Shown here: positions 1 to 64,000 of the stretch, piece after piece
How the letters are laid out: every line of letters begins with the position of its first letter
How positions within the stretch are numbered: position 1 is the stretch's first letter
Origin: Lichenicola sp.
GTDB lineage: Bacteria > Pseudomonadota > Alphaproteobacteria > Acetobacterales > Acetobacteraceae
Length of the DNA: 64,000 nucleotides
Assembly (NCBI RefSeq): GCF_965198575.1
Contig: NZ_OZ240671.1
Coordinates: 3,567,044 to 3,631,043, forward strand
Reading direction: 5' to 3'
Notes under the pieces: generated by a model
Told to the model about the DNA's origin: nothing
The model's database searches: none
Seen by the model: the letters and a program-made list of their open reading frames with translations, nothing else
Position numbers and translations under genes: made by a program

Positions 1-20
1 GGGTCTCGCTTCTCGGCCAT
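1..20 (-). CDS. Possible 5' end of a divergent gene (MAEKRD...), truncated by the window edge
   Basis: ATG at 20 on the minus strand, preceded by a GGAG-like RBS; only 6 codons visible. Confidence 0.3.
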
Positions 21-245
21 GCTGTCGCTCCATGATCCTGGTTCGGTCGGGTGTGCCATCAGGCCACAGCAAAGCAAGCCGGCACGGCAAAACATCACAA
101 ATAACGACTGACCCGTAAAGTAGGTGCTGGACGGGACGTTTTCTTTCCACTACAAACACCGTCGTCAGGCCTCTCTGCCGGGATGCTCCCGCAACGGCCT
201 TCACGAAGGCCGCGATATCGGTGATGTCGCGGTCGCGGTGCCAGG

Positions 246-1244
246 GTGGATCTCGTGCAGCAAGGCAACCTCCGCTTCGCAACCCGTCTGAACTCGTTCG
301 CCTCCCGCCCCGACGCCTACTGGCCCAAGGGTCAGGGCAAACCGACCCCGCTGCAGATGGCGGAGCGCGCGTCGAAAGCAGAGGGACTGACCGATGTCGA
401 CCTTAACTATCCGGATCATCTGGGCCCGGATCCCAGCGCCACGGGTGCCGCGATCCGCGATCTCGGGCTTGAGGTGAACGGCCTGGCGATGCGGTATTAC
501 TCGAACCCTGCCTTCAAGATCGGTGCTTTCACCAACCCCGATCCGGTCGTGCGTCGCGAGGCGATCGACCTGACCAAGCGCGGGGTCGATGCCGCACGCG
601 AGGCCGGCAGCACCCTGTTGACCATCTGGCTCGGCCAGGACGGCTTCGACTACGCGTTCCAGGCGGATTATGCGCGCCTCTGGGCAGACGAGATCGACGG
701 CATCCGCGAGGTGGCGCTGCATGATCCCGGTTGCATGATCAGCATCGAATACAAGCCGAACGAGCCGCGCTCGTACGCGCTGCTCCCGGATTGCGCGACC
801 ACGCTGCTGGCGCTGAAGGAAATCGATCTTCCCAATACCGGCGTCACGCTCGACTTCGCGCACGTGCTCTACGCCGACGAACAACCGGCTTTTGCGGCAG
901 CCCTGATCAACCGGCACAGCCGGATCCTCGGGCTGCACCTCAATGACGGCTATTCCAAGCGCGATGACGGCCTGATGGTAGGCGCGGTGCATGCCCAGCA
1001 GACCATCGAGCTGCTCCGCCAGGTCAAATCGGATGGCTTCGACGGCCCGATCTATTTCGACACGTTCCCCGACCTGACCGGGCTGGATCCGGTGCGGGAA
1101 TGCGAAGCCAATATTGCCACGGTCCGCGCCATGCTGCGCATCGTGGAGAGGCTCGACGCCGATAACCGCCTCGGCGCCGCGATCGCCGAACAGGACCCGG
1201 TTTCGGCACAGATGGTGGTGCAGCAGGCAATGTTCGGCAACTGA
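246..1244 (+). CDS. Xylose-isomerase-fold (TIM barrel) sugar isomerase, D-apiose isomerase (ApsI)-like
   Basis: Motifs GAFTNPDP, IWLGQDGFDY, IEYKPNEPR, LDFAH, LHLND typical of the xylose isomerase/ApsI group; first gene of a sugar ABC operon. Confidence 0.8.
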   Translation: MDLVQQGNLRFATRLNSFASRPDAYWPKGQGKPTPLQMAERASKAEGLTDVDLNYPDHLGPDPSATGAAIRDLGLEVNGLAMRYYSNPAFKIGAFTNPDPVVRREAIDLTKRGVDAAREAGSTLLTIWLGQDGFDYAFQADYARLWADEIDGIREVALHDPGCMISIEYKPNEPRSYALLPDCATTLLALKEIDLPNTGVTLDFAHVLYADEQPAFAAALINRHSRILGLHLNDGYSKRDDGLMVGAVHAQQTIELLRQVKSDGFDGPIYFDTFPDLTGLDPVRECEANIATVRAMLRIVERLDADNRLGAAIAEQDPVSAQMVVQQAMFGN

Positions 1245-1317
1245 GGGCAGCCAGGAACAATCCGGCTGCGTCAGACCTTCATTATAAAAAACAAACGAAC
1301 CCAAGGTGGGAACGACC

Positions 1318-2370
1318 ATGAAGACCATTCTGCTTTCCGGCGTGATGCTGCTCGTGGCCCAGGTGGCCCTGGCGCAGGATCTCAAGCCGCTCAATCCGGA
1401 TACCGAGGCCGACCGCATCGACTGGACGCAGCTCAGCGCCAAGTTCGGGCCGTTCCCGAAGCTGCCGGCCGGCACCCGCGCCGGCGCCGTGTCCAAGACC
1501 CTGACCAACGAATACTGGCGCCTCCTCGGGCAGGGCTACCAGAAGTTCGGCAAGACGGTCGGCGTGCCGGTGTCGTACCAGGCGGCCCAGAACGAGGGTG
1601 ACCAGGTCGGGCAGCTTTCGATTGCGGAAACGATGATCACCCAGGGCGTGAGTGTCCTGATGGTCTCGCCGCAGACGAATGCAAACCTCGAGCCGGCTTT
1701 GGCCGAAGCGGCCAGCGCGAATATCCCGGTCATCAACGTCAATGATGCGGTGATCCCGGCCGCCGAGCATTATGTCGGCAACGTGCAGCGTGACAACGGC
1801 GTCCGCGTGGCGAAATGGTATATCGCCAACCGGCCGAACGGCGGCAAGCTGGCGGTCATCGAAGGCCAGGCCGGCGTGTATGCGGCAGCGCAACGCACCG
1901 ACGGATTCAAGGCGACGCTTGCCGCCGCAGGGGGCAAGTTCCAGGTCGTGGCCAGCATCCCCGGCAACTGGGATCGCCAGATCTCCTACGACGCGGCGAC
2001 CACGATCCTGCAGCAGCATCCGGACCTGATCGGGTTCTACTGCAACAACGACACTATGGCGCTCGGTGTCGTAGAGGCGGTGAAGAACGCCAACCTGCTC
2101 GGCAAGGTCGCGGTGTTCGGCACCGACGGCATCACCGATGCGTACAAGTCGATCCGCGCCGGCGAGTTGACCGGCACCGTCGACAGCTTCCCCGTGCTGA
2201 CCGGCGAGGTGGCGCTCGAGGCCAGCCTGCGCATCCTGGCCAAGGAGAAGCTGCCGCGCGTGGTCGCCACCCCGCAGGCGCTGATCACCAAGGACACCGC
2301 CGACCGCTACCAGGGCACCGACGACCAGATCCGCGCCGCCCTCGAACAGGATGTCCAGAGAGGCAGCTGA
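1318..2370 (+). CDS. Sugar ABC transporter periplasmic binding protein (CUT2)
   Basis: Signal peptide ending ALA-Q; Peripla_BP motifs (NEYW, GNWDR, CNNDTMALG, GTDG); ATG 1318 preferred over GTG 1306. Confidence 0.9.
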   Translation: MKTILLSGVMLLVAQVALAQDLKPLNPDTEADRIDWTQLSAKFGPFPKLPAGTRAGAVSKTLTNEYWRLLGQGYQKFGKTVGVPVSYQAAQNEGDQVGQLSIAETMITQGVSVLMVSPQTNANLEPALAEAASANIPVINVNDAVIPAAEHYVGNVQRDNGVRVAKWYIANRPNGGKLAVIEGQAGVYAAAQRTDGFKATLAAAGGKFQVVASIPGNWDRQISYDAATTILQQHPDLIGFYCNNDTMALGVVEAVKNANLLGKVAVFGTDGITDAYKSIRAGELTGTVDSFPVLTGEVALEASLRILAKEKLPRVVATPQALITKDTADRYQGTDDQIRAALEQDVQRGS

Positions 2371-2413
2371 CCCACGGGCACCGATCCGAGGCGCCCATCC
2401 GGAGGCCGGTTCC

Positions 2414-3952
2414 ATGCAAGATGCCAAGCTGCGACTGCAGGTTCAGGATGTGACCAAGACGTTTCCCGGGGTCAGGGCGCTCAGTGCGATGTCGCTGCGC
2501 GTCAGGCCGGGGGAGGTGCACGCCCTGCTCGGCGAGAACGGCGCCGGCAAGTCGACCCTGCTGAAGACGATCTCCGGCGTGCAGAAGCCGGACTCCGGCA
2601 CGGTGTCGCTCGACGGCCGCGTGTTGACCCTGGACGGACCGCTTGATGCGCGACGTGCCGGGATCGCGATGATCCACCAGGAGCTGCAGCAGGTGCCGGA
2701 GCTCACGGTGGCGCAGAACATGTTCCTCGGCCGGCCGTTGCGCCGCGGCCTGTTCACCGACCGGGCGCAGCAGGAGGCGAAGGCGGCGGCGGTCCTGCAG
2801 TCTCTGGACCCGGCAATCCGTCCCGACGCGCCGATCCGCACGCTCAAGGTCGCCCAGCGGCAGATCGTCGAGATCGGGCGGGCGCTTTTGGAGAACGCCC
2901 AGGTCATCGCCATGGACGAGCCGACCTCGAGCCTGACGCCGAGCGAGTTCCTGCGGCTCGCCGAGGTGATCGCCGACCTGTCCGCAAGCGGGGTCTCGAT
3001 CATCTACGTGTCGCACAAGATGGACGAGGTGTTCCGCGTCTGCAGCCGCGCCACGGTGATGCGTGACGGCCAGCTGGTGGGTGAGCTCGACCTCGCTGAA
3101 ACAACGGAGTCGGCCGTCGTCAACATGATGGTCGGCCGCACGTTGGCGGCGGCAACGCACAGCTCGTTCGCGACCACGGAGACCGTGCTGTCGGTGCGAA
3201 ACCTCGGATCCGGAACCAAGGTCCTCAATGCCAGCTTCGACCTGCATCGCGGCGAGGTTCTGGGCATCGCCGGCCTGATCGGGGCCGGTCGCACCGAGCT
3301 GCTTCGGCTGGTCGCCGGCGCCGACAGATCGAGCTCCGGCACGGTCACGCTCAATGGCCGCCGGCTGTCCCTGCGCAGCACCCGATCGGTGATCGCTGCC
3401 GGCATCGGCCTGGTGCCGGAGGAGCGCAAGCGGGACGGGATCGTGCCGCAGCGGTCCGTGGTCAACAACATCGCCCTGTCGTCGATGTCGCGTTTCGCAC
3501 CGCGCGGCCTGATCCGCCGCCGCGCGCTGCGAAAGCGGGCGACCGAGATCCTGACCGGCATCAACCTGCGGCCGATGCAGATCGACCGCCCGATCCGGCT
3601 GTTCAGCGGCGGCAACCAGCAGAAGGCGATCATCGCCCGCTGGATCGCGGCCGACACCCAGGTGCTGCTGTTCGACGAGCCGACGCGGGGGATCGATATC
3701 GGCGCCAAGGCGGAAATCTACGCCCTGATCGAGCGCCTGGCCGCCGAGGGGCGCTCGATGATCGTGGTGTCCTCCGAGCTGCCCGAGATCCTGCGGGTCG
3801 CCGACCGGGTGCTGGTGATGCGCCAGGGCCGGATCGCCGCCGAGCTCGGGCGCGAGGAGCTGAGCGAGCAGGCCATCGTCGCCCACGCGATCCCGCAATC
3901 CGCCGCCGATCCGGGCCTGCACGGCCATACGACAGCAACGCCGCACACCTGA
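2414..3952 (+). CDS. Sugar ABC transporter ATP-binding protein (RbsA/MglA type, two ABC domains)
   Basis: GENGAGKST, MDEPTSSL, SGGNQQK, DEPTRGID. Confidence 0.95.
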   Translation: MQDAKLRLQVQDVTKTFPGVRALSAMSLRVRPGEVHALLGENGAGKSTLLKTISGVQKPDSGTVSLDGRVLTLDGPLDARRAGIAMIHQELQQVPELTVAQNMFLGRPLRRGLFTDRAQQEAKAAAVLQSLDPAIRPDAPIRTLKVAQRQIVEIGRALLENAQVIAMDEPTSSLTPSEFLRLAEVIADLSASGVSIIYVSHKMDEVFRVCSRATVMRDGQLVGELDLAETTESAVVNMMVGRTLAAATHSSFATTETVLSVRNLGSGTKVLNASFDLHRGEVLGIAGLIGAGRTELLRLVAGADRSSSGTVTLNGRRLSLRSTRSVIAAGIGLVPEERKRDGIVPQRSVVNNIALSSMSRFAPRGLIRRRALRKRATEILTGINLRPMQIDRPIRLFSGGNQQKAIIARWIAADTQVLLFDEPTRGIDIGAKAEIYALIERLAAEGRSMIVVSSELPEILRVADRVLVMRQGRIAAELGREELSEQAIVAHAIPQSAADPGLHGHTTATPHT

Positions 3953-3985
3953 CCTCTCCGCCCTCCGGCAAACATCGAGGTTTCC

Positions 3986-4963
3986 ATGTCCACCACCATG
4001 CAGACGGTCCCGGACCAGTCCCGATCGCTCCGCGTTCCACGCATCAACATCCGCGATTTCGGCACCCTCATCGGTTTGGTGCTGATGATGGCGATCTTTG
4101 CCGCCATCGCCCCCGGCTTCCTGAGCGAGCGCAATCTCGTGAACATCCTGCAGCAATCGAGCATCAACGCCTTCGTGGCGCTCGGCATGACCCTGGTCAT
4201 CATCTCCGGCGGCATCGACTTGTCCGTCGGCCCGACCGCGGCACTCGCGGCCGTGCTGGCCGCGAGCCTGATGACCGTCGGCGTGCCGGTCCCGCTGGCG
4301 ATCCTGGCCGGCCTGGTGCTGGGCGCGCTGTGTGGCGCGGTGAACGGCATGCTGATCTCGTTCGGTGGCCTGCAGCCCTTCATCGTGACGCTGGGCACGC
4401 TCAGCACGTACCGGGCGCTCGCCTTGATCGTCACCGGCGGCAACCCGATCCTCGGCATCCCGCACACGCTGCGCGCGATCGCCAACGGCCGCCTGCTCGG
4501 GATCCCGACGTCGGTGCTGCTGGTGGGGCTGGTCGCCATCCTGGCCGGGATCATGCTGCGCCGGACGCCGTTCGGCGAATATCTGCTGGCCGTCGGCGGC
4601 AACGAGGAAGCCTCGCACATCGCCGGCGTCCCGATCGCGCTCACCAAGATCGGCGCCTACGCGCTGTCCGGCACCATGGCGGCCCTCGCGGCGATGATCC
4701 TGATCGGCCGCCTGGGTGCCGCGGAGCCGATCCTCGGCAGCTCGTGGGAGCTCGACGCGATCGCCGCCGCGGCGATCGGCGGGGCGTCGCTGATGGGCGG
4801 CAAGGGCAGCATCATCGGCACGCTGCTCGGCGCCATCATCCTGGGGGCGATGCGCAACGGCCTTACTTTGCTCAACGTGCAGGCCTTCTACCAGCTCCTG
4901 GCGACCGGCCTGATCATCCTGTTCGCAATGTTGCTCGATCGCTTCACGCGAGGCCGGTCATGA
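3986..4963 (+). CDS. Sugar ABC transporter permease (RbsC type)
   Basis: GGIDLSVG, GGNEEAS, ELDAIAAAAIGGASL; multiple TM helices. Confidence 0.95.
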   Translation: MSTTMQTVPDQSRSLRVPRINIRDFGTLIGLVLMMAIFAAIAPGFLSERNLVNILQQSSINAFVALGMTLVIISGGIDLSVGPTAALAAVLAASLMTVGVPVPLAILAGLVLGALCGAVNGMLISFGGLQPFIVTLGTLSTYRALALIVTGGNPILGIPHTLRAIANGRLLGIPTSVLLVGLVAILAGIMLRRTPFGEYLLAVGGNEEASHIAGVPIALTKIGAYALSGTMAALAAMILIGRLGAAEPILGSSWELDAIAAAAIGGASLMGGKGSIIGTLLGAIILGAMRNGLTLLNVQAFYQLLATGLIILFAMLLDRFTRGRS

Positions 4964-5844
4964 GCGGCGTGGCCCGGATCGTCGTCGTCGGCAGCCTGCA
5001 TTACGACATCATCGTGGATGCGGCCGCCCGGCCACGCAAAGGCGAGACCGTCACCGGACGCAGCCTGAACCGGAAATGCGGCGGCAAGGGCGGCAACCAG
5101 GCGGTCGCTGCGAGCCGGGCTGGCGTTGCCACGGCGTTTGTCGGCGCGGTGGGTGACGACCCGTTCGGCGACGCGCTGGTCTCCGGATTGGCAAAGGCCG
5201 GCGTCGATCATTCCGATGTCGTGGCGCACCCGGACGTGAGCTCGGGCACCAGCATCGCGATCTTCGACGACGAGGGCGATTACGGTGCGGTGATCGTGTC
5301 CGGCAGCAATCTGCTGATCACGCCCGGACAATTGCGGCCGGACCTGTTCGGCACGGACAGGATCCTCGTCCTGCAGAACGAGATCCCCGAAGCCATCAAC
5401 GCGCAGGCGGCGCGGTCCGCTCGCGCGCACGGCATGACCGTGATCCTCAACGCAGCGCCCGCTCGGCCATTCACCACGGACCTGGCGGATTTCGTCGATG
5501 TCCTGGTCGTCAACGCAATCGAGGCGGAAATGCTGGGAGGCGGGACGGTCGACGGTCTTGCCCAGGCCTCTCACGCAGCCCGCATTCTTTGCGAGCGGTT
5601 TCCTGCGGTGGTCGTCACGGCGGGTGGTGACGGGGTCGCCTATGTTGACCGCAAAGGCGGGCACCATGAAATTGCGGCGATTCCGATCACGGTGCGCAGC
5701 ACACACGGTGCCGGTGATAGTTTCGTGGGAACCCTGGCAGCCGCGATTTCACGAGGCGAACTCATGAAGCCGGCACTCGAGCACGCGAATATCGTCGCGG
5801 CACAGCTCGTGGCGACTCCCGAGGCGGAGCGCGCCAACTGGTGA
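4960..5844 (+). CDS. PfkB/ribokinase-family sugar kinase
   Basis: GGKGGNQAVAA and STHGAGDSFVG PfkB signatures; ATGA overlap with the permease stop; true start 4960 lies within track ORF 4330..5844. Confidence 0.9.
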   Translation: MSGVARIVVVGSLHYDIIVDAAARPRKGETVTGRSLNRKCGGKGGNQAVAASRAGVATAFVGAVGDDPFGDALVSGLAKAGVDHSDVVAHPDVSSGTSIAIFDDEGDYGAVIVSGSNLLITPGQLRPDLFGTDRILVLQNEIPEAINAQAARSARAHGMTVILNAAPARPFTTDLADFVDVLVVNAIEAEMLGGGTVDGLAQASHAARILCERFPAVVVTAGGDGVAYVDRKGGHHEIAAIPITVRSTHGAGDSFVGTLAAAISRGELMKPALEHANIVAAQLVATPEAERANW

Positions 5845-6072
5845 GGCTTTGCGCTGGATCGGCAGTCGAAAGGCCGAGGTGGTCTGGCTTCCGCCCACCA
5901 TACGCCCGGACAAACGCTGCGCCGGCAGGCGACGCACTTTCCAGTGCCATCGACTGGTTGGCCACCTCACGTCACGTTCCGATATACCCAGCGGATGCCG
6001 GGTGGGTCGGACCTGAACACGGTGTCGGTGAAGAGCACCAGTCTGATATTTCCCCCGCATAGCCTGTCTTGT

Positions 6073-7104
6073 TCAGCTCGATGCGGGTTCGACCGGAAGT
6101 GCCGTTTCGGCCGAGCGGTAGCAGGCTTCGACCAGCGCGAATGTGCGCAGATTGTCATGGCCCGACGTCGCCGGGATGGCGCCGGTCTCGAGGCAATCGA
6201 GCCAGTGCGCCTGGGTCGAGACGACGCTGTCCTGCGTCAGCAGCCAGGGCTCGGTGCCCCAGGACGACGGCGCCGGCGGGATCGTCTCCGTCCGGGTGCC
6301 GGCAGGCGACGTCACCGTCAGGCGGTAGCGGTCCTCGAGGCGGAGCGATCCCTCGGTCCCCTCCAGGTGAATCAGGGTCTGCGGGAACGGATCCGGCGAC
6401 TGCCTGCTCGAATAGGTGATGTCGACGATGCTGGTGGCGCCGTTCCTGTGCCCCAGCATGACCGTCGCCATGTCCTCGCCCTTGATGCCGGGCCGGATGC
6501 TCTGTGTCCGGCAGAACACCTGGTCGACCTCGCCGAGAAACGCGCGGGCGACATCCAGGACATGGATCCCGAGATCGAGCAGGATGAAGCGGTTCAGCTC
6601 GGCGAGGTAGGGCTGTCCGGCGATGACGTCGAAGCCGGTGCGCCAGGAGAACCGTCCCCAGGTCGGTCGGCCGATCTCGCCGCTCCGGAACCTGTCGATC
6701 GCGGCGCTGATCGGGCGCTGGAAGCGGAAGTTCTCGTGCACCATCAAGGGCAATCCCGCCTGGTCCATCTCCGCCACCAGCGCCACGGCATCGTTCCAGT
6801 CCGGTGCCAGCGGCTTCTGCACGATCGCGGCAATGCCGTGCCTGGCGCACAGCCGGACGATGGGCAGGTGGGACGGTGCGGTCGTGACCACGTCCAGGAA
6901 GTCCGGCTTCTGGGCGACCAGCATCTCCTCGATGTCGGTATAGGCCCCGGGGACGCCGAACCTGTCGCTGGCCGACTTCGCCTTGGCCGGGTCGAGGTCG
7001 CAGACGGCGACCAGGTCGCAGCGGTCCCGCAGGTCACGCCAGGCATTGAGATGATTGTCGGCAAAGAAGCCGCAACCGACGAGAGCGGCGCGTTTCCGAG
7101 GCAT
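6073..7104 (-). CDS. Gfo/Idh/MocA oxidoreductase, D-apiose dehydrogenase (ApsD)-like
   Basis: ALVGCGFFA, QKP, LMVHENFRFQ, GQPYLAE, DLGIHVLDVAR, GEDMAT, DPFPQTL, SGHDNLRTFALVEA match my recollection of ApsD. Confidence 0.75.
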   Translation of the reverse strand: MPRKRAALVGCGFFADNHLNAWRDLRDRCDLVAVCDLDPAKAKSASDRFGVPGAYTDIEEMLVAQKPDFLDVVTTAPSHLPIVRLCARHGIAAIVQKPLAPDWNDAVALVAEMDQAGLPLMVHENFRFQRPISAAIDRFRSGEIGRPTWGRFSWRTGFDVIAGQPYLAELNRFILLDLGIHVLDVARAFLGEVDQVFCRTQSIRPGIKGEDMATVMLGHRNGATSIVDITYSSRQSPDPFPQTLIHLEGTEGSLRLEDRYRLTVTSPAGTRTETIPPAPSSWGTEPWLLTQDSVVSTQAHWLDCLETGAIPATSGHDNLRTFALVEACYRSAETALPVEPASS

Positions 7105-7482
7105 CGGGTGTTCTCCGTGAAGCCACCATCCGCCATCGAAGCCGCGAGCGGTCGGCTATCGTCAAGCGCGAAGCAGGTCGGCCGTCTACTGCCATTCGAT
7201 CTGCCGGGCAGCAGCCGCTCGCGGGTCCGCCGGCATCCAAGCGATGCGCGTTCAACACTGTGCCCGACGAGTGGCCTCTACCGCATCGGGCGGCAGCAGC
7301 CACGCACGGGCGACGGCGACCACCAGCATCCATGCGAGCACCGACCATCGCCTGGCGGCATCATGGTCGCACTCAGGGTTGCATGTCCGCGCGGCCGAAC
7401 ATCGGGCCTCGGGGTCTCCAGAGGATCGATCTGGCCTGCCGTTGCCCGAGCGGCACTCCAGATCGTCCCGCTCGTCGAACGG

Positions 7483-10400
7483 CTACGCCGACGCCACGAG
7501 CCGCCTCGGCGCCGCAGGCGCGGTGTCCACGACCGGATACTCCAGGGTCGCGACCACCGTGATCTCCACCAGAATTGCCTCGGGTGGAAGCATCAGATCC
7601 GCCTCGCCATCGGTCCAGCGCCATGCGTGCGTCTCGTCGGCCTCGAGTGCCCACCATCCCTGCTCGAGCGTCTCGAGCCCTATCGCGACCGGATCAAGTC
7701 CGCCGGACGAGGTCCACACACAGATATGCCCGACCGCCACCCCGAGTGAACGGCGGTCGTCGAGCCATGGCATGGTGTCGGCCGGAGCAGCGTGCCGGGA
7801 CCGAAGCGTGAGCCGTGTCTGGCATCCGGGCCGGAGCAGAAACATGTGCCGCCCACCCGGCGACCGCTGCTCCGGCTCGAGCGACGTCCCGTCCGTCATC
7901 ACCAGCTGGAGTGCCGCATCCCTGCTCGTGGCAGGCTTCTGCACCTCATGGCCGAGAACAACGGCGCGCGCGGCCAGTGCCTCCCAGATCGGCTGGACTC
8001 GCGCAGCCGCGGTGACCAGGGGGGCGACGGCGCGGCTGTCGTCGCTGCGGGAGAAGTCCGCATGCAGCGCGAGCGGCGCGCCCCCGTTGCTGAACATGCA
8101 GCGGTTCCCGGTATCGAGATAGCTCTCCGCCTCGGCGCCCTCGGCAATCAGGATGCCGTGCCGCTCGAGTTCGACGTGAAAGTAATGCACGGCCGGCACC
8201 GACTCGATGGTGATGCTGCTGCCATTGACCAGCTGGCGAGCGGCGATCAGCACCCCATCCAGGAGCAGCGCGTGATCGGGCGAGAGGCGCAGCGGACGAG
8301 ACGGAATGCCGACATCGAGCGAGCCCGGGGCAAAGCGGACCGGATTGACCCGCGCCGGGTTCGGGTGCCGTGCCGGCTCCAGGCGTCGCTCGCCGACCCA
8401 GCTGACTGCCCGCAGCAGGTCCCGGCCGTCCTCGCGCACCACGAGCATGTCGCCGGCCTTGACCTCCTCGACGGCGACCTCTCCGGCCGGTCCGAGCAGC
8501 CTGGTGCCGGCGGCAAAACAGGGCGCCTCGACAAGGATGGTGCCGTCCGCCGCCTGATCCAGCCTCGGCATCACCGTCGACGCACCGGCGATGTCGAGGG
8601 AGACGGTTCCGGTCGGCGTCGTGACGGTCACGGTATCGCCGGATACGAGGATGCTGTCGGCACCCGGACTGTATGCGTAGGCGCCGAGATCGATGAAGTC
8701 GCCCGACCCGAAGCCGGAGATCACGTTGGTCGGCGCGGCCGCAGTGTCGATCCGCAGCGTGCCGGGATCTGCGAAACTGATGGCGCCGCTGCCGGCAGCG
8801 GACACGGTGCCGAGTTCCAGGGTGCCGCCGCTGATGATGCTGCCGCCGGTGTAGCCGTTGGAGGTGGCGAGCACGACGGTGCCTGGCCCGGACACGATCA
8901 CGTCCCCGCCGCCGCTGATGGTGCCGCTCTCGGTCAGCGTGCCGCCGCCTGCGAAGATGGCGTTGCCATAGCCGTTGCCGTCCGCATCGACGTACAGCGT
9001 GCCGCCGCTCTCGATCATCGCGTTGATCTCGGAGCCACCACCGCGCACGAGCTCGGTGGCACCGTTGGTGATGGTGGTGGCAGATCCCGTGCCGCCCGCA
9101 TCGATGGTGAGGCTGCCACCTGCGGAGAGGATTTCCGACAGCGCCGTGCCGCCGCCCTGGATCTCCTGGTACGCGAGGATGGTGTCCTGCGTGAACGTCC
9201 CGCCGGCCTCGGCGTATGTGGTGTTCTCGAGCGTCACGCCGCTGACGACACCGCCCGTATCGGCGATGAGCCGTCCGCCGCCGCTATAGATGCCGCCGGT
9301 GAGCGTGCCGGAGACCTGCAGATTGCCGTCCGCAGTGCCGCTGTTGGTGACGGTGCCGAGCAGCAGGCCATCCGCGTAGCCGGACAGGACCCCGCCGGCC
9401 GCGATGGTGCCGCCGCTCATCACGCCGATGCCGTGGCCGTCCGCGTCGAGATAGAGCGTGCCGCTGACGACGGCGTCGGTCTCGCTGCCGCCGCCATGGA
9501 CCAGCTCGTAGCCGGCGCTGATGACGGTGCCGGAGCCGGTGGCGCCGTCATCGATGAACAGGCTGCCACCCGACACCGTTTCCGACAGCGCCGTGCCGCC
9601 GGTCTGGACCTCTTCGCTGGCGACGATGGTATCGTGGGTCGCCGTCCCGCCGGCGGCCACCAGGGTCGTGTTCTCGAGCGTCACGCCGCTGATGACGCCC
9701 CCGGCATCTGCCTGCAGACGCCCGCCACCGCTATAGACACCGCCGCTCAGGATGCCCGAGACCTGCAGACTGCCTTCCGCGGTGCCGTCATTCGTGACGG
9801 TGCCGAGCAGCAGGCCGTCAGCCAGGCCGGAGAGAATGCCGCCGGCCGCGATGGTGCCGCCGCTCATCACGCCGATGCCGCCGCCGTCCTGGTCGAGATA
9901 GAGCGTGCCGCTGACGAGGGCGTTGATCTCGATGCCGCCGCCACGGACATACTCAAAGCCGGTGCCGATGACGGTGCCGGATCCGGTGGCACCGGCATCG
10001 ATGTAGAGGCTGCCGCCGGACACGGTTTCCGACAGTGCCGTGCCGCCGTTCTGGGCCTCTTCGCCGGCGACGATGGTGTCATGGGTTGCCGTCCCGCCGG
10101 CAGCCACCACTGTCGTGTTCTCGAGCGTCACGCCGCTGATGACGCCCCCGGCATCTGCCAGCAGGCGCCCGCCACCGCTATAGACACCGCCGCTCAGGAT
10201 GCCCGAGACGTCGAGGGTCCCTTCGGCGGTACCGCTATTCGTGACGGTGCCGAGCAGCAGGCCATCGGCCAGGCCGGAAAGAATGCCGCCGGCCACGATG
10301 GTGCCGCCACTCATCATGGCGACACCGTTGCCGTCTGCATCGAGGAAGAGCGTGCCGCCGCTGCTGACGATGGCGTCGGTCTCGCTGCCGCCGCCATGGA

Positions 10401-11877
10401 CATACTCGTAGCCGGTGCTGATGACGGTGCCGGATCCGGTGGCACTGCCATCGATGAACAGGCTGCCGCCGGAGACCGTTTCCGACAACGCCGTCCCGCC
10501 GGCGTAAATCTCCTCGCGGGCAAGGATGGCGTCGTGCGTGAGCGTGCCACCGGAGCCGGCGTAGGTGGCGTTCTCGATCATGACGCCGCTGACGACGCCG
10601 CCTGCATCGGCGAGCAGCCGTCCGGCGCCGCCATAGATGCCGCCGGCGAGCGTGCCCGAGACCTGCAGACTGCCTTCCGCGGTGCCGTCATTCGTGACGG
10701 TGCCGAGCAGCAGGCCGTCAGCCAGGCCGGAGAGAATGCCGCCGGCCGCGATGGTGCCGCCGCTCATCACGCCGATGCCGCCGCCGTCCTGGTCGAGATA
10801 GAGCGTGCCGCTGACGAGGGCGTTGGTCTCGATGCCGCCGCCCCGGACATACTCGAAGCCGGTGCCGATGACGGTGCCGGAACCGGTGGCACCGGCGTCG
10901 ATGTAGAGGCTGCCGCCGGACACGGTTTCCGACAGCGCCGTGCCGCCGGTCTGGATCTCCTCGTAGGCAACGATGGTGTCGTGGGTGGCTGTGCCACCGG
11001 CACCGACATAGGTGGTGTTCTCGATCAAGACCCCCGAGATGACGCCCCCGGCATCTGCCTGCAGGCGCCCGCCACCGCTATAGACGCCGCCGCTGAGGAT
11101 GCCGGAGACGTCGAGGGTGCCTTCGGCAGTACCGCTATTCAGGACGGTGCCGAGCAGCAGGCCATCGGCCAGGCCAGAAAGAATGCCGCCAGCCACGATG
11201 GTGCCGCCGCTCATCCTGCCGACGCCGCCGCCGTCCGCATCGAGGAAGAGCGTGCCGCCGCTGCTGACGATGGCGCCGGTCTCGCTGCCGCCGCCACGGA
11301 CATACTCGAAGCCGGTGCTGATGACGGTGCCGGAACCGGTGGCACCGGCATCGATGTAGAGGCTGCCGCCGGACACGGTTTCCGACAGCGCCGTGCCGCC
11401 GGCCTGGATCTCCTCGTAGGCGAGGATCGTGTCGTGGGTGGCTGTGCCGCCGGCACCGACATAGGTGTCGTTCTCGACCGTCACGCCGCTGATGACGCCA
11501 CCGGCATCCACGAGCAGCCGTCCGCCACCGCTATAGACGCCGCCGGCAAGGGTGCCGGAGACCTGCAGGTTGCCCGCGGCAGTGCCGCTGTTGGTGACGG
11601 TCCCGAGCAGCAGACCGTCGGCCTCGCCGGATAGGAGGCCGCCGAGCTCGATGGTGCCACCGTCCAGGATGCCGATGCCGCCGCCGTCTTCGTCCAGATA
11701 GAGCGTGCCGCCGAGCAGTACGTCGGCGCCCATCTCGACACCGCCGCCATGCACCAGCTCGACACCGCCGACGATGACGGTGGTGTCGATTGCCGTGCCG
11801 CCCGCATCGACGATCACTTCATTGATCGGGCTCGCGATCAAACCGGTGCTGGTGGAGCCACTGGTGACTTCAGTCAT
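7483..11877 (-). CDS. Large Hint-domain protein with AIDA-like strand-loop-strand repeats (putative glycosylated adhesin, 1464 aa)
   Basis: About 950 aa of G/S/T-rich repeats, one PATR-like repeat, Hint domain PCFAAGT...SPDHALL...YFHVEL..H..L.AEG..AESYLDTGNR, then a C-terminal beta-rich domain (DDRRSLGVAV, GWW..E, WRWTDGEA); AGGA RBS. Confidence 0.9.
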   Translation of the reverse strand: MTEVTSGSTSTGLIASPINEVIVDAGGTAIDTTVIVGGVELVHGGGVEMGADVLLGGTLYLDEDGGGIGILDGGTIELGGLLSGEADGLLLGTVTNSGTAAGNLQVSGTLAGGVYSGGGRLLVDAGGVISGVTVENDTYVGAGGTATHDTILAYEEIQAGGTALSETVSGGSLYIDAGATGSGTVISTGFEYVRGGGSETGAIVSSGGTLFLDADGGGVGRMSGGTIVAGGILSGLADGLLLGTVLNSGTAEGTLDVSGILSGGVYSGGGRLQADAGGVISGVLIENTTYVGAGGTATHDTIVAYEEIQTGGTALSETVSGGSLYIDAGATGSGTVIGTGFEYVRGGGIETNALVSGTLYLDQDGGGIGVMSGGTIAAGGILSGLADGLLLGTVTNDGTAEGSLQVSGTLAGGIYGGAGRLLADAGGVVSGVMIENATYAGSGGTLTHDAILAREEIYAGGTALSETVSGGSLFIDGSATGSGTVISTGYEYVHGGGSETDAIVSSGGTLFLDADGNGVAMMSGGTIVAGGILSGLADGLLLGTVTNSGTAEGTLDVSGILSGGVYSGGGRLLADAGGVISGVTLENTTVVAAGGTATHDTIVAGEEAQNGGTALSETVSGGSLYIDAGATGSGTVIGTGFEYVRGGGIEINALVSGTLYLDQDGGGIGVMSGGTIAAGGILSGLADGLLLGTVTNDGTAEGSLQVSGILSGGVYSGGGRLQADAGGVISGVTLENTTLVAAGGTATHDTIVASEEVQTGGTALSETVSGGSLFIDDGATGSGTVISAGYELVHGGGSETDAVVSGTLYLDADGHGIGVMSGGTIAAGGVLSGYADGLLLGTVTNSGTADGNLQVSGTLTGGIYSGGGRLIADTGGVVSGVTLENTTYAEAGGTFTQDTILAYQEIQGGGTALSEILSAGGSLTIDAGGTGSATTITNGATELVRGGGSEINAMIESGGTLYVDADGNGYGNAIFAGGGTLTESGTISGGGDVIVSGPGTVVLATSNGYTGGSIISGGTLELGTVSAAGSGAISFADPGTLRIDTAAAPTNVISGFGSGDFIDLGAYAYSPGADSILVSGDTVTVTTPTGTVSLDIAGASTVMPRLDQAADGTILVEAPCFAAGTRLLGPAGEVAVEEVKAGDMLVVREDGRDLLRAVSWVGERRLEPARHPNPARVNPVRFAPGSLDVGIPSRPLRLSPDHALLLDGVLIAARQLVNGSSITIESVPAVHYFHVELERHGILIAEGAEAESYLDTGNRCMFSNGGAPLALHADFSRSDDSRAVAPLVTAAARVQPIWEALAARAVVLGHEVQKPATSRDAALQLVMTDGTSLEPEQRSPGGRHMFLLRPGCQTRLTLRSRHAAPADTMPWLDDRRSLGVAVGHICVWTSSGGLDPVAIGLETLEQGWWALEADETHAWRWTDGEADLMLPPEAILVEITVVATLEYPVVDTAPAAPRRLVASA
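8104..8520 (-). other. Hint (bacterial intein-like, Hint_2/BIL-A type) domain
   Basis: Cys1 codon at 8520-8518 (residue 1120), block B SPDH, C-terminal ESYLDTGN. Confidence 0.85.
9000..11800 (-). repeat. Intragenic tandem repeat, about 6 units of 447/453 bp (149/151 aa) with a 900-bp higher-order period
   Basis: Anchor TCCGACA at 11381, 10928, 10481, 10028, 9581, 9134 (spacings 453, 447, 453, 447, 447); 9761-9925 is identical to 10661-10825. Confidence 0.9.
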
Positions 11878-11892
11878 GTCTGGTGTTTCCTG

Positions 11893-13149
11893 TTATCGCT
11901 TGGCTGCAGCTGAAAGATCGCGAAGGCCGATGGCGCGCAGGCCGGACTTCACGTGTTCGGCAGTAATCGAGCGGGTGCACTCGAAGGCACGGTCGGTGCC
12001 CTTGTGACGCGGGCACCACAAATAATCGGCGTGGTCGAAACGGTACCGAGGGTCGTTCCAGCACGAGTTGCAGACGTGCCAGTTGATCACGCGGCCTGGC
12101 GTGGCGAACTCGTTGGTCGGATGCGTGAAGCCCGAGATCATCACCACCGGACAGCCGGCCGCCCAGGCGAGCCAGGCCAGTCCCGAAGAGCAACCGACGA
12201 AAGCCGCAGCGTGACGCAGCCAGCGCGCGCGCTCGATCAGCGGCCTGTCGCCGGTCTCGTCCTCGGCGCCATGCGGCATCGGCGTCCAGACCAGGCCCCT
12301 GCCGTGGACCTGCTCCCTGTCGATGCAGATCACCCGGTAGCCTTGCGACTTCAGGTGCCGGACGATCTCCAGCCAGCCATGCGGATTGGTCCATTTCTTG
12401 GCATGCGTGCTGGCCTGCACGGCGATGCAGACGTACGGCTCCGCGACCGGCCTGCTCTCGTCGGGAAAGAACAATTCGGGCGCTGCCTCGACCGGGTCGA
12501 CGCCCAGGATGTAGCCGGCCGTACGATGCAGGCCGACATGCCGAAAGTCGGTCGGCTGCCAGATGTTTTCAGCGTCGTCGAAGAACAGGCCTATATTATA
12601 CGTCGCGTAGTATCGGTCTGCTTCCACCTGCGCATGGCCGATGAACCGGATATGCGGATAGGCACCCTCGAACAACGGGATCAGCCGCTCCGCCATCGCC
12701 ACGGTCAGCCGGCACTCATGCACGGACTGGAACCGCACGGCGTAGGGCATCCAGCCGACGCTGTCGCCGATGGTTCCGACCGGTAAAGTGATCAGCACGT
12801 CGCGGTCGCATGCGTCGAAGCGGTGCGACATCAGGAGGACGCCGGCCGTGTCCCAGACCTCGAGCGAGAAGCGCACGAAGAAGCGCTTGCCGCTCTGGAT
12901 CGTGACCCCGCCGCGGGTGCTCTCGAACAGGATGTTGCCGGTGTCGAGGTCGCGCAGCCTTGCACGAAATTGTCCCAGGGGAAGCTGCAGCCGCGCACCC
13001 AGGTTGAAGTCGTAGCGGATCCCCACGGGCCCCTCCTGGGTCGGGCGCGCCGCCGGAGGCGGGAAATTGGGCATCCGGATCGGGGGCTCGTCCTTGACCT
13101 GCGCTGCCGGGCCGGCAGCTTCGAGATCGATCGGAAGCAGCTGGTTCAT
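11893..13149 (-). CDS. Autotransporter strand-loop-strand O-heptosyltransferase (Aah/TibC, BAHT family), copy 1
   Basis: GIRYDFNLGAR, TIGDSVGW (catalytic Asp), CIAVQASTHAKKWTNP, SSGLAWLAWA, Fe-binding CNSC...CPRH...FEC; start at 13149. Confidence 0.9.
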   Translation of the reverse strand: MNQLLPIDLEAAGPAAQVKDEPPIRMPNFPPPAARPTQEGPVGIRYDFNLGARLQLPLGQFRARLRDLDTGNILFESTRGGVTIQSGKRFFVRFSLEVWDTAGVLLMSHRFDACDRDVLITLPVGTIGDSVGWMPYAVRFQSVHECRLTVAMAERLIPLFEGAYPHIRFIGHAQVEADRYYATYNIGLFFDDAENIWQPTDFRHVGLHRTAGYILGVDPVEAAPELFFPDESRPVAEPYVCIAVQASTHAKKWTNPHGWLEIVRHLKSQGYRVICIDREQVHGRGLVWTPMPHGAEDETGDRPLIERARWLRHAAAFVGCSSGLAWLAWAAGCPVVMISGFTHPTNEFATPGRVINWHVCNSCWNDPRYRFDHADYLWCPRHKGTDRAFECTRSITAEHVKSGLRAIGLRDLSAAAKR

Positions 13150-14372
13150 GCGGCTCGCCCGACCCTGGCTGATACCGTCTGCCGGTGCGCGCCGAAGCCG
13201 GGGATGCGTTCGATCACCGTCTGCACGTGCTGAGCCGTGATCAGGCGGCTGCATTCGAATTGTCGGGCGGTGCCGGCATGCCGCGGGCAGAACAGGAAAT
13301 CGCGAGGGTTGAACTGGTGGCGGAGGTCGTTGGCGCAGCCGTTACAAGCGAAATCGTTGGTGACGCGGTACGTCGCCGCGAATTCGTTCAAAGGCAACGT
13401 GAAGCCGCCGATCATCACGACCTCGGTGCCGACCGCCCAGGCAAGCCAGGAGAGGCCGCTCGACAAACCGACAAAGAATGCAGCGTGGCGCAACCAGCGC
13501 GCCCTTTCCGAAAGCGGGCGGTCGCCGGTCTCGTCCTCGGCCCCGTGGGGGAGGTGGTTCCAGACCAGGCCGCTGCCGTTGACCGGCTGCCGGTCGATGC
13601 AGATCACCCGGTAGCCAGCCTGTTTCAGGAACGCGATGACCTGCGTCCAGCCAAGCGGATTGTTCCAGTATTTGGCCTGGCTCGTTGCTTGCGTCGCTAT
13701 GCACACATACGGCTCGTCGATCGGCCGGCCGCCCGGATCGATCGACAGCTTCGGGCGGCGATCCTCCAGCGACAATCCCAGGATGTGAGCAGCGGCGTGG
13801 GACAGCCCGACCTGACGATAATCGCTGGGTTGCCAGTCATGATCGTGGTCGTTGTAGAAGATACAGACCTTGTAGGTGGCGTAGAACGCCGTGCGTTCCA
13901 GCAGCGTCGCCAGCTCGGCGGCGGTCACGAGGCGCAGCTCCGGCTGCATCGAACCCAGGAGCGGCACGAGGGCCGGAGCGACGCAGCAGGTCACCCGAGC
14001 TGCATGGGCAACGGCGAATGAAGCGGCCTGGCCAATCCAGGCCAGCTGGTCGCCGAGCCCTCCAAGCTCCATCCGGATTAACACCTCGCGTTCGCGGAGG
14101 TCGAGCCGATGGTCGAAGACGAGGCTGCCGTCCAGCCGCAGTTCGATATGGAACCGGACGAAGTATTTCTTGAGGCTGAGGATCGTCCCGCCGGCAGAGG
14201 CTGCGTCGCACAACACGCTGCCGGTTTCCAGATCCGTCAGGCGCACCTGCCAATTCCCAGGCGGCAGCAGGATCCGGCACCCCTCATTGAAGTCGAAACG
14301 AACACCATGCGGGCCGATGCAGGCCGGAATGGCGGAAATCCTGGTCGATGCCGATACGGCCGGGGGGGTCAT
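13146..14372 (-). CDS. Autotransporter strand-loop-strand O-heptosyltransferase (Aah/TibC, BAHT family), copy 2
   Basis: GVRFDFNEGCR, GLGDQLAW, CIATQATSQAKYWNNP, SSGLSWLAWA, CNGC...CPRH...FEC; ATGA overlap with copy 1. Confidence 0.88.
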   Translation of the reverse strand: MTPPAVSASTRISAIPACIGPHGVRFDFNEGCRILLPPGNWQVRLTDLETGSVLCDAASAGGTILSLKKYFVRFHIELRLDGSLVFDHRLDLREREVLIRMELGGLGDQLAWIGQAASFAVAHAARVTCCVAPALVPLLGSMQPELRLVTAAELATLLERTAFYATYKVCIFYNDHDHDWQPSDYRQVGLSHAAAHILGLSLEDRRPKLSIDPGGRPIDEPYVCIATQATSQAKYWNNPLGWTQVIAFLKQAGYRVICIDRQPVNGSGLVWNHLPHGAEDETGDRPLSERARWLRHAAFFVGLSSGLSWLAWAVGTEVVMIGGFTLPLNEFAATYRVTNDFACNGCANDLRHQFNPRDFLFCPRHAGTARQFECSRLITAQHVQTVIERIPGFGAHRQTVSARVGRAA

Positions 14373-14465
14373 GATGCTTCAGTCGGCAAGTATAACCCAG
14401 TCATCGAAGTCGCCTCACGGTGCCGTCGCGTCGTGAGCGGCAAGCTAGGCAGGGGTCGTGAAACA

Positions 14466-14489
14466 GTCGTCATGCATATGCATGACGAC
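14466..14489. promoter_or_regulatory. Perfect 24-bp palindrome, candidate operator
   Basis: GTCGTCATGCAT-ATGCATGACGAC between the divergent heptosyltransferase operon and the LuxR-type gene. Confidence 0.55.
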
Positions 14490-14607
14490 CATTCCTTTCC
14501 CGTTTTATTACCGCTCGTTCAGGGCAGTCTCGTTACTCTCCCGCTTTACAATAGCGCGGCTGCGATTAGGCTTCCGACCCAGTCCAAGGGCTGCCAATGG
14601 TGTCGCG

Positions 14608-15756
14608 GTGATCGATTTCGACCGTCTCGACGGTGCCCTTGAACTTATATACGACGCTGCGGTCGATCGACACCGACAACCTCGACTGCTCGCGGAACTT
14701 GCAAGTCTTTTCAACGCGCACTTCTCGGACAGCTTCACTCGAACTGTCGATTTTTCCACTTTCAGCGGCAGGGTCCATGGTCTCGACCGTCGTGATTACG
14801 AAGACGAGTTTCTCGGAATATGGGTCAAGCGGAATGTCTGGAGTCAGAAGCGTCCGGTCGTCAGGGCGGGCGAGATTTTGACAACGCGGGACATGGTTTC
14901 GATCAGCGACCTGCGAGCAAGCGAACTCTTCAACGAATATCTCGACGTCCGCGGGCTGCACGAGGGCCTGAGGTTCGACCTGTTCGCCGATACGGAAGTC
15001 ATCGAGGATATTTCCATTCTGCGCGACTGGAAGGCGGGCCCGTTCCAGGCAGGAGAACTCCGGGCGGCACGAGTACTGCTGCCGCATCTGTGCCGGTCCC
15101 GGATGGTCAGCCGGCGGCTGGACGAGGCCAAGATGCTCGCAGGGGCCGGGCTGGCCGCGCTGGACCAGATCAGGACGGCGATCCTGGTGCTGGACCGGCG
15201 TGGCCGTGCGATCCACCGGAACGCTGCCGGCCGCCGGCTGCTCGACGCCGGTGACGGCCTCGTCCTGACCGCCACGGGGTTGGCCGCAGCAAACAGCACG
15301 GAGACCCGTCGATTGGAGGTGATGATCAGCCGTGCTGCGGGTGTACACGGTCGTCCGGGACGATCCGGAGCGATCCGACTGCAGAGGCCGGCTGGTGGCC
15401 CGGCGCTCCTGCTCATTGCGTTGCCGCTTCCGGAAGGGCGGCCACCAGCGGAGAGCGAGCCGATCGCGGAACTCCTGCCACTGTCGTCTCCGCGCGTGCT
15501 GCTGACGATCATCGACCCGGCGGTGCGTGGTCTATTGCCGCAGAGCCAGCTCGTGGCGCTCTTTGACCTGACGCCGGCGGAGGCACATCTCGCGACCGAG
15601 CTGCTTGGCGGCGACGACCTGCAGGCGATCGCAACGCGGAGCGGCCGCAGTATCAACACCGTCAGAAGCCTGCTTGGACGGTTGATGTCCAAGACCGAAA
15701 CCCGGCGACAGTCCGAGCTGATGCGGATGCTGTCCCAGCTCCCTGCTGCGGCATGA
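14608..15756 (+). CDS. LuxR-type HTH transcriptional regulator with N-terminal sensor/PAS-like region
   Basis: C-terminal LFDLTPAEAHLA..L..G..L..IA...G.S..TVR..L..L..KT.T.RQSEL; PAS-like ILVLDRRGRAIHRNAAG; start uncertain (GTG 14608 versus track start 14458). Confidence 0.85.
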   Translation: MIDFDRLDGALELIYDAAVDRHRQPRLLAELASLFNAHFSDSFTRTVDFSTFSGRVHGLDRRDYEDEFLGIWVKRNVWSQKRPVVRAGEILTTRDMVSISDLRASELFNEYLDVRGLHEGLRFDLFADTEVIEDISILRDWKAGPFQAGELRAARVLLPHLCRSRMVSRRLDEAKMLAGAGLAALDQIRTAILVLDRRGRAIHRNAAGRRLLDAGDGLVLTATGLAAANSTETRRLEVMISRAAGVHGRPGRSGAIRLQRPAGGPALLLIALPLPEGRPPAESEPIAELLPLSSPRVLLTIIDPAVRGLLPQSQLVALFDLTPAEAHLATELLGGDDLQAIATRSGRSINTVRSLLGRLMSKTETRRQSELMRMLSQLPAAA

Positions 15757-16335
15757 ACCCGCACCGCTCAGGGATTGCGATCAGGCCAATTCGGGCACGA
15801 CCTTGGCAACGCCGCTGTCGCCTGATGCCAACCTTGCCGCGACGCTGAATTCATCGATGTCCGCCCGATCTGCATCGCCTTGTAACCGAAATGGCGTTCA
15901 ATCGATCGCCCGGATGTCGTCGTGCCGTCACGAAGTGCCCCTGCAGAGCCAATGCGGCTTGCAGACGCTGACGGAACGCCACGAGAAGATGACAGCCTGA
16001 TCCGCGTGATGATCCGCGTGGTAATTGTGGGATCAGCTACGGTTGAGGACGTTGCCGGAGGTGGCGATCACCGAAAAGGTGACACCGTCCCGAAGTACTG
16101 CAGCATGTGCGACGCCGTCGCTGCCGCGATATCACGTTGCGTCCCATCATAGACGCCGCCTGATCTTCCGTGCATGTGTCGAACATCGATCATGATCACG
16201 AAAAAGCAAGGCCGGGGCACAATGCGACGCCGCTGCGACACTGATGGGACGCCGTGCACGCAGCGTCCCGCGTTCGGTTGATCGAAGCTCCCCGACACCG
16301 CCCCGATCGGCCGGAACTCAGCCCAGGTCGGGAGC

Positions 16336-17070
16336 TCATGACCCGATCATGGCCTTGGCCGCCGCGAGGTAGGTACGTCCGATCCTGACCTCCGTCCCGC
16401 CAGCGAGCGCCGCGTGCCAGGCGCCCAGGCCGTCGTGACGCAGTCGCGTGATCGCCGCACGCCGCACGATGACCGACCGATGCAGCCGCAGGAAGCGTTC
16501 GGGATCGAGCTTGCGCTCCAGCTCGCCCAGCGTTCGATGCACCAGATAGCTGCGTGCCCCCACATGCAGCCGCATTTAGTCGCGCTCCGCCTCGATCCGG
16601 TCGATCTCGGCGACGGAAAGTCGGATCATCTCCGACCGGTGCGGGACCCAGAGCTCCTCGACCCAGGGTGAGGACGTGGTCCTGCCGACGGCGGGCGCGG
16701 CGTCCGATACGCGGGCCACCGCCTTGGCCAGCCGCTCGAGCTCCACAGGCTTGAGCAGGTAATCGCTGGCGGCGACGTCGAAGGCGCTCACCGCGAACTG
16801 GTCGAACGCGGTGCAGAACACCAAGGCCGGACGGACGGGTCGTCGCTCCAGGGCGCGTGCCACCGCCAGTCCGTCCAGGCCCGGCATGGAGATGTCGAGC
16901 AGGATCAGGTCGGGTGACAGCGCCTCGATCAGCCGTAGCGCAGCCTCGCCGTCGGATGCGGCCCCCACCAGCTCCACCGCGTCCAACCGGGCGCAGAGCA
17001 CCTGCAGCCGCTCCACCGCGAGCGGCTCGTCGTCCACCACCAGGGTGCGCAGGGGGCGATCAGCCGGCAC
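16336..17070 (-). pseudogene. LytTR-family response regulator interrupted by an in-frame TAA
   Basis: REC domain (LVVDDEPLA, LLDISMP, FCTA, LLKP); IEAERD*MRLHV, where TAA at 16576-16578 replaces the expected Tyr; the LytTR domain continues in frame to 16336. Confidence 0.8.
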
Positions 17071-18241
17071 GGTGCGCCAGGGGCAGCGTGAGCTCGACCC
17101 GGAAGCCGCCCCCGGGTCCGCGCACCCAGCGGCAGCCGGCCGCGTCGCCATAGCGGGCGGCCAGGCGGTCAGAGACGTTGCGCAGGCCGACGTCCGTGCC
17201 ATCTGCTCCGTCACCGGCGGCCGGCGCCCCGTCATCCGCCACCGACAGAACAAGCCTGGCACCAACCAATTCCGCGCGAAGCGTGATCGTCACCGGGCGC
17301 GCGGTCGCCGACACGCCGTGCTTGACCGCATTCTCCACCAGCGGCTGCAGGATCAGTCCCGGCACGCGCACACTCCCGAGTTCCGGAGGATAGTCGATGT
17401 CGACGATCAGGCGCTCGGGGAAGCGCACGGCCTCGATGTCCAGGTAGAGCCGCTGCAGTGCGATTTCCTCGGCGAGGGTGACGTCCTGGGTCGGGTCGCC
17501 GCTGAGGCTGGTGCGGAAGAAGATCGACAGGTTCACGATCATCCGCTCCGCCGCCTGCGAGCGGCCGGTCATCACCAGGCTGGAGAGCGAGTTCAGGGTG
17601 TTGAACAGGAAGTGCGGATTGACCTGGTAGCGCAACGCACGGAGTTCGGCTGACTGGGCGGTGGCCCGAAGCTCCGCGCCGCGCCGTTCCAGGGCGCGCA
17701 CCTCGCCGGCGTATTGGAGGGCCAGGTACAGGGCTGACCAGGCGATGAACAGGAAGTAGCCATCCGCCGTGGTGCCGATGATCTGCTCGGACAGAGTTTC
17801 GTCGTCGCAATCGAGCTGGCCGAGAGCCAGTCCGCCGCCTGCCGCAGCACCGGCCATGGTGCTCCCGGCACGCGGGCATCCCCAGCTTTGCCCGGGGACC
17901 AGCCCGCCGCCAGGCACGGCGATCGGAACGGCAAACACCAACGCGTTCAGGATCGAGTAGGCCAGGGCAGCCGGCAGGGCGATCGCTGCGGCGGCCACGA
18001 TGCTGCGCGGCAACGATCCCGCCATCCGTTTCAAGAGCCGGTGGACCGCCCAGGTCACCCCCATCATCAGCAGGATCACCACGGCGCGCCGGGCGATCAT
18101 GTCCCATTGGTGCGGCCGCGCGACGGCGACGGCGCGGACCGTGCTGACCAGGAAGTAGAGCAGCCAGAAGCCGACGATCGACGCCCAGGCCGTATCGAGG
18201 TGTCGCACCCTGAGGGGCGTTCGAGGTCTCGGTGCGTGCAT
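17060..18241 (-). CDS. LytS/YehU-family membrane sensor histidine kinase
   Basis: TM helices; LRYQVNPHFLFNTLNS, LILQPLVENAVKHG; overlaps the response regulator start; start approximate. Confidence 0.88.
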   Translation of the reverse strand: MHAPRPRTPLRVRHLDTAWASIVGFWLLYFLVSTVRAVAVARPHQWDMIARRAVVILLMMGVTWAVHRLLKRMAGSLPRSIVAAAAIALPAALAYSILNALVFAVPIAVPGGGLVPGQSWGCPRAGSTMAGAAAGGGLALGQLDCDDETLSEQIIGTTADGYFLFIAWSALYLALQYAGEVRALERRGAELRATAQSAELRALRYQVNPHFLFNTLNSLSSLVMTGRSQAAERMIVNLSIFFRTSLSGDPTQDVTLAEEIALQRLYLDIEAVRFPERLIVDIDYPPELGSVRVPGLILQPLVENAVKHGVSATARPVTITLRAELVGARLVLSVADDGAPAAGDGADGTDVGLRNVSDRLAARYGDAAGCRWVRGPGGGFRVELTLPLAHRAG

Positions 18242-18481
18242 GAAGACGTATAGCCCGTGGACCGGCTCCACGCAGATCCTTTTCGCGTCGTTCATCGAGC
18301 CCGGTGCGCGGTTGGTCGAAGACCGGTTCCGATCGGGCCGGTCGCTGGGCAGGATCGCGCGACGCGCTTCTCCCCTGTGGGAGACGAAGCCTGCGATGAT
18401 GCGGATCATCCGTCCCGCGGTGTTCCACCAGATAGGAAAATCGGTGAACGAAACTCTACCAGATGACGACGCAGCGCTGCC

Positions 18482-18772
18482 ATGCTCGACAACATCATGC
18501 TCTACCGGCTGACGGCAAAGGCCGCCTCGTCGGCGCGGCTGCATGCGCAAAGCTTCACGGCCCACACCGGGCGACAAATGCTGGATGTTCCGGTCGGCGT
18601 CGGCCTGTTTCCGGAAGAGATCGACCTGCCGCCGCGGATCCGGGGCGAGCGGACCTATCCCAGGCTCTTCTCCTGGACCCGCGCGCCGAGGGGAGGCCAT
18701 TTCGAGGCGTTCGAGCAGCCCGCGCTGTTCACCTCGGAACTGCGGGCGTGTTTCGCGAGTGTCCGGACCTAG
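18482..18772 (+). pseudogene. C-terminal fragment of an epoxide hydrolase
   Basis: LDNIMLY, ASSARL, VPVGVGLFPEEI..PPR, PRGGHFEAFEQP; the N-terminal three quarters, including the nucleophile, are absent. Confidence 0.75.
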
Positions 18773-18814
18773 GCCAGCGTCGGGCCTCGTCGATTAAGAA
18801 AAGGAAATGCTCCC

Positions 18815-20008
18815 ATGTTGGTCACGCGACGCGAGGCTCTCGTCGGCTTCGCTGCCTTAGGCTGTACCGCTTCAGCACTTGCGAAGGAGACCGTTCTGAT
18901 CGAACCTTTTCAAATCCCGTGGGATCCCGACATGGTTGCGGACCTCGATCGCCGCCTCGGGGCCACGCGCTGGCCCGATGCCGTCACGACCGATTGGTCC
19001 TACGGAATGGAGGAGGGCTTCCTCGCCAAACTGACGGCCTACTGGGAGCGCGACTATGCCTGGTCGGACCGCCGTGCAAAGCTGAACCGGCTTCCCCATT
19101 TCCGAGCCACGATCGATGGGTTCGGAGTGCATTTCCTGCATTTCCGCGGCTACGGGCGGAACGCCATTCCACTCCTCCTGATGAATGGCTGGCCATCCAG
19201 CTTCGTCGAATACCAGCGCCTGGCGCCGCTCCTGGCCGAGGGGGAACCGCCTTTCGATATCGTGATCCCCACATATCCAGGGTTCGGCTTTACCGATCGG
19301 CCGACGCGGCCCTACCAGGTCGAGCCGGCCGACCTCTATGCCAAGCTGATGACGGCACTTGGTCATGATCGCTTCATGGTGTCCGGCACGGACATCGGAA
19401 CAGGGGTCGCGACACGACTGGCGCTGGATTATCCCGATCGGGTTCTCGGGGTGCACATATCGGCTGTCTCACACAAGCCGGCCTCCGCGGGTGAACCGCC
19501 ACCCACTGCGGCGGAGCTCGCCTACATGGCAGCCGACGTGGTCTGGGATCGAGATGAGGGCGGATATCAGGCGATCCAGACGTCGCGGCCGCAAACCCTG
19601 GCGTTCGGGCTCGCAGATTCTCCCACAGGGCTCGCAAGCTGGATCGTGGACAAGTTTCGCGCCTGGTCCGATTGTCGCGGCGACGTCCTCTCGGTGTTCC
19701 CTGCGGAAACGCTGGTCGACAACCTGATGGTCTATTGGACGACCAACACCATCGCCTCCTCGAACCGCTACTATTACGAGGCCGTTCACCATCGTCCACG
19801 ATTGAGGCCGGAGACTTACGTACGTCCACCCACCGCCATAGCAATCTGGCCCCGCGACGTCGCGCTGCCGCCGCGCGAGATGGCCGAGCGGCTCTATAAT
19901 GTCCGGCGCTATACGGTCTTTCCGCGCGGAGGGCATTGCCCGGCTTGGGAGGCGCCCGAGTTATATGCCGACGACCTGCGGCAGTTTGCCATCTCGATCG
20001 CCGCCTGA
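18815..20008 (+). CDS. Epoxide hydrolase (EHN plus alpha/beta hydrolase), possible Tat-type leader
   Basis: NGWPSSF, GTDIG nucleophile, DSPTGLASWIVDKF, RGGH; N-terminus TRREALVG...ALA. Confidence 0.9.
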   Translation: MLVTRREALVGFAALGCTASALAKETVLIEPFQIPWDPDMVADLDRRLGATRWPDAVTTDWSYGMEEGFLAKLTAYWERDYAWSDRRAKLNRLPHFRATIDGFGVHFLHFRGYGRNAIPLLLMNGWPSSFVEYQRLAPLLAEGEPPFDIVIPTYPGFGFTDRPTRPYQVEPADLYAKLMTALGHDRFMVSGTDIGTGVATRLALDYPDRVLGVHISAVSHKPASAGEPPPTAAELAYMAADVVWDRDEGGYQAIQTSRPQTLAFGLADSPTGLASWIVDKFRAWSDCRGDVLSVFPAETLVDNLMVYWTTNTIASSNRYYYEAVHHRPRLRPETYVRPPTAIAIWPRDVALPPREMAERLYNVRRYTVFPRGGHCPAWEAPELYADDLRQFAISIAA

Positions 20009-20189
20009 ATGGCGACCTGGGCGCTGCTCAGCGTCCTCGCCGAACCGACCACTTGCACGCGCGCATCAGGCCGGGAGGAGGGCGAGGTCGACGTGATGCG
20101 GGTTCGGTCGTTCAAATCCTCTTTCGTCCGGTCCGGCAGCTTTGCTGGCATGGGCCCGGGATCGTGTGCCGTGTAACCGACGTCCCGAG

Positions 20190-20213
20190 TGCGACGAATG
20201 GTCATTCGTTGCA
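20190..20213. promoter_or_regulatory. Inverted repeat just upstream of the RBS, candidate operator
   Basis: TGCGACGAATG-GT-CATTCGTTGCA (11-bp arms, one mismatch), 14 bp before ATG 20228. Confidence 0.45.
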
Positions 20214-20227
20214 CCTGGGAGACTACG

Positions 20228-21472
20228 ATGACGAACCAGTACACGCGGCGCCTTCGGCTGACGGCCGCGACCGCGCTCACCTGCCTGCTGCCGACCTTGG
20301 CATTGGCGCAGTCCAGCACACCGAATGCCGCATCCGCGCCGGCAGCGCAGCCGCACGTCCTGTATGTCGAGAGCAACCTGACGGCGGCGGGACGGAACTC
20401 CATCCTCGCCTACGACATTGCCCCCGACGGCAGCCTGCATCCGAAGGCGGGATCGCCCTACCTGACCGGAGGCACGGGGTTCTTCGACACTACCTATGCC
20501 CTCGGACCGTTCGACAACGACCAGAACATCATTCTCAGCCCTGACAAGCGCGTGCTCTACGCCATCAACGGCGGCTCGAACACGATCGCGGTCATGCACG
20601 TGAAGGCGGATGGCAGCCTGGTTCCGTTCTCGCAGTCACCCGTCGCCGCGCACGGGGCGACGCCGGTTTCGCTCGGGCTGCACGACAACACGCTGGTGAC
20701 AGCCGACTACGCCATCAACCCGGCGGCGCCCGACAGCGACATCGCTCCGCGCCTGAACGTGTTCGATGTTGCGCCAAATGGGTCGCTCGATTACCTGCCG
20801 TACACGGAAACCTATCTCCATCCCGGCGCCGATCCGAGCCAGGTGCTGACCACCAACACCGGGCCGTTCGTGTTCACCTCCGGGTTTCCGAGCGGCAGCG
20901 TGATCGACTCCTACGCGCAAATTCCAGGCGGCTACCTGTTCAAGACAGGAACCGTGACGCCTCCGGTCGAGAACGGATCGAAAGCGCTGGTGCTTGGGTT
21001 GTGGGCCAATCCGCATGCGCCGTACGTGTATGCCGGCCTGGTCACCAACAATCTGCTCGCGACCTATCGCTATGACGAGTTCGGCCAGTTGAAGCTGGTC
21101 GGAACCTCCACCGATTCCGGCCAGGGCCTCTGCTGGCTGCGCACCAGCCACGACGGTCACTATTTGTATGCGTCCAACACCGGTGATCAGTCGATCTCGG
21201 TGTTCGACTTGTCCAACCCTGGACGACCGGTCGAAATCCAGCACGTCGTCGCCGGTGGTGTGGGCGGCTTCAACCAGTTCTCGCTCGATCCGGACGAGAA
21301 CTTCCTCTACGTGCTGCAGGAGGAGAACAGCGCCGCCTCGGCAAACAAGAGCAACAAGGTGTACGCCTACAAGGTCGACCATGCGACAGGCAGGCTCACC
21401 TTCCTGAGCAACCTGACGATCTCGCTGCCGGTCCCGTCGCAGACCCGCACCATCGGCCTCGCGATCCGCTAG
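20228..21472 (+). CDS. Secreted beta-propeller protein, lactonase (Pgl/YbhE)-like
   Basis: Signal peptide; repeated blades (LYAINGGSNTIAV, YLYASNTGDQSISVFD, FLYVL). Confidence 0.75.
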   Translation: MTNQYTRRLRLTAATALTCLLPTLALAQSSTPNAASAPAAQPHVLYVESNLTAAGRNSILAYDIAPDGSLHPKAGSPYLTGGTGFFDTTYALGPFDNDQNIILSPDKRVLYAINGGSNTIAVMHVKADGSLVPFSQSPVAAHGATPVSLGLHDNTLVTADYAINPAAPDSDIAPRLNVFDVAPNGSLDYLPYTETYLHPGADPSQVLTTNTGPFVFTSGFPSGSVIDSYAQIPGGYLFKTGTVTPPVENGSKALVLGLWANPHAPYVYAGLVTNNLLATYRYDEFGQLKLVGTSTDSGQGLCWLRTSHDGHYLYASNTGDQSISVFDLSNPGRPVEIQHVVAGGVGGFNQFSLDPDENFLYVLQEENSAASANKSNKVYAYKVDHATGRLTFLSNLTISLPVPSQTRTIGLAIR

Positions 21473-21732
21473 AGGTGCTCATGCACGTCTCATCAGGCAC
21501 CACCTGCCGCTGGTCCGCCGATCCGGGCTCCATGCCCGCGAGGAGGTAGAGCGCGAACACGGCGCAGCGGTGTGATCCTGGAGGCGCCGCAAGCGTCCCG
21601 GCCGCCACCATCGAGGTGGTAGCCGGGCTTCGTCGGCGCCGCCCGATCCCGAAGGTCGAGGCGCCGGCGCGACCTTCTCGCGAACGGCGGCACTCCCGGG
21701 CGATTACGGTCGTGGGCATTCCGCATCGTCGC

Positions 21733-23127
21733 TCAATGCGCGTCATGAGCAGCCGGCGACACTACCGCGAAGAGCATGTTGAGGCCCTCTGCGATCGTCG
21801 GGTGAGCCAGGATCGCGTCGCGGAGCACGGTGTAGGGCACGAGGCCGAGCATCGCGGTCTGCACGGTCGTCATCACCTCGCCGGCCCGCTCGCCCAGCAT
21901 CGCGAAGCCGAGGATCAGGTCGGTGTCGGCGGCGACCAGACACTTCATGAAGCCCTTCCGGCTCGACATCGTCCGTGCGCGCGGGACGAGGTCCATCGAC
22001 AGCCTGGCCAGGCGGTATGGGATGCCGCCACGTTGCGCCTCCTGCTCGTTGATGCCGACGCGGGCAAATTCCGGCTCGATGAACAGGCAGGACGGGATCA
22101 ATCGCCCGGTCGTCGTGCGCTCCCCGCCCGCGATGACGCTCCTGGCCACGCGATAATCATCGAGTGAGGCATGCGTGAACATCGGCGTGCCGGCTGCCTC
22201 GCCGAGCGCCCAGATGTCCGCAGCACTGGTCGCCAGCCGCTCGTCGACCGTGATGAAGCCGCGGTCGTCGCGTGCCACGCCGGCGATTTCCAGCCCGATC
22301 CCCGATGTCATCGGCACCCGCCCGGTCGCGACGAGAAGGTGGGAGCCCTCGATCACCCGGCCGTCGCCGATCGTCACCGCGACGCCTCGCCCGGACACGC
22401 CCGCAACGCTCCGGGCACGTGCGTTGCCGACGACCTCGATGCCGTCCGCCGCGAACAGCCCGGCGATCGCGGCTGCCACGTCGTCGTCCTCGCGCGGCGC
22501 CATGCGTGGTCCGGCATCGAGCATCACGACCTCGCTGCCGAGTGCCCGGAAGGCGTGTCCGAGTTCCATGCCGATATAGCCGGCGCCCATCACGACCAGG
22601 CGTGTCGGCAATTCATTCAGCTGCAGCGCCTCGACATGGGTCAGCGGAAGCGCTTCGGCCATCCCGGGAAGATCGGGGATGGCGGCCCGCGTGCCGAGGT
22701 TGAGATAGATCCGCTCTCCGGTCAGCCGGCGCGTGCCGCCTGGCTGGGCGACCTCGATGACGCGCGGCTCGACGAAGCGTCCCCAGCCCAGGACCAGCTC
22801 GAAGCCGCTGGCATCGAATGCCTTCCGGTTCAGCGCGACCATCCCGCCGACGATCCCGGCGGTCCGGGCTGCGACCTGCGCCATATCCAGTCGCGACCCG
22901 TCGACGAGGGTGCCGAACTCGTCGGACCGATCGACGAGTGTCGCGATCTCGGCGCTGCGGATCAGCGCCTTGGACGGGATGCAGGCGATGTTGATGCAGG
23001 ATCCACCGATCATCCCGACCTCGACCACCGCGACCCGTCGCCCGGCACGGGTCTGGTCCATCGCCAGTGTCTTGCCGGCCTTGCCGCCGCCAAGGATGAG
23101 AATGTCGACGTGTTCCGTTGCTGCCAT
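21733..23127 (-). CDS. Class I pyridine nucleotide-disulfide oxidoreductase, RclA/YkgC-like
   Basis: GGGKAG, GGSCINIACIPSK, GAGYIG, GRVP, HPTIAEGLNMLF; no MerA C-terminal Cys pair; ATG 23127 with GGAG RBS. Confidence 0.85.
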   Translation of the reverse strand: MAATEHVDILILGGGKAGKTLAMDQTRAGRRVAVVEVGMIGGSCINIACIPSKALIRSAEIATLVDRSDEFGTLVDGSRLDMAQVAARTAGIVGGMVALNRKAFDASGFELVLGWGRFVEPRVIEVAQPGGTRRLTGERIYLNLGTRAAIPDLPGMAEALPLTHVEALQLNELPTRLVVMGAGYIGMELGHAFRALGSEVVMLDAGPRMAPREDDDVAAAIAGLFAADGIEVVGNARARSVAGVSGRGVAVTIGDGRVIEGSHLLVATGRVPMTSGIGLEIAGVARDDRGFITVDERLATSAADIWALGEAAGTPMFTHASLDDYRVARSVIAGGERTTTGRLIPSCLFIEPEFARVGINEQEAQRGGIPYRLARLSMDLVPRARTMSSRKGFMKCLVAADTDLILGFAMLGERAGEVMTTVQTAMLGLVPYTVLRDAILAHPTIAEGLNMLFAVVSPAAHDAH

Positions 23128-23460
23128 GGAATGCTCCTCTCCGGACAGGACGCCTCCCGGATCGCCCCGGAGGCAACTGCGCTCGCCATTCAGCTCCCGG
23201 CAGTGCGCTTCGGCGAAGGCTCGCGCCGCAGACATCATGCATCTGGCACTATGCTGTGCGGCGGTTTTCTTGCGTGGTCGCATCGGCTGAGCCGGATGAA
23301 GCAGACAGGGCCGACAGCGGCGGCGTCGCTGTCGAGCCGGGGCGCGATTTGAAATCAGCCCTGCGGCGCTCGGCACTGTTTCGGCCGGGAACCGGGTTCC
23401 GGCCGCTGCGGCCGCCAGGAACAGCGGCGGATCACGAGGCCAGGCCGATGGCAGATCCGG

Positions 23461-24894
23461 TCAATGGGCCTGGGTCCCGGGTGAGGCGCGCCGGATCATG
23501 CAGAACGCAGCCAGCGCCCCGGCAAGGCACGATCCGGCGGCGCACAGGGTGGCGACATGGAAGGCGCCGACCAGGGCGCTGCCGGTTGCCGCCAGAACCG
23601 GGCCGATCAGCGCAGTGGCGACCAGGCCGCCTGTCCGGGCGACCGCGCTGTTCAGCCCGGAGGCAGAGCCGGTGTAGTCGGCGCCGACCGAGCCCAGCAC
23701 CGCGCTGGTCAGCGGCGCCACGGCACCGGCGAGGCCGATCGACACCGTCAGCAGCGCCGGGAGCACATCCGTCCAGTAGCTCACCGGCGGTGAGATCCGC
23801 AGCATCATGACGAAGCCGGCCGCGACGATGGCAGGCCCGATCGTCAGCGGCAGGCGCGGCCCGACCCGGCCGGCCATGCTCCCCGCCAGCGGCGAGAGCA
23901 CCGCGAGCAGCAGCGGCAACGGCAGCAGGGCCGCTCCGGCCATGGCGGCCGAATACCCGCCCGCCTGGATCAGCACGAACGGCAGCAGTACGAACAGGCC
24001 GCCGAGCGCCCCGTACACGAGCAGTGTCAGCAGCGTCAGGCCGGTGAAGCTCGTGGAGCCGAACATCGCGAGCGGCATCATCGCCGCGTCGCCGCGTCGT
24101 CGCTCCACCACCAGGAACAGCAGCAGCGCTATGACACCCACTCCCGCTCCGCCAGCCACGGACGCCGACCAGCCGAGGCGCCCCGACCCCTCGGTCAGGG
24201 CCCAGCTGACCAGGCCCAGCCCGGCGGTGGCGAACAGGGCGCCCGACAGGTCGAGCTTCCGTACGGTGCTGGCCGGGGTCGCCGGAATCGCCCGCCTGGC
24301 AAGGACCAGCGCGGCGCCGGCCAGTGGCAGGTTGATCAGGAACACCGCGCGCCAGCCCACGGTATCGACTAGGACGCCACCCAGCATCGGCCCGACGGCA
24401 CCGGCGATCGCGCCGGTGGCGGCCCAGATCCCGATCGCCCGGCCGCGCGCCTCGCCGGAAAAGGTGTCGCCCAGCACTGCCAGGCTGGTCGGCATCAGCA
24501 TGGCGGCACCGCAGCCCTGCAGGATGCGGGCTGCCACCAGCGTCGGCAGGCCGGGCGCCAGCGCGCATGCCAGCGAGGCAAGGCCGAACAGCAGGATGCC
24601 CGCGAGCAGCAACGGGCGGCGGCCCCAGCGGTCGGCCGCCGCACCGCCGAGCAGCAGGAGGGCCGACAAGGGCAGCAGGTAGCCGTTGACGATCCATTGC
24701 AGGCCGCTCGCCGGCGCGTCCAGGGCGTGGCCGATCGCCGGCAGTGCGACATTGACCACCGAGCCGTCCACGAAGGCGAGGCTGGAGGCCAGGATGCAGG
24801 TTGCCAGCACCAGGCGAGGGTAGGGCGCCTGGACCGGCTCTGCGCGCGCATGAACGGCAGTGCGGTCGCATTGCGATTGCGCGAGCGAGGTCAC
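23461..24894 (-). CDS. MFS transporter, DHA2 (14-TMS) family
   Basis: DGSVVNVALP, GYLLPLSALLLLGGAAADRWGRR, ARILQGCGAA, ASGLNSAVARTG; start approximate. Confidence 0.9.
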   Translation of the reverse strand: MTSLAQSQCDRTAVHARAEPVQAPYPRLVLATCILASSLAFVDGSVVNVALPAIGHALDAPASGLQWIVNGYLLPLSALLLLGGAAADRWGRRPLLLAGILLFGLASLACALAPGLPTLVAARILQGCGAAMLMPTSLAVLGDTFSGEARGRAIGIWAATGAIAGAVGPMLGGVLVDTVGWRAVFLINLPLAGAALVLARRAIPATPASTVRKLDLSGALFATAGLGLVSWALTEGSGRLGWSASVAGGAGVGVIALLLFLVVERRRGDAAMMPLAMFGSTSFTGLTLLTLLVYGALGGLFVLLPFVLIQAGGYSAAMAGAALLPLPLLLAVLSPLAGSMAGRVGPRLPLTIGPAIVAAGFVMMLRISPPVSYWTDVLPALLTVSIGLAGAVAPLTSAVLGSVGADYTGSASGLNSAVARTGGLVATALIGPVLAATGSALVGAFHVATLCAAGSCLAGALAAFCMIRRASPGTQAH

Positions 24895-25591
24895 GCGTGC
24901 GGCAGCAGTGCTTGCTGCAGGCCGATACGCCCTTCGACACGGTTCCGCCCGAGCTTGCCGTCGGCACCGCTCCTGCTGGCGCGCGCCCGCTGCTGCCGGA
25001 CCCAGGCGACGCCGTTTTTCGTGCGGTTGGTCCACTCCTGCACGCGGAAGCCCTGCTGCTCCAGAAGCTGGCGCATGTTGTCGGGGCTCAGCAGGAAGCC
25101 GGTGTCCTGGCTGGTCGACCACGAGACCGGGAAATGCGGCGCTTCGCCCGAGCCGGCCACGACGTCATAGACGACGAAGCAGCCACCCGGCTGCAGCACG
25201 CGGCGGATCTTCGCGTGGCGGGCCGGCCGGTCGGCGATGGTCATGGCGACGTGCTGCGACCAGGCGACATCGAAACCGGCATCGGCGAACGGCACGGCCA
25301 GTGCGTTCGCAGCACGGTAGCGCACCGTATCGGCCAGGCCGGTCAGCCCCGACAGCACCGTGGCCGCCTCCACGCAGCTCGAGAGAAATCGATACCCGTG
25401 ACAGTGCACCCGAAACTTGCCGCCAGATAGCGGGATGAACCGCCCAGGCCGCTGGTGTGGAACTGGTCCAGCGGCGCCGGCTCCGATGCAGACAGGCGAC
25501 GGCCCCCAAGGCCTTTTTCTACAAGGGCGGCAAAGAGTCGGCCGGACAACCCGGTGCTATCGTAATGACTCGTATTCGAGGTTGGCGCCAT
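24891..25591 (-). pseudogene. Class I SAM methyltransferase (sarcosine/dimethylglycine N-methyltransferase-like), internally deleted and frameshifted
   Basis: LDQFHT joined directly to SGLGG (intervening motif-I segment missing); frameshift near 25385; FDVAWSQHVAMTIADR and RRVLQPGG downstream. Confidence 0.75.
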
Positions 25592-25836
25592 CAGCCAGAC
25601 TTTCAAATCGGCAGTCCGTTTCAGGTCGAAACCACATGCACCGCTGAGCGAAACGAGCCTTCAAGCTTCGGTCAGGCGAGACCGGCCGCGCCGGCCATCA
25701 TCGTCCTTCGGCGTGCCCACGGCCGCAACAGCGTCCCGGGAACCACCACCTCTACCTGCCCGGTTGGGACATCGTAAACGAGTCCATCGAGAGCGAGATC
25801 ACGTTGCAGGTTTCCCACCGGCACGTCCTGGTCCGC

Positions 25837-25990
25837 GCCCTCTGCCGTCTGCACTTGGTCAATGTCGAGGTGGAACAAGCCGATCGGATAGCCGGGCATT
25901 CCTGCTTGCCTGGTTTGTCACCCTGGACCCCGGGCAGGCGGAAATCGCGTGACGCTGCAGACAGCTGCAATGACGAGCGGGATGTAAGGC
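25837..25990 (-). mobile_element. Degraded IS481-family transposase remnant
   Basis: Across frames: LT.RSSL / CLQRHAIS / RLPGVQGDKPGK / YPIGLFHLDIDQVQTAEG, matching the IS481-type segment LTRSSLHRCLQRHGISRLPDVEGDKP...YPIGYFHIDIAEVQTAEG as I recall it. Confidence 0.7.
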
Positions 25991-26159
25991 ACTTCAATCC
26001 CTTAGCCGCCCAGATCGCTGCCGTTTCAGATCCGGCGACGCGCTCGACTGGCCCATCCTGCGGCCTGACTCGGAGAACGGAGGCTATCTCCTTGGAGTCG
26101 CACGACCTCCCAGAAAAGTGGCGCTCGGCACCGTAAAAGACGCTTCCGTCATGATCCAT

Positions 26160-26174
26160 GTTCACTATACGTTC
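26160..26174 (+). promoter_or_regulatory. Alphaproteobacterial LexA (SOS) box
   Basis: GTTC-ACTATAC-GTTC, an exact GTTC-N7-GTTC, 33 bp upstream of the imuA start. Confidence 0.85.
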
Positions 26175-26207
26175 CGCTCTCGGGACCGGAAGAGAGGGAG
26201 GAACATC

Positions 26208-26972
26208 GTGACGGCAATCGCACTTTCCGCCCTGCGTGCGCAGATCTCGGCGCTGGAACGAGGCGGCGCCAAACACCCTGCAGGGGCTGCCGTGCTGCCG
26301 TTCGGGATCGAGGCGGTGGATCGCCACCTGCCCGGTGGTGGCCTGGCCCTTGGTGCCGTGCATGAGGTGTCTGCCGCCGGCCCGGAGGTGGAGCAGGGTG
26401 CCTGCGCGGCGCTGTTTGCAGCCGGGCTGCTGGCGCGTCGGCCAGGTCCGGTGCTCTGGATCCTGGGCCGGCAGGACCTGTTCAGCGCCGGACTGGCCGG
26501 TGCCGGGCTGGATCCCGCGCGCCTGGTTCTGGTGCGGGCGCGACAGCAGGCGCTGCTGGCGATGGAGGAGGGGCTCCGGCATCCCGATCTCGCCGGTGTG
26601 GTTTGCGAGATCGAGGGCCGTCTCGACCTGGTCGCATCGCGTCGCCTGCAACTCGCCGCGGAAGCCTCCGACGTGCTGGGCCTGGTGCTGCGCCGCAGCC
26701 GCAAGTTCAACGACCCTGCGCTCACCGCGCCCTCTGCCGCATCCAGCCGCTGGCGGATCAGCGGCCTGCCGTCGCCGCCTCCGCTGGCGCATGCCCCGGA
26801 CCTGGCCGGGCTTGGCCGACCGCTCTGGCGCCTCGAGCTGCTGCGCTGTCGCGGCGCAGACTCTGCAACCTGGATCGTGGAGGCCAGCGATGCGTCGGGT
26901 CATCTCGCTTTGGCTTCCGTTCTGGCCGACCGAACGGCTGCGCCGGCACCACTCCGCCGCGCTGCCGGCTGA
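26208..26972 (+). CDS. imuA: Mutagenesis protein ImuA
   Basis: LPFGIEAVDRHLPGGGLALGAVHEV, AMEEGLRH, SRRLQLAAE, RLELLRCRG; GGAG RBS before GTG 26208. Confidence 0.9.
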   Translation: MTAIALSALRAQISALERGGAKHPAGAAVLPFGIEAVDRHLPGGGLALGAVHEVSAAGPEVEQGACAALFAAGLLARRPGPVLWILGRQDLFSAGLAGAGLDPARLVLVRARQQALLAMEEGLRHPDLAGVVCEIEGRLDLVASRRLQLAAEASDVLGLVLRRSRKFNDPALTAPSAASSRWRISGLPSPPPLAHAPDLAGLGRPLWRLELLRCRGADSATWIVEASDASGHLALASVLADRTAAPAPLRRAAG

Positions 26973-28410
26973 TGCCCCGCTGGTCACGCGCGGCCATGAC
27001 GGACGTCGGATGACGATCGCCGCCGCCTGTCCGGCCGCGCGCCAGCTGGGACTGCAGGCCGGGATGCCGCTCGCGCATGCGCAGGCCATGGTTCCGGATC
27101 TGACGATCGTCGATGCCACGCCGGCCGACGATGCGGAGGCGCTGGAGCGGCTCGCCGCCTGGTGCCTGCGGCTATCACCGATGACCGCGGCGGACCCGCC
27201 GGACGGTGTCTGGATCGACGCGACCGGCTGCACCCATCTGCACGGCGGCGAGCAGCCGATGCTGCGGATGCTGTCGGAGCATCTGGCCCGGTCCGGCCTC
27301 ACCGGACGGATCGCGATCGCCGATACCCCGGGTGCCGCGCATGCGGTTGCACGCTACGGCGATCACCCGGTGACGCTGATTGCACCGGACGGGCAGGCGG
27401 CTGCCATCGCACCGCTCCCGATCGCCGCCCTGCGCCTCGACGCCGACACCGCAGCCGGCCTGTGCCGCCTCGGACTGGAGACCGTCGGCCAGCTTGTCGG
27501 CGCGTCCCGAGCGCCGCTGGCCAGGCGGTTCGGCAACGGGCTGATGATCCGCCTCGACCAGGCGACTGGCCGGGTGCGGGAGCCGATCCAGCCCGTGCTG
27601 CCACCCGAAACGATCGCGATCCGCCGCACCTTCGTCGAGCCGCTTTCGACCGCCGAAGCCTTCGTGACGGTGATCCTGGTGCTGGTCAGGCAAGCCTGCA
27701 CGCTCATGGAGCAGCGCGGCGAGGGTGCCCGCCGGCTCGACCTGGTGTTCGAGCGCGTCGATGCGACGGTGCAGGTGATCCGGATCGGCACTGCGCGACC
27801 GGTGCGCGATGTCCGGCATCTGGCGCGACTGCTGGACGAGCGGGTCGAGGAGGTCGATCCCGGTCCCGGGGTCGAGGCCATGCGCCTGGTGCTGCCGCTG
27901 GTCGAGCCGCTTGCCTACACGCAGCGGAGCGGCGGCCTAGCTCCGGGCGACAAGGACGAGGCCGATCTGTCGGAGCTGATCGACCGGCTGGTGAACCGTC
28001 TTGGACCCGACAAGGTGCATCGGCTGCAGGCGGTCGAGAGCGATGTGCCGGAGCGGTCGCAGCACCTTGTCTCGGTGTATGCGCCGGCCGCCGCGAGCAC
28101 GCCCGTCTCCCCCTGGCCGCGACCGGTCAGGTTGTTGCCGCGTCCCGAGCCGGTCGAGGCCCTGGCGATGATGCCGGACCACCCGCCCCGGGCCTTCACC
28201 TGGCGCAAGATCCGGCATCGCATCCGGCGTGCGGACGGGCCCGAGCGGATCACCGGCGAGTGGTGGCACCGGTCCTCCGAAATCTCGGCGGTGCGTGACT
28301 ACTGGACGGTCGAGAACGACGAGGGCCGGCGCTTCTGGCTGTTCCGCCAGGGTGACGGCGTCGATCCGGCGACCGGCGGTCTCTCCTGGTTCCTGCACGG
28401 CTTTTTCTGA
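26890..28410 (+). CDS. imuB: Y-family polymerase-like scaffold ImuB
   Basis: MRRVISLWLP, DGVWIDATG, LPIAALRL, RPVRLLPRPEP, GPERITGEWW, RDYW, WFLHGFF. Confidence 0.93.
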   Translation: MRRVISLWLPFWPTERLRRHHSAALPADAPLVTRGHDGRRMTIAAACPAARQLGLQAGMPLAHAQAMVPDLTIVDATPADDAEALERLAAWCLRLSPMTAADPPDGVWIDATGCTHLHGGEQPMLRMLSEHLARSGLTGRIAIADTPGAAHAVARYGDHPVTLIAPDGQAAAIAPLPIAALRLDADTAAGLCRLGLETVGQLVGASRAPLARRFGNGLMIRLDQATGRVREPIQPVLPPETIAIRRTFVEPLSTAEAFVTVILVLVRQACTLMEQRGEGARRLDLVFERVDATVQVIRIGTARPVRDVRHLARLLDERVEEVDPGPGVEAMRLVLPLVEPLAYTQRSGGLAPGDKDEADLSELIDRLVNRLGPDKVHRLQAVESDVPERSQHLVSVYAPAAASTPVSPWPRPVRLLPRPEPVEALAMMPDHPPRAFTWRKIRHRIRRADGPERITGEWWHRSSEISAVRDYWTVENDEGRRFWLFRQGDGVDPATGGLSWFLHGFF

Positions 28411-28426
28411 TTGCGATGTTCCTGCC

Positions 28427-28666
28427 ATGACCGACGACGACAAACGCACCCTCCGCCCGGCAAGTGCCGAGGAGATCGAGCAGAGCCTGTCCTTTGCGCT
28501 GCGCTATGATGGCCGCAAGCGGGTCCGCCACGCCGACGACGCCATGGCACGGATCACTGCCGAACGGCTGGTGGCACATCTCGAACGTTCCGGCTACGTG
28601 CTGATGAAGCGACCGGACGCCAGAGCGCCGTCGATCAGCGACAACCGGTACTCGAACAACGACTGA
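28427..28666 (+). CDS. Small hypothetical protein (79 aa) inside the imu cassette
   Basis: ATG 16 bp after the imuB stop; protein-like sequence (LSFALRYDGRKR..HADDAMARITAERLVAHLERSG). Confidence 0.7.
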   Translation: MTDDDKRTLRPASAEEIEQSLSFALRYDGRKRVRHADDAMARITAERLVAHLERSGYVLMKRPDARAPSISDNRYSNND

Positions 28667-28854
28667 TCAAGTACGATTGCCCTTGTAGAGTCCATGAATT
28701 CAGGTCCCCTCGTGAAACTCGGGAATGATGCCGTCATGCGGCTGCGGCGGACCCGAACGCTGGTGTTCATCCTCTTGGACAAGAGGTCCAGGTTTCTTTC
28801 GCCATCTGAAGGCATCTTCAATCATTCGCAATTGTCCAGACTCGTTGCGCGCCA

Positions 28855-31800
28855 ATGCTGAAAGTTGATAGCTACGTCGAGCTGCAGGTGACGTCGAACT
28901 ACTCCTTTCTGCGCGGCGCCAGCCACGTCGAGGAGCTGTTCCTTGCCGCCAAGGCGCTCGGCCTGTCCTCGATCGCGATCACCGACCACAACACGCTGGC
29001 CGGCATCGCCCGGGCGCACGCCCGCGCCGAGGAGGTCGGCATCCGGCTCATCGTCGGCTGCCGTATCGATCTCCGCGACGGGCTGCCGCTGCTGGTCTAT
29101 CCGACCGATCGCGCCGCCTACGCCCGGCTCTGTCGTCTGCTGACGCTGGGCAAGGGGCGGACCGGCAAGGGCGGTTGCGACCTGTGCTGGCAGGACCTGG
29201 TCACATTGGGCGAGGGGCTGCTGCTGATCCTGCTGCCCGACGCGCCGGACGCCCGTCTCGAGACCGAGCTCCGCCGGATGCGCACGAGCTTCCCCGAAAG
29301 CTGCCACCTCGCCTTGACCGTGCGCCGGCGCCCAGGTGACGCCATCCGGCTCCGGCAACTGCACGATCTGGCGCAGGCGACGCGCGTGCCGACGGTGGTG
29401 ATCGGCGATGTGCTGTTTCACCATCCTGCCCGTCGCATCCTGCAGGATGTCGTCACCTGCATCCGCGAGAAGCGCACGATCGACACCCTCGGCTTCAAGC
29501 GCGAGCGGTTCGCCGATCGGCACCTCAAGACGCCCGACGAGATGGCACGGCTGTTCGCAGCCTACCCGGAGGCGCTGCAGCGGAGCGTCGAGATCGCCGA
29601 TCGTTGCCGTTTCAGCCTGTCGGAGCTGCGCTACCAGTATCCCGACGAGGCCGACGTTCCGGGCGAGACGCCGCAGCAGGCGCTCGAGCGCGCGGTGCGT
29701 GACAGCATCACCCTGCGCTACCCGGACGGCCTGCCGGCGGACGTGGCCAAGCAGCTGAGACACGAGCTCGATCTGATCGGCTCGCTCGACTACGCCTCCT
29801 ATTTCCTGACCGTGAACAGCATCGTCCGCTACGCACGGTCGCAGGACATCCTGTGCCAGGGCCGCGGGTCTGCCGCCAACTCGGCGGTCTGCTACGTGCT
29901 CGGCGTCACCTCGATCGATCCGGTCCGCTCCGGCCTGCTGTTCGAGCGGTTCATCTCGGCCGAGCGGCGCGAGCCACCCGACATCGACGTCGATTTCGAG
30001 AGCGAGCGCCGCGAGGAGGTGATCCAGTGGGTCTATGACCGCTATGGCCGCGACCGGGCTGCGTTGTGCTGCACCGTCATGCGCTTCCACGCCCGCGGCG
30101 CCATTCGCGACGTCGGCAAGGCGATGGGGCTGCCGGAGGATCTGACCGGCGCGCTGGCGACCCAGGTCTCGGCCTGGGCGAACGACGGTGTCAGCGAGGA
30201 GCACGCGGAAGAGCTCAACCTCAACCTGTCGGACCGGCGCCTGCGCCTGACGCTGGAGCTCGCCCGGCAGCTGATCGGCTTTCCGCGGCAGCTCGGCACG
30301 CATCCGGGTGGCTTCGTGCTGACCCAGGACCGGCTGGACGATCTGGTGCCGATCGAGCCGGCGGCGATGACCGATCGTCAGGTCATCGAGTGGGACAAGG
30401 ACGATATCGACGCGCTCAAGTTCATGAAGGTCGACGTGCTCGGGCTGGGCATGCTCGGCTGCATGCGCCGGTCGTTCGAGCTGCTCGCGTCCGAGAAGCG
30501 TATCCCGATGGATATCGCCGGCATCCCGCCCGAGGATCCGGCGACCTACGCGATGATCCGCAAGGCCGACACGCTCGGGACGTTCCAGATCGAGAGCCGG
30601 GCGCAGATGTCGATGCTGCCGCGGCTCAAGCCGACCACCTTCTACGACCTGGTGGTGCAGGTCGCGATCGTCCGGCCGGGACCGATCCAGGGCGACATGG
30701 TGCACCCGTATCTCCGCCGGCGGGACGGCACCGAGCCGGTCCATTATCCCAAGCCCGAACTCGAGGCGGTGCTCGGCAAGACGCTCGGCGTGCCGCTGTT
30801 CCAGGAGCAGGCGATGCAGGTCGCCATCCAGTGCGCGGGCTTCACGCCGGGCGAGGCGGACCAGCTGCGCCGCTCGATGGCGACCTTCAAGTTCACCGGC
30901 GGCGTCTCGCACTTCAAGACCAAGCTGATCGAGGGAATGGTCGACAAGGGCTACGAGCGGGAGTTCGCCGAGCGCACGTTCAGCCAGCTGGAAGGCTTCG
31001 GCTCCTACGGTTTCCCGGAGAGCCATGCTGCGTCTTTCGCGTTGATCGCCTACGCCTCGTCCTGGATGAAGTGCCACCACCCGGACGTGTTCTGTGCCGC
31101 TCTGCTCAACAGCCAGCCGATGGGGTTCTACGCGCCGGCGCAGGTGGTGCGGGACGCACGCGAGCATGGCGTGGAGATCCGGCCGGTCTGCGTCAATGCC
31201 AGCCGCTGGGACTGCACGCTGGAGCCCGCATCCGGCCGGCGAGGGCGGACTGGGTTCGCCGTCAGGCTGGGCCTGCGGATGACCAAGGGGCTGTCCAACG
31301 AGCATGGCGCGCGGCTGGTCTCGCAGCGGGGCAGCACGCCGTATGGCAGCGTCGAGGAGTTGTGGCGTCGCGCGGACGTGCCGGCAGTGGCGCTCGAGCG
31401 GCTGGCCGAGGCGGACGCCTACCAGGCAATTGGTCTCGATCGCCGGCAGGCGCTCTGGCAGGTGAAGGGGCTGGCCGACCAGGCGTTGCCGCTGTTTGCC
31501 GCCGCCGATCTGGGTCGGCGACCGCGGCCCGAGCTGGTCGAGCCGCCGGTCGTGCTGATCCCGATGAAGGACGGCCGCGAGGTGGTGGAGGATTATCGCA
31601 GCGTCGGGCTGAGCCTGCGCTCCCACCCGGTCTCCTTCCTCCGCGACGGCCTCCGGACGCGGGGGATGATCACCTGCGCGGCACTCAGGACCATCCGCGA
31701 CGGGCGGCGGGTCATCGTGCCGGGGATCGTGCTGGTGCGACAGAAGCCGGGCTCCGCCAAGGGCGTGATGTTCATCACCATCGAGGACGAGACCGGGGTG

Positions 31801-32142
31801 GCAAACCTGATCCTGTGGCCGGACCGGTTCGAGAAGCAGCGCCGCCTGGTGCTGTCGGCCGGCATGATCGCGTGCCATGGCAAGCTGCAGCGTGAGGGGG
31901 ATGTGACCCACGTGGTCACGGATCGGCTGGAGGACCTGACGCCGCTGCTGCGCTCGGTCGGCAACCAGGACACGCCGTTCCCTCTGCAGCATGGTCGCGG
32001 CGATGCGGTGACGCACCCAGGTGCTGCGGATCCACGCGACGGACCCGGAGCAGGACCGGGCGGGCGCCCCGTCCGGGACATCTACGTGCCGGACCTGCAC
32101 ATCAGGTCAGGCATCAAGGTGCCGACGCGAGATTTCCGCTAA
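28855..32142 (+). CDS. dnaE2: Error-prone DNA polymerase DnaE2 (ImuC)
   Basis: PHP domain ([16 protein letters not shown]), [25 protein letters not shown]-terminal TRDFR motif. Confidence 0.96.
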
Positions 32143-32228
32143 GGCTATTTCAGACGTAACAGAGCAAGACCAACCCTCCCGAAAGCTGCCGTCCGAGGCC
32201 TGGTGGTCTGCGCGGCAATCCCTCGCAA

Positions 32229-33320
32229 TCATCGAGCAATCCGGGCGTGAGGATCAGCAACCGCTTTCAGGACCTGCCTGACCGCTTCGACAACCGCCTG
32301 TGGCTGGTCGACTTCGATATTATGGTGCGTTCCAGGAACGATCCTGTTGATGCCTCGCCGCGACAACTGCGCAGTCTGATCATGGGTCGTGTTCCAGGCC
32401 AGGTCGTCGGCTGCGTCCTCGGGGTCCTTGGCGTCGTAGATACTGTGCGTCAGCACGATCAGTGGCCGGTTGCCGAACGGGTGCCCCGAGAACAACCTTG
32501 CGTAGATCGGATCAGGTCGCTGGTCACCATAGACGCTGTTCGCCAACTCCGATGCCTGCGTGACCTGATACCGGCGTTCGACCTGGATCTTCAGGCGCGC
32601 TGCCGCAATGTCCGGGCCGAGCAGCGGGCGTACCGGGTCGGTGCAATTCTTGTACTCGTCCGATGCCGGGTCGAGATCCTTGGTGGTCGTAGCCTCGGCG
32701 CACGTGTCATATTGGGCAACGGTCATTTGCAGATACGATAAATCATCCAGGGCGACCCGCGCCGCGAACGCTTCACCATATTTCGCCCTGAGACGTGACG
32801 CCGTGCGCTCGATGTTACGGTCCTCGGCGGGATCGACCAGAACCAGACCTGCGACGTCCTCGGGATAAAGTGCAGCATAGAGCTTCATGTTGAAGCCACC
32901 CAGCGAATGACCGACGAGCACGACCGGCGTCGGGATCCTTGCAGCCCGGATCAGCGCGTGTAAATTCTCGTCGTTCGCGATCGGTGATCTTGCTGCCGTA
33001 CCGGATGCGTCACTGAAACCCATGCCGGCGCGGTCGTATGAACAGGCACGCGTCAGTTTGGCGACGCCAGGCTGCACAAGCGCCCAGATGCTCGACCAGT
33101 CGCTGAGGCCCGAGTCGAATATGACGGTCGGCGCACCCGTGCCCATACAGAACAGATTGATCCTCTTGCCCTTGCCGATATCAACAAGGTCATGCGGGCG
33201 TGCGTATTGCCGACCGACGTCGGACGACAGGGCAGGCGCCGTGGCGTGTGCGCCCGGTGTTGCTGAAAAAGCAACGACCCACAGCAGAACGCATCCTGTT
33301 AAGATTATCGAGTTCTGCAT
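32229..33320 (-). CDS. Secreted alpha/beta hydrolase
   Basis: Signal peptide; YDRAGMGFS, GHSLGG nucleophile elbow, GTHHNIEVD. Confidence 0.85.
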   Translation of the reverse strand: MQNSIILTGCVLLWVVAFSATPGAHATAPALSSDVGRQYARPHDLVDIGKGKRINLFCMGTGAPTVIFDSGLSDWSSIWALVQPGVAKLTRACSYDRAGMGFSDASGTAARSPIANDENLHALIRAARIPTPVVLVGHSLGGFNMKLYAALYPEDVAGLVLVDPAEDRNIERTASRLRAKYGEAFAARVALDDLSYLQMTVAQYDTCAEATTTKDLDPASDEYKNCTDPVRPLLGPDIAAARLKIQVERRYQVTQASELANSVYGDQRPDPIYARLFSGHPFGNRPLIVLTHSIYDAKDPEDAADDLAWNTTHDQTAQLSRRGINRIVPGTHHNIEVDQPQAVVEAVRQVLKAVADPHARIAR

Positions 33321-33659
33321 GATAAATGCTTGCTCTGTGCTAACAGTTGAGAACAAACCGTATTCGTAACAGAAAGGTTTCTGGTCCCCTAATCGATCAC
33401 TCCCAACCCAGCCGGGCCGTTTTCAATACGATCCCGTATAGAAAGTCATGGTACACCTGCGGCAAGTGGCTTGTAGGACAGTACCAGGCTTGTCGGCCCG
33501 GCAGGTCACTTCCACATAGCCCTGACCGCCGGCGTCCTTGCCCACGTCGCAAGCGTCGTCGGCGGCGGGGCCACTTGAGATCGATGTCGATCGTTTTCTT
33601 GCTGGTGGCAGCGGCGCATGCCGCGTTCGCGGTCCGGTGGCGGCAAAACGACGTTGCGG

Positions 33660-34047
33660 GAGTGTGGTGCATGGCGACGGGCACAAGGGGGTTCCGAGCC
33701 CACGATGGCGGCCCATTCGCGTCGGACCTATCCGGCCAGGATTTCTGGTCCCTGCTGCACGCCGGATACCGGCCGATCGAGATGGTGATGGGACGCTGCG
33801 TCTATCATGTCACCCACCGGGGCGTTTTATCCGGCCTGGGCAAAGTCGGCCGCAACGTCGAGCTGGAAAATTCCACCTCCGCAAAGGCCGAAAGCGTTGT
33901 CGGCCTGGATATTCACGAGGGAAGCCACAGCTGGAAAACCACGTGATCGAGTTCTTCGCGATCGGAACCGCGGTCCTGGCTCTGGAGCAGGAGATCGCTC
34001 CCGAGAAGATCACCGACCCGATCATGGTCCTGGCGGTCAACGATTAG
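33660..34047 (+). pseudogene. Remnant of a YbjQ/UPF0145-like (heavy-metal-binding domain) protein
   Basis: PFASDLSGQDFW.LL.AGYRP..MVMG.CVYH, VVGLDIHEGSHSW, then a frameshift near 33935 to HVIEFFAIGTAV; internal segment and N-terminus missing. Confidence 0.65.
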
Positions 34048-34229
34048 CTTCCTGGCGGGTCGAGTAAGGCGCGATCCTGGCGGCAAGTCGCGCTAGTTCC
34101 TGACGGGTCGCCGCATGTTTCAGCGAGTTCAGGCACTGCCGAGCCCGGCGCCCCTCCGGGATTGAATCGACCGGCTGGACCCGGCTGCCGGACAGCCTGC
34201 CCGCCAGAACCAGCCTTCCACGGCCGACC

Positions 34230-34484
34230 TCAGGGCGCCGGATCCTCGGGATCGATCATCACGCCCGCCGGACGACGCACCCGGGTGTGCGAGAGCAGCA
34301 GGAAGCCCGCCACCACCAGCAGCACGCCGACCAGGATCGGCACGCGGGCGATCAGCCAGTTCGCCGTCCAGGCCGGCACGTTGGCCGAGTTCATGTTGAA
34401 GGCGAGGGACCACACGCTGATCGAGGCGATGATGAAGCCGATCAGCATCAGGGCGACGATCAGATAGACCCGTTTCAGCAACAT
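34230..34484 (-). CDS. Small two-TM hypothetical membrane protein
   Basis: Two hydrophobic helices; starts 5 bp after the permease stop. Confidence 0.6.
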   Translation of the reverse strand: MLLKRVYLIVALMLIGFIIASISVWSLAFNMNSANVPAWTANWLIARVPILVGVLLVVAGFLLLSHTRVRRPAGVMIDPEDPAP

Positions 34485-34489
34485 CCCGG

Positions 34490-36094
34490 CTAATCCTTCT
34501 GGCTGCGGACGACGGTGTCGCCCGCTGCATGTCCCGCAGCAAGTGCTGCCGCATTCTCAGCCGCAAGACGCGAGTGGCGGTAGCCGTAGCATCCGTAGCA
34601 CAGCGCCCCGATGACCACGTAGCCCATCAGCAGGGACGCCGGCACCGGGTTGTGGTTCAGCAGCGAGCGCGTCATGTCGATCAGCAGCGGGGCCGCCATG
34701 ACGATGCTGAACAGGATGCCCAGCGCCGGCACCACGCCGATCCAGACCCCGCGGATGCGGACGCCCCCGAGCGGCACCGGGAACGGCGGACGCAGGTCGG
34801 GGATGGCGTTGCGCTGCCAGATCACCGTGAAGCAGACGATGCCGAACGCGGTCGTGGTGCCGAGGCTCACCAGGTCGCTGATGATGTCGATCGGCAGCAG
34901 GGCGGTCGCCGCCGCAACGCCGATGCCGAGCAGGATGGTGCCGAGCCAGGGGGTGCGGAATTTCGGGTGCAGCACGCAGAAGATCCGCGGCAGCAGCCCG
35001 TCGCGGGCGATCGTGAAGAAGATCCGGCTCTGGCCGTACTGGAGCACCAGCATCACCGAGCACAGCCCGGTCACCGCACCGATTTTCACGAACAGCGCGA
35101 GCCACGGCTGGCCCATCGCATCGACCGCGATCGCCAGCGGATCGGCGACGCCGAGCTGCTTGTACGGCACCACGCCGGTCATCACAGCCGCCACCGCGAT
35201 ATAGACCACGGTGCACACGGCGAGCGAGCTGATGATGCCGATCGGCACGTCGCGCCTGGGATTCTTGGCCTCCGCGCTGGCACAGGACACCGCCTCGAAC
35301 CCGACATAGGCGAAGAAGATCACCGAGGCGGCGCGGAAGATCCCCGGGATGCCGTAGCGGAAGCCGCCCTGGTTCGGCGGAATGAACGGCACCCAGTTCG
35401 CCGGGTGGATCGCCTTGATGCCCAGCGCCACGAACACCAGCAGCACCGACACCTTCAGCACCACGATCACGCTGTTGACGGTGGCACTTTCCGACACCCC
35501 GATCACCAGCAGGACGGTGACGATCACCGAGGCGAATGCGCCGACCAGGTTCACCCCGTGGCCGATATCCAGCGTCATGGTGCCGTTGGCGGCCGGGATC
35601 GTCTGGATGAACGAGGTCGACACCCAGGCCGGCAGGTTGACCCCGAAATCGGCAAGCAGGCTGGTGGCATACCCGGAAAAGCCCGCCGCGACGCCGGCAC
35701 ACGAGATCCCGTATTCAAGCAGCAGCAGCCACCCGACCACCCAGGCGGCGAGCTCGCCCATCGAGGCGTAGGCATAGGTATAGGCCGACCCGCTGACCGG
35801 CATGGTCGAGGCGAGCTCGCCATAGGAGAGGGCGGTAAACACGCAGGCGAGGCCGGCCACCAGGAACGACAGCAGGATCGCCGGACCCGCGTAGTTCGCG
35901 GCCGCCGTGCCGGTCATCACATAGATGCCGGCGCCGATGGTCGAGCCGATGCCCAGCATGGTGAGGTTGAGCGGCCCGAGGCTGCGCTTCAGGCCGTGCG
36001 TGTTGGTCTCGGCCTCGATCTGCGCCAGCGTCTTGCGCAGCCGGAACCGGCCCGAGCGCGGTCCAGCCGCACGCACGCCGGTGGTGATGCTCAT
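34490..36094 (-). CDS. APC-family amino acid permease
   Basis: GSTIGAGI, YGELAS, GSAYTY, FFAYVGFEAVS, SRIFFTIARDGLLP. Confidence 0.93.
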   Translation of the reverse strand: MSITTGVRAAGPRSGRFRLRKTLAQIEAETNTHGLKRSLGPLNLTMLGIGSTIGAGIYVMTGTAAANYAGPAILLSFLVAGLACVFTALSYGELASTMPVSGSAYTYAYASMGELAAWVVGWLLLLEYGISCAGVAAGFSGYATSLLADFGVNLPAWVSTSFIQTIPAANGTMTLDIGHGVNLVGAFASVIVTVLLVIGVSESATVNSVIVVLKVSVLLVFVALGIKAIHPANWVPFIPPNQGGFRYGIPGIFRAASVIFFAYVGFEAVSCASAEAKNPRRDVPIGIISSLAVCTVVYIAVAAVMTGVVPYKQLGVADPLAIAVDAMGQPWLALFVKIGAVTGLCSVMLVLQYGQSRIFFTIARDGLLPRIFCVLHPKFRTPWLGTILLGIGVAAATALLPIDIISDLVSLGTTTAFGIVCFTVIWQRNAIPDLRPPFPVPLGGVRIRGVWIGVVPALGILFSIVMAAPLLIDMTRSLLNHNPVPASLLMGYVVIGALCYGCYGYRHSRLAAENAAALAAGHAAGDTVVRSQKD

Positions 36095-36239
36095 TGGGCG
36101 CCGCCAGCCGGATCCGGGCGCGGTGCGGGGGGCGAGTGCATGGTTGCCATGCACCGATCGTATGGAGGAGGCATCCGCCGGGTTCAAGTGTGGCGCCCGC
36201 ATTACACCCCCGGGGCGGAACCATTGTAGCATCGCCGGC

Positions 36240-37112
36240 ATGAAAGCGCCTCTGGCTGCGGTCACCATGGCCTACAACGAGCCGATCTTCCTGCCGGTCT
36301 GGCTGCGCCATCACGGCGGCCAGGTGGGTGCTGCGAACTGCTTCGTGCTGGATCACGGCTCGACCGACGGCAGCACCGCCGCCGCACGTGTGGAGGGTGC
36401 CAGCGTGGTCAGGATCCCGCGCTCGCCGCAGGACGACACCAGGCGCTGCGGCTTCGTGTCGGATTTCTGCGCGTCGCTGCTGAACTGGTACGACGCCGTC
36501 ATCTACACCGACGTCGACGAGCTCCTGGTGCCCGACCCGGCCGCCTACCCGTCACTGCTGGCGTTCGCCGCCACGGTTCGCGCCGATGAGGTGGTGACGG
36601 CGCTGGGCTTCGACGTCGTGCAGGTGCCGGACCTGGAGCCTTCGCTTGACTGGGGCCAGCCGATCGGACCGCAGCGCGACTGGCTCCGCTTCAGCAGCGC
36701 CATGTGCAAACCGGTGCTGATCCGTCGCCGCGCCGCCTGGGCGCCCGGCTTCCACTGCATCGACGCGCCACCGGCGTTCCGCGACCTGTTCCTGTTCCAT
36801 CTGCGCTACGTCGACCTGGTCTCGGGCCTGGCCCGCCTGGCCCGCACGCGAACCCAGCCTTGGATCACCCCCGAGGCAGGGTCCCACCAGCGCACGCCGG
36901 ACACGCGGTGGGAGGGCATGCTGCGCGGCATGGCCGGCCTGCCGAAACGCACCGACGTCACCTTGCTGGCAGACGATCCACTGCTCATGGCGTGGCAGGC
37001 CCGCGTGCTGGACAGCGTGGCGGAGCGCACCGACGCACTCTACCGGATCGACCTGCATCTGAGCGGCGACGAGCTCTGGCGGCTGCCTGACCGGTTCCGC
37101 GGCCAGTTCTAG
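36240..37112 (+). CDS. Glycosyltransferase family 2 (Glyco_tranf_2_4-like)
   Basis: TMAYNE, VLDHGSTDGS, IYTDVDE (DxD), WAPGFH, LFHLRY. Confidence 0.8.
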   Translation: MKAPLAAVTMAYNEPIFLPVWLRHHGGQVGAANCFVLDHGSTDGSTAAARVEGASVVRIPRSPQDDTRRCGFVSDFCASLLNWYDAVIYTDVDELLVPDPAAYPSLLAFAATVRADEVVTALGFDVVQVPDLEPSLDWGQPIGPQRDWLRFSSAMCKPVLIRRRAAWAPGFHCIDAPPAFRDLFLFHLRYVDLVSGLARLARTRTQPWITPEAGSHQRTPDTRWEGMLRGMAGLPKRTDVTLLADDPLLMAWQARVLDSVAERTDALYRIDLHLSGDELWRLPDRFRGQF

Positions 37113-37250
37113 GTCGCCTGTGTGCGGGCTTACGCCTTACAATCACCCATCCGGCGGCTGCCTGGTCAGCCGGCAGAACAATCCGCGTCCGGGCCGATGG
37201 AAGCCTCGGGCAACCGCAAGCTCGATCAGGCGCCGTGCAAGGAGATTTCA

Positions 37251-39572
37251 ATGAATGAAATCACGAACGACAAGACCTTCACCGAGACCTTCGAGATGGC
37301 CGGCAAGTGCCCGTTCGGTGGCGACAGGGTCGGAGGCGCCTTCGGAACACCGCCGACCCTGGAGACCTGGTATCCGGCCCGGCTGCGGGTCGAGCTTCTC
37401 CACCAGAACGGTCTCGCGGCAGATCCGCTCGGCTCGGACTTCGATTACGCCGCCGCATTCGCGAAGCTGGATTTCGCGGCCCTCAAGCAGGACATCAAGC
37501 AGTTCCTGACGACATCGGTGGCCTGGTGGCCGTCGGACTACGACAATTACGGCCCGCAGATGATCCGCATGGCCTGGCACGCAGCCGGCACCTATCGCAT
37601 TTCGGACGGGCGCGGTGGTGCCGGGACGGCGATGCAGCGCTTCGCCCCGATCAGCAGCTGGTGGGATAACGGCAATACCGACAAGTCGCGTCGCCTGCTG
37701 CAACCGATCAAGCACAAATACGGCAATGGCCTGTCATGGGGCGACCTGATGATCCTGACCGGCAACTGCGCCCTCGAGATCATGGGCCTGCCCACCTATG
37801 GCTTTGGCGGCGGCAGGCTCGACGCGTGGGAGGCGGACAACGCCACCTACTGGGGCCCGGAGATCTGGGACCCGAAGGACGTCGACAGTTTCGACAGCAT
37901 GGTCACCCGGGACAAGCGCTGGCGCGGCAGGAACGGCGATGCCGATTACGACCTGGAAAATCCGCTTGCCGCATCGCATCAAGCGCTGATCTACGTCAAT
38001 CCGGAAGGGCCGTATGCGAATGGCGATCCGATGGGATCGGCGCGCGATATCCGGATCACCTTCACGCGCATGGCGATGAACAACGAGGAGACGGTGGCGC
38101 TGATCGCCGGCGGCCACGCCTTCGGAAAGAGCCACGGCATGGTGCCTGCGAAAGAGGTCGGACCGCCGCCGGAAATCGCCCCGATGGAAGCCATGGGCCT
38201 CGGCTGGAACAATCCGAAGGGACCCGGTTTCGCGCAATACACCATGACCAACGGGATCGAGGGCAGCTGGACGCCGAACCCGACGCAGTGGGACAACAGC
38301 TACCTCGAGAACCTGTTCAAGTTCGAGTGGGAGCAGACCAGGGGTCCGGCCGGCGCGCTGCAGTGGAAGCCGATCGACCCAACCGCGCCGAAAACGCCGG
38401 ACGCGCATGTCGCGGGTCAGATGAACGACCTGATGATGATGACCAGCGACATCGCGCTCAAGGTCGATCCGGAATACCGCAAGGTGTGCGAGAAATTCCT
38501 CGGCGACTTCGATGCGTTTACCCAGGCCTTTTCCAAGGCCTGGTACAAGCTCACGCATCGGGACATGGGACCGAAGCATCGCTATCTCGGCCCGGAAGTG
38601 ACGATCGAGGACGGCCTGCTCTGGCAGGATCCGCTACCCGAGCGGGATTACGACCTGGTCGACGATGCCGACGTCGCATCCTTGAAAAAAGCGATCCTGG
38701 CGTCCGGGCTGACCGTATCGGATCTGGTCTTCACCGCGTTTTCCGCAGCGGCGACTTACCGTGACAGCGACAAGCGTGGCGGCGCCAATGGTGGTCGCCT
38801 GGCGCTGGCGCCGCAGAAGGACTGGGCGGTCAATCGCCGGGCGGCGCCGGTGGTGGCGACATTGCGCGGCGTCATGTCCGACTTCAACAGCAGGCAGGCG
38901 GGTCGCACGAGGATCTCCCTGGCCGACCTGATCGTGCTCGGTGGCTGTGCCGCCGTGGAGAAGGCAGCGCGAGATGCCGGCATCGAAGCCGGCGTGCCGT
39001 TCACGCCGGGACGGGTCGATACCACGCAGCCGCGCACCGACCTTGAGATGTTCGAATGGCTGAAGCCGATCGTCGATGGTTTCCGCAACTACGTTGGCGA
39101 CGAGTTCAGCCAGGTCTCGCAGGGTGTGGCCCCCGAGGAGTTCTTCCTCGACAAGGCGAACCTGATGAAGCTGACAGCCCCGGAATGGACGGTCCTCGCC
39201 GGCGGGCTGCGGGTGCTGAACGCCAACCATGACAACTCGAATAGCGGCGTCTTCACCGACAGGGTCGGCGTGCTGACCAACGATTTCTTCGTCAACCTGA
39301 CCGACACCGACCTGGTGTGGGAGAAGTCGGACGACGCGGCGATGCACTTCGTTCTCAAGGATCGCGAGAGCGGCGCTGCGAAGTTCATCGCAACGCGAAA
39401 CGACCTGGTGTTCGGGGCGAACGCGCAGCTGCGGTCGATCGCCGACGTCTATGCCGGCAGCGATGGACACCATCGCTTCGTTCGCGACTTCATCAAGGCC
39501 TGGGACAAGGTGATGATGCTCGATCGCTACGACGTGAAAGGTCATAGACGCTACGCGCCGATGGCGGCTTGA
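37251..39572 (+). CDS. katG: Catalase-peroxidase
   Basis: [39 protein letters not shown] (Met-Tyr-Trp adduct residues); duplicated peroxidase fold; AGGAG RBS. Confidence 0.97.
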
Positions 39573-39594
39573 GGAAGCGTACTTTCAGGTTGTG

Positions 39595-39619
39595 AGGGTT
39601 CGCTCAGGGAGCGAGCCCT
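39595..39619 (+). terminator. Hairpin after katG, possible terminator
   Basis: AGGGTTCGCTC-AGG-GAGCGAGCCCT; no clear U tract. Confidence 0.35.
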
Positions 39620-39760
39620 GCCTAACCGAGCCGTGACGCGGCCGATCGACCCAGGCCGGTGCGAGGCCACAGACGCTAACGGACCGCGTGGGGTCGGCTG
39701 GCCGGAACCAGCTTGCAGACCCCTCGTTTCAAGGGCTCTACAGCAACATCAGGGTTCCAA

Positions 39761-40075
39761 ATGGGTAGCTACAGCCGTCGAACCACCCTGCGAATGGTCG
39801 CCGTCGGATCCGTGTCGCTGGCATTATCCGTACTGGGTCCGAGAGCGCACAGCCAGACGGCGCTGCCCGACCCGAACAGACCAGCCGGGCGCCCGCCAGT
39901 GTCCGGACATGTCGCGCGGCCTCCCGGCGGAGTGCCCCGCGGCGTGGTTCTCCCACGCGCGGGCGTCGATCCGGGCATGAGAGTGATGGCGCCGCACGTG
40001 CCGCCGCAGAGCACCCCGGTCATCCGGCCGGGGAGAACCGGGCCGGATGCCGATGGTGTCGTGGTGCCGCGCTAG
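39761..40075 (+). CDS. Small Pro-rich hypothetical protein with a signal-peptide-like N-terminus
   Basis: SRRTTLR plus hydrophobic stretch plus AHS-Q; Pro/Gly/Val-rich tail. Confidence 0.5.
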   Translation: MGSYSRRTTLRMVAVGSVSLALSVLGPRAHSQTALPDPNRPAGRPPVSGHVARPPGGVPRGVVLPRAGVDPGMRVMAPHVPPQSTPVIRPGRTGPDADGVVVPR

Positions 40076-40099
40076 GTTCGGCTTTCCGCCAGGCCTGGC

Positions 40100-40564
40100 T
40101 CAGTCACCCTTCGACTTGCCTCTTCGGCTCGGCTTGGTGTCGGCCTTGCCGGCGGAGAGGGGCTTGGTCTTCTTGGCGGGGGTCTGCCCTGGCGCGTCGG
40201 CGGCAAGCCCCTCGGCGCCGGTCGGCGGGTCCTCGGCGAGCGCCTCCCTGGCATCTTCGCGCGACATCGGTGTCGGATGGGCCTCGCCCTGGTCGGCGAA
40301 GCGGTCCGGGAACTCGCCGAGATTGGCCTGCAGGAAAGCCTCCTCCACCGGCTCGGTGCGGTTCGGATCGGCACCCGGCAGGGTCGCCGGGTTCGGCAGC
40401 TGGCCGAACTCCGGATTGCCTTCCATGCCGATGAGCTCGCTCGCGCGCTCCCAGTACTCGTCGTGGCGCCCATGCGGACGACCATCGGCTTCCCACAGGT
40501 GATAGGCGCGTTCCCTGATGCGTGCGTCCCGTGCCGGGTCGTTCTCGAGCGGGTTGTCGGACAT
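40100..40564 (-). CDS. DUF2934-domain protein
   Basis: IRERAYHLWEADGRPHGRHDEYWERA. Confidence 0.85.
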   Translation of the reverse strand: MSDNPLENDPARDARIRERAYHLWEADGRPHGRHDEYWERASELIGMEGNPEFGQLPNPATLPGADPNRTEPVEEAFLQANLGEFPDRFADQGEAHPTPMSREDAREALAEDPPTGAEGLAADAPGQTPAKKTKPLSAGKADTKPSRRGKSKGD

Positions 40565-40713
40565 CTGATCGTATTCCTCCGAAATGGCGGCGGGCCGCCA
40601 GCGATGAAGCGCCGTCTAACCGGCCCGGTTCCCAGCAGCATCTGGACGCCGCAGGCGTTGCGCTGCAGCGGCCCGATGCCATCTACACGACAACGGCTTA
40701 CGGAAGCACGCCC

Positions 40714-41376
40714 ATGTCGGACAGGGACGCCGCGCCATCCATCGAGCCCGGCCGTCATGCGGCAGTTCTCGGAGGCGGCTGCTTCTGGTGCCTGGATGCG
40801 GTCTATCGCGACCTGCATGGGGTGATCGACGTGCAGCCGGGCTATGCCGGTGGCGATGATCCGGCGCCGGGTTACGAGGCGGTCTGCAGCGGCCGCACCG
40901 GCCACGCCGAAGTGGTCCGCATCGAGTACGAACCCGCCTTGGTGTCCTATGCCGACCTGCTGCGGGTGTTCTTCACGATCCACGACCCGACGACCCTGAA
41001 CCGCCAGGGCGCCGATGTCGGCTCGCAGTACCGGTCGGTCGTGTTCACGAGCGTCGCGGACGAGCGCGCCGTCGCCGGGTCGGTCATGCGCGAGATTGCC
41101 GGCGCCGGCCTCTGGGATGGCCCGATCGGCACCGAGATCAGCCCGCTGCCACTCTTCCATCCGGCGGAGGCCGAGCATCACGACTATCATGCGCGCCACC
41201 CCGAGGCCGGTTATTGCCGGGTGGTGATTGCGCCGAAGCTCGCGAGGTTTCGCATGCAGTTCCCCGGTCTGCTGAAGGCGCCGGGGGCGCGCGCCGCCTC
41301 CCGCGAGCTTCAGCCATCCTCCTCGTCGAGGAAGAACTGGTCGGCTTCCTCGTCGAAGTCGAACAGCTCGGCGTAG
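40714..41376 (+). CDS. msrA: Peptide methionine sulfoxide reductase A
   Basis: [46 protein letters not shown]. Confidence 0.93.
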
Positions 41377-42665
41377 CGGCCCCAGCTGATCACCGTCGAC
41401 AGCGTCTGGCGCGCATAGTCAGGCGACATGTGGTCCTCGAGCTCGTCGCGGAAGCGCTCGGCACGCGCGCGGTGATTCCAGCGCTCGTCCAGCACCTGGC
41501 GGATCACCGAGACCACCGGGAGGTTCTTCATCAGGCTGGCGCCGAGGATCCGCTTGCGCTCGTCGAGTTCGCCATGGACGAAGCTCTGCCCGTCCGGAGT
41601 GAGCCGGATGTCGCCCTCCTCGAGCTCGGCGAATTTCAGCATCTGCAGGCTCTCGCCGAGCGGCAGCAGGTCGTCGAGCTCCAGCTGCAGGGCGCCCGCC
41701 AGCAGAGGCAGGTCGGCGCGTCCGCGATACGGCTCCTCGGCGAGCGTCTCCATCAGGCCGGCCATCAGGTTCATCGGCAGCTCCGGCAGCGACTGGCTGA
41801 AGGCGGCCGTTGCAGTCGTGGCCTCGGCGGCATCCACCGGCGGTGGCGTCTCGCGCCGGGTCATCAGCCCGTAGATACGGTCGACGAACTGCCGGAAGGC
41901 CAGATCGTGGCGGTTGCGCGGATGCGGGAACGGCACGATCAGCTCGTGCGCCACGCGACCCGGGTTCGAGGAGAACACCAGGATGCGGTCGCACATCAGC
42001 ACGCTCTCCTCGATGTTGTGGGTGACGATCAGGATCGCCTTCACCGGCAGCTTGCGCTCCGACCACAGCTCGATCAGGTCGGTGCGCAGGTTTTCCGCGG
42101 TCAGTACGTCCAGTGCCGAGAACGGCTCGTCCATCAGCAGCAGGTCGGGATGCACGACCAGGGCCCGCGCCAGCCCGACGCGCTGGCGCATGCCGCCGGA
42201 CAGCTCCTTGGGGTAGGCGTTCTCGTAGCCGCCGAGGCCGATCAGCTCGATCGCCTCCTCGGCGAGACGCTCCCGCTCGGCCCGCGCCACCCCCTTGGCC
42301 TCGAGCCCGAGCTCGACATTGGCCTGCACGGTCAGCCACGGGAACAGCGCGAAACTCTGAAACACCATCGCCACGCCCGGCGCCGGCCCGACCAGCGGGC
42401 TGCCACGCCAGCAGACCTCGCCCGAGGTGGGCGTCAGCAGGCCCGACACGATCCGCAGCAGCGTCGACTTGCCGGATCCGGACCGCCCCAGCAGCCCGAC
42501 GATCTCGCCCGAATGCAGCGTGAGCTCGACATCGTCCAGCACCACCAGGGCGGCGCTGCTCTCCTTCATGTACGCCTGGCGGCAGCGGCGGACGCGGACC
42601 AGCTCCTCCGGCGCATCGGCGGTGGCGGGCGGGGCAAGGCCCGGCTTGTCCAATGTTGCGTCCAT
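41310..42665 (-). CDS. NitT/TauT-type ABC ATPase with a C-terminal AAA-associated domain
   Basis: [26 protein letters not shown]; extended C-terminus ending [12 protein letters not shown]. Confidence 0.9.
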
Positions 42666-42703
42666 GTCGGTGTCCTCCCGGGCCGTATCAGGCGAGTTTT
42701 CGG

Positions 42704-44461
42704 CTATGCGAGGGTGAGGCGGCGGCTCGAGAACTCATACATCGGACGCCATACCAGTCGATTGAACACGATGACGAAGAACGACATCGCCACCATGCCC
42801 AGCGCCACGTGCGAGATCGAGCCGGCGACAGTGGCCTGTGCGATGTAGCTGCCGAGCCCTGTCGCGGTCAGTGTCGTGCTGCCCCAGCTCGCCACCTCGG
42901 CGAGGATCGAGGCGTTCCAGGCGCCGCCGGACGCGGTCAGCGCCCCGGTCACGTAGTACGGGAAGATGCCCGGCAGCATCACCCGCAGCCACCAGCGCCA
43001 GCCGCCGATCTGGAAGTTGCGAGCCACCTCGAGCAGGTCGCCCGGGAAGGCCGCCGCACCGGCGATCACGTTGAACAGGATATACCACTGCGTCCCGAGG
43101 ATCATCAGCGGCGTCAGCCAGACGTTGCTGCTGAGGTGGTAGTGCACGATCGCCACCACGAAGATCGGGTAGAACAGGTTGGCCGGGAACGAGGCCATGA
43201 ACTGCACCACCGGCTGCGCGCGACGCGCCCAGACCGGACGCAGGCCGAGCCAGACGCCGATCGGAACCCAGACCAGGCTGGCGAGGATGATCATCGTGAC
43301 GACGCGGGTCATGGTGAACACGCCGAGCAGCATGACGTGGCCGATCTCGTGCAGGCTCAGGTTGGCGCGCGCATAGAGGAAGACCTGCCAGGCGCCGATC
43401 GCTGCGATCAGCACCAGGACGCTGAGCCACAGCCGGTCGCCGGCCTTCGGCGAGATCAGCTGGCGGCCCGGCGCACCCGGGCGGCGTCCGATCGGCAGTC
43501 CGCCCACCGAGGTCAGCATGTCGCCGAACAGCCGGCTGGCCTGGTTGAGCAGCCGGGTGCGACGCAGCAGGGCCAGCATCCAGGGATCGTTGGCGACGGC
43601 GCCGGCCGTGGTCTCGAAGCGGAACCGCGCCGACCAAGCCACCAGTGGCCGGAACAGCAGCTGGTCGTAGAGCAGGATCACCACCAGCATGGTGACGATC
43701 GCCTCGATCACCGCCGTGAGGTCCCGGTGCGCCACCGCGGTCGCGATGAACGAGCCGATGCCGGGCAGCACGACGGTCGTATTGCCGACCGACACGCTCT
43801 CCGACGCCACCACCATGAACCAGCCGCCGGACATCGACATCATGGTGTTCCACACCAGCCCCGGCATGGCGTAGGGCACCTCGAGCCGCCAGAAGCGCTG
43901 CCACGAGGAGAGCCCGAAGCTGCGCGACACCTCCTCGAGATCGGCCGGCACGGTCTTCAGCGACTGGTACATGCTGAACGCCATGTTCCAGGCCTGGCTG
44001 GTGAAGATCACGAAAATGACCGCCAGCTCGGCGCCCAGCACGCGGCCGGGGAACAGGCTCATGAAGAAAACGACGGTGAAGGTGAGGAAGCCCAGGATCG
44101 GGATCGACTGCAGGATGTCGAGGATCGGCACCAGGATCGCGCCGGCGCGCCGGCTCTTTGCCGCCCACACCGCATAGGTGAAGGTGAACAGCAATGACGC
44201 CACCAGGGCCGCGAACATGCGCAAGGTCGTGCGCACGGCATAGGCGGGCAGGTATGCGGCCTCGAGATGGATGTCGGTGGCGCCGGGGGCCGAGAGTGGC
44301 GCCAGCGTATGCCGCGCGATGCTGCCGATGGCGACGGCCAGGCCCAGCATCACCAGGATCGCAGCCAGGTCGAACAGGTTGAAACGGGTCTCGATGGTGC
44401 TGTTGGTGTGACCACGCACATAAGCGAACCGACCGGGGGCGAAGCGCGTCGGCAGCATCAT
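42704..44461 (-). CDS. NitT/TauT-type ABC permease with duplicated TM domains
   Basis: [35 protein letters not shown]. Confidence 0.9.
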
Positions 44462-44559
44462 GTCGGCACCGTGTCATGTCATCGTGTCGCGCCTTTAGCG
44501 CACCTCACCGGCCACCGCCAGACGGGTGGGGCTGTCGCCGGGCCGGCCTTCATGACAAT

Positions 44560-45039
44560 TCAGCTGTCGGGCGCGGATACCGTCGTGACGCCGGTGCTGC
44601 CGAAACCGCCGGCGCCCCGGGTGGTGGCATCGAGCGTCTCGACCGGCTGCCACTCGACCCGCAGCACCGGTGACAGCACCGCCTGCGCGATCCGCATTCC
44701 GCGCTCGATGGCGAACGGCGCGTCGCCGGCATTCATCACGATCACCTGGAGCTCGCCGCGGTAATCCTCGTCGATCGTCCCCGGCGCGTTGGGCAACAGG
44801 ATGCCGTGCTTCAGCGCCAGGCCCGAGCGCGGCCGGATCTGCAGCTCGTGACCCGGCGGCAGGGCGATGGCGAGCCCGGTCGGGACCAAGGTGCGGGCTC
44901 CGGGTGCGAGCATGATGGTCTCGGCGACCGCGGCCAGCAGGTCCATGCCGGCAGCACCTGCGGTGGCGTAGGCGGGCAATGGCAGGCCCTCGCCGTGCGG
45001 CAGCCGGGTGACCTGAATGGTGCGGATCGGTGCGGTCAC
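44560..45039 (-). CDS. dut: dUTP diphosphatase
   Basis: [36 protein letters not shown]. Confidence 0.97.
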
Positions 45040-46307
45040 GCGTGCGTCTCCGAGCGGTCGCCGGTGATGAAGGCGGCAATGCGGGCGGCCAGCCGGGCGG
45101 CGACTTCGTGCTTGTCGAGGTGGGGCCAGGCCTCGGCGCCGGCAGCGGTGATCAGCTGCACCTCGTTATGGGTGCCGCCCATGATCCCGGGCGAGCCGTC
45201 CAGCGGTTGGCCGACATCATTGGCCACGATCCAGTCGCAGCCCTTGGCGGCGCGCTTGGCGACCGCATTGGAGAGCAGGTCGTCGGTCTCGGCGGCGAAC
45301 CCGACCACCAGTTTCGGGCGGCTCGGACCGGGTCTCGACAGGGTTGCCAGGATGTCGGGATTGAGGGTGAGGGCGAGCGGCGCCGGCGACCGGCCCGGCT
45401 GCTTCTTCAGCTTCGAGGCGGCCGGCACGTCGACCCGCCAGTCGGCGACTGCGGCAGTCAGCACGGCGATATCGGCGGGCATTGCAGCCTCGCAGGCGGC
45501 CAGCATCTCCTGCGCGGTCTCGACGGCGATCCGCGTCGTGCCGGGCGATGGATCGAGATTAACCGGACCGCTGACCAGCGTCACTCGTGCCCCGCGCGCG
45601 GCCAGGGCGCCCGCGATCGCATAGCCCTGGCGGCCACTGCTGCGGTTTGCGAGGTATCGCACCGGGTCGATCGGCTCGTGCGTCGGCCCGGCGGTGACCA
45701 GCGCGTGCCGCCCGGCGAGATCCTGCGGCACCGGCTCCCGGGCCAGCAGGGCAGCGATCGCGGCCAGGATGACGGGCGGCTCGGCAAGACGCCCGGGCCC
45801 GAACTCGTTGCACGCCATGACCCCGTCATCCGGCCCGACCACCGTGATGCCGCGCGCCCGCAGCGTCGCCAGGTTGGCCTGGGTGGCGGGGTGCTGCCAC
45901 ATCCGCACGTTCATCGCGGGCGCCACCAGGACCGGCGTGTCGGTGGCCAGCAGCAGCGTGGTGGCAAGATCCGAGGCCAGGCCGTGCGCCATGCGGGCGA
46001 GGATGTCGGCCGAGGCTGGGCACACCACGACGAGGTCGGCGGAGCGGGAGAGGGCGATATGGCCCATCTCGCTCTCGTCGGTAAGCGACCACAGGGTGGT
46101 ATGGACCGGCTCGCCGCTGAGCGCCTGCAGGCTGAGCGGCGTGACGAACTGGCCTCCCGCGTCGGTCAGCACGCAACGCACGCCGGTGCCGGCTCCGGTC
46201 AGCAGCCGGATCAGTTCGAGCGACTTGTACGCAGCGATGCCGCCACTGACGATCAGCAGGACACGCCTGCCATCGAGGGCGACGGCCCCGGATGCAGCAG
46301 CGCTCAC
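45036..46307 (-). CDS. coaBC: Phosphopantothenoylcysteine decarboxylase/ligase
   Basis: [45 protein letters not shown]; GTG start overlaps the ubiE stop. Confidence 0.95.
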
Positions 46308-47098
46308 AGGCGCCAGCCGGAATGGATCGCCGCGATCCCGCCGGACAGGTTGCGCACGGCGACCCGCGCCAGGCCGGCCTCGCGCATCATCTGCGCCAGG
46401 GTTTCCTGGTCGGGAAACTGCCGGATGCTCTCGGCCAGGTACTGGTAGCTCGCCGAGTCGCCGGCGATCGCCTGGCCCAGCCGCGGCAGCACGCCGAACG
46501 ACCATGCATCATATAACGGTGCCAGGGCGGCGACCTGCACGCGGGAGAATTCCAGGCACAGGAAGCGGCCGCCCGGTTTCAGCACCCGCCTGGCTTCTGC
46601 CAGCACCGCCGCCTTGTCGGTGCAGTTGCGCAGGCCGAACGCCATCGAGACCCGCTCGACGCTGCGGTCGGGCAGCGGCAGGCGCTCCGCGTCGGCGACC
46701 AGGAACCTCAGCCGCGGCAGCAGCGCGTTGCCGACCGCCCGGCCGTGGCCCACCGACAGCATGCTGGCATTGATGTCCGACAGGATCGCCGGACCCCCAC
46801 CGCCACGCAGCCAGCCGAAGCTGACGTCGCCGGTGCCGCCCGCCAGGTCCAGCAACGAGAGCTGCGGCCGCGGGCCGAGGGCGTTGATGAAGATGCGTTT
46901 CCAGACCCGGTGGATGCCGAGCGACATCACGTCGTTCATCAGGTCGTATTTCGGCGCCACGCTGTCGAACACCGCGCGGACCATCGGCTTCTTCTCGTCG
47001 ATGGCGACGCTCCGGTAGCCGAAATCGGTGGTGGCACCCGTGGGGCCGGGCGGGGCGGCGCCAGGGGGGGCAGGGGTCGGAGGCAGGTTGTCGCTCAT
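46304..47098 (-). CDS. ubiE: Ubiquinone/menaquinone C-methyltransferase
   Basis: [47 protein letters not shown]. Confidence 0.95.
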
Positions 47099-47127
47099 GG
47101 GGTCAGGCTATAGCCTGCCTCGGACCC

Positions 47128-47976
47128 ATGCCGGAACTCCCAGAAGTCGAGACCGTGATGCGCGGGATGCGGGCGCATCTCGAGGGTCACACCATCATCC
47201 GGGCCGAGGTGCGCCGGCCGGACCTGCGTTGGCCGATGCCGCCGGGCCTGGCCGCACGGCTGCGCGGCGCGCGGGTCGAGAGTTTCCGCAGGCGCGGCAA
47301 GTACATCCTGATGCGTCTCGAGGGCGGCGACAGCATGCTGCTGCATCTGGGGATGTCCGGCCGGGTGAACCTGACCCGGCTCGACCCGGCGGTTCCGGTC
47401 GCGGTGGCGCCTCACGAGCACGTGGTGATCGAGACCGAGGAGGGCTGCCGGCTCGGTCTGGTGGATCCGCGTCGGTTCGGCGCGATCGACCTGATGCGCA
47501 CCGACGCCGAGGACCAGCACCGGTTGCTGGCGGGCATGGGCCCCGAACCGCTGGAGCCGGCATTCACCGCCAGCCACCTGCACCACACGCTCGCGGGCAA
47601 ACGCACACCCATGAAGGCAGCACTGCTCGACCAGCGGCTGGTGGCGGGCCTGGGCAACATCTACGTGTGCGAGGCGCTGTTCCGGGCACGACTTTCGCCG
47701 GAGCGGCTGGCCGGCACGATCGGGCCGGCACGGGCTGGGCGGCTGGTGGCGGCGATCCGGGCCGTGCTGTCCGAGGCCATCGCCGCCGGCGGTTCGAGCC
47801 TGCGCGACTATGTGCAGCCGGACGGCGAACTCGGCTATTTCCAGCATGCCTGGCGGGTCTATGGCCGCGAGGGCGAGGGCTGTCCGGACTGTCCCGGCGC
47901 CCCCACCTGCAACGGCATCCAGCGGCTGGTGCAGTCAGGCCGAAGCAGCTTCCACTGCCCGCGCCTGCAACGCTGA
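47128..47976 (+). CDS. mutM: Formamidopyrimidine-DNA glycosylase
   Basis: [26 protein letters not shown]-terminal zinc finger. Confidence 0.97.
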
Positions 47977-48124
47977 GACGATCACCGCCGCCACCCCGAC
48001 CGACTTGACTTGCCGCATCTCCCGGGCCTAGAAACCCGACCCTTCGCCGGGTCGTTCGTCCGGGGCTTCGGCCTCGACCAGCGGCAGCCGGCCCACATCG
48101 ACGTGCTGAACTGAGCAGAGACCC

Positions 48125-48394
48125 ATGGCGAACACCGCATCGGCGCGCAAGCGCATCAGGCAGAACGAAGTCCGCAGCGCGCGCAACACCGCGCGCCGGT
48201 CACGGATGCGTACCTTCGTGAAGAAGGTCGAGACGGCGATCTCGTCCGGCGACAAGGAACAGGCTGTCGCTGCCTTGCGCGCGGCCCAGCCGGAAATGCA
48301 GCGCGCCGTGGGCAAGGGGGTCGCACACGCTAACACGATCTCGCGCAAGATCTCGCGCCTGTCTAAGCGCATCAAGGCAATCGCCGCTGGCTGA
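48125..48394 (+). CDS. rpsT: 30S ribosomal protein S20
   Basis: [13 protein letters not shown]...H.NT.SRKISRL. Confidence 0.97.
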
Positions 48395-48483
48395 TCACGA
48401 GTTGCGCTGACGGGCGGTTAGCAGGCTCTCACAATCCGTCTCGCGCGTCGCGACGACAGAGTTTCGACCACCCATATTTGATG

Positions 48484-48519
48484 ACGGGCCGCGTGCGCAA
48501 GCCGCGGCCCGTTTTCGTT
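48484..48519 (+). terminator. Intrinsic terminator downstream of rpsT
   Basis: ACGGGCCGCG-N9-CGCGGCCCGT followed by TTTCGTT. Confidence 0.7.
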
Positions 48520-48797
48520 CCGGTCCGGCTGGCGTCCACACTTGTTAGTGACGTGTTCAGTCATGTTAGTAACTTGACGCTGTGTTCTTTTTGGGAACGC
48601 CCCTCTTGCGGCCAGATTCCCGTTGCCTCCTCAATCCGCCCCGGCCTACTCTAAATGACGGTCGTGAGACTGACCGGCCGCTGCAACAGACGGCCCTCCC
48701 TCGAACGCTGCGCTCAAACGTAACCGCCCTTGCGGGTGTCCACGTTTTGTCTGCAGCTTCGAGAGTTGATTGTTGTTGACTGGGTCGTTTGGGATCG

Positions 48798-50456
48798 ATG
48801 GCGGGAGCGGGGTGGGTGAGAGTGACGTCCAGCAGGTATGAGCGCGACGCCCCGGAAGTGGATGCGGCTGTCGAAACACGAAACGAGGCGCCCGCCTGCG
48901 CGCCCTACCGTCAGGCCTTTGCCGCAGGCGCTTCCGGCCTTGACGAGCAATATTCGACGTCCGGGCATCCGCTCGGCGAGCATTGGTCACGCATCTGCGG
49001 CCGGCTGCAGAACGAGGTCGGCGAGGTCGAATATCGCACCTGGCTGCGGCAGATGACGCTTGGCGCTGTCGATCACGACGAGATCACGCTCTATTTGCCG
49101 ACCAGGTTCCTGCGCGACTGGGTGCGCAGCCAGTATGGCGACCGGCTTGGCGCCCTGTGGAATACCGAAGTCCCGCAAATCCGGCGTGTCGAGCTCATGC
49201 TGTCACCCGAGGCGCATGCCGCGGGACCATCTGCCGGGATCGCGACATCGACGGCGCCGGGTGCCGCGCCGGTACCGCTGGTCGCCGGCGGATCGAGCAA
49301 GGCGTTTTCCCCTGAGACAGCCTCGGAGGCGCCCAGGGGTTTTTCCGCTGCGTCGTCTCGATCCTCAGGCACGGTGTCGGTGCCCCACGCGGCGGCCGCC
49401 ATCCCGGAGCCGCGTGGCGATCTGGCAGCGCCGCTGGATCCCCGCTTCTCGTTCGAGGCCTTCGTCGTCGGCAAGCCCAACGAGTTCGCTTATGCCTGTG
49501 CGCGCCGGGTTGCCGAAAGGCCGTCCAGCCCGGGCTTCAACCCGCTGTTCCTGTATGGCGGCGTCGGGCTCGGCAAGACCCACCTGATGCACGCCATCGG
49601 CCTGGAGCTGACCCGCCCGGCCCGGCCACAGGGTGCCGTGTCGGTCGCCTACATGTCGGCCGAGAAATTCATGTACCGCTTCATCGCGGCGATCCGCTCG
49701 CAATCGACGATGGAATTCAAGGAGCAGCTGCGTTCCGTCGACGTGCTGATGATCGACGACCTGCAGTTCCTGATCGGCAAGGACAACACGCAGGAGGAGT
49801 TCTTCCACACCTTCAATGCGCTGGTCGATGCCGGCAAGCAGATCGTGGTGTCGGCGGACAAGTCGCCGTCGGATCTGTCCGGCCTCGAGGACCGGCTGCG
49901 CACGCGGCTCGGCTGCGGCATGGTCGCCGACCTGCACGCGACCACTTTCGAACTGCGCATCTCCATCCTCGAGGCCAAGGCGCTGGCATCCGGCGTCGCG
50001 GTGCCGCCCAAGGTGCTGGAGTTTCTCGCCCACAAGATCACCACCAACGTGCGCGAGCTCGAGGGTGCGTTGAACCGGATGATCGCGCACGCCAATCTGT
50101 TCGGCCGCTCGGTGACGCTGGATGCGACGCAGGAGGTGCTGCACGACATCCTCAAGGCGCATGACCGGCGCGTCACCATCGAGGAAATCCAGCGCAAGGT
50201 CTCCGAGCACTGGAATATCCGCCTCACCGACATGTCGTCGGCGCGTCGTGCCCGGGCGGTGGCGCGGCCGCGCCAGGTGGCGATGTATCTCGCCAAGCAA
50301 TTGACCAGCCGGTCGCTGCCCGAGATCGGTCGCAAGTTCGGCAATCGCGACCACACCACCGTCATGCACGCGGTCAGCCGGGTGACCGAGCTGATGGAGC
50401 GCGACACCGCATTCGCCGAGGACGTCGAGCTGTTGCGCCGCATGCTGGAGAGCTGA
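48798..50456 (+). CDS. dnaA: Chromosomal replication initiator DnaA
   Basis: GGVGLGKTHL, DDLQF, RELEGAL, RPRQVAMYL, RDHTTVMHA; start uncertain. Confidence 0.97.
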   Translation: MAGAGWVRVTSSRYERDAPEVDAAVETRNEAPACAPYRQAFAAGASGLDEQYSTSGHPLGEHWSRICGRLQNEVGEVEYRTWLRQMTLGAVDHDEITLYLPTRFLRDWVRSQYGDRLGALWNTEVPQIRRVELMLSPEAHAAGPSAGIATSTAPGAAPVPLVAGGSSKAFSPETASEAPRGFSAASSRSSGTVSVPHAAAAIPEPRGDLAAPLDPRFSFEAFVVGKPNEFAYACARRVAERPSSPGFNPLFLYGGVGLGKTHLMHAIGLELTRPARPQGAVSVAYMSAEKFMYRFIAAIRSQSTMEFKEQLRSVDVLMIDDLQFLIGKDNTQEEFFHTFNALVDAGKQIVVSADKSPSDLSGLEDRLRTRLGCGMVADLHATTFELRISILEAKALASGVAVPPKVLEFLAHKITTNVRELEGALNRMIAHANLFGRSVTLDATQEVLHDILKAHDRRVTIEEIQRKVSEHWNIRLTDMSSARRARAVARPRQVAMYLAKQLTSRSLPEIGRKFGNRDHTTVMHAVSRVTELMERDTAFAEDVELLRRMLES

Positions 50457-50567
50457 CGCCGCCTCCCGGAATGGCGCTTCCGGGCCAGCTTTCCCTGTCA
50501 ATCCCGGACTGCTAGCATCGGCCTCCCCCGTGCGATCCCCTTCTTTTTCTCCGGCGAGACCAGGACC

Positions 50568-51692
50568 ATGAAGCTCAAGGCCGACCGCGCCACATTGCTC
50601 AAGGCGCTCGCCCACATCCAGAGTGTCGCGGAGAAGCGCAACACCATTCCGATCCTGGCAAACGTCCTGATCGCCGTGCAGGATGGCCGCCTGACGCTGA
50701 CGGCGACCGACATGGAGATCGCCATCGTCGAGGAAGTCGCGGCGAGCTCCAGCCGTGACGGATCGACCACCGCTCCGGCGGGCGTGCTGTTCGAGATCGT
50801 CCGCAAGCTGCCCGACGGCGCGGAAGTCGAGCTCGACCAGGCCGGCGGCGACGCACCCCTTACTCTGCGCGCCGGTCGTTACGCAACCAGCCTGAACGTG
50901 CTCGCCGTCGATGATTTCCCGTCCATGACCGCAGGCACGCTGCCGCATCGTTTCACGATCGGTTCCGGCGTGTTGCGCGGGCTGATCGACCGCAGCCGGT
51001 TCGCGATCAGCACCGAAGAGACGCGCTATTACCTGAACGGCATCTACCTGCACACGGCGCCGGGCGATGCCGGCGACATGCTGCGTGCGGTGGCGACCGA
51101 TGGTCATCGCCTGGCGCGTGTCGAGACCGAGCTGCCCGCCGGTGCGGCCGGAATGCCGGGCGTGATCGTGCCGCGCAAGACCGTGGCCGAGGTGCGCAAG
51201 CTGCTCGACGAAGCCGGCGAACAGGTCGAGATCGCGCTGTCCGAGACGCGCATCCAGTTCACCATCGGAACGGTGATGCTGACCAGCAAGCTGATCGACG
51301 GCACCTTCCCGGAATACGAGCGCGTGATTCCGCGCGACAACGACAAGATCCTGCGTGTCGGCAAGAAGGACTTTGCCGATGCGGTGGCGCGTGTCTCGGC
51401 GATCAGCCAGGAGCGCTCGCGTCCGGTGAAATTGTCGCTCGAGCGGCATCTGCTGACCCTGTCGGCGGCGAGTGCGGATCAGGGCACCGCCAAGGAGGAG
51501 CTCGATGACGGTCGGGTGACCTACGACAACACCCCGATCGAGATCGGTTTCCAGGCGCGCTACCTGAACGACATCACCGACCAGATCGAGAAGGATGTGG
51601 AATTCGCATTCTCCGACAGCGCCGCGCCGACCCTCGTGCGCGACGTCGATAGCCCGTCGGCGCTGTACGTGCTGATGCCGATGCGGGTCTAG
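50568..51692 (+). CDS. dnaN: DNA polymerase III beta clamp
   Basis: RNTIPILAN, TRYYLNG, ATDGHRL, IDGTFPEYERV, YVLMPMRV. Confidence 0.97.
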   Translation: MKLKADRATLLKALAHIQSVAEKRNTIPILANVLIAVQDGRLTLTATDMEIAIVEEVAASSSRDGSTTAPAGVLFEIVRKLPDGAEVELDQAGGDAPLTLRAGRYATSLNVLAVDDFPSMTAGTLPHRFTIGSGVLRGLIDRSRFAISTEETRYYLNGIYLHTAPGDAGDMLRAVATDGHRLARVETELPAGAAGMPGVIVPRKTVAEVRKLLDEAGEQVEIALSETRIQFTIGTVMLTSKLIDGTFPEYERVIPRDNDKILRVGKKDFADAVARVSAISQERSRPVKLSLERHLLTLSAASADQGTAKEELDDGRVTYDNTPIEIGFQARYLNDITDQIEKDVEFAFSDSAAPTLVRDVDSPSALYVLMPMRV

Positions 51693-51727
51693 CGCCAAAC
51701 ACGCACGGCGCGCGTCCGGCGGCCTGC

Positions 51728-55427
<3,700 letters not shown>

Positions 55428-55510
55428 CGAGCGGCCTTGCGAACCAGGTGCGGGAACGAGCAGCCGGCACCGTGGGAGACCCACGGTGCCGGCTGCCCGC
55501 CTTCAAACTT

Positions 55511-56254
55511 CTAGAGCCGCAAGCCGCCGCCGACCTGCAGCGTCTCACCGGTAATCCAGTTGCCGTCTTCGGACACGACGAACGCAACCGCGGCGGCAAT
55601 ATCAGCCGGCTGCCCGATGCGGCCGAGTGGCGTGCGCGCGACGAACGGAGCGGCACCTTCTTCGCCCATCCCACTCGTGCCTTCGGTCGCCGTGAGGCCA
55701 GGTGCCACACCCACGACGCGGATCTTGCGAGGCCCGAGTTCGAGTGCCAGCGAGCGCGTCAGGTTGTCGACCGCACCCTTTGTGGCGCTATAGACCTGCG
55801 CTTGCGCGATCGGCGTCACGCCGGCGCCGGAGGAGATATTGACGACGACGCCACCCGCCGCCGGGAAAGTCTCCGCGGCCGCCTGCGTCGCCAGGATCAG
55901 GCCTTTCACGTTCAACCCGAACTGCCGGTCGATCGATTCCGGCGTGACGCCGGCAAGGTCGCCGAACTCGTAGATCCCGGCATTGTTGATAAGAATGTCG
56001 ACATGCCCGAATTCATCGACAGCCTTCTTGAACAGCGTCTTGATCTGGTCCGGCTCGGAAATGTCTGCCTGCACCGCCGTCGCGTGCCCTCCGGCCTTCT
56101 TGATCGCCGCCACCAGCAGCCCTGCGGCATCGGCGCTTCGTGCGTAGTTCACGACGACGCTGGCCCCGTCGGCGGCCAGTCGTAGCGCGATGCCCGCGCC
56201 GATGCCCTTCGAAGCTCCCGTAACGATTGCAACTTTTCCATCAAGCTTAGCCAT
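55511..56254 (-). CDS. Classical SDR oxidoreductase
   Basis: TGASKGIG, NNAG, YSATK, PLGRIG. Confidence 0.92.
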   Translation of the reverse strand: MAKLDGKVAIVTGASKGIGAGIALRLAADGASVVVNYARSADAAGLLVAAIKKAGGHATAVQADISEPDQIKTLFKKAVDEFGHVDILINNAGIYEFGDLAGVTPESIDRQFGLNVKGLILATQAAAETFPAAGGVVVNISSGAGVTPIAQAQVYSATKGAVDNLTRSLALELGPRKIRVVGVAPGLTATEGTSGMGEEGAAPFVARTPLGRIGQPADIAAAVAFVVSEDGNWITGETLQVGGGLRL

Positions 56255-56270
56255 CACTTCCTCCAAAACA

Positions 56271-56282
56271 TACCGACCGGTA
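56271..56282. promoter_or_regulatory. Palindromic candidate operator (TetR-type) upstream of the SDR
   Basis: TACCG-AC-CGGTA, 16 bp upstream of the SDR ATG. Confidence 0.45.
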
Positions 56283-56506
56283 AGATATTAGGCTGCTGAT
56301 CGGGGAGTGCAAGCGGGGGCGGCACGTCTTCGGCGGATGGCGGGACAACACACGCCGAGCCCGAAGACTGCAACCACCATTGCCCGGAGCGGGTGTGCAT
56401 GCGTAGGAAAGATCTCTACAGTCTGTTCAACATTTGTTTCGGAAGCTGGGCAACACATTGATTCTAAATGATGCTTTATAGCAGATCAGGGCGCCTTTAG
56501 CCGTCC

Positions 56507-57265
56507 ATGATGCGCGTTCAGGACCCGACCGCAGGCGCCCCACCTGGCTTACGGCTCGAGCGGCTGACACTGCGTTACGGCGCACGCACGATCTTCGAGA
56601 ACCTGGATCTCCAAATCGACAGCGGCGCGTTCATGGTGCTGCTCGGCACCAGTGGCGTCGGCAAGACCAGCCTGCTCAAGATCGTCGCCGGCCTGTCCGC
56701 CCCGAGCGCCGGCCGCGTGCAGGCGACCGACGGCCGGAGCCTGGCACACCGGATCGCCTATATGGGCCAGCAGGACCTGCTCTATCCGTGGCTCGACGTG
56801 ATCGGCAACGTCATGCTCGGCGCCCGCCTGCGCGGAGACAAGCCCGACCGTGCCCGGGCGCTGCACCTGTTGGGGCGTGTCGGACTCGCCGAGCGGGCCG
56901 CAGCACTGCCCGCGGAGCTGTCAGGCGGCATGCGCCAGCGCGCCGCGATCGCCCGCACGCTCTACGAGGACCGTCCGATCGTGCTGATGGACGAGCCTTT
57001 CTCCGCCCTCGACAGTTTCACCCGCGCGCGCGTGCAGGATCTGGCGGCGGAGTTGCTGCAGGACCGCACGGTGCTGCTCATCACGCACGATCCCCTGGAA
57101 GCCTGCAGGCTGGGTCAGCATCTCGTGGTGTTGTCCGGTCATCCGGCCACGATTGGTCCGCCGATCCGGGTGCACGGCCCGACCCCGCGCGCCCTCGATG
57201 ATCCGGAACTGCTGCGCACGCAGGGCCACTTGCTGCGAATGCTGACAGAGCTCGAACCGGCATGA
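56507..57265 (+). CDS. ABC ATP-binding protein (ThiZ/TauB-like)
   Basis: [25 protein letters not shown]. Confidence 0.9.
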   Translation: MMRVQDPTAGAPPGLRLERLTLRYGARTIFENLDLQIDSGAFMVLLGTSGVGKTSLLKIVAGLSAPSAGRVQATDGRSLAHRIAYMGQQDLLYPWLDVIGNVMLGARLRGDKPDRARALHLLGRVGLAERAAALPAELSGGMRQRAAIARTLYEDRPIVLMDEPFSALDSFTRARVQDLAAELLQDRTVLLITHDPLEACRLGQHLVVLSGHPATIGPPIRVHGPTPRALDDPELLRTQGHLLRMLTELEPA

Positions 57266-58047
57266 CCGCCGACCGCTCCAGCCGTGCCCGCTTATCTGCG
57301 ACGGCGCGTCCGTTCATCACGGTGGCCGGGCTGATCGCGGTGTGGTGGTTCGGCGCCCGGGTCAGCGACGTGCCGGCCTATCTGTTGCCGGGCCCTGGAT
57401 CCGTGGCGGTCGCCCTCTGGCAGCAACGGACGCTGCTGTTCTGGAGCACCGTCACGACATTGTCGGAAACCGTGTTGGGCTTGCTGATCGGAACGGTGCT
57501 CGGCTCCGTCTTCGCCCTCGGCGTTGTGTTCTCGCCGGTGATGCAGCGCTGGCTGATGCCGCTGCTGCTGCTGAGCCAGGCGATCCCGGTGTTTGCACTG
57601 GCGCCGCTGCTGGTGTTGTGGTTCGGTTTCGGCATCGCCTCGAAGGTGGTGATGTCGGTGTTGGTGATCTTCTTCCCGATCACCGCGGCATTTTCCGACG
57701 GGTTGCGCCGGACCGAACTCGGCTGGCTGGATCTCGCACGAACCATGGATGCCTCGCCGCTCTCCATCCTGCGCCACGTCCGGCTGCCTGCCGCGTTGCC
57801 GGCGTTCGGCTCGGGATTGCGCGTGGCGACCGCGATCGCGCCGATCGGGGCGGTGGTGGGCGAGTGGGTCGGCGCCTCGGCCGGCCTCGGCTACGTGATG
57901 CTGAACGCGAATGCGCGCATCCAGACGGACGTGATGTTCGCTGCCTTGTTCGTGCTGGCGGTGATGGCAATCCTGCTCTGGGTGCTGGTCGATCGCGTGC
58001 TGAAGCGCGTGCTGTACTGGGCTCCGGATACGACCGCACACCTATAA
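57262..58047 (+). CDS. ABC permease (ThiX/TauC-like)
   Basis: SQAIPVFALAPLL, VRLPAALP, VVGEWVG...GLG; ATGA overlap. Confidence 0.9.
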   Translation: MTADRSSRARLSATARPFITVAGLIAVWWFGARVSDVPAYLLPGPGSVAVALWQQRTLLFWSTVTTLSETVLGLLIGTVLGSVFALGVVFSPVMQRWLMPLLLLSQAIPVFALAPLLVLWFGFGIASKVVMSVLVIFFPITAAFSDGLRRTELGWLDLARTMDASPLSILRHVRLPAALPAFGSGLRVATAIAPIGAVVGEWVGASAGLGYVMLNANARIQTDVMFAALFVLAVMAILLWVLVDRVLKRVLYWAPDTTAHL

Positions 58048-58063
58048 TCGGAAGGCTGGGACC

Positions 58064-58777
58064 ATGGCGTTCGATTTCGACCAGGCAATGCCGTTCGCGC
58101 GCAACACACTCTACGCACGGTTGCGAGCCGGCACCGGGGCAGAGTGGGGGGCCTATGTCGGCCACCGTTTCGTGCAGGAGCTCGCACTCGGCACGTTGCC
58201 GCAGGATGAGTTTGTTGCCTGGATGGTGCAGGACTATCTGTATCTGGTGCATTACACGCGGGCGTACGCGCTGCTGATCTACAAGAGCGACACGGTGGCG
58301 CAGATGCGAGCGGCCGCCACCATCGTGTTCGGTCTCCTCACCGACGAGATGGCGCTGCATCGCCTGCAGCTTGCGGCGTCGGGCATATCGGAGAGCGACC
58401 TCGAGCAGATCCCGGAGACCGTGGAAACCCTCGCCTACGGCCGCTATATCCTCGATCGGGCGCAGAGCGGCGACGTGCTCGACCTCGTGGTGACCTTGTC
58501 GGCATGCCTGGCCGGATACGGCGAAATCGGCCTCAGGCTGCTTTCCGATCCGCAGACGGTGCTGGAGGGCAATCCATACGCCGCCTGGATCGAAACCTAT
58601 GGAGGCGCCGCGTATCACCGATTGATCCGGAACGGCCTCGAGCAGCTCGAGAGCCTGTCGGAAAGCCATGGCGGCGAGACGCGCTACCCGTTGCTGCTCC
58701 GACAATTCCGCCAGGCTGTCCGGCTCGAGACGCTGTTCTGGGACGCCGGACGCACGTCGCTGGCCACGTCCTCCTAG
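58064..58777 (+). CDS. tenA: Thiaminase II / TenA family protein
   Basis: HRFV..L..GTL, QDYLYL, EMALH, ACLAGY (catalytic Cys), LE..FW. Confidence 0.85.
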   Translation: MAFDFDQAMPFARNTLYARLRAGTGAEWGAYVGHRFVQELALGTLPQDEFVAWMVQDYLYLVHYTRAYALLIYKSDTVAQMRAAATIVFGLLTDEMALHRLQLAASGISESDLEQIPETVETLAYGRYILDRAQSGDVLDLVVTLSACLAGYGEIGLRLLSDPQTVLEGNPYAAWIETYGGAAYHRLIRNGLEQLESLSESHGGETRYPLLLRQFRQAVRLETLFWDAGRTSLATSS

Positions 58778-58783
58778 CGCCTG

Positions 58784-59836
58784 TTACGGCAACACGCGCC
58801 GCTGTCGCAGGCTGTCCAACGCGCCAAGCAGGGAGGCCGTCGAGTCCATCCGCTCGGGGAAGCCGAAATGACGGATCTTGTTGACGTCGGAGATTACGTC
58901 GGTTTCGGTATGGAAGATGAAGTCGCCGAAACTCCATCCAACCACACGGTCGAGCTCCGGCTCGATCAGCCCGTGCCGCTCGGCGATCGCCTGCCAGGCC
59001 GGCCCCTTGTCTGCCATGTGGCGCGTCAGCTTCAGCGGTATCGGCGACGCCGTGTCGAGGCCCAGATGCCGCGCCACATCGCCCCACATGCGCTCCCACC
59101 GGAACACGTCGCCATTGGTGACATTGAAGGCTTCGCCAGCGACCTTGTCGCTGAGTGCGGCCCAGAGGCTCGCCCGCGCCAGCAATCCGGCATCGGTGAA
59201 CTGCACCAGCTGGCGGTAGGCGAGATCGCTGCCGGGAAAACGCATCGGTACCCCGAGTTCACGCGACAGGGCGGCAAACACACCCACCACGACGGCGATG
59301 TTCATCGGGTTGCCGTGGATGTCGCCGACCACGACGTCCGGGCGGAGGGCCACGTAATCCCAGCGGCTGCGCTCGGCCCGCGCCCGAAGCTGCGCCTCCT
59401 GCGCCTGGTAGAGGTTGGGCGGCATGTGCGGCGGATCGCTCTCCCGCGCCGGCGTCGGGACCTTGGCGCCGAGATGGATGCCGTAGATCTTGAAGCCCTG
59501 ATAGATCACGACGCGGGCAAGCGGCGCGCCTGCATCCTCGAGCCCGTCCAGCAGGTTGCCGAGCATGCCGGCGTTGCGTTGGGCCTCCACCGCCAGGTCG
59601 GCATCCGGGCTGAGCGACGCGTAGAACAGGTGCGTGGTGTCGGCGGCTCCGGCGAGTGCCGCCTGCGTCGCCGCCGCGTCGGTCAGGTCCACGGCGATCG
59701 TCTCGACACCCGGAACCGCGCGCCGGGCGAGCGCGCGGACCTGCCATCCGGCCTGCCGAAGCGTCTGCACCAGGGCCGCCCCGATGATGCCGCTCGCCCC
59801 TGCGACGAGGGCGATGCCTGGGTTGCTGTTGGTCAT
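58784..59836 (-). CDS. Atypical SDR of the PRISE (progesterone 5beta-reductase/iridoid synthase-like) family
   Basis: GASGIIG, QGFKIYG, PPNLYQAQE, RPDVVVG, GEAFNVTNGD.FRW, D.NKIR..GF. Confidence 0.8.
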   Translation of the reverse strand: MTNSNPGIALVAGASGIIGAALVQTLRQAGWQVRALARRAVPGVETIAVDLTDAAATQAALAGAADTTHLFYASLSPDADLAVEAQRNAGMLGNLLDGLEDAGAPLARVVIYQGFKIYGIHLGAKVPTPARESDPPHMPPNLYQAQEAQLRARAERSRWDYVALRPDVVVGDIHGNPMNIAVVVGVFAALSRELGVPMRFPGSDLAYRQLVQFTDAGLLARASLWAALSDKVAGEAFNVTNGDVFRWERMWGDVARHLGLDTASPIPLKLTRHMADKGPAWQAIAERHGLIEPELDRVVGWSFGDFIFHTETDVISDVNKIRHFGFPERMDSTASLLGALDSLRQRRVLP

Positions 59837-60021
59837 GATGCGATCTCCCGGCAAGAACTCCCCCGCGATCGCCGCCAGAAATCGATGGCACGCAATCTGG
59901 CGGCTGGACTACGGTCGCATGGCAACGCCGCGAGCGGTGCCCGGGTTGTCCCCGGCCAGGCGGGAATGATCCGCGGTCCGGTCATCCCTCGCGCTCTCTC
60001 GCAATCAGGACGTCCTGCCGC

Positions 60022-60555
60022 ATGAAACTGCCTCTGCTCGTTCTGGCACTCCTCGCAGCCGCCCTTCCGCGGGCCATCGCCGCCGAGCCGCTTGCAGTCC
60101 CCGACGCGGGCATGATGGGCGACATTCCGGGCGCGCACGAGCTGCCGGACCCCGCCCTCGACTACAAGATCGTGTTCGACGTGCAGACGCTCGCGGGCGC
60201 CCCCGGCGACGTCGATCCCGCGCTGCAGGCCATGGCAGGGCTGATCAACACCTTCCGGCATGACGGCGTTCCCGCCTCCCACATGCACCTGGTGGCGATG
60301 TTCCACGGCCGGACGATCGTTCTCGTCGCCAACGACCAGACCTACAGCCAGCGCACCCATGCAGGCGCCAACCCGAACATCCAGATCCTGCGTCATTTGA
60401 GAGATGCAGGACTGCTCGTCACCGTCTGCGGACAATCCGCCCGCGAGCAGCATTACGAGCAGCAATCCCTGTTGCCGTTCGTGCAGACGAACCTGTCCGC
60501 GACGGTCACTTTCATCAATCTCGAGACCCGCGGCTATATCCGCATCACCGAGTGA
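60022..60555 (+). CDS. Secreted DsrE-like protein
   Basis: Signal peptide; KIVFDV, MFHG, VTVCGQS, LETRGY. Confidence 0.75.
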   Translation: MKLPLLVLALLAAALPRAIAAEPLAVPDAGMMGDIPGAHELPDPALDYKIVFDVQTLAGAPGDVDPALQAMAGLINTFRHDGVPASHMHLVAMFHGRTIVLVANDQTYSQRTHAGANPNIQILRHLRDAGLLVTVCGQSAREQHYEQQSLLPFVQTNLSATVTFINLETRGYIRITE

Positions 60556-60582
60556 ACCTGTCCGTCTAAGCGTGGAGCAGCC

Positions 60583-61167
60583 ATGTCGATTCTCGTCCTG
60601 TACGGGTCGTATCGCTCCGACCGGATCGGTATCCGGCTCGCGACTTATCTGGTGGACCGCTTCCGCGCCCGGGGCGAGGACGCCGAGTTGATCGACGCGA
60701 AATTCGTCGACCTGCCGATGCTCGACCGGATGTACAAGGAGTATCCACCGGGCACGGCGCCCGCTTCGATGCAGAAGCTGGCCGACCAGATCACCGCGGC
60801 GGATGCCTTCGTGTTCGTGACCGGCGAGTACAACTGGGGTCCGCAGCCCGGGCTGAAGAACCTGACCGACCATTTCCTCGAGCACTGGTTCTGGCGTCCG
60901 GCGGCAATCGCCAGCTACTCGGCCGGCCGCCTGGGTGGCGCGCATGCAGCGGCCGCGTGGCACCCGATCCTGTCGGAAATGGGCATGGTGGTGATTTCCA
61001 GCACGCTCACGGTCGGCCCGATCGGCGAGACCCTGGCCGCGGACGGCACACCGACCGGCCATGGCGGCGAGACGCTGGACCGCGCCTTCACCCGCTTCGC
61101 CGACGACCTTGCCTGGTGGAGCGAAGCCGCCCGCATCCAGCGTGCGAAACGACCGCCGCCCTACTGA
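60583..61167 (+). CDS. NADPH-dependent FMN reductase
   Basis: GSYRSDRIG, FVTGEYNWG..PGLKN, SYS.G..GG. Confidence 0.88.
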   Translation: MSILVLYGSYRSDRIGIRLATYLVDRFRARGEDAELIDAKFVDLPMLDRMYKEYPPGTAPASMQKLADQITAADAFVFVTGEYNWGPQPGLKNLTDHFLEHWFWRPAAIASYSAGRLGGAHAAAAWHPILSEMGMVVISSTLTVGPIGETLAADGTPTGHGGETLDRAFTRFADDLAWWSEAARIQRAKRPPPY

Positions 61168-62648
61168 ACGGCAACCGTCGTCCGTGACGTCCGCAGCCGG
61201 CTGGCGCTGATCCCGGCGGCGCAGAGTGCGGTGGCGGAAGCGAGTGCCAGGCAGGCCCGATTGGCGCTGCTGCCGAGAAGCGCGAACGTCATCGCCACCA
61301 GCATCGCCCCCACCGTCTGCCCGAGCAGCCGTGCCACCGAGATCATGCCGCTCGCACTGCCGGCGCGCTCGACCGGTGCCGCCACCAGCATCGCCCGGTT
61401 GTTCGGCGGCTGGAACACCCCGAAGCCGGCGCCGGCAAGCCCGATGCGCCAGGCGATGTCGAGATCGCTCGGACGCGCCGGCATCAGCCACAGGGCGCAG
61501 AAGCCCGTCGCCACCATGAGCAGGCCGATCGTCGAGATCACGGCCGCCGGGGCACGGTCCGACAGCCGGCCGATGAACGGCGCCACCACCACGATCGCCA
61601 GCGGCCATGGGGTGATCAGCAGGCCGGTCTGCACCGCGGTGCGGCCCAGCACGTCCTCCAGCGTGAACGGCATCGAGATGATGAAGAAATTCGATGCCAC
61701 GAAGCCGAGGAAGCCGGTCAGCACCGCCGCCCGGAAACCGCCCAGCAGCAGCAGGTCGATCGGCAGCAGCGGGTCCGGCCGGCCGAGCTGGCGTCGCACC
61801 AGCGCCACCAGGCAGATCGTGCCGAACCCCAGAAGTGCGACCGACCCGATGGGGCCGTCGCCATGCGCCAGCCGGTCGAAGCTCACGATCAGCGACCCGA
61901 AGGCGAGCGCGTTCAGCACCGCCGAGCGCCCATCGAAGCGGGTATCGCGGGTGGGGGTGCGGGGCAGGGAGGTGATCGCGAACAGCAGCGCCACGCCGCC
62001 CAGCGGCAGGTTGATCAGGAACAGCCACGGCCAGTTGGCGACCGACAGCACGCCGGCGGCGATCGTCGGCCCGAGCGCCACGCCGGCGGCGATCACCAGG
62101 CCGTTGAGCGCGATGCCGCGGCCGATGATGCGGTGCGGATAGATGAAGCGCAGCAGTGCCGCGTTCACGCTCATGATGCAGGCGCCGCCGAAGCCCTGCA
62201 GCGCCCGCGCCAGCGACAGCTCGAGCAGCGTGGTCGAGGCCGCGCACAGCAACGAGGCCAGCACGAACAGCGCAAGTCCGATCCGGCACATGCGCGCATA
62301 GCCGATGCGGTCACCCACCGCCGCCAGCGGCAGGATCGAGATCACCGAGGCGAGCTGGTAGGCGTTGATCACCCAGATCGACGAGGACGGGCTGGCGTGG
62401 ATGTCGTGCGCGATGGTCGGCAGGGCCACGTTGGCGATCGCGTAATCGATCACCGAGAGCAGCACCGACAGCGCCACCGCCAGCATCGCGAGCGTGCGCG
62501 CGCCGCCGTACAGCCCGTCATGCGGACCGCCCGGCGCCGGCTCCTGCACTTGCATCGGCGGCACCAGCTCGGCGGGGGTCGGCACGCCGTGGGGAGGCGG
62601 GAGCGGAGCAGGCGCGGCGGGGGCAGGCGGGGCAGCGGGTTCGGACAT
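61161..62648 (-). CDS. MFS transporter, DHA2 family
   Basis: DYAIANVALP, WVINAYQL, ARALQGFGGA, FQPPNN. Confidence 0.9.
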   Translation of the reverse strand: MSEPAAPPAPAAPAPLPPPHGVPTPAELVPPMQVQEPAPGGPHDGLYGGARTLAMLAVALSVLLSVIDYAIANVALPTIAHDIHASPSSSIWVINAYQLASVISILPLAAVGDRIGYARMCRIGLALFVLASLLCAASTTLLELSLARALQGFGGACIMSVNAALLRFIYPHRIIGRGIALNGLVIAAGVALGPTIAAGVLSVANWPWLFLINLPLGGVALLFAITSLPRTPTRDTRFDGRSAVLNALAFGSLIVSFDRLAHGDGPIGSVALLGFGTICLVALVRRQLGRPDPLLPIDLLLLGGFRAAVLTGFLGFVASNFFIISMPFTLEDVLGRTAVQTGLLITPWPLAIVVVAPFIGRLSDRAPAAVISTIGLLMVATGFCALWLMPARPSDLDIAWRIGLAGAGFGVFQPPNNRAMLVAAPVERAGSASGMISVARLLGQTVGAMLVAMTFALLGSSANRACLALASATALCAAGISASRLRTSRTTVAVQ

Positions 62649-62847
62649 GCGGGTGGTTCTACGATTGCTGGCGGCTGGAACAAGGCCCGGCAACAGAAGC
62701 CTTGCCGTGCATCGGGCGCACCGTCATGTTCGGAGCATCAACAAGCTGTTGGGCCCTGATCGGCCCGTCCTTCTGGTCGCACGTCAGCTCGCGGTTCCAT
62801 GTCGGCAGCTCGATGGTCACAACCACTGCCAATCGGAACGACCCAGA

Positions 62848-63699
62848 ATGCAGATCTCAGCCGGCTTCGACATCGTCTATGACTGCCCGCACCCGACGCC
62901 GATGATCCTGCTGCTGAGCCCGCACCCGTCCCGCGAAACCGATCTCGCGGCGCCGCAGGAGATGCTGTTCGACCCGCCGATCGCGCATGAGCGCTATCTC
63001 GACAGCTTCGGCAACGTCTGCACCCGCATCCTGGCGCCCGAGGGCCGGCTCACGATCAGCAGCCGCATGGTGGTGAGCGACGCCGGGCTGCCGGACCGGA
63101 TCACCCCCGAGGCGCAGCAACACCCGGTCGAGGAGCTCCCCGCCGACACGCTGGTGTACCTGCTGGGCAGCCGCTACTGCGACACCGATCGCATGTCCGA
63201 CCGCGCCTGGCATCTGTTCGGCGGCGGCCCGCGCGGCTGGGCGCTGGTGCAGGCGATCTGCGACTACGCGCACGAGCGGATCGTCTTCAACTACCAGCAC
63301 GCGGACTCTACCCGCACTGCCTCCGACGGCGAGCGCGACGGCCGCGGCGTGTGCCGGGACTACGCCCACCTGGCGATCACGCTGTGCCGCTGCATGAACG
63401 TCCCGGCACGCTACTGCACCGGCTTCCTCGGCGACATGGGCACCCTGCCGCCGTACGGGGTGATGGATTTTGCCGCTTGGTTCGAGGTGTATCTCGGCGG
63501 CGAGTGGCACACCTTCGATGCGCGCAACAACACCCCGCGGATCGGCCGCATCCTGATCGCGCGCGGCCGCGACGCCACCGACGTCGCCATCGCCACCACG
63601 TTCGGACCATGCCGTCTCAGCGGCTTCGACGTCATCTGCACCGAGATGGCGGCGGAGTTGGTCGACGACTCGATCCTGGCGTCCGCGCACCCCAGCTAG
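62848..63699 (+). CDS. Transglutaminase-like protein
   Basis: GVCRDYAHL..LCR..NVPARY, DFAAWFEVYL, TFDARNN, ARGRDATD. Confidence 0.9.
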   Translation: MQISAGFDIVYDCPHPTPMILLLSPHPSRETDLAAPQEMLFDPPIAHERYLDSFGNVCTRILAPEGRLTISSRMVVSDAGLPDRITPEAQQHPVEELPADTLVYLLGSRYCDTDRMSDRAWHLFGGGPRGWALVQAICDYAHERIVFNYQHADSTRTASDGERDGRGVCRDYAHLAITLCRCMNVPARYCTGFLGDMGTLPPYGVMDFAAWFEVYLGGEWHTFDARNNTPRIGRILIARGRDATDVAIATTFGPCRLSGFDVICTEMAAELVDDSILASAHPS

Positions 63700-63765
63700 G
63701 CCGGCCCAGAGCTGGCGGGTCAGGCTGCTTCCGCGAAGATGGCCTCGCCGAGGGGGTAGGTTCAC

Positions 63766-64000
63766 GTGACTGAAACGACCCTGCGCGGCCTGGCCGGCAT
63801 CCTCCTGCTGCTCGCGGTGGGCGTGCTGTTCTCGACCGATCGGCGCCGGATCAGCTGGCGTGTCGTGCTGGCGGCACTCGGCGTGCAGCTTCTGCTCGGC
63901 ACCCTGGTGCTGTTCGTGGCCCCTGGCCGGGCGGCGTTGCGCGTTGCCGCGGATGCGGTCGATGCGGTGCTCGGCTACGGCAACCAGGGCATCGCCTTCC
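63766..64000 (+). CDS. NupC/CNT-family nucleoside transporter, N-terminal part (runs off the window)
   Basis: Manual translation: GLAGILLLLAVGVLFSTDRRRISWRVV...LGVQLLLG...GYGNQGIAF. Confidence 0.8.
   Translation, partial: MTETTLRGLAGILLLLAVGVLFSTDRRRISWRVVLAALGVQLLLGTLVLFVAPGRAALRVAADAVDAVLGYGNQGIAF

Follow-up and report, generated by a model that had tools for sequence, protein, structure and literature searches.

What do protein heptosyltransferases modify when the protein encoded beside them lacks the parts of an autotransporter? To our knowledge, the proteins that BAHT enzymes are known to O-heptosylate are all virulence adhesins of the autotransporter class, from Enterobacteria and Burkholderia. 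In a stretch of 64,000 nucleotides from Lichenicola sp. (here called the window), whose host would be a peat or soil Acetobacteraceae-like alphaproteobacterium, two BAHT-family genes lie directly upstream of a gene for a 1464-aa repeat protein. We consider it fairly probable that these form a three-gene operon of two TibC/Aah-family heptosyltransferases and their cognate repeat substrate, a non-autotransporter ending in a cassette of a Hint_2 domain and a conserved C-terminal domain (CTD). The genes are arranged as follows:

13146..14372, minus strand: BAHT2, 408 aa, a predicted O-heptosyltransferase of the TibC/Aah family and divergent paralogue.
11893..13149, minus strand (ORF open from 13254): BAHT1, 418 aa counted from the ATG at 13149.
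11878..11892, minus strand: 15-nt intergenic spacer from BAHT1 to the 1464-aa gene, with AGGAAA as a ribosome-binding-like site.
7483..11877, minus strand: the 1464-aa gene, for a putative heptosylation substrate comprising repeats, a pre-Hint module, a Hint domain and the CTD.

The minus-strand order is thus BAHT2, BAHT1, 1464-aa gene. Read directly in the sequence, BAHT2 and BAHT1 overlap by ATGA (ATG at 13149-13147, TGA at 13148-13146) and the large gene starts 15 bp past BAHT1, both as an earlier note on this DNA had described. The arrangement supports the prediction of a translationally coupled operon, from which the three genes would be co-transcribed; a search for RNA runs containing the locus found none. 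The relative L089 has the same arrangement, including a divergent regulator, with identities of 77% for BAHT1, 59% for BAHT2 and 58% for the large protein.

Both transferases are, by sequence, bona fide and canonical members of the BAHT family. Against TIGR04414, the profile on which they had been proposed to be checked, BAHT1 and BAHT2 score 593 and 548 bits, far above the equivalog cut-off of 200 bits, and full-length alignments to TibC (PDB 4RAP) reach 416 and 362 bits (residues 9-381 and 16-386). TibC combines a flattened N-terminal β-barrel (TibC_1st) with a GT-B/GT9 catalytic domain in which Asp110 is the catalytic base; it binds sugar through Thr226, Lys230, Arg286 and Trp305, and its dodecamer needs a 1Fe-0S iron finger (Cys339/342/358/370) and the thumb/interface residues Phe265, Val266 and Phe368 (PMC4358343). 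TibC_1st (PF21129) is matched at 80 and 86 bits in the two BAHTs, which also both match PF01075 (Glyco_transf_9). As in TibC, the catalytic, sugar-binding, iron-finger and oligomerization residues are kept: in the 4RAP alignments both enzymes share D110, K230, R286 and W305 with TibC, BAHT2 keeps T226 where BAHT1 has Ser, the finger residues Cys339, 342, 358 and 370 and F368 are retained, and the Phe-Val of positions 265/266 is Leu-Val in both, which is still hydrophobic. At residue 300 both enzymes have Ser, as does Aah, which accepts both ADP-D,D- and ADP-L,D-heptose (PMC4358343). By these likenesses, BAHT1 and BAHT2 would be cytoplasmic, iron-finger ADP-heptose:protein O-heptosyltransferases, probably dodecameric. 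The claim of a new glycosylation system therefore does not hold enzymatically, and the novelty lies in the class of substrate.

BAHT1 and BAHT2 share 51% identity. The identity of BAHT1 to BAHTs from uncultured Acetobacteraceae is 73-77%, and in a rough tree BAHT2 forms a clade of its own together with the second BAHTs found in L004 and L024. Lu et al. are said to have described in 2014 a second paralogue, Aah2, in E. coli as well, a likeness to the second BAHT of the Lichenicola locus. Unlike E. coli Aah and TibC, the two enzymes belong to an environmental alphaproteobacterium and are translationally coupled in tandem. The operon reading leaves the role of the second BAHT without an explanation.

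The 1464-aa protein is composed of the following parts:

8878..11877, minus strand: repeat passenger, aa 1-1000, strand-loop-strand units in about six super-repeats of 149-151 aa, with 23 SGG.
8521..8892, minus strand: PATR-like repeat (aa 996-1022) and β-rich pre-Hint module (aa 1023-1119), containing ISGFGSGDFIDL.
8101..8520, minus strand: Hint or bacterial intein-like (BIL) domain, aa 1120-1259, by Hint_2 match and fold match.
7486..8094, minus strand: CTD, aa 1262-1464, about 200 aa, conserved, one helix and a β-sandwich.

The passenger makes up 68% of the protein and is 45% Ser, Thr and Gly, which agrees with the earlier description of two-thirds Ser/Thr/Gly-rich repeats; its DNA holds a tandem array at 9132-11711 (period 447 bp, 5.7 copies, 81% matches). 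The assignment of these repeats to the AIDA type by TIGR04415 stood by 2 bits only (32.1 bits against a cut-off of 30), and Pfam AIDA (PF16168) finds no match in the protein at E 0.01, so the repeats are best described from their sequence as AIDA-like but divergent. NF033176, whose cut-off is 1200 bits, scores 20.5. As in Aah/AIDA-I and TibC/TibA, a TibC-family enzyme stands beside a Ser-rich strand-loop-strand repeat protein, and SGG-type acceptor motifs are shared with TibA, in which TibC modifies the Ser of NSGG. The Ser residues of the SGG turns are, from this motif, likely heptose acceptors, through which the 1464-aa protein would be heptosylated.

Unlike AIDA-I and TibA, the 1464-aa protein has no signal peptide, no autochaperone/β-barrel translocator and no Pfam AIDA match, and it ends in Hint and the conserved CTD. 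Its N-terminus, MTEVTSGSTSTGLIASPINEV, carries no basic or hydrophobic signal-peptide features, and the autotransporter β-domain (PF03797) has no match in it, just as the earlier note had stated; an AIDA-I-type autotransporter has a Sec signal peptide, a passenger of 19-aa repeats, an autochaperone and a C-terminal β-barrel, and of these features the repeats alone are partly present, signal peptide and barrel being absent. The PATR-like repeat scores 24.5 bits, under the Pfam cut-off of 27. The pre-Hint module is modeled at pLDDT ~80-86 and forms the C-terminus in other BAHT partners (L009, L016, L043). A long gene with internal 81%-identical 447-bp repeats and neither signal peptide nor barrel could also be non-functional, either as the remnant of an autotransporter or as a product of faulty assembly. 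We regard this as extremely improbable: the ORF is intact and gene-like (GC3 = 0.85), a contig assembled from an independent run agrees exactly with 11600-14600, a span that takes in the first 278 bp of the gene and ~110 bp of the repeat array, and hundreds of proteins share the architecture, their catalytic residues being invariant.

To place the locus among its relatives, we compared the 80 closest BAHT loci from GTDB species-representative genomes (L001-L080) and a further 80 metagenome loci. The earlier note had staked its proposal on recurrence of the BAHT-Hint pairing in other genomes, and the pairing recurs. A Hint-bearing repeat ORF lies within 1.5 kb of the BAHT gene in 16 of the 80 GTDB loci, mostly directly downstream on the same strand, and the Hint-positive BAHT loci span Acetobacteraceae, Stellaceae, Xanthobacteraceae, Rhodopila and Acidocella; a Hint partner is also found at 4 of the 80 metagenome loci. 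The cultured Acetobacter sicerae has the pairing too, with a 4-bp overlap between the BAHT gene and that of the substrate. Twenty loci have a Hint ORF no more than 10 kb away. Only two real genes are common to all of these, encoding the BAHT and the Hint-bearing repeat protein; the other shared clusters are overlapping-frame ORFs of these same genes. A literature search found no paper joining Hint domains with heptosyltransferases.

The adjacency could still be incidental: the true target of the BAHTs could be an ordinary autotransporter from another locus, with no relation between them and the Hint protein. The characterized BAHT substrates are all autotransporters, the 'A' of BAHT (PMC4358343), an adjacent repeat gene is absent from about one third of BAHT loci, and most Hint-CTD genes have no BAHT link. 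Nevertheless, we judge this decidedly unlikely, given the tight coupling (a 15-nt gap here, 4-bp overlaps elsewhere), the pairing in at least 16 species-level genomes of several families, and the SGG-rich AIDA-type repeats of the partner. Moreover, an autotransporter barrel occurs at only 2 of the 80 loci, both in Burkholderiaceae, and these are also the only two among ten non-Hint partners scanned.

If the repeat protein is the cognate substrate, as we prefer, the tie appears to be to its repeats. BAHTs with Hint partners are interspersed in the rough tree among BAHTs with RTX or other partners, and the Hint-CTD cassette is mostly BAHT-free, which together suggest that the BAHT link is to the repeats and not to Hint. 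In the neighborhoods of eight Hint-CTD family members, one has an adjacent BAHT, one another glycosyltransferase and six neither, so that the earlier view of glycosylation and Hint as a single module is not sustained. Since seven of these eight genes lack an adjacent BAHT and most BAHT loci lack Hint, the pairing is, by gene neighborhood, facultative; likewise, the cassette is usually not BAHT-linked, and Hint is on this comparison not specifically coupled to glycosylation. Other modification genes were seen nearby: the family member P0008 has GT4, GHMP kinase, SIS and nucleotidyltransferase genes upstream, P0037 and P0094 of the same Hint protein family carry a fused glycosyltransferase domain, and sulfotransferase and FkbM methyltransferase genes are recurrent neighbors in related loci.

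Upstream of BAHT2, the locus continues with:

14466..14489, no strand assigned: candidate operator lying between BAHT2 and the regulator, GTCGTCATGCATATGCATGACGAC, which is a perfect 24-bp palindrome.
14458..15756, plus strand: ORF of a LuxR/CsgD-type regulator, divergent from BAHT2, at most a putative member of the system.

The regulator ORF has no Pfam or NCBIfam match at E 0.01; its 60 homologs are ~370-390 aa long, some with PF00196 and named as CsgD-family or PAS regulators. Because homologs of ~378 aa cover 88% of the ORF, the start probably lies ~50 codons downstream, near 14600, for a protein of ~378 aa. The divergent regulator of the earlier note is thus a real ORF with a probably shifted start; its place in a conserved module did not survive, as the regulator, the two BAHTs and the large gene are syntenic only in L089, the closest relative, a regulator homolog is unlinked in L090/L091, and none is present in any of the 80 loci L001-L080.

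What the Hint domain contributes can be approached from its residues and fold. The Hint_2 profile (PF13403) covers aa 1119-1256 with 138 bits. The nucleophile Cys1120 (codon 8518-8520) and the block-B residue His1202, within SPDH, do not vary in any of the 40 aligned homologs; the conserved LDTGN ends at Asn1258, its TGN is nearly invariant and is followed by Arg, and the 40 sequences appear to conserve no +1 nucleophile that would allow splicing. The AF2 model has pLDDT > 90, and its best Foldseek matches are the BIL domains 6tmm and 2lwy (E 3e-6, target-normalized TM-score ~0.65), followed by inteins and Hedgehog 1at0. These data confirm a Hint domain of the self-cleaving type; it is apparently active, to judge by its residues, and autocleavage of the 1464-aa protein would follow. 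By features, and not by alignment to reference B-type sequences, the domain resembles B-type BIL domains (Amitai 2003; Dassa 2004; Pfam Hint_2) in its Hint fold, Cys1, block-B His and apparently unconserved +1 nucleophile. Like them it sits in a non-conserved, secreted-type alphaproteobacterial protein, and by analogy N-terminal autocleavage may be expected.

The earlier account of the large protein was right about Hint and overlooked the conserved 200-aa domain that follows it. The CTD has no Pfam match and is modeled by AF2 at pLDDT = 87; a search of the PDB returned no fold match with E < 0.01, the resemblances to carbohydrate-binding modules and fiber knobs being non-significant. It is matched in 1,917 representative clusters (50% identity), always at the extreme C-terminus, with Hint immediately upstream in 138 of the 149 top cluster matches. 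Among 120 homologs, 101 match the CTD, with invariant Ser, Arg, Gly and Trp positions, and a subset has a tail of only 45-75 aa after Hint. The CTD tail is conserved, basic and Ala-ending. The reviews and papers searched do not tie a BIL domain to protein glycosylation or to a 200-aa CTD.

Hint domains act as releasing peptidases ahead of polymorphic-toxin tips. The 1464-aa protein likewise has Hint directly before its C-terminal domain, and passages of papers on CDI and MafB mention BIL domains; the repeats might accordingly be a stalk for delivery and Hint the peptidase that releases the last 200 aa, a toxin whose immunity gene would lie downstream. This is very improbable, as the conservation of the CTD across homologs and clusters is the opposite of polymorphic, its fold has no toxin match, the 378 bp downstream hold no plausible small (immunity-type) ORF before a GFO/IDH/MocA oxidoreductase gene, and related loci share no conserved downstream gene. 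With the CTD conserved and a candidate immunity ORF not found there, we rejected membership in a polymorphic toxin system.

The order passenger, Hint and C-terminal accessory region is also that of the Hedgehog Hog domain, where an adduct-recognition region follows Hint (PMC7765530). The CTD might then recruit an envelope acceptor (lipid, LPS or peptidoglycan), onto which the Hint thioester would anchor the glycosylated passenger covalently, without release. The placement of the CTD, always C-terminal and right after Hint, is consistent with such a role, as are the invariant Cys1 and His without a conserved splicing-type +1 nucleophile and a β-sandwich whose non-significant likenesses are only to carbohydrate-binding modules and fiber knobs; by analogy with Hog, an external nucleophile could resolve the thioester that Cys initiates. 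Anchoring of this kind is argued from analogy, however, and we hold it unlikely: some homologs have only the 45-75-aa tail, and B-type BIL domains simply cleave in vitro (reviews, including PMC7765530). Unlike Hog, the CTD has no sequence or fold similarity to the sterol-recognition region, and unlike Hedgehog, the passenger has no signal peptide and is putatively glycosylated in the cytoplasm.

The cassette may bear on export as well. In a crude test, only ~3 of 99 cassette proteins of full length had a signal-peptide-like N-terminus, although the kind of passenger they carry is extracellular; we therefore infer a non-Sec route, by which the 1464-aa protein too would leave the cell independently of Sec. 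It resembles the RTX or type I secreted giant adhesins that are BAHT partners at L017, L034, L037 and L038 in having no signal peptide, AIDA-type repeats, the same upstream BAHT and the same bacterial groups. Those adhesins have RTX nonapeptides and a tail like that of type I secretion substrates at their ends, and the 1464-aa protein has neither. RTX repeats occur in 2 of 149 and 0 of 120 cassette proteins, none of these 120 homologs, the 1464-aa protein among them, having two or more GGxGxD nonapeptides; their near absence leaves the classical RTX type I route without support. No ABC/MFP exporter and no other secretion genes were found in the 64-kb window, and no secretion genes recur in related loci.

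The locus would thus pair canonical BAHT enzymes with a non-autotransporter, Hint-processed substrate, for which we propose the following sequence of events. BAHT1 and BAHT2 would hyper-heptosylate Ser residues of the β-helix-type passenger in the cytoplasm, and a Sec-independent, unlinked route reading the C-terminal cassette would export the product. Cys1120 of Hint would then initiate an N-S acyl shift at Pro1119-Cys1120, and the thioester would be resolved through hydrolysis or transfer to an acceptor, parting the glycosylated passenger (aa 1-1119) from Hint-CTD. The passenger may be located at the surface, with an adhesin or aggregation role. More broadly, and tentatively, for we think it doubtful on balance, Hint_2-CTD might be an unrecognized alphaproteobacterial C-terminal export/attachment device, which sends cytoplasmically glycosylated passengers without signal peptides to a Sec-independent route, after which a CTD-guided Hint thioester releases the passenger or links it to an envelope acceptor, as a bacterial counterpart of Hedgehog; its BAHT-linked members would be heptosylated surface adhesins.

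BAHT enzymes are here coupled to a protein barred from type V secretion, as they are in most of the alphaproteobacterial relatives examined. If the substrate is confirmed, the substrate and ecological range of cytoplasmic protein heptosylation would extend to soil/peat and acetic acid bacteria, and the BAHT enzyme would be seen to track the strand-loop-strand repeat and not the secretion system. The locus would then also offer a tractable entry into the very large, uncharacterized family of "Hint domain-containing proteins", and a self-cleaving glycosylated β-helix scaffold could serve glyco-engineering.

The window has a G+C content of about 67%, and third-codon-position G+C marks three consecutive minus-strand genes, encoding two TibC/Aah-family heptosyltransferases (BAHT2 and BAHT1) and an adjoining large protein of 1464 aa.

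14372-13146, minus strand: BAHT2 gene, marked by third-codon-position G+C
13254/13149-11893, minus strand: BAHT1 ORF, with an internal ATG at 13149
11877-7483, minus strand: large-protein gene, starting 15 nt past the BAHT1 stop, after an AGGAAA motif

The BAHT1 ORF is similar to TibC only from residue 69 onward, and direct reading of the sequence places the ATG at 13149 across the BAHT2 stop codon as ATGA; BAHT1 is therefore taken to be a protein of 418 aa. The compact three-gene arrangement proposed in the earlier note thus holds, in both its overlap and its short intergenic gap. The flanks are of housekeeping character: downstream lie genes for a sugar ABC transporter and a GFO/IDH/MocA oxidoreductase, and upstream those of a LytTR-type two-component pair. 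Because dnaA, dnaN, recF and gyrB lie at 48789-55427, with the operon ~35 kb from dnaA, the window is chromosomal and near the replication origin. No secretion-system genes were found within the 64-kb window, an Rfam scan of it returned zero matches, and a promoter scan detected no promoter-like sites. Elsewhere in the window, at 26236-32142, an ImuB-like gene (IMS and DUF6504) precedes one for the alpha subunit of a DnaE2-type error-prone polymerase, and the two make up a damage-inducible mutagenesis cassette. Among RNA runs, none contained the exact locus, and the only exact matches were in three runs that derive from the same sample as the genome. One of these, X1, yielded one 8-kb contig of even depth, which we read as genomic in origin. 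Three peat metatranscriptomes held only partial matches of ~33-44 bases at 90-95% identity, and the source organism or close relatives were detected in peat and air metagenomes.

Both enzymes are BAHTs, as the earlier note had it: they score 593 (BAHT1) and 548 bits (BAHT2) against TIGR04414, for which the equivalog cut-off is 200, contain TibC_1st and GT9 domains, and can be aligned with TibC (PDB 4RAP) from end to end. Comparison of these alignments with the residue roles described for TibC (Yao et al., PMC4358343) shows that both retain Asp110 as catalytic base, Lys230, Arg286 and Trp305 for sugar binding, Phe368 at the interface and the four iron-finger cysteines. Thr226 of TibC is replaced by Ser in BAHT1, and Phe265 by Leu in both. 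Like Aah, both have Ser at position 300, the determinant of D,D- versus L,D-heptose selectivity (PMC4358343). Judged by sequence, the pair has every testable defining feature of the BAHT family, except that its putative substrate is not an autotransporter.

The two enzymes are 51% identical to each other. The closest relatives of BAHT1 (73-77% identity) come from uncultured Acetobacteraceae, and its orthologue in L089, a metagenome contig carrying the closest related locus, is 77% identical; BAHT2 reaches at most 59% identity to anything found, again with the L089 orthologue. A metagenome scan with BAHT2 returned nothing above 57% identity and revealed no wider BAHT2-type lineage. In a rough neighbour-joining tree, BAHT2 and the second BAHTs of two other loci, L004 and L024, form a clade of their own. 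This separate placement, together with the low identity to all sequences found, identifies BAHT2 as a faster-evolving second paralogue, with the following lineage members.

Window, 13146-14372: BAHT2
L004, 3795-5816: BAHT2-lineage gene
L024, 8411-9682: BAHT2-lineage gene
L089, 3319-4521: BAHT2-lineage gene

The lineage was seen only alongside a BAHT1-type gene; formation of hetero-oligomers and differing site specificity are the obvious hypotheses for a two-enzyme system.

The first 1000 residues of the large protein are rich in Gly (25%), Thr (12%) and Ser (9%), and form a passenger of about six super-repeats of 149-151 aa each, visible in the DNA as an array of 5.7 copies with a period of 447 bp and 81% matches. 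TIGR04415, the NCBIfam O-heptosylation target repeat, matches the protein just above its cut-off; Pfam AIDA does not match it and is present in many homologues. The repeats contain 23 SGG motifs, and in TibA the Ser of NSGG is the residue modified by TibC. An N-terminus check found no signal peptide and a domain search no beta-barrel, as the earlier note had stated. The gene was also considered as a decayed autotransporter, a reading that we rejected. A PADLOC scan of the protein gave no matches.

The C-terminal 464 residues were modelled from a 40-sequence alignment (pLDDT 85). The predicted order is a beta-rich module with ISGFGSGDFIDL, a short disordered linker, a Hint domain, a second linker and a C-terminal domain (CTD).

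Residues 1120-1259: Hint domain, pLDDT above 90
Residues 1262-1464: CTD, one helix and a beta-sandwich, pLDDT 87 when modelled alone

The best structural matches to the Hint domain are BIL domains (6tmm, 2lwy), followed by inteins and Hedgehog (1at0). Cys1120 and His1202, the latter within SPDH, are invariant among the aligned Hint homologues, and the TGN with Asn1258 as its last residue is almost invariant too; the next residue is Arg, which is no nucleophile. BIL domains are described as mainly cleaving rather than splicing (PMC7664689, PMC7765530), and this residue pattern fits such domains. The CTD has no Pfam match, and a Foldseek search with it against the PDB returned nothing below E 0.01. 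Its best resemblances, none significant, are to generic beta-sandwiches such as carbohydrate-binding modules, fibre knobs and Ig domains, with TM-scores of 0.26 or less when query-normalised and at most 0.34 when target-normalised.

The Hint-CTD cassette defines a large family. Searched by phmmer against 1.84 billion representative proteins, the CTD matched 1,917 clusters at E at or below 1e-3. The CTD occupies the extreme C-terminus in all 150 proteins among the matches listed, and Hint lies directly upstream in 138 of the top 149, the exceptions being short fragments. Conversely, Hint lies near the C-terminus in each of the large protein's 120 best homologues, 101 of which match the CTD at least in part; in a subset the post-Hint tail is only 45-75 aa. 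Passengers of Hint-CTD proteins are diverse (PATR, AIDA, pectate-lyase-like and FG-GAP-like), a signal-peptide-like start was found in only ~3 of 99 full-length members by a crude test, and RTX nonapeptides are almost absent. Two homologues, P0037 and P0094, have a PF13692 glycosyltransferase domain fused within them. The extreme C-termini are strongly biased: 68% of Hint-CTD proteins (P0001-P0120 and P0181-P0329) have Ala as the last residue and 43% Ala-Ala as the last two; in 81%, Arg or Lys occurs within the last eight residues. The large protein itself ends in RRLVASA (window 7486-7510). Such a C-terminus may serve for recognition, as an ssrA-like tag for ClpXP or as a signal for export. 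A polymorphic-toxin tip would be a different reading of the CTD; its conservation rules this out, and no immunity-like ORF was found after the large gene.

An alignment scan of species-representative genomes identified 253 BAHT relatives, of which the best 80 loci were examined. A Hint ORF lies within 10 kb in 20 of these 80 and a Hint-bearing repeat protein is directly adjacent in 16, so the linkage recurs under a test set beforehand. Most of the adjacent Hint genes follow the BAHT gene directly on the same strand, and overlap with it is frequent; the linked loci come from Acetobacteraceae, Rhodopila, Acidocella, Stellaceae, Xanthobacteraceae and unclassified alphaproteobacterial MAGs. One carrier in culture is Acidocella sp. 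KAb 2-4 (L021). The metagenome contigs from the BAHT2 scan doubled as a further sample, of greater diversity and fragmentation; here Hint is present at 4 of 80 loci. Other partners are found among the best 80 loci.

L017, L034, L037, L038: RTX/type I secretion-like ends
L019: DUF4214
L020: Big_13
L009, L016, L043, L072: AIDA repeats ending after an ISGF...IDL ('ISGFxxGDxIDL') module
L060, L061 only (Paraburkholderia, Trinickia; Burkholderiaceae): autotransporter barrel

In L016, whose contig carries a Terriglobia MAG label, the 1920-aa AIDA-repeat partner lacks Hint and is directly followed by a short CTD-matching ORF (16925-17230), which could be a frameshift, a remnant or the product of a mis-binned contig. 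Since the repeat proteins adjoining alphaproteobacterial BAHTs among the 80 loci almost never bear a barrel, the family name 'autotransporter heptosyltransferase' is too narrow. In a neighbour-joining tree of BAHTs, calculated without support values, Hint-partnered enzymes are interspersed among RTX-partnered and other-partnered ones. Our reading is that BAHT genes and strand-loop-strand passengers travel together, and that the C-terminal module (Hint-CTD, RTX or other) is exchangeable.

Approached from the Hint side, the context of eight family members was inspected. In one (the cultured Acetobacter sicerae, GCA_011516765.1, L087), a BAHT gene overlaps the Hint-gene stop codon; in another (Acidisphaera sp. 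S103, L082 5879-9939), genes for a GT4 glycosyltransferase, a GHMP kinase, a SIS-domain isomerase and a nucleotidyltransferase lie upstream of the Hint gene and look like a nucleotide-heptose pathway. Neither a BAHT nor another glycosyltransferase adjoins the remaining six. Glycosylation within the Hint family seems to involve more than one type of enzyme. Sulfotransferase genes recur in five Hint loci (L010 20278-21168, L057 9607-10503, L075, L031 and L056), as do FkbM methyltransferase genes (five loci, including L029 8930-9757, L041 18207-19061, L021 and L044), which suggests further modification of glycan or protein; neither gene type is present in the window.

A LuxR/CsgD-type regulator gene lies divergent from BAHT2, with a palindrome between the two.

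14458-15756, plus strand: regulator ORF, no Pfam or NCBIfam match
14466-14489: perfect 24-bp palindrome GTCGTCATGCATATGCATGACGAC, between BAHT2 and the regulator

Sixty regulator homologues of ~370-390 aa cover 88% of the ORF, which puts its probable true start near 14600. In some of them GerE (PF00196) is present and the annotation reads CsgD-family or PAS regulator; a PDB sequence search with the regulator found nothing, and a PADLOC scan of it gave no matches. The earlier note had placed this gene within the system. L089 encodes a 73% identical regulator, divergent from a BAHT2-type gene that is followed by a BAHT1-type gene (4-bp overlap) and the large gene; this synteny fits recent common descent, from which a functional requirement does not follow. 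Against general membership, which we reject, a homologue is absent from all 80 examined BAHT loci, and a relative at 50% identity is unlinked to BAHT. The palindrome is a possible operator; it is also one of the two terminator-like matches found by a scan, a number no higher than expected from shuffled sequence. The regulator region (14001-16000) has a G+C of 0.63 and a GC3 of 0.71, against 0.81-0.89 in neighbouring genes, which may reflect a different origin or weaker codon adaptation.

In the mechanism we propose, BAHT2, BAHT1 and the large gene would be co-transcribed, and Ser residues in the SGG turns would be heptosylated in the cytoplasm by one or both BAHTs. The C-terminal cassette would direct Sec-independent export, and an N-S acyl shift at Cys1120 would split the passenger from Hint-CTD, through hydrolysis or acceptor transfer, with the product perhaps serving as a surface adhesin or in aggregation. 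In our literature search no paper connected Hint domains with heptosyltransferases or with the exoproteome and none discussed TIGR04414 or TIGR04415, and a search for PF13403/Hint_2 returned only the unrelated human HINT2 gene; subscription journals were outside the scope of this literature search, so 'undescribed' is provisional. One paper from 2025, on an acetic acid bacterium, includes a "Hint domain-containing protein" and gives its function as unknown. The substrate combines an AIDA-like passenger, a BIL/Hint_2 domain and a provisionally undescribed C-terminal domain. Given the BAHT features of the enzymes and the missing literature link between Hint and heptosyltransferases, we regard the locus as extending a known enzyme-substrate logic to a new class of substrate, and as exposing a large uncharacterised C-terminal cassette.
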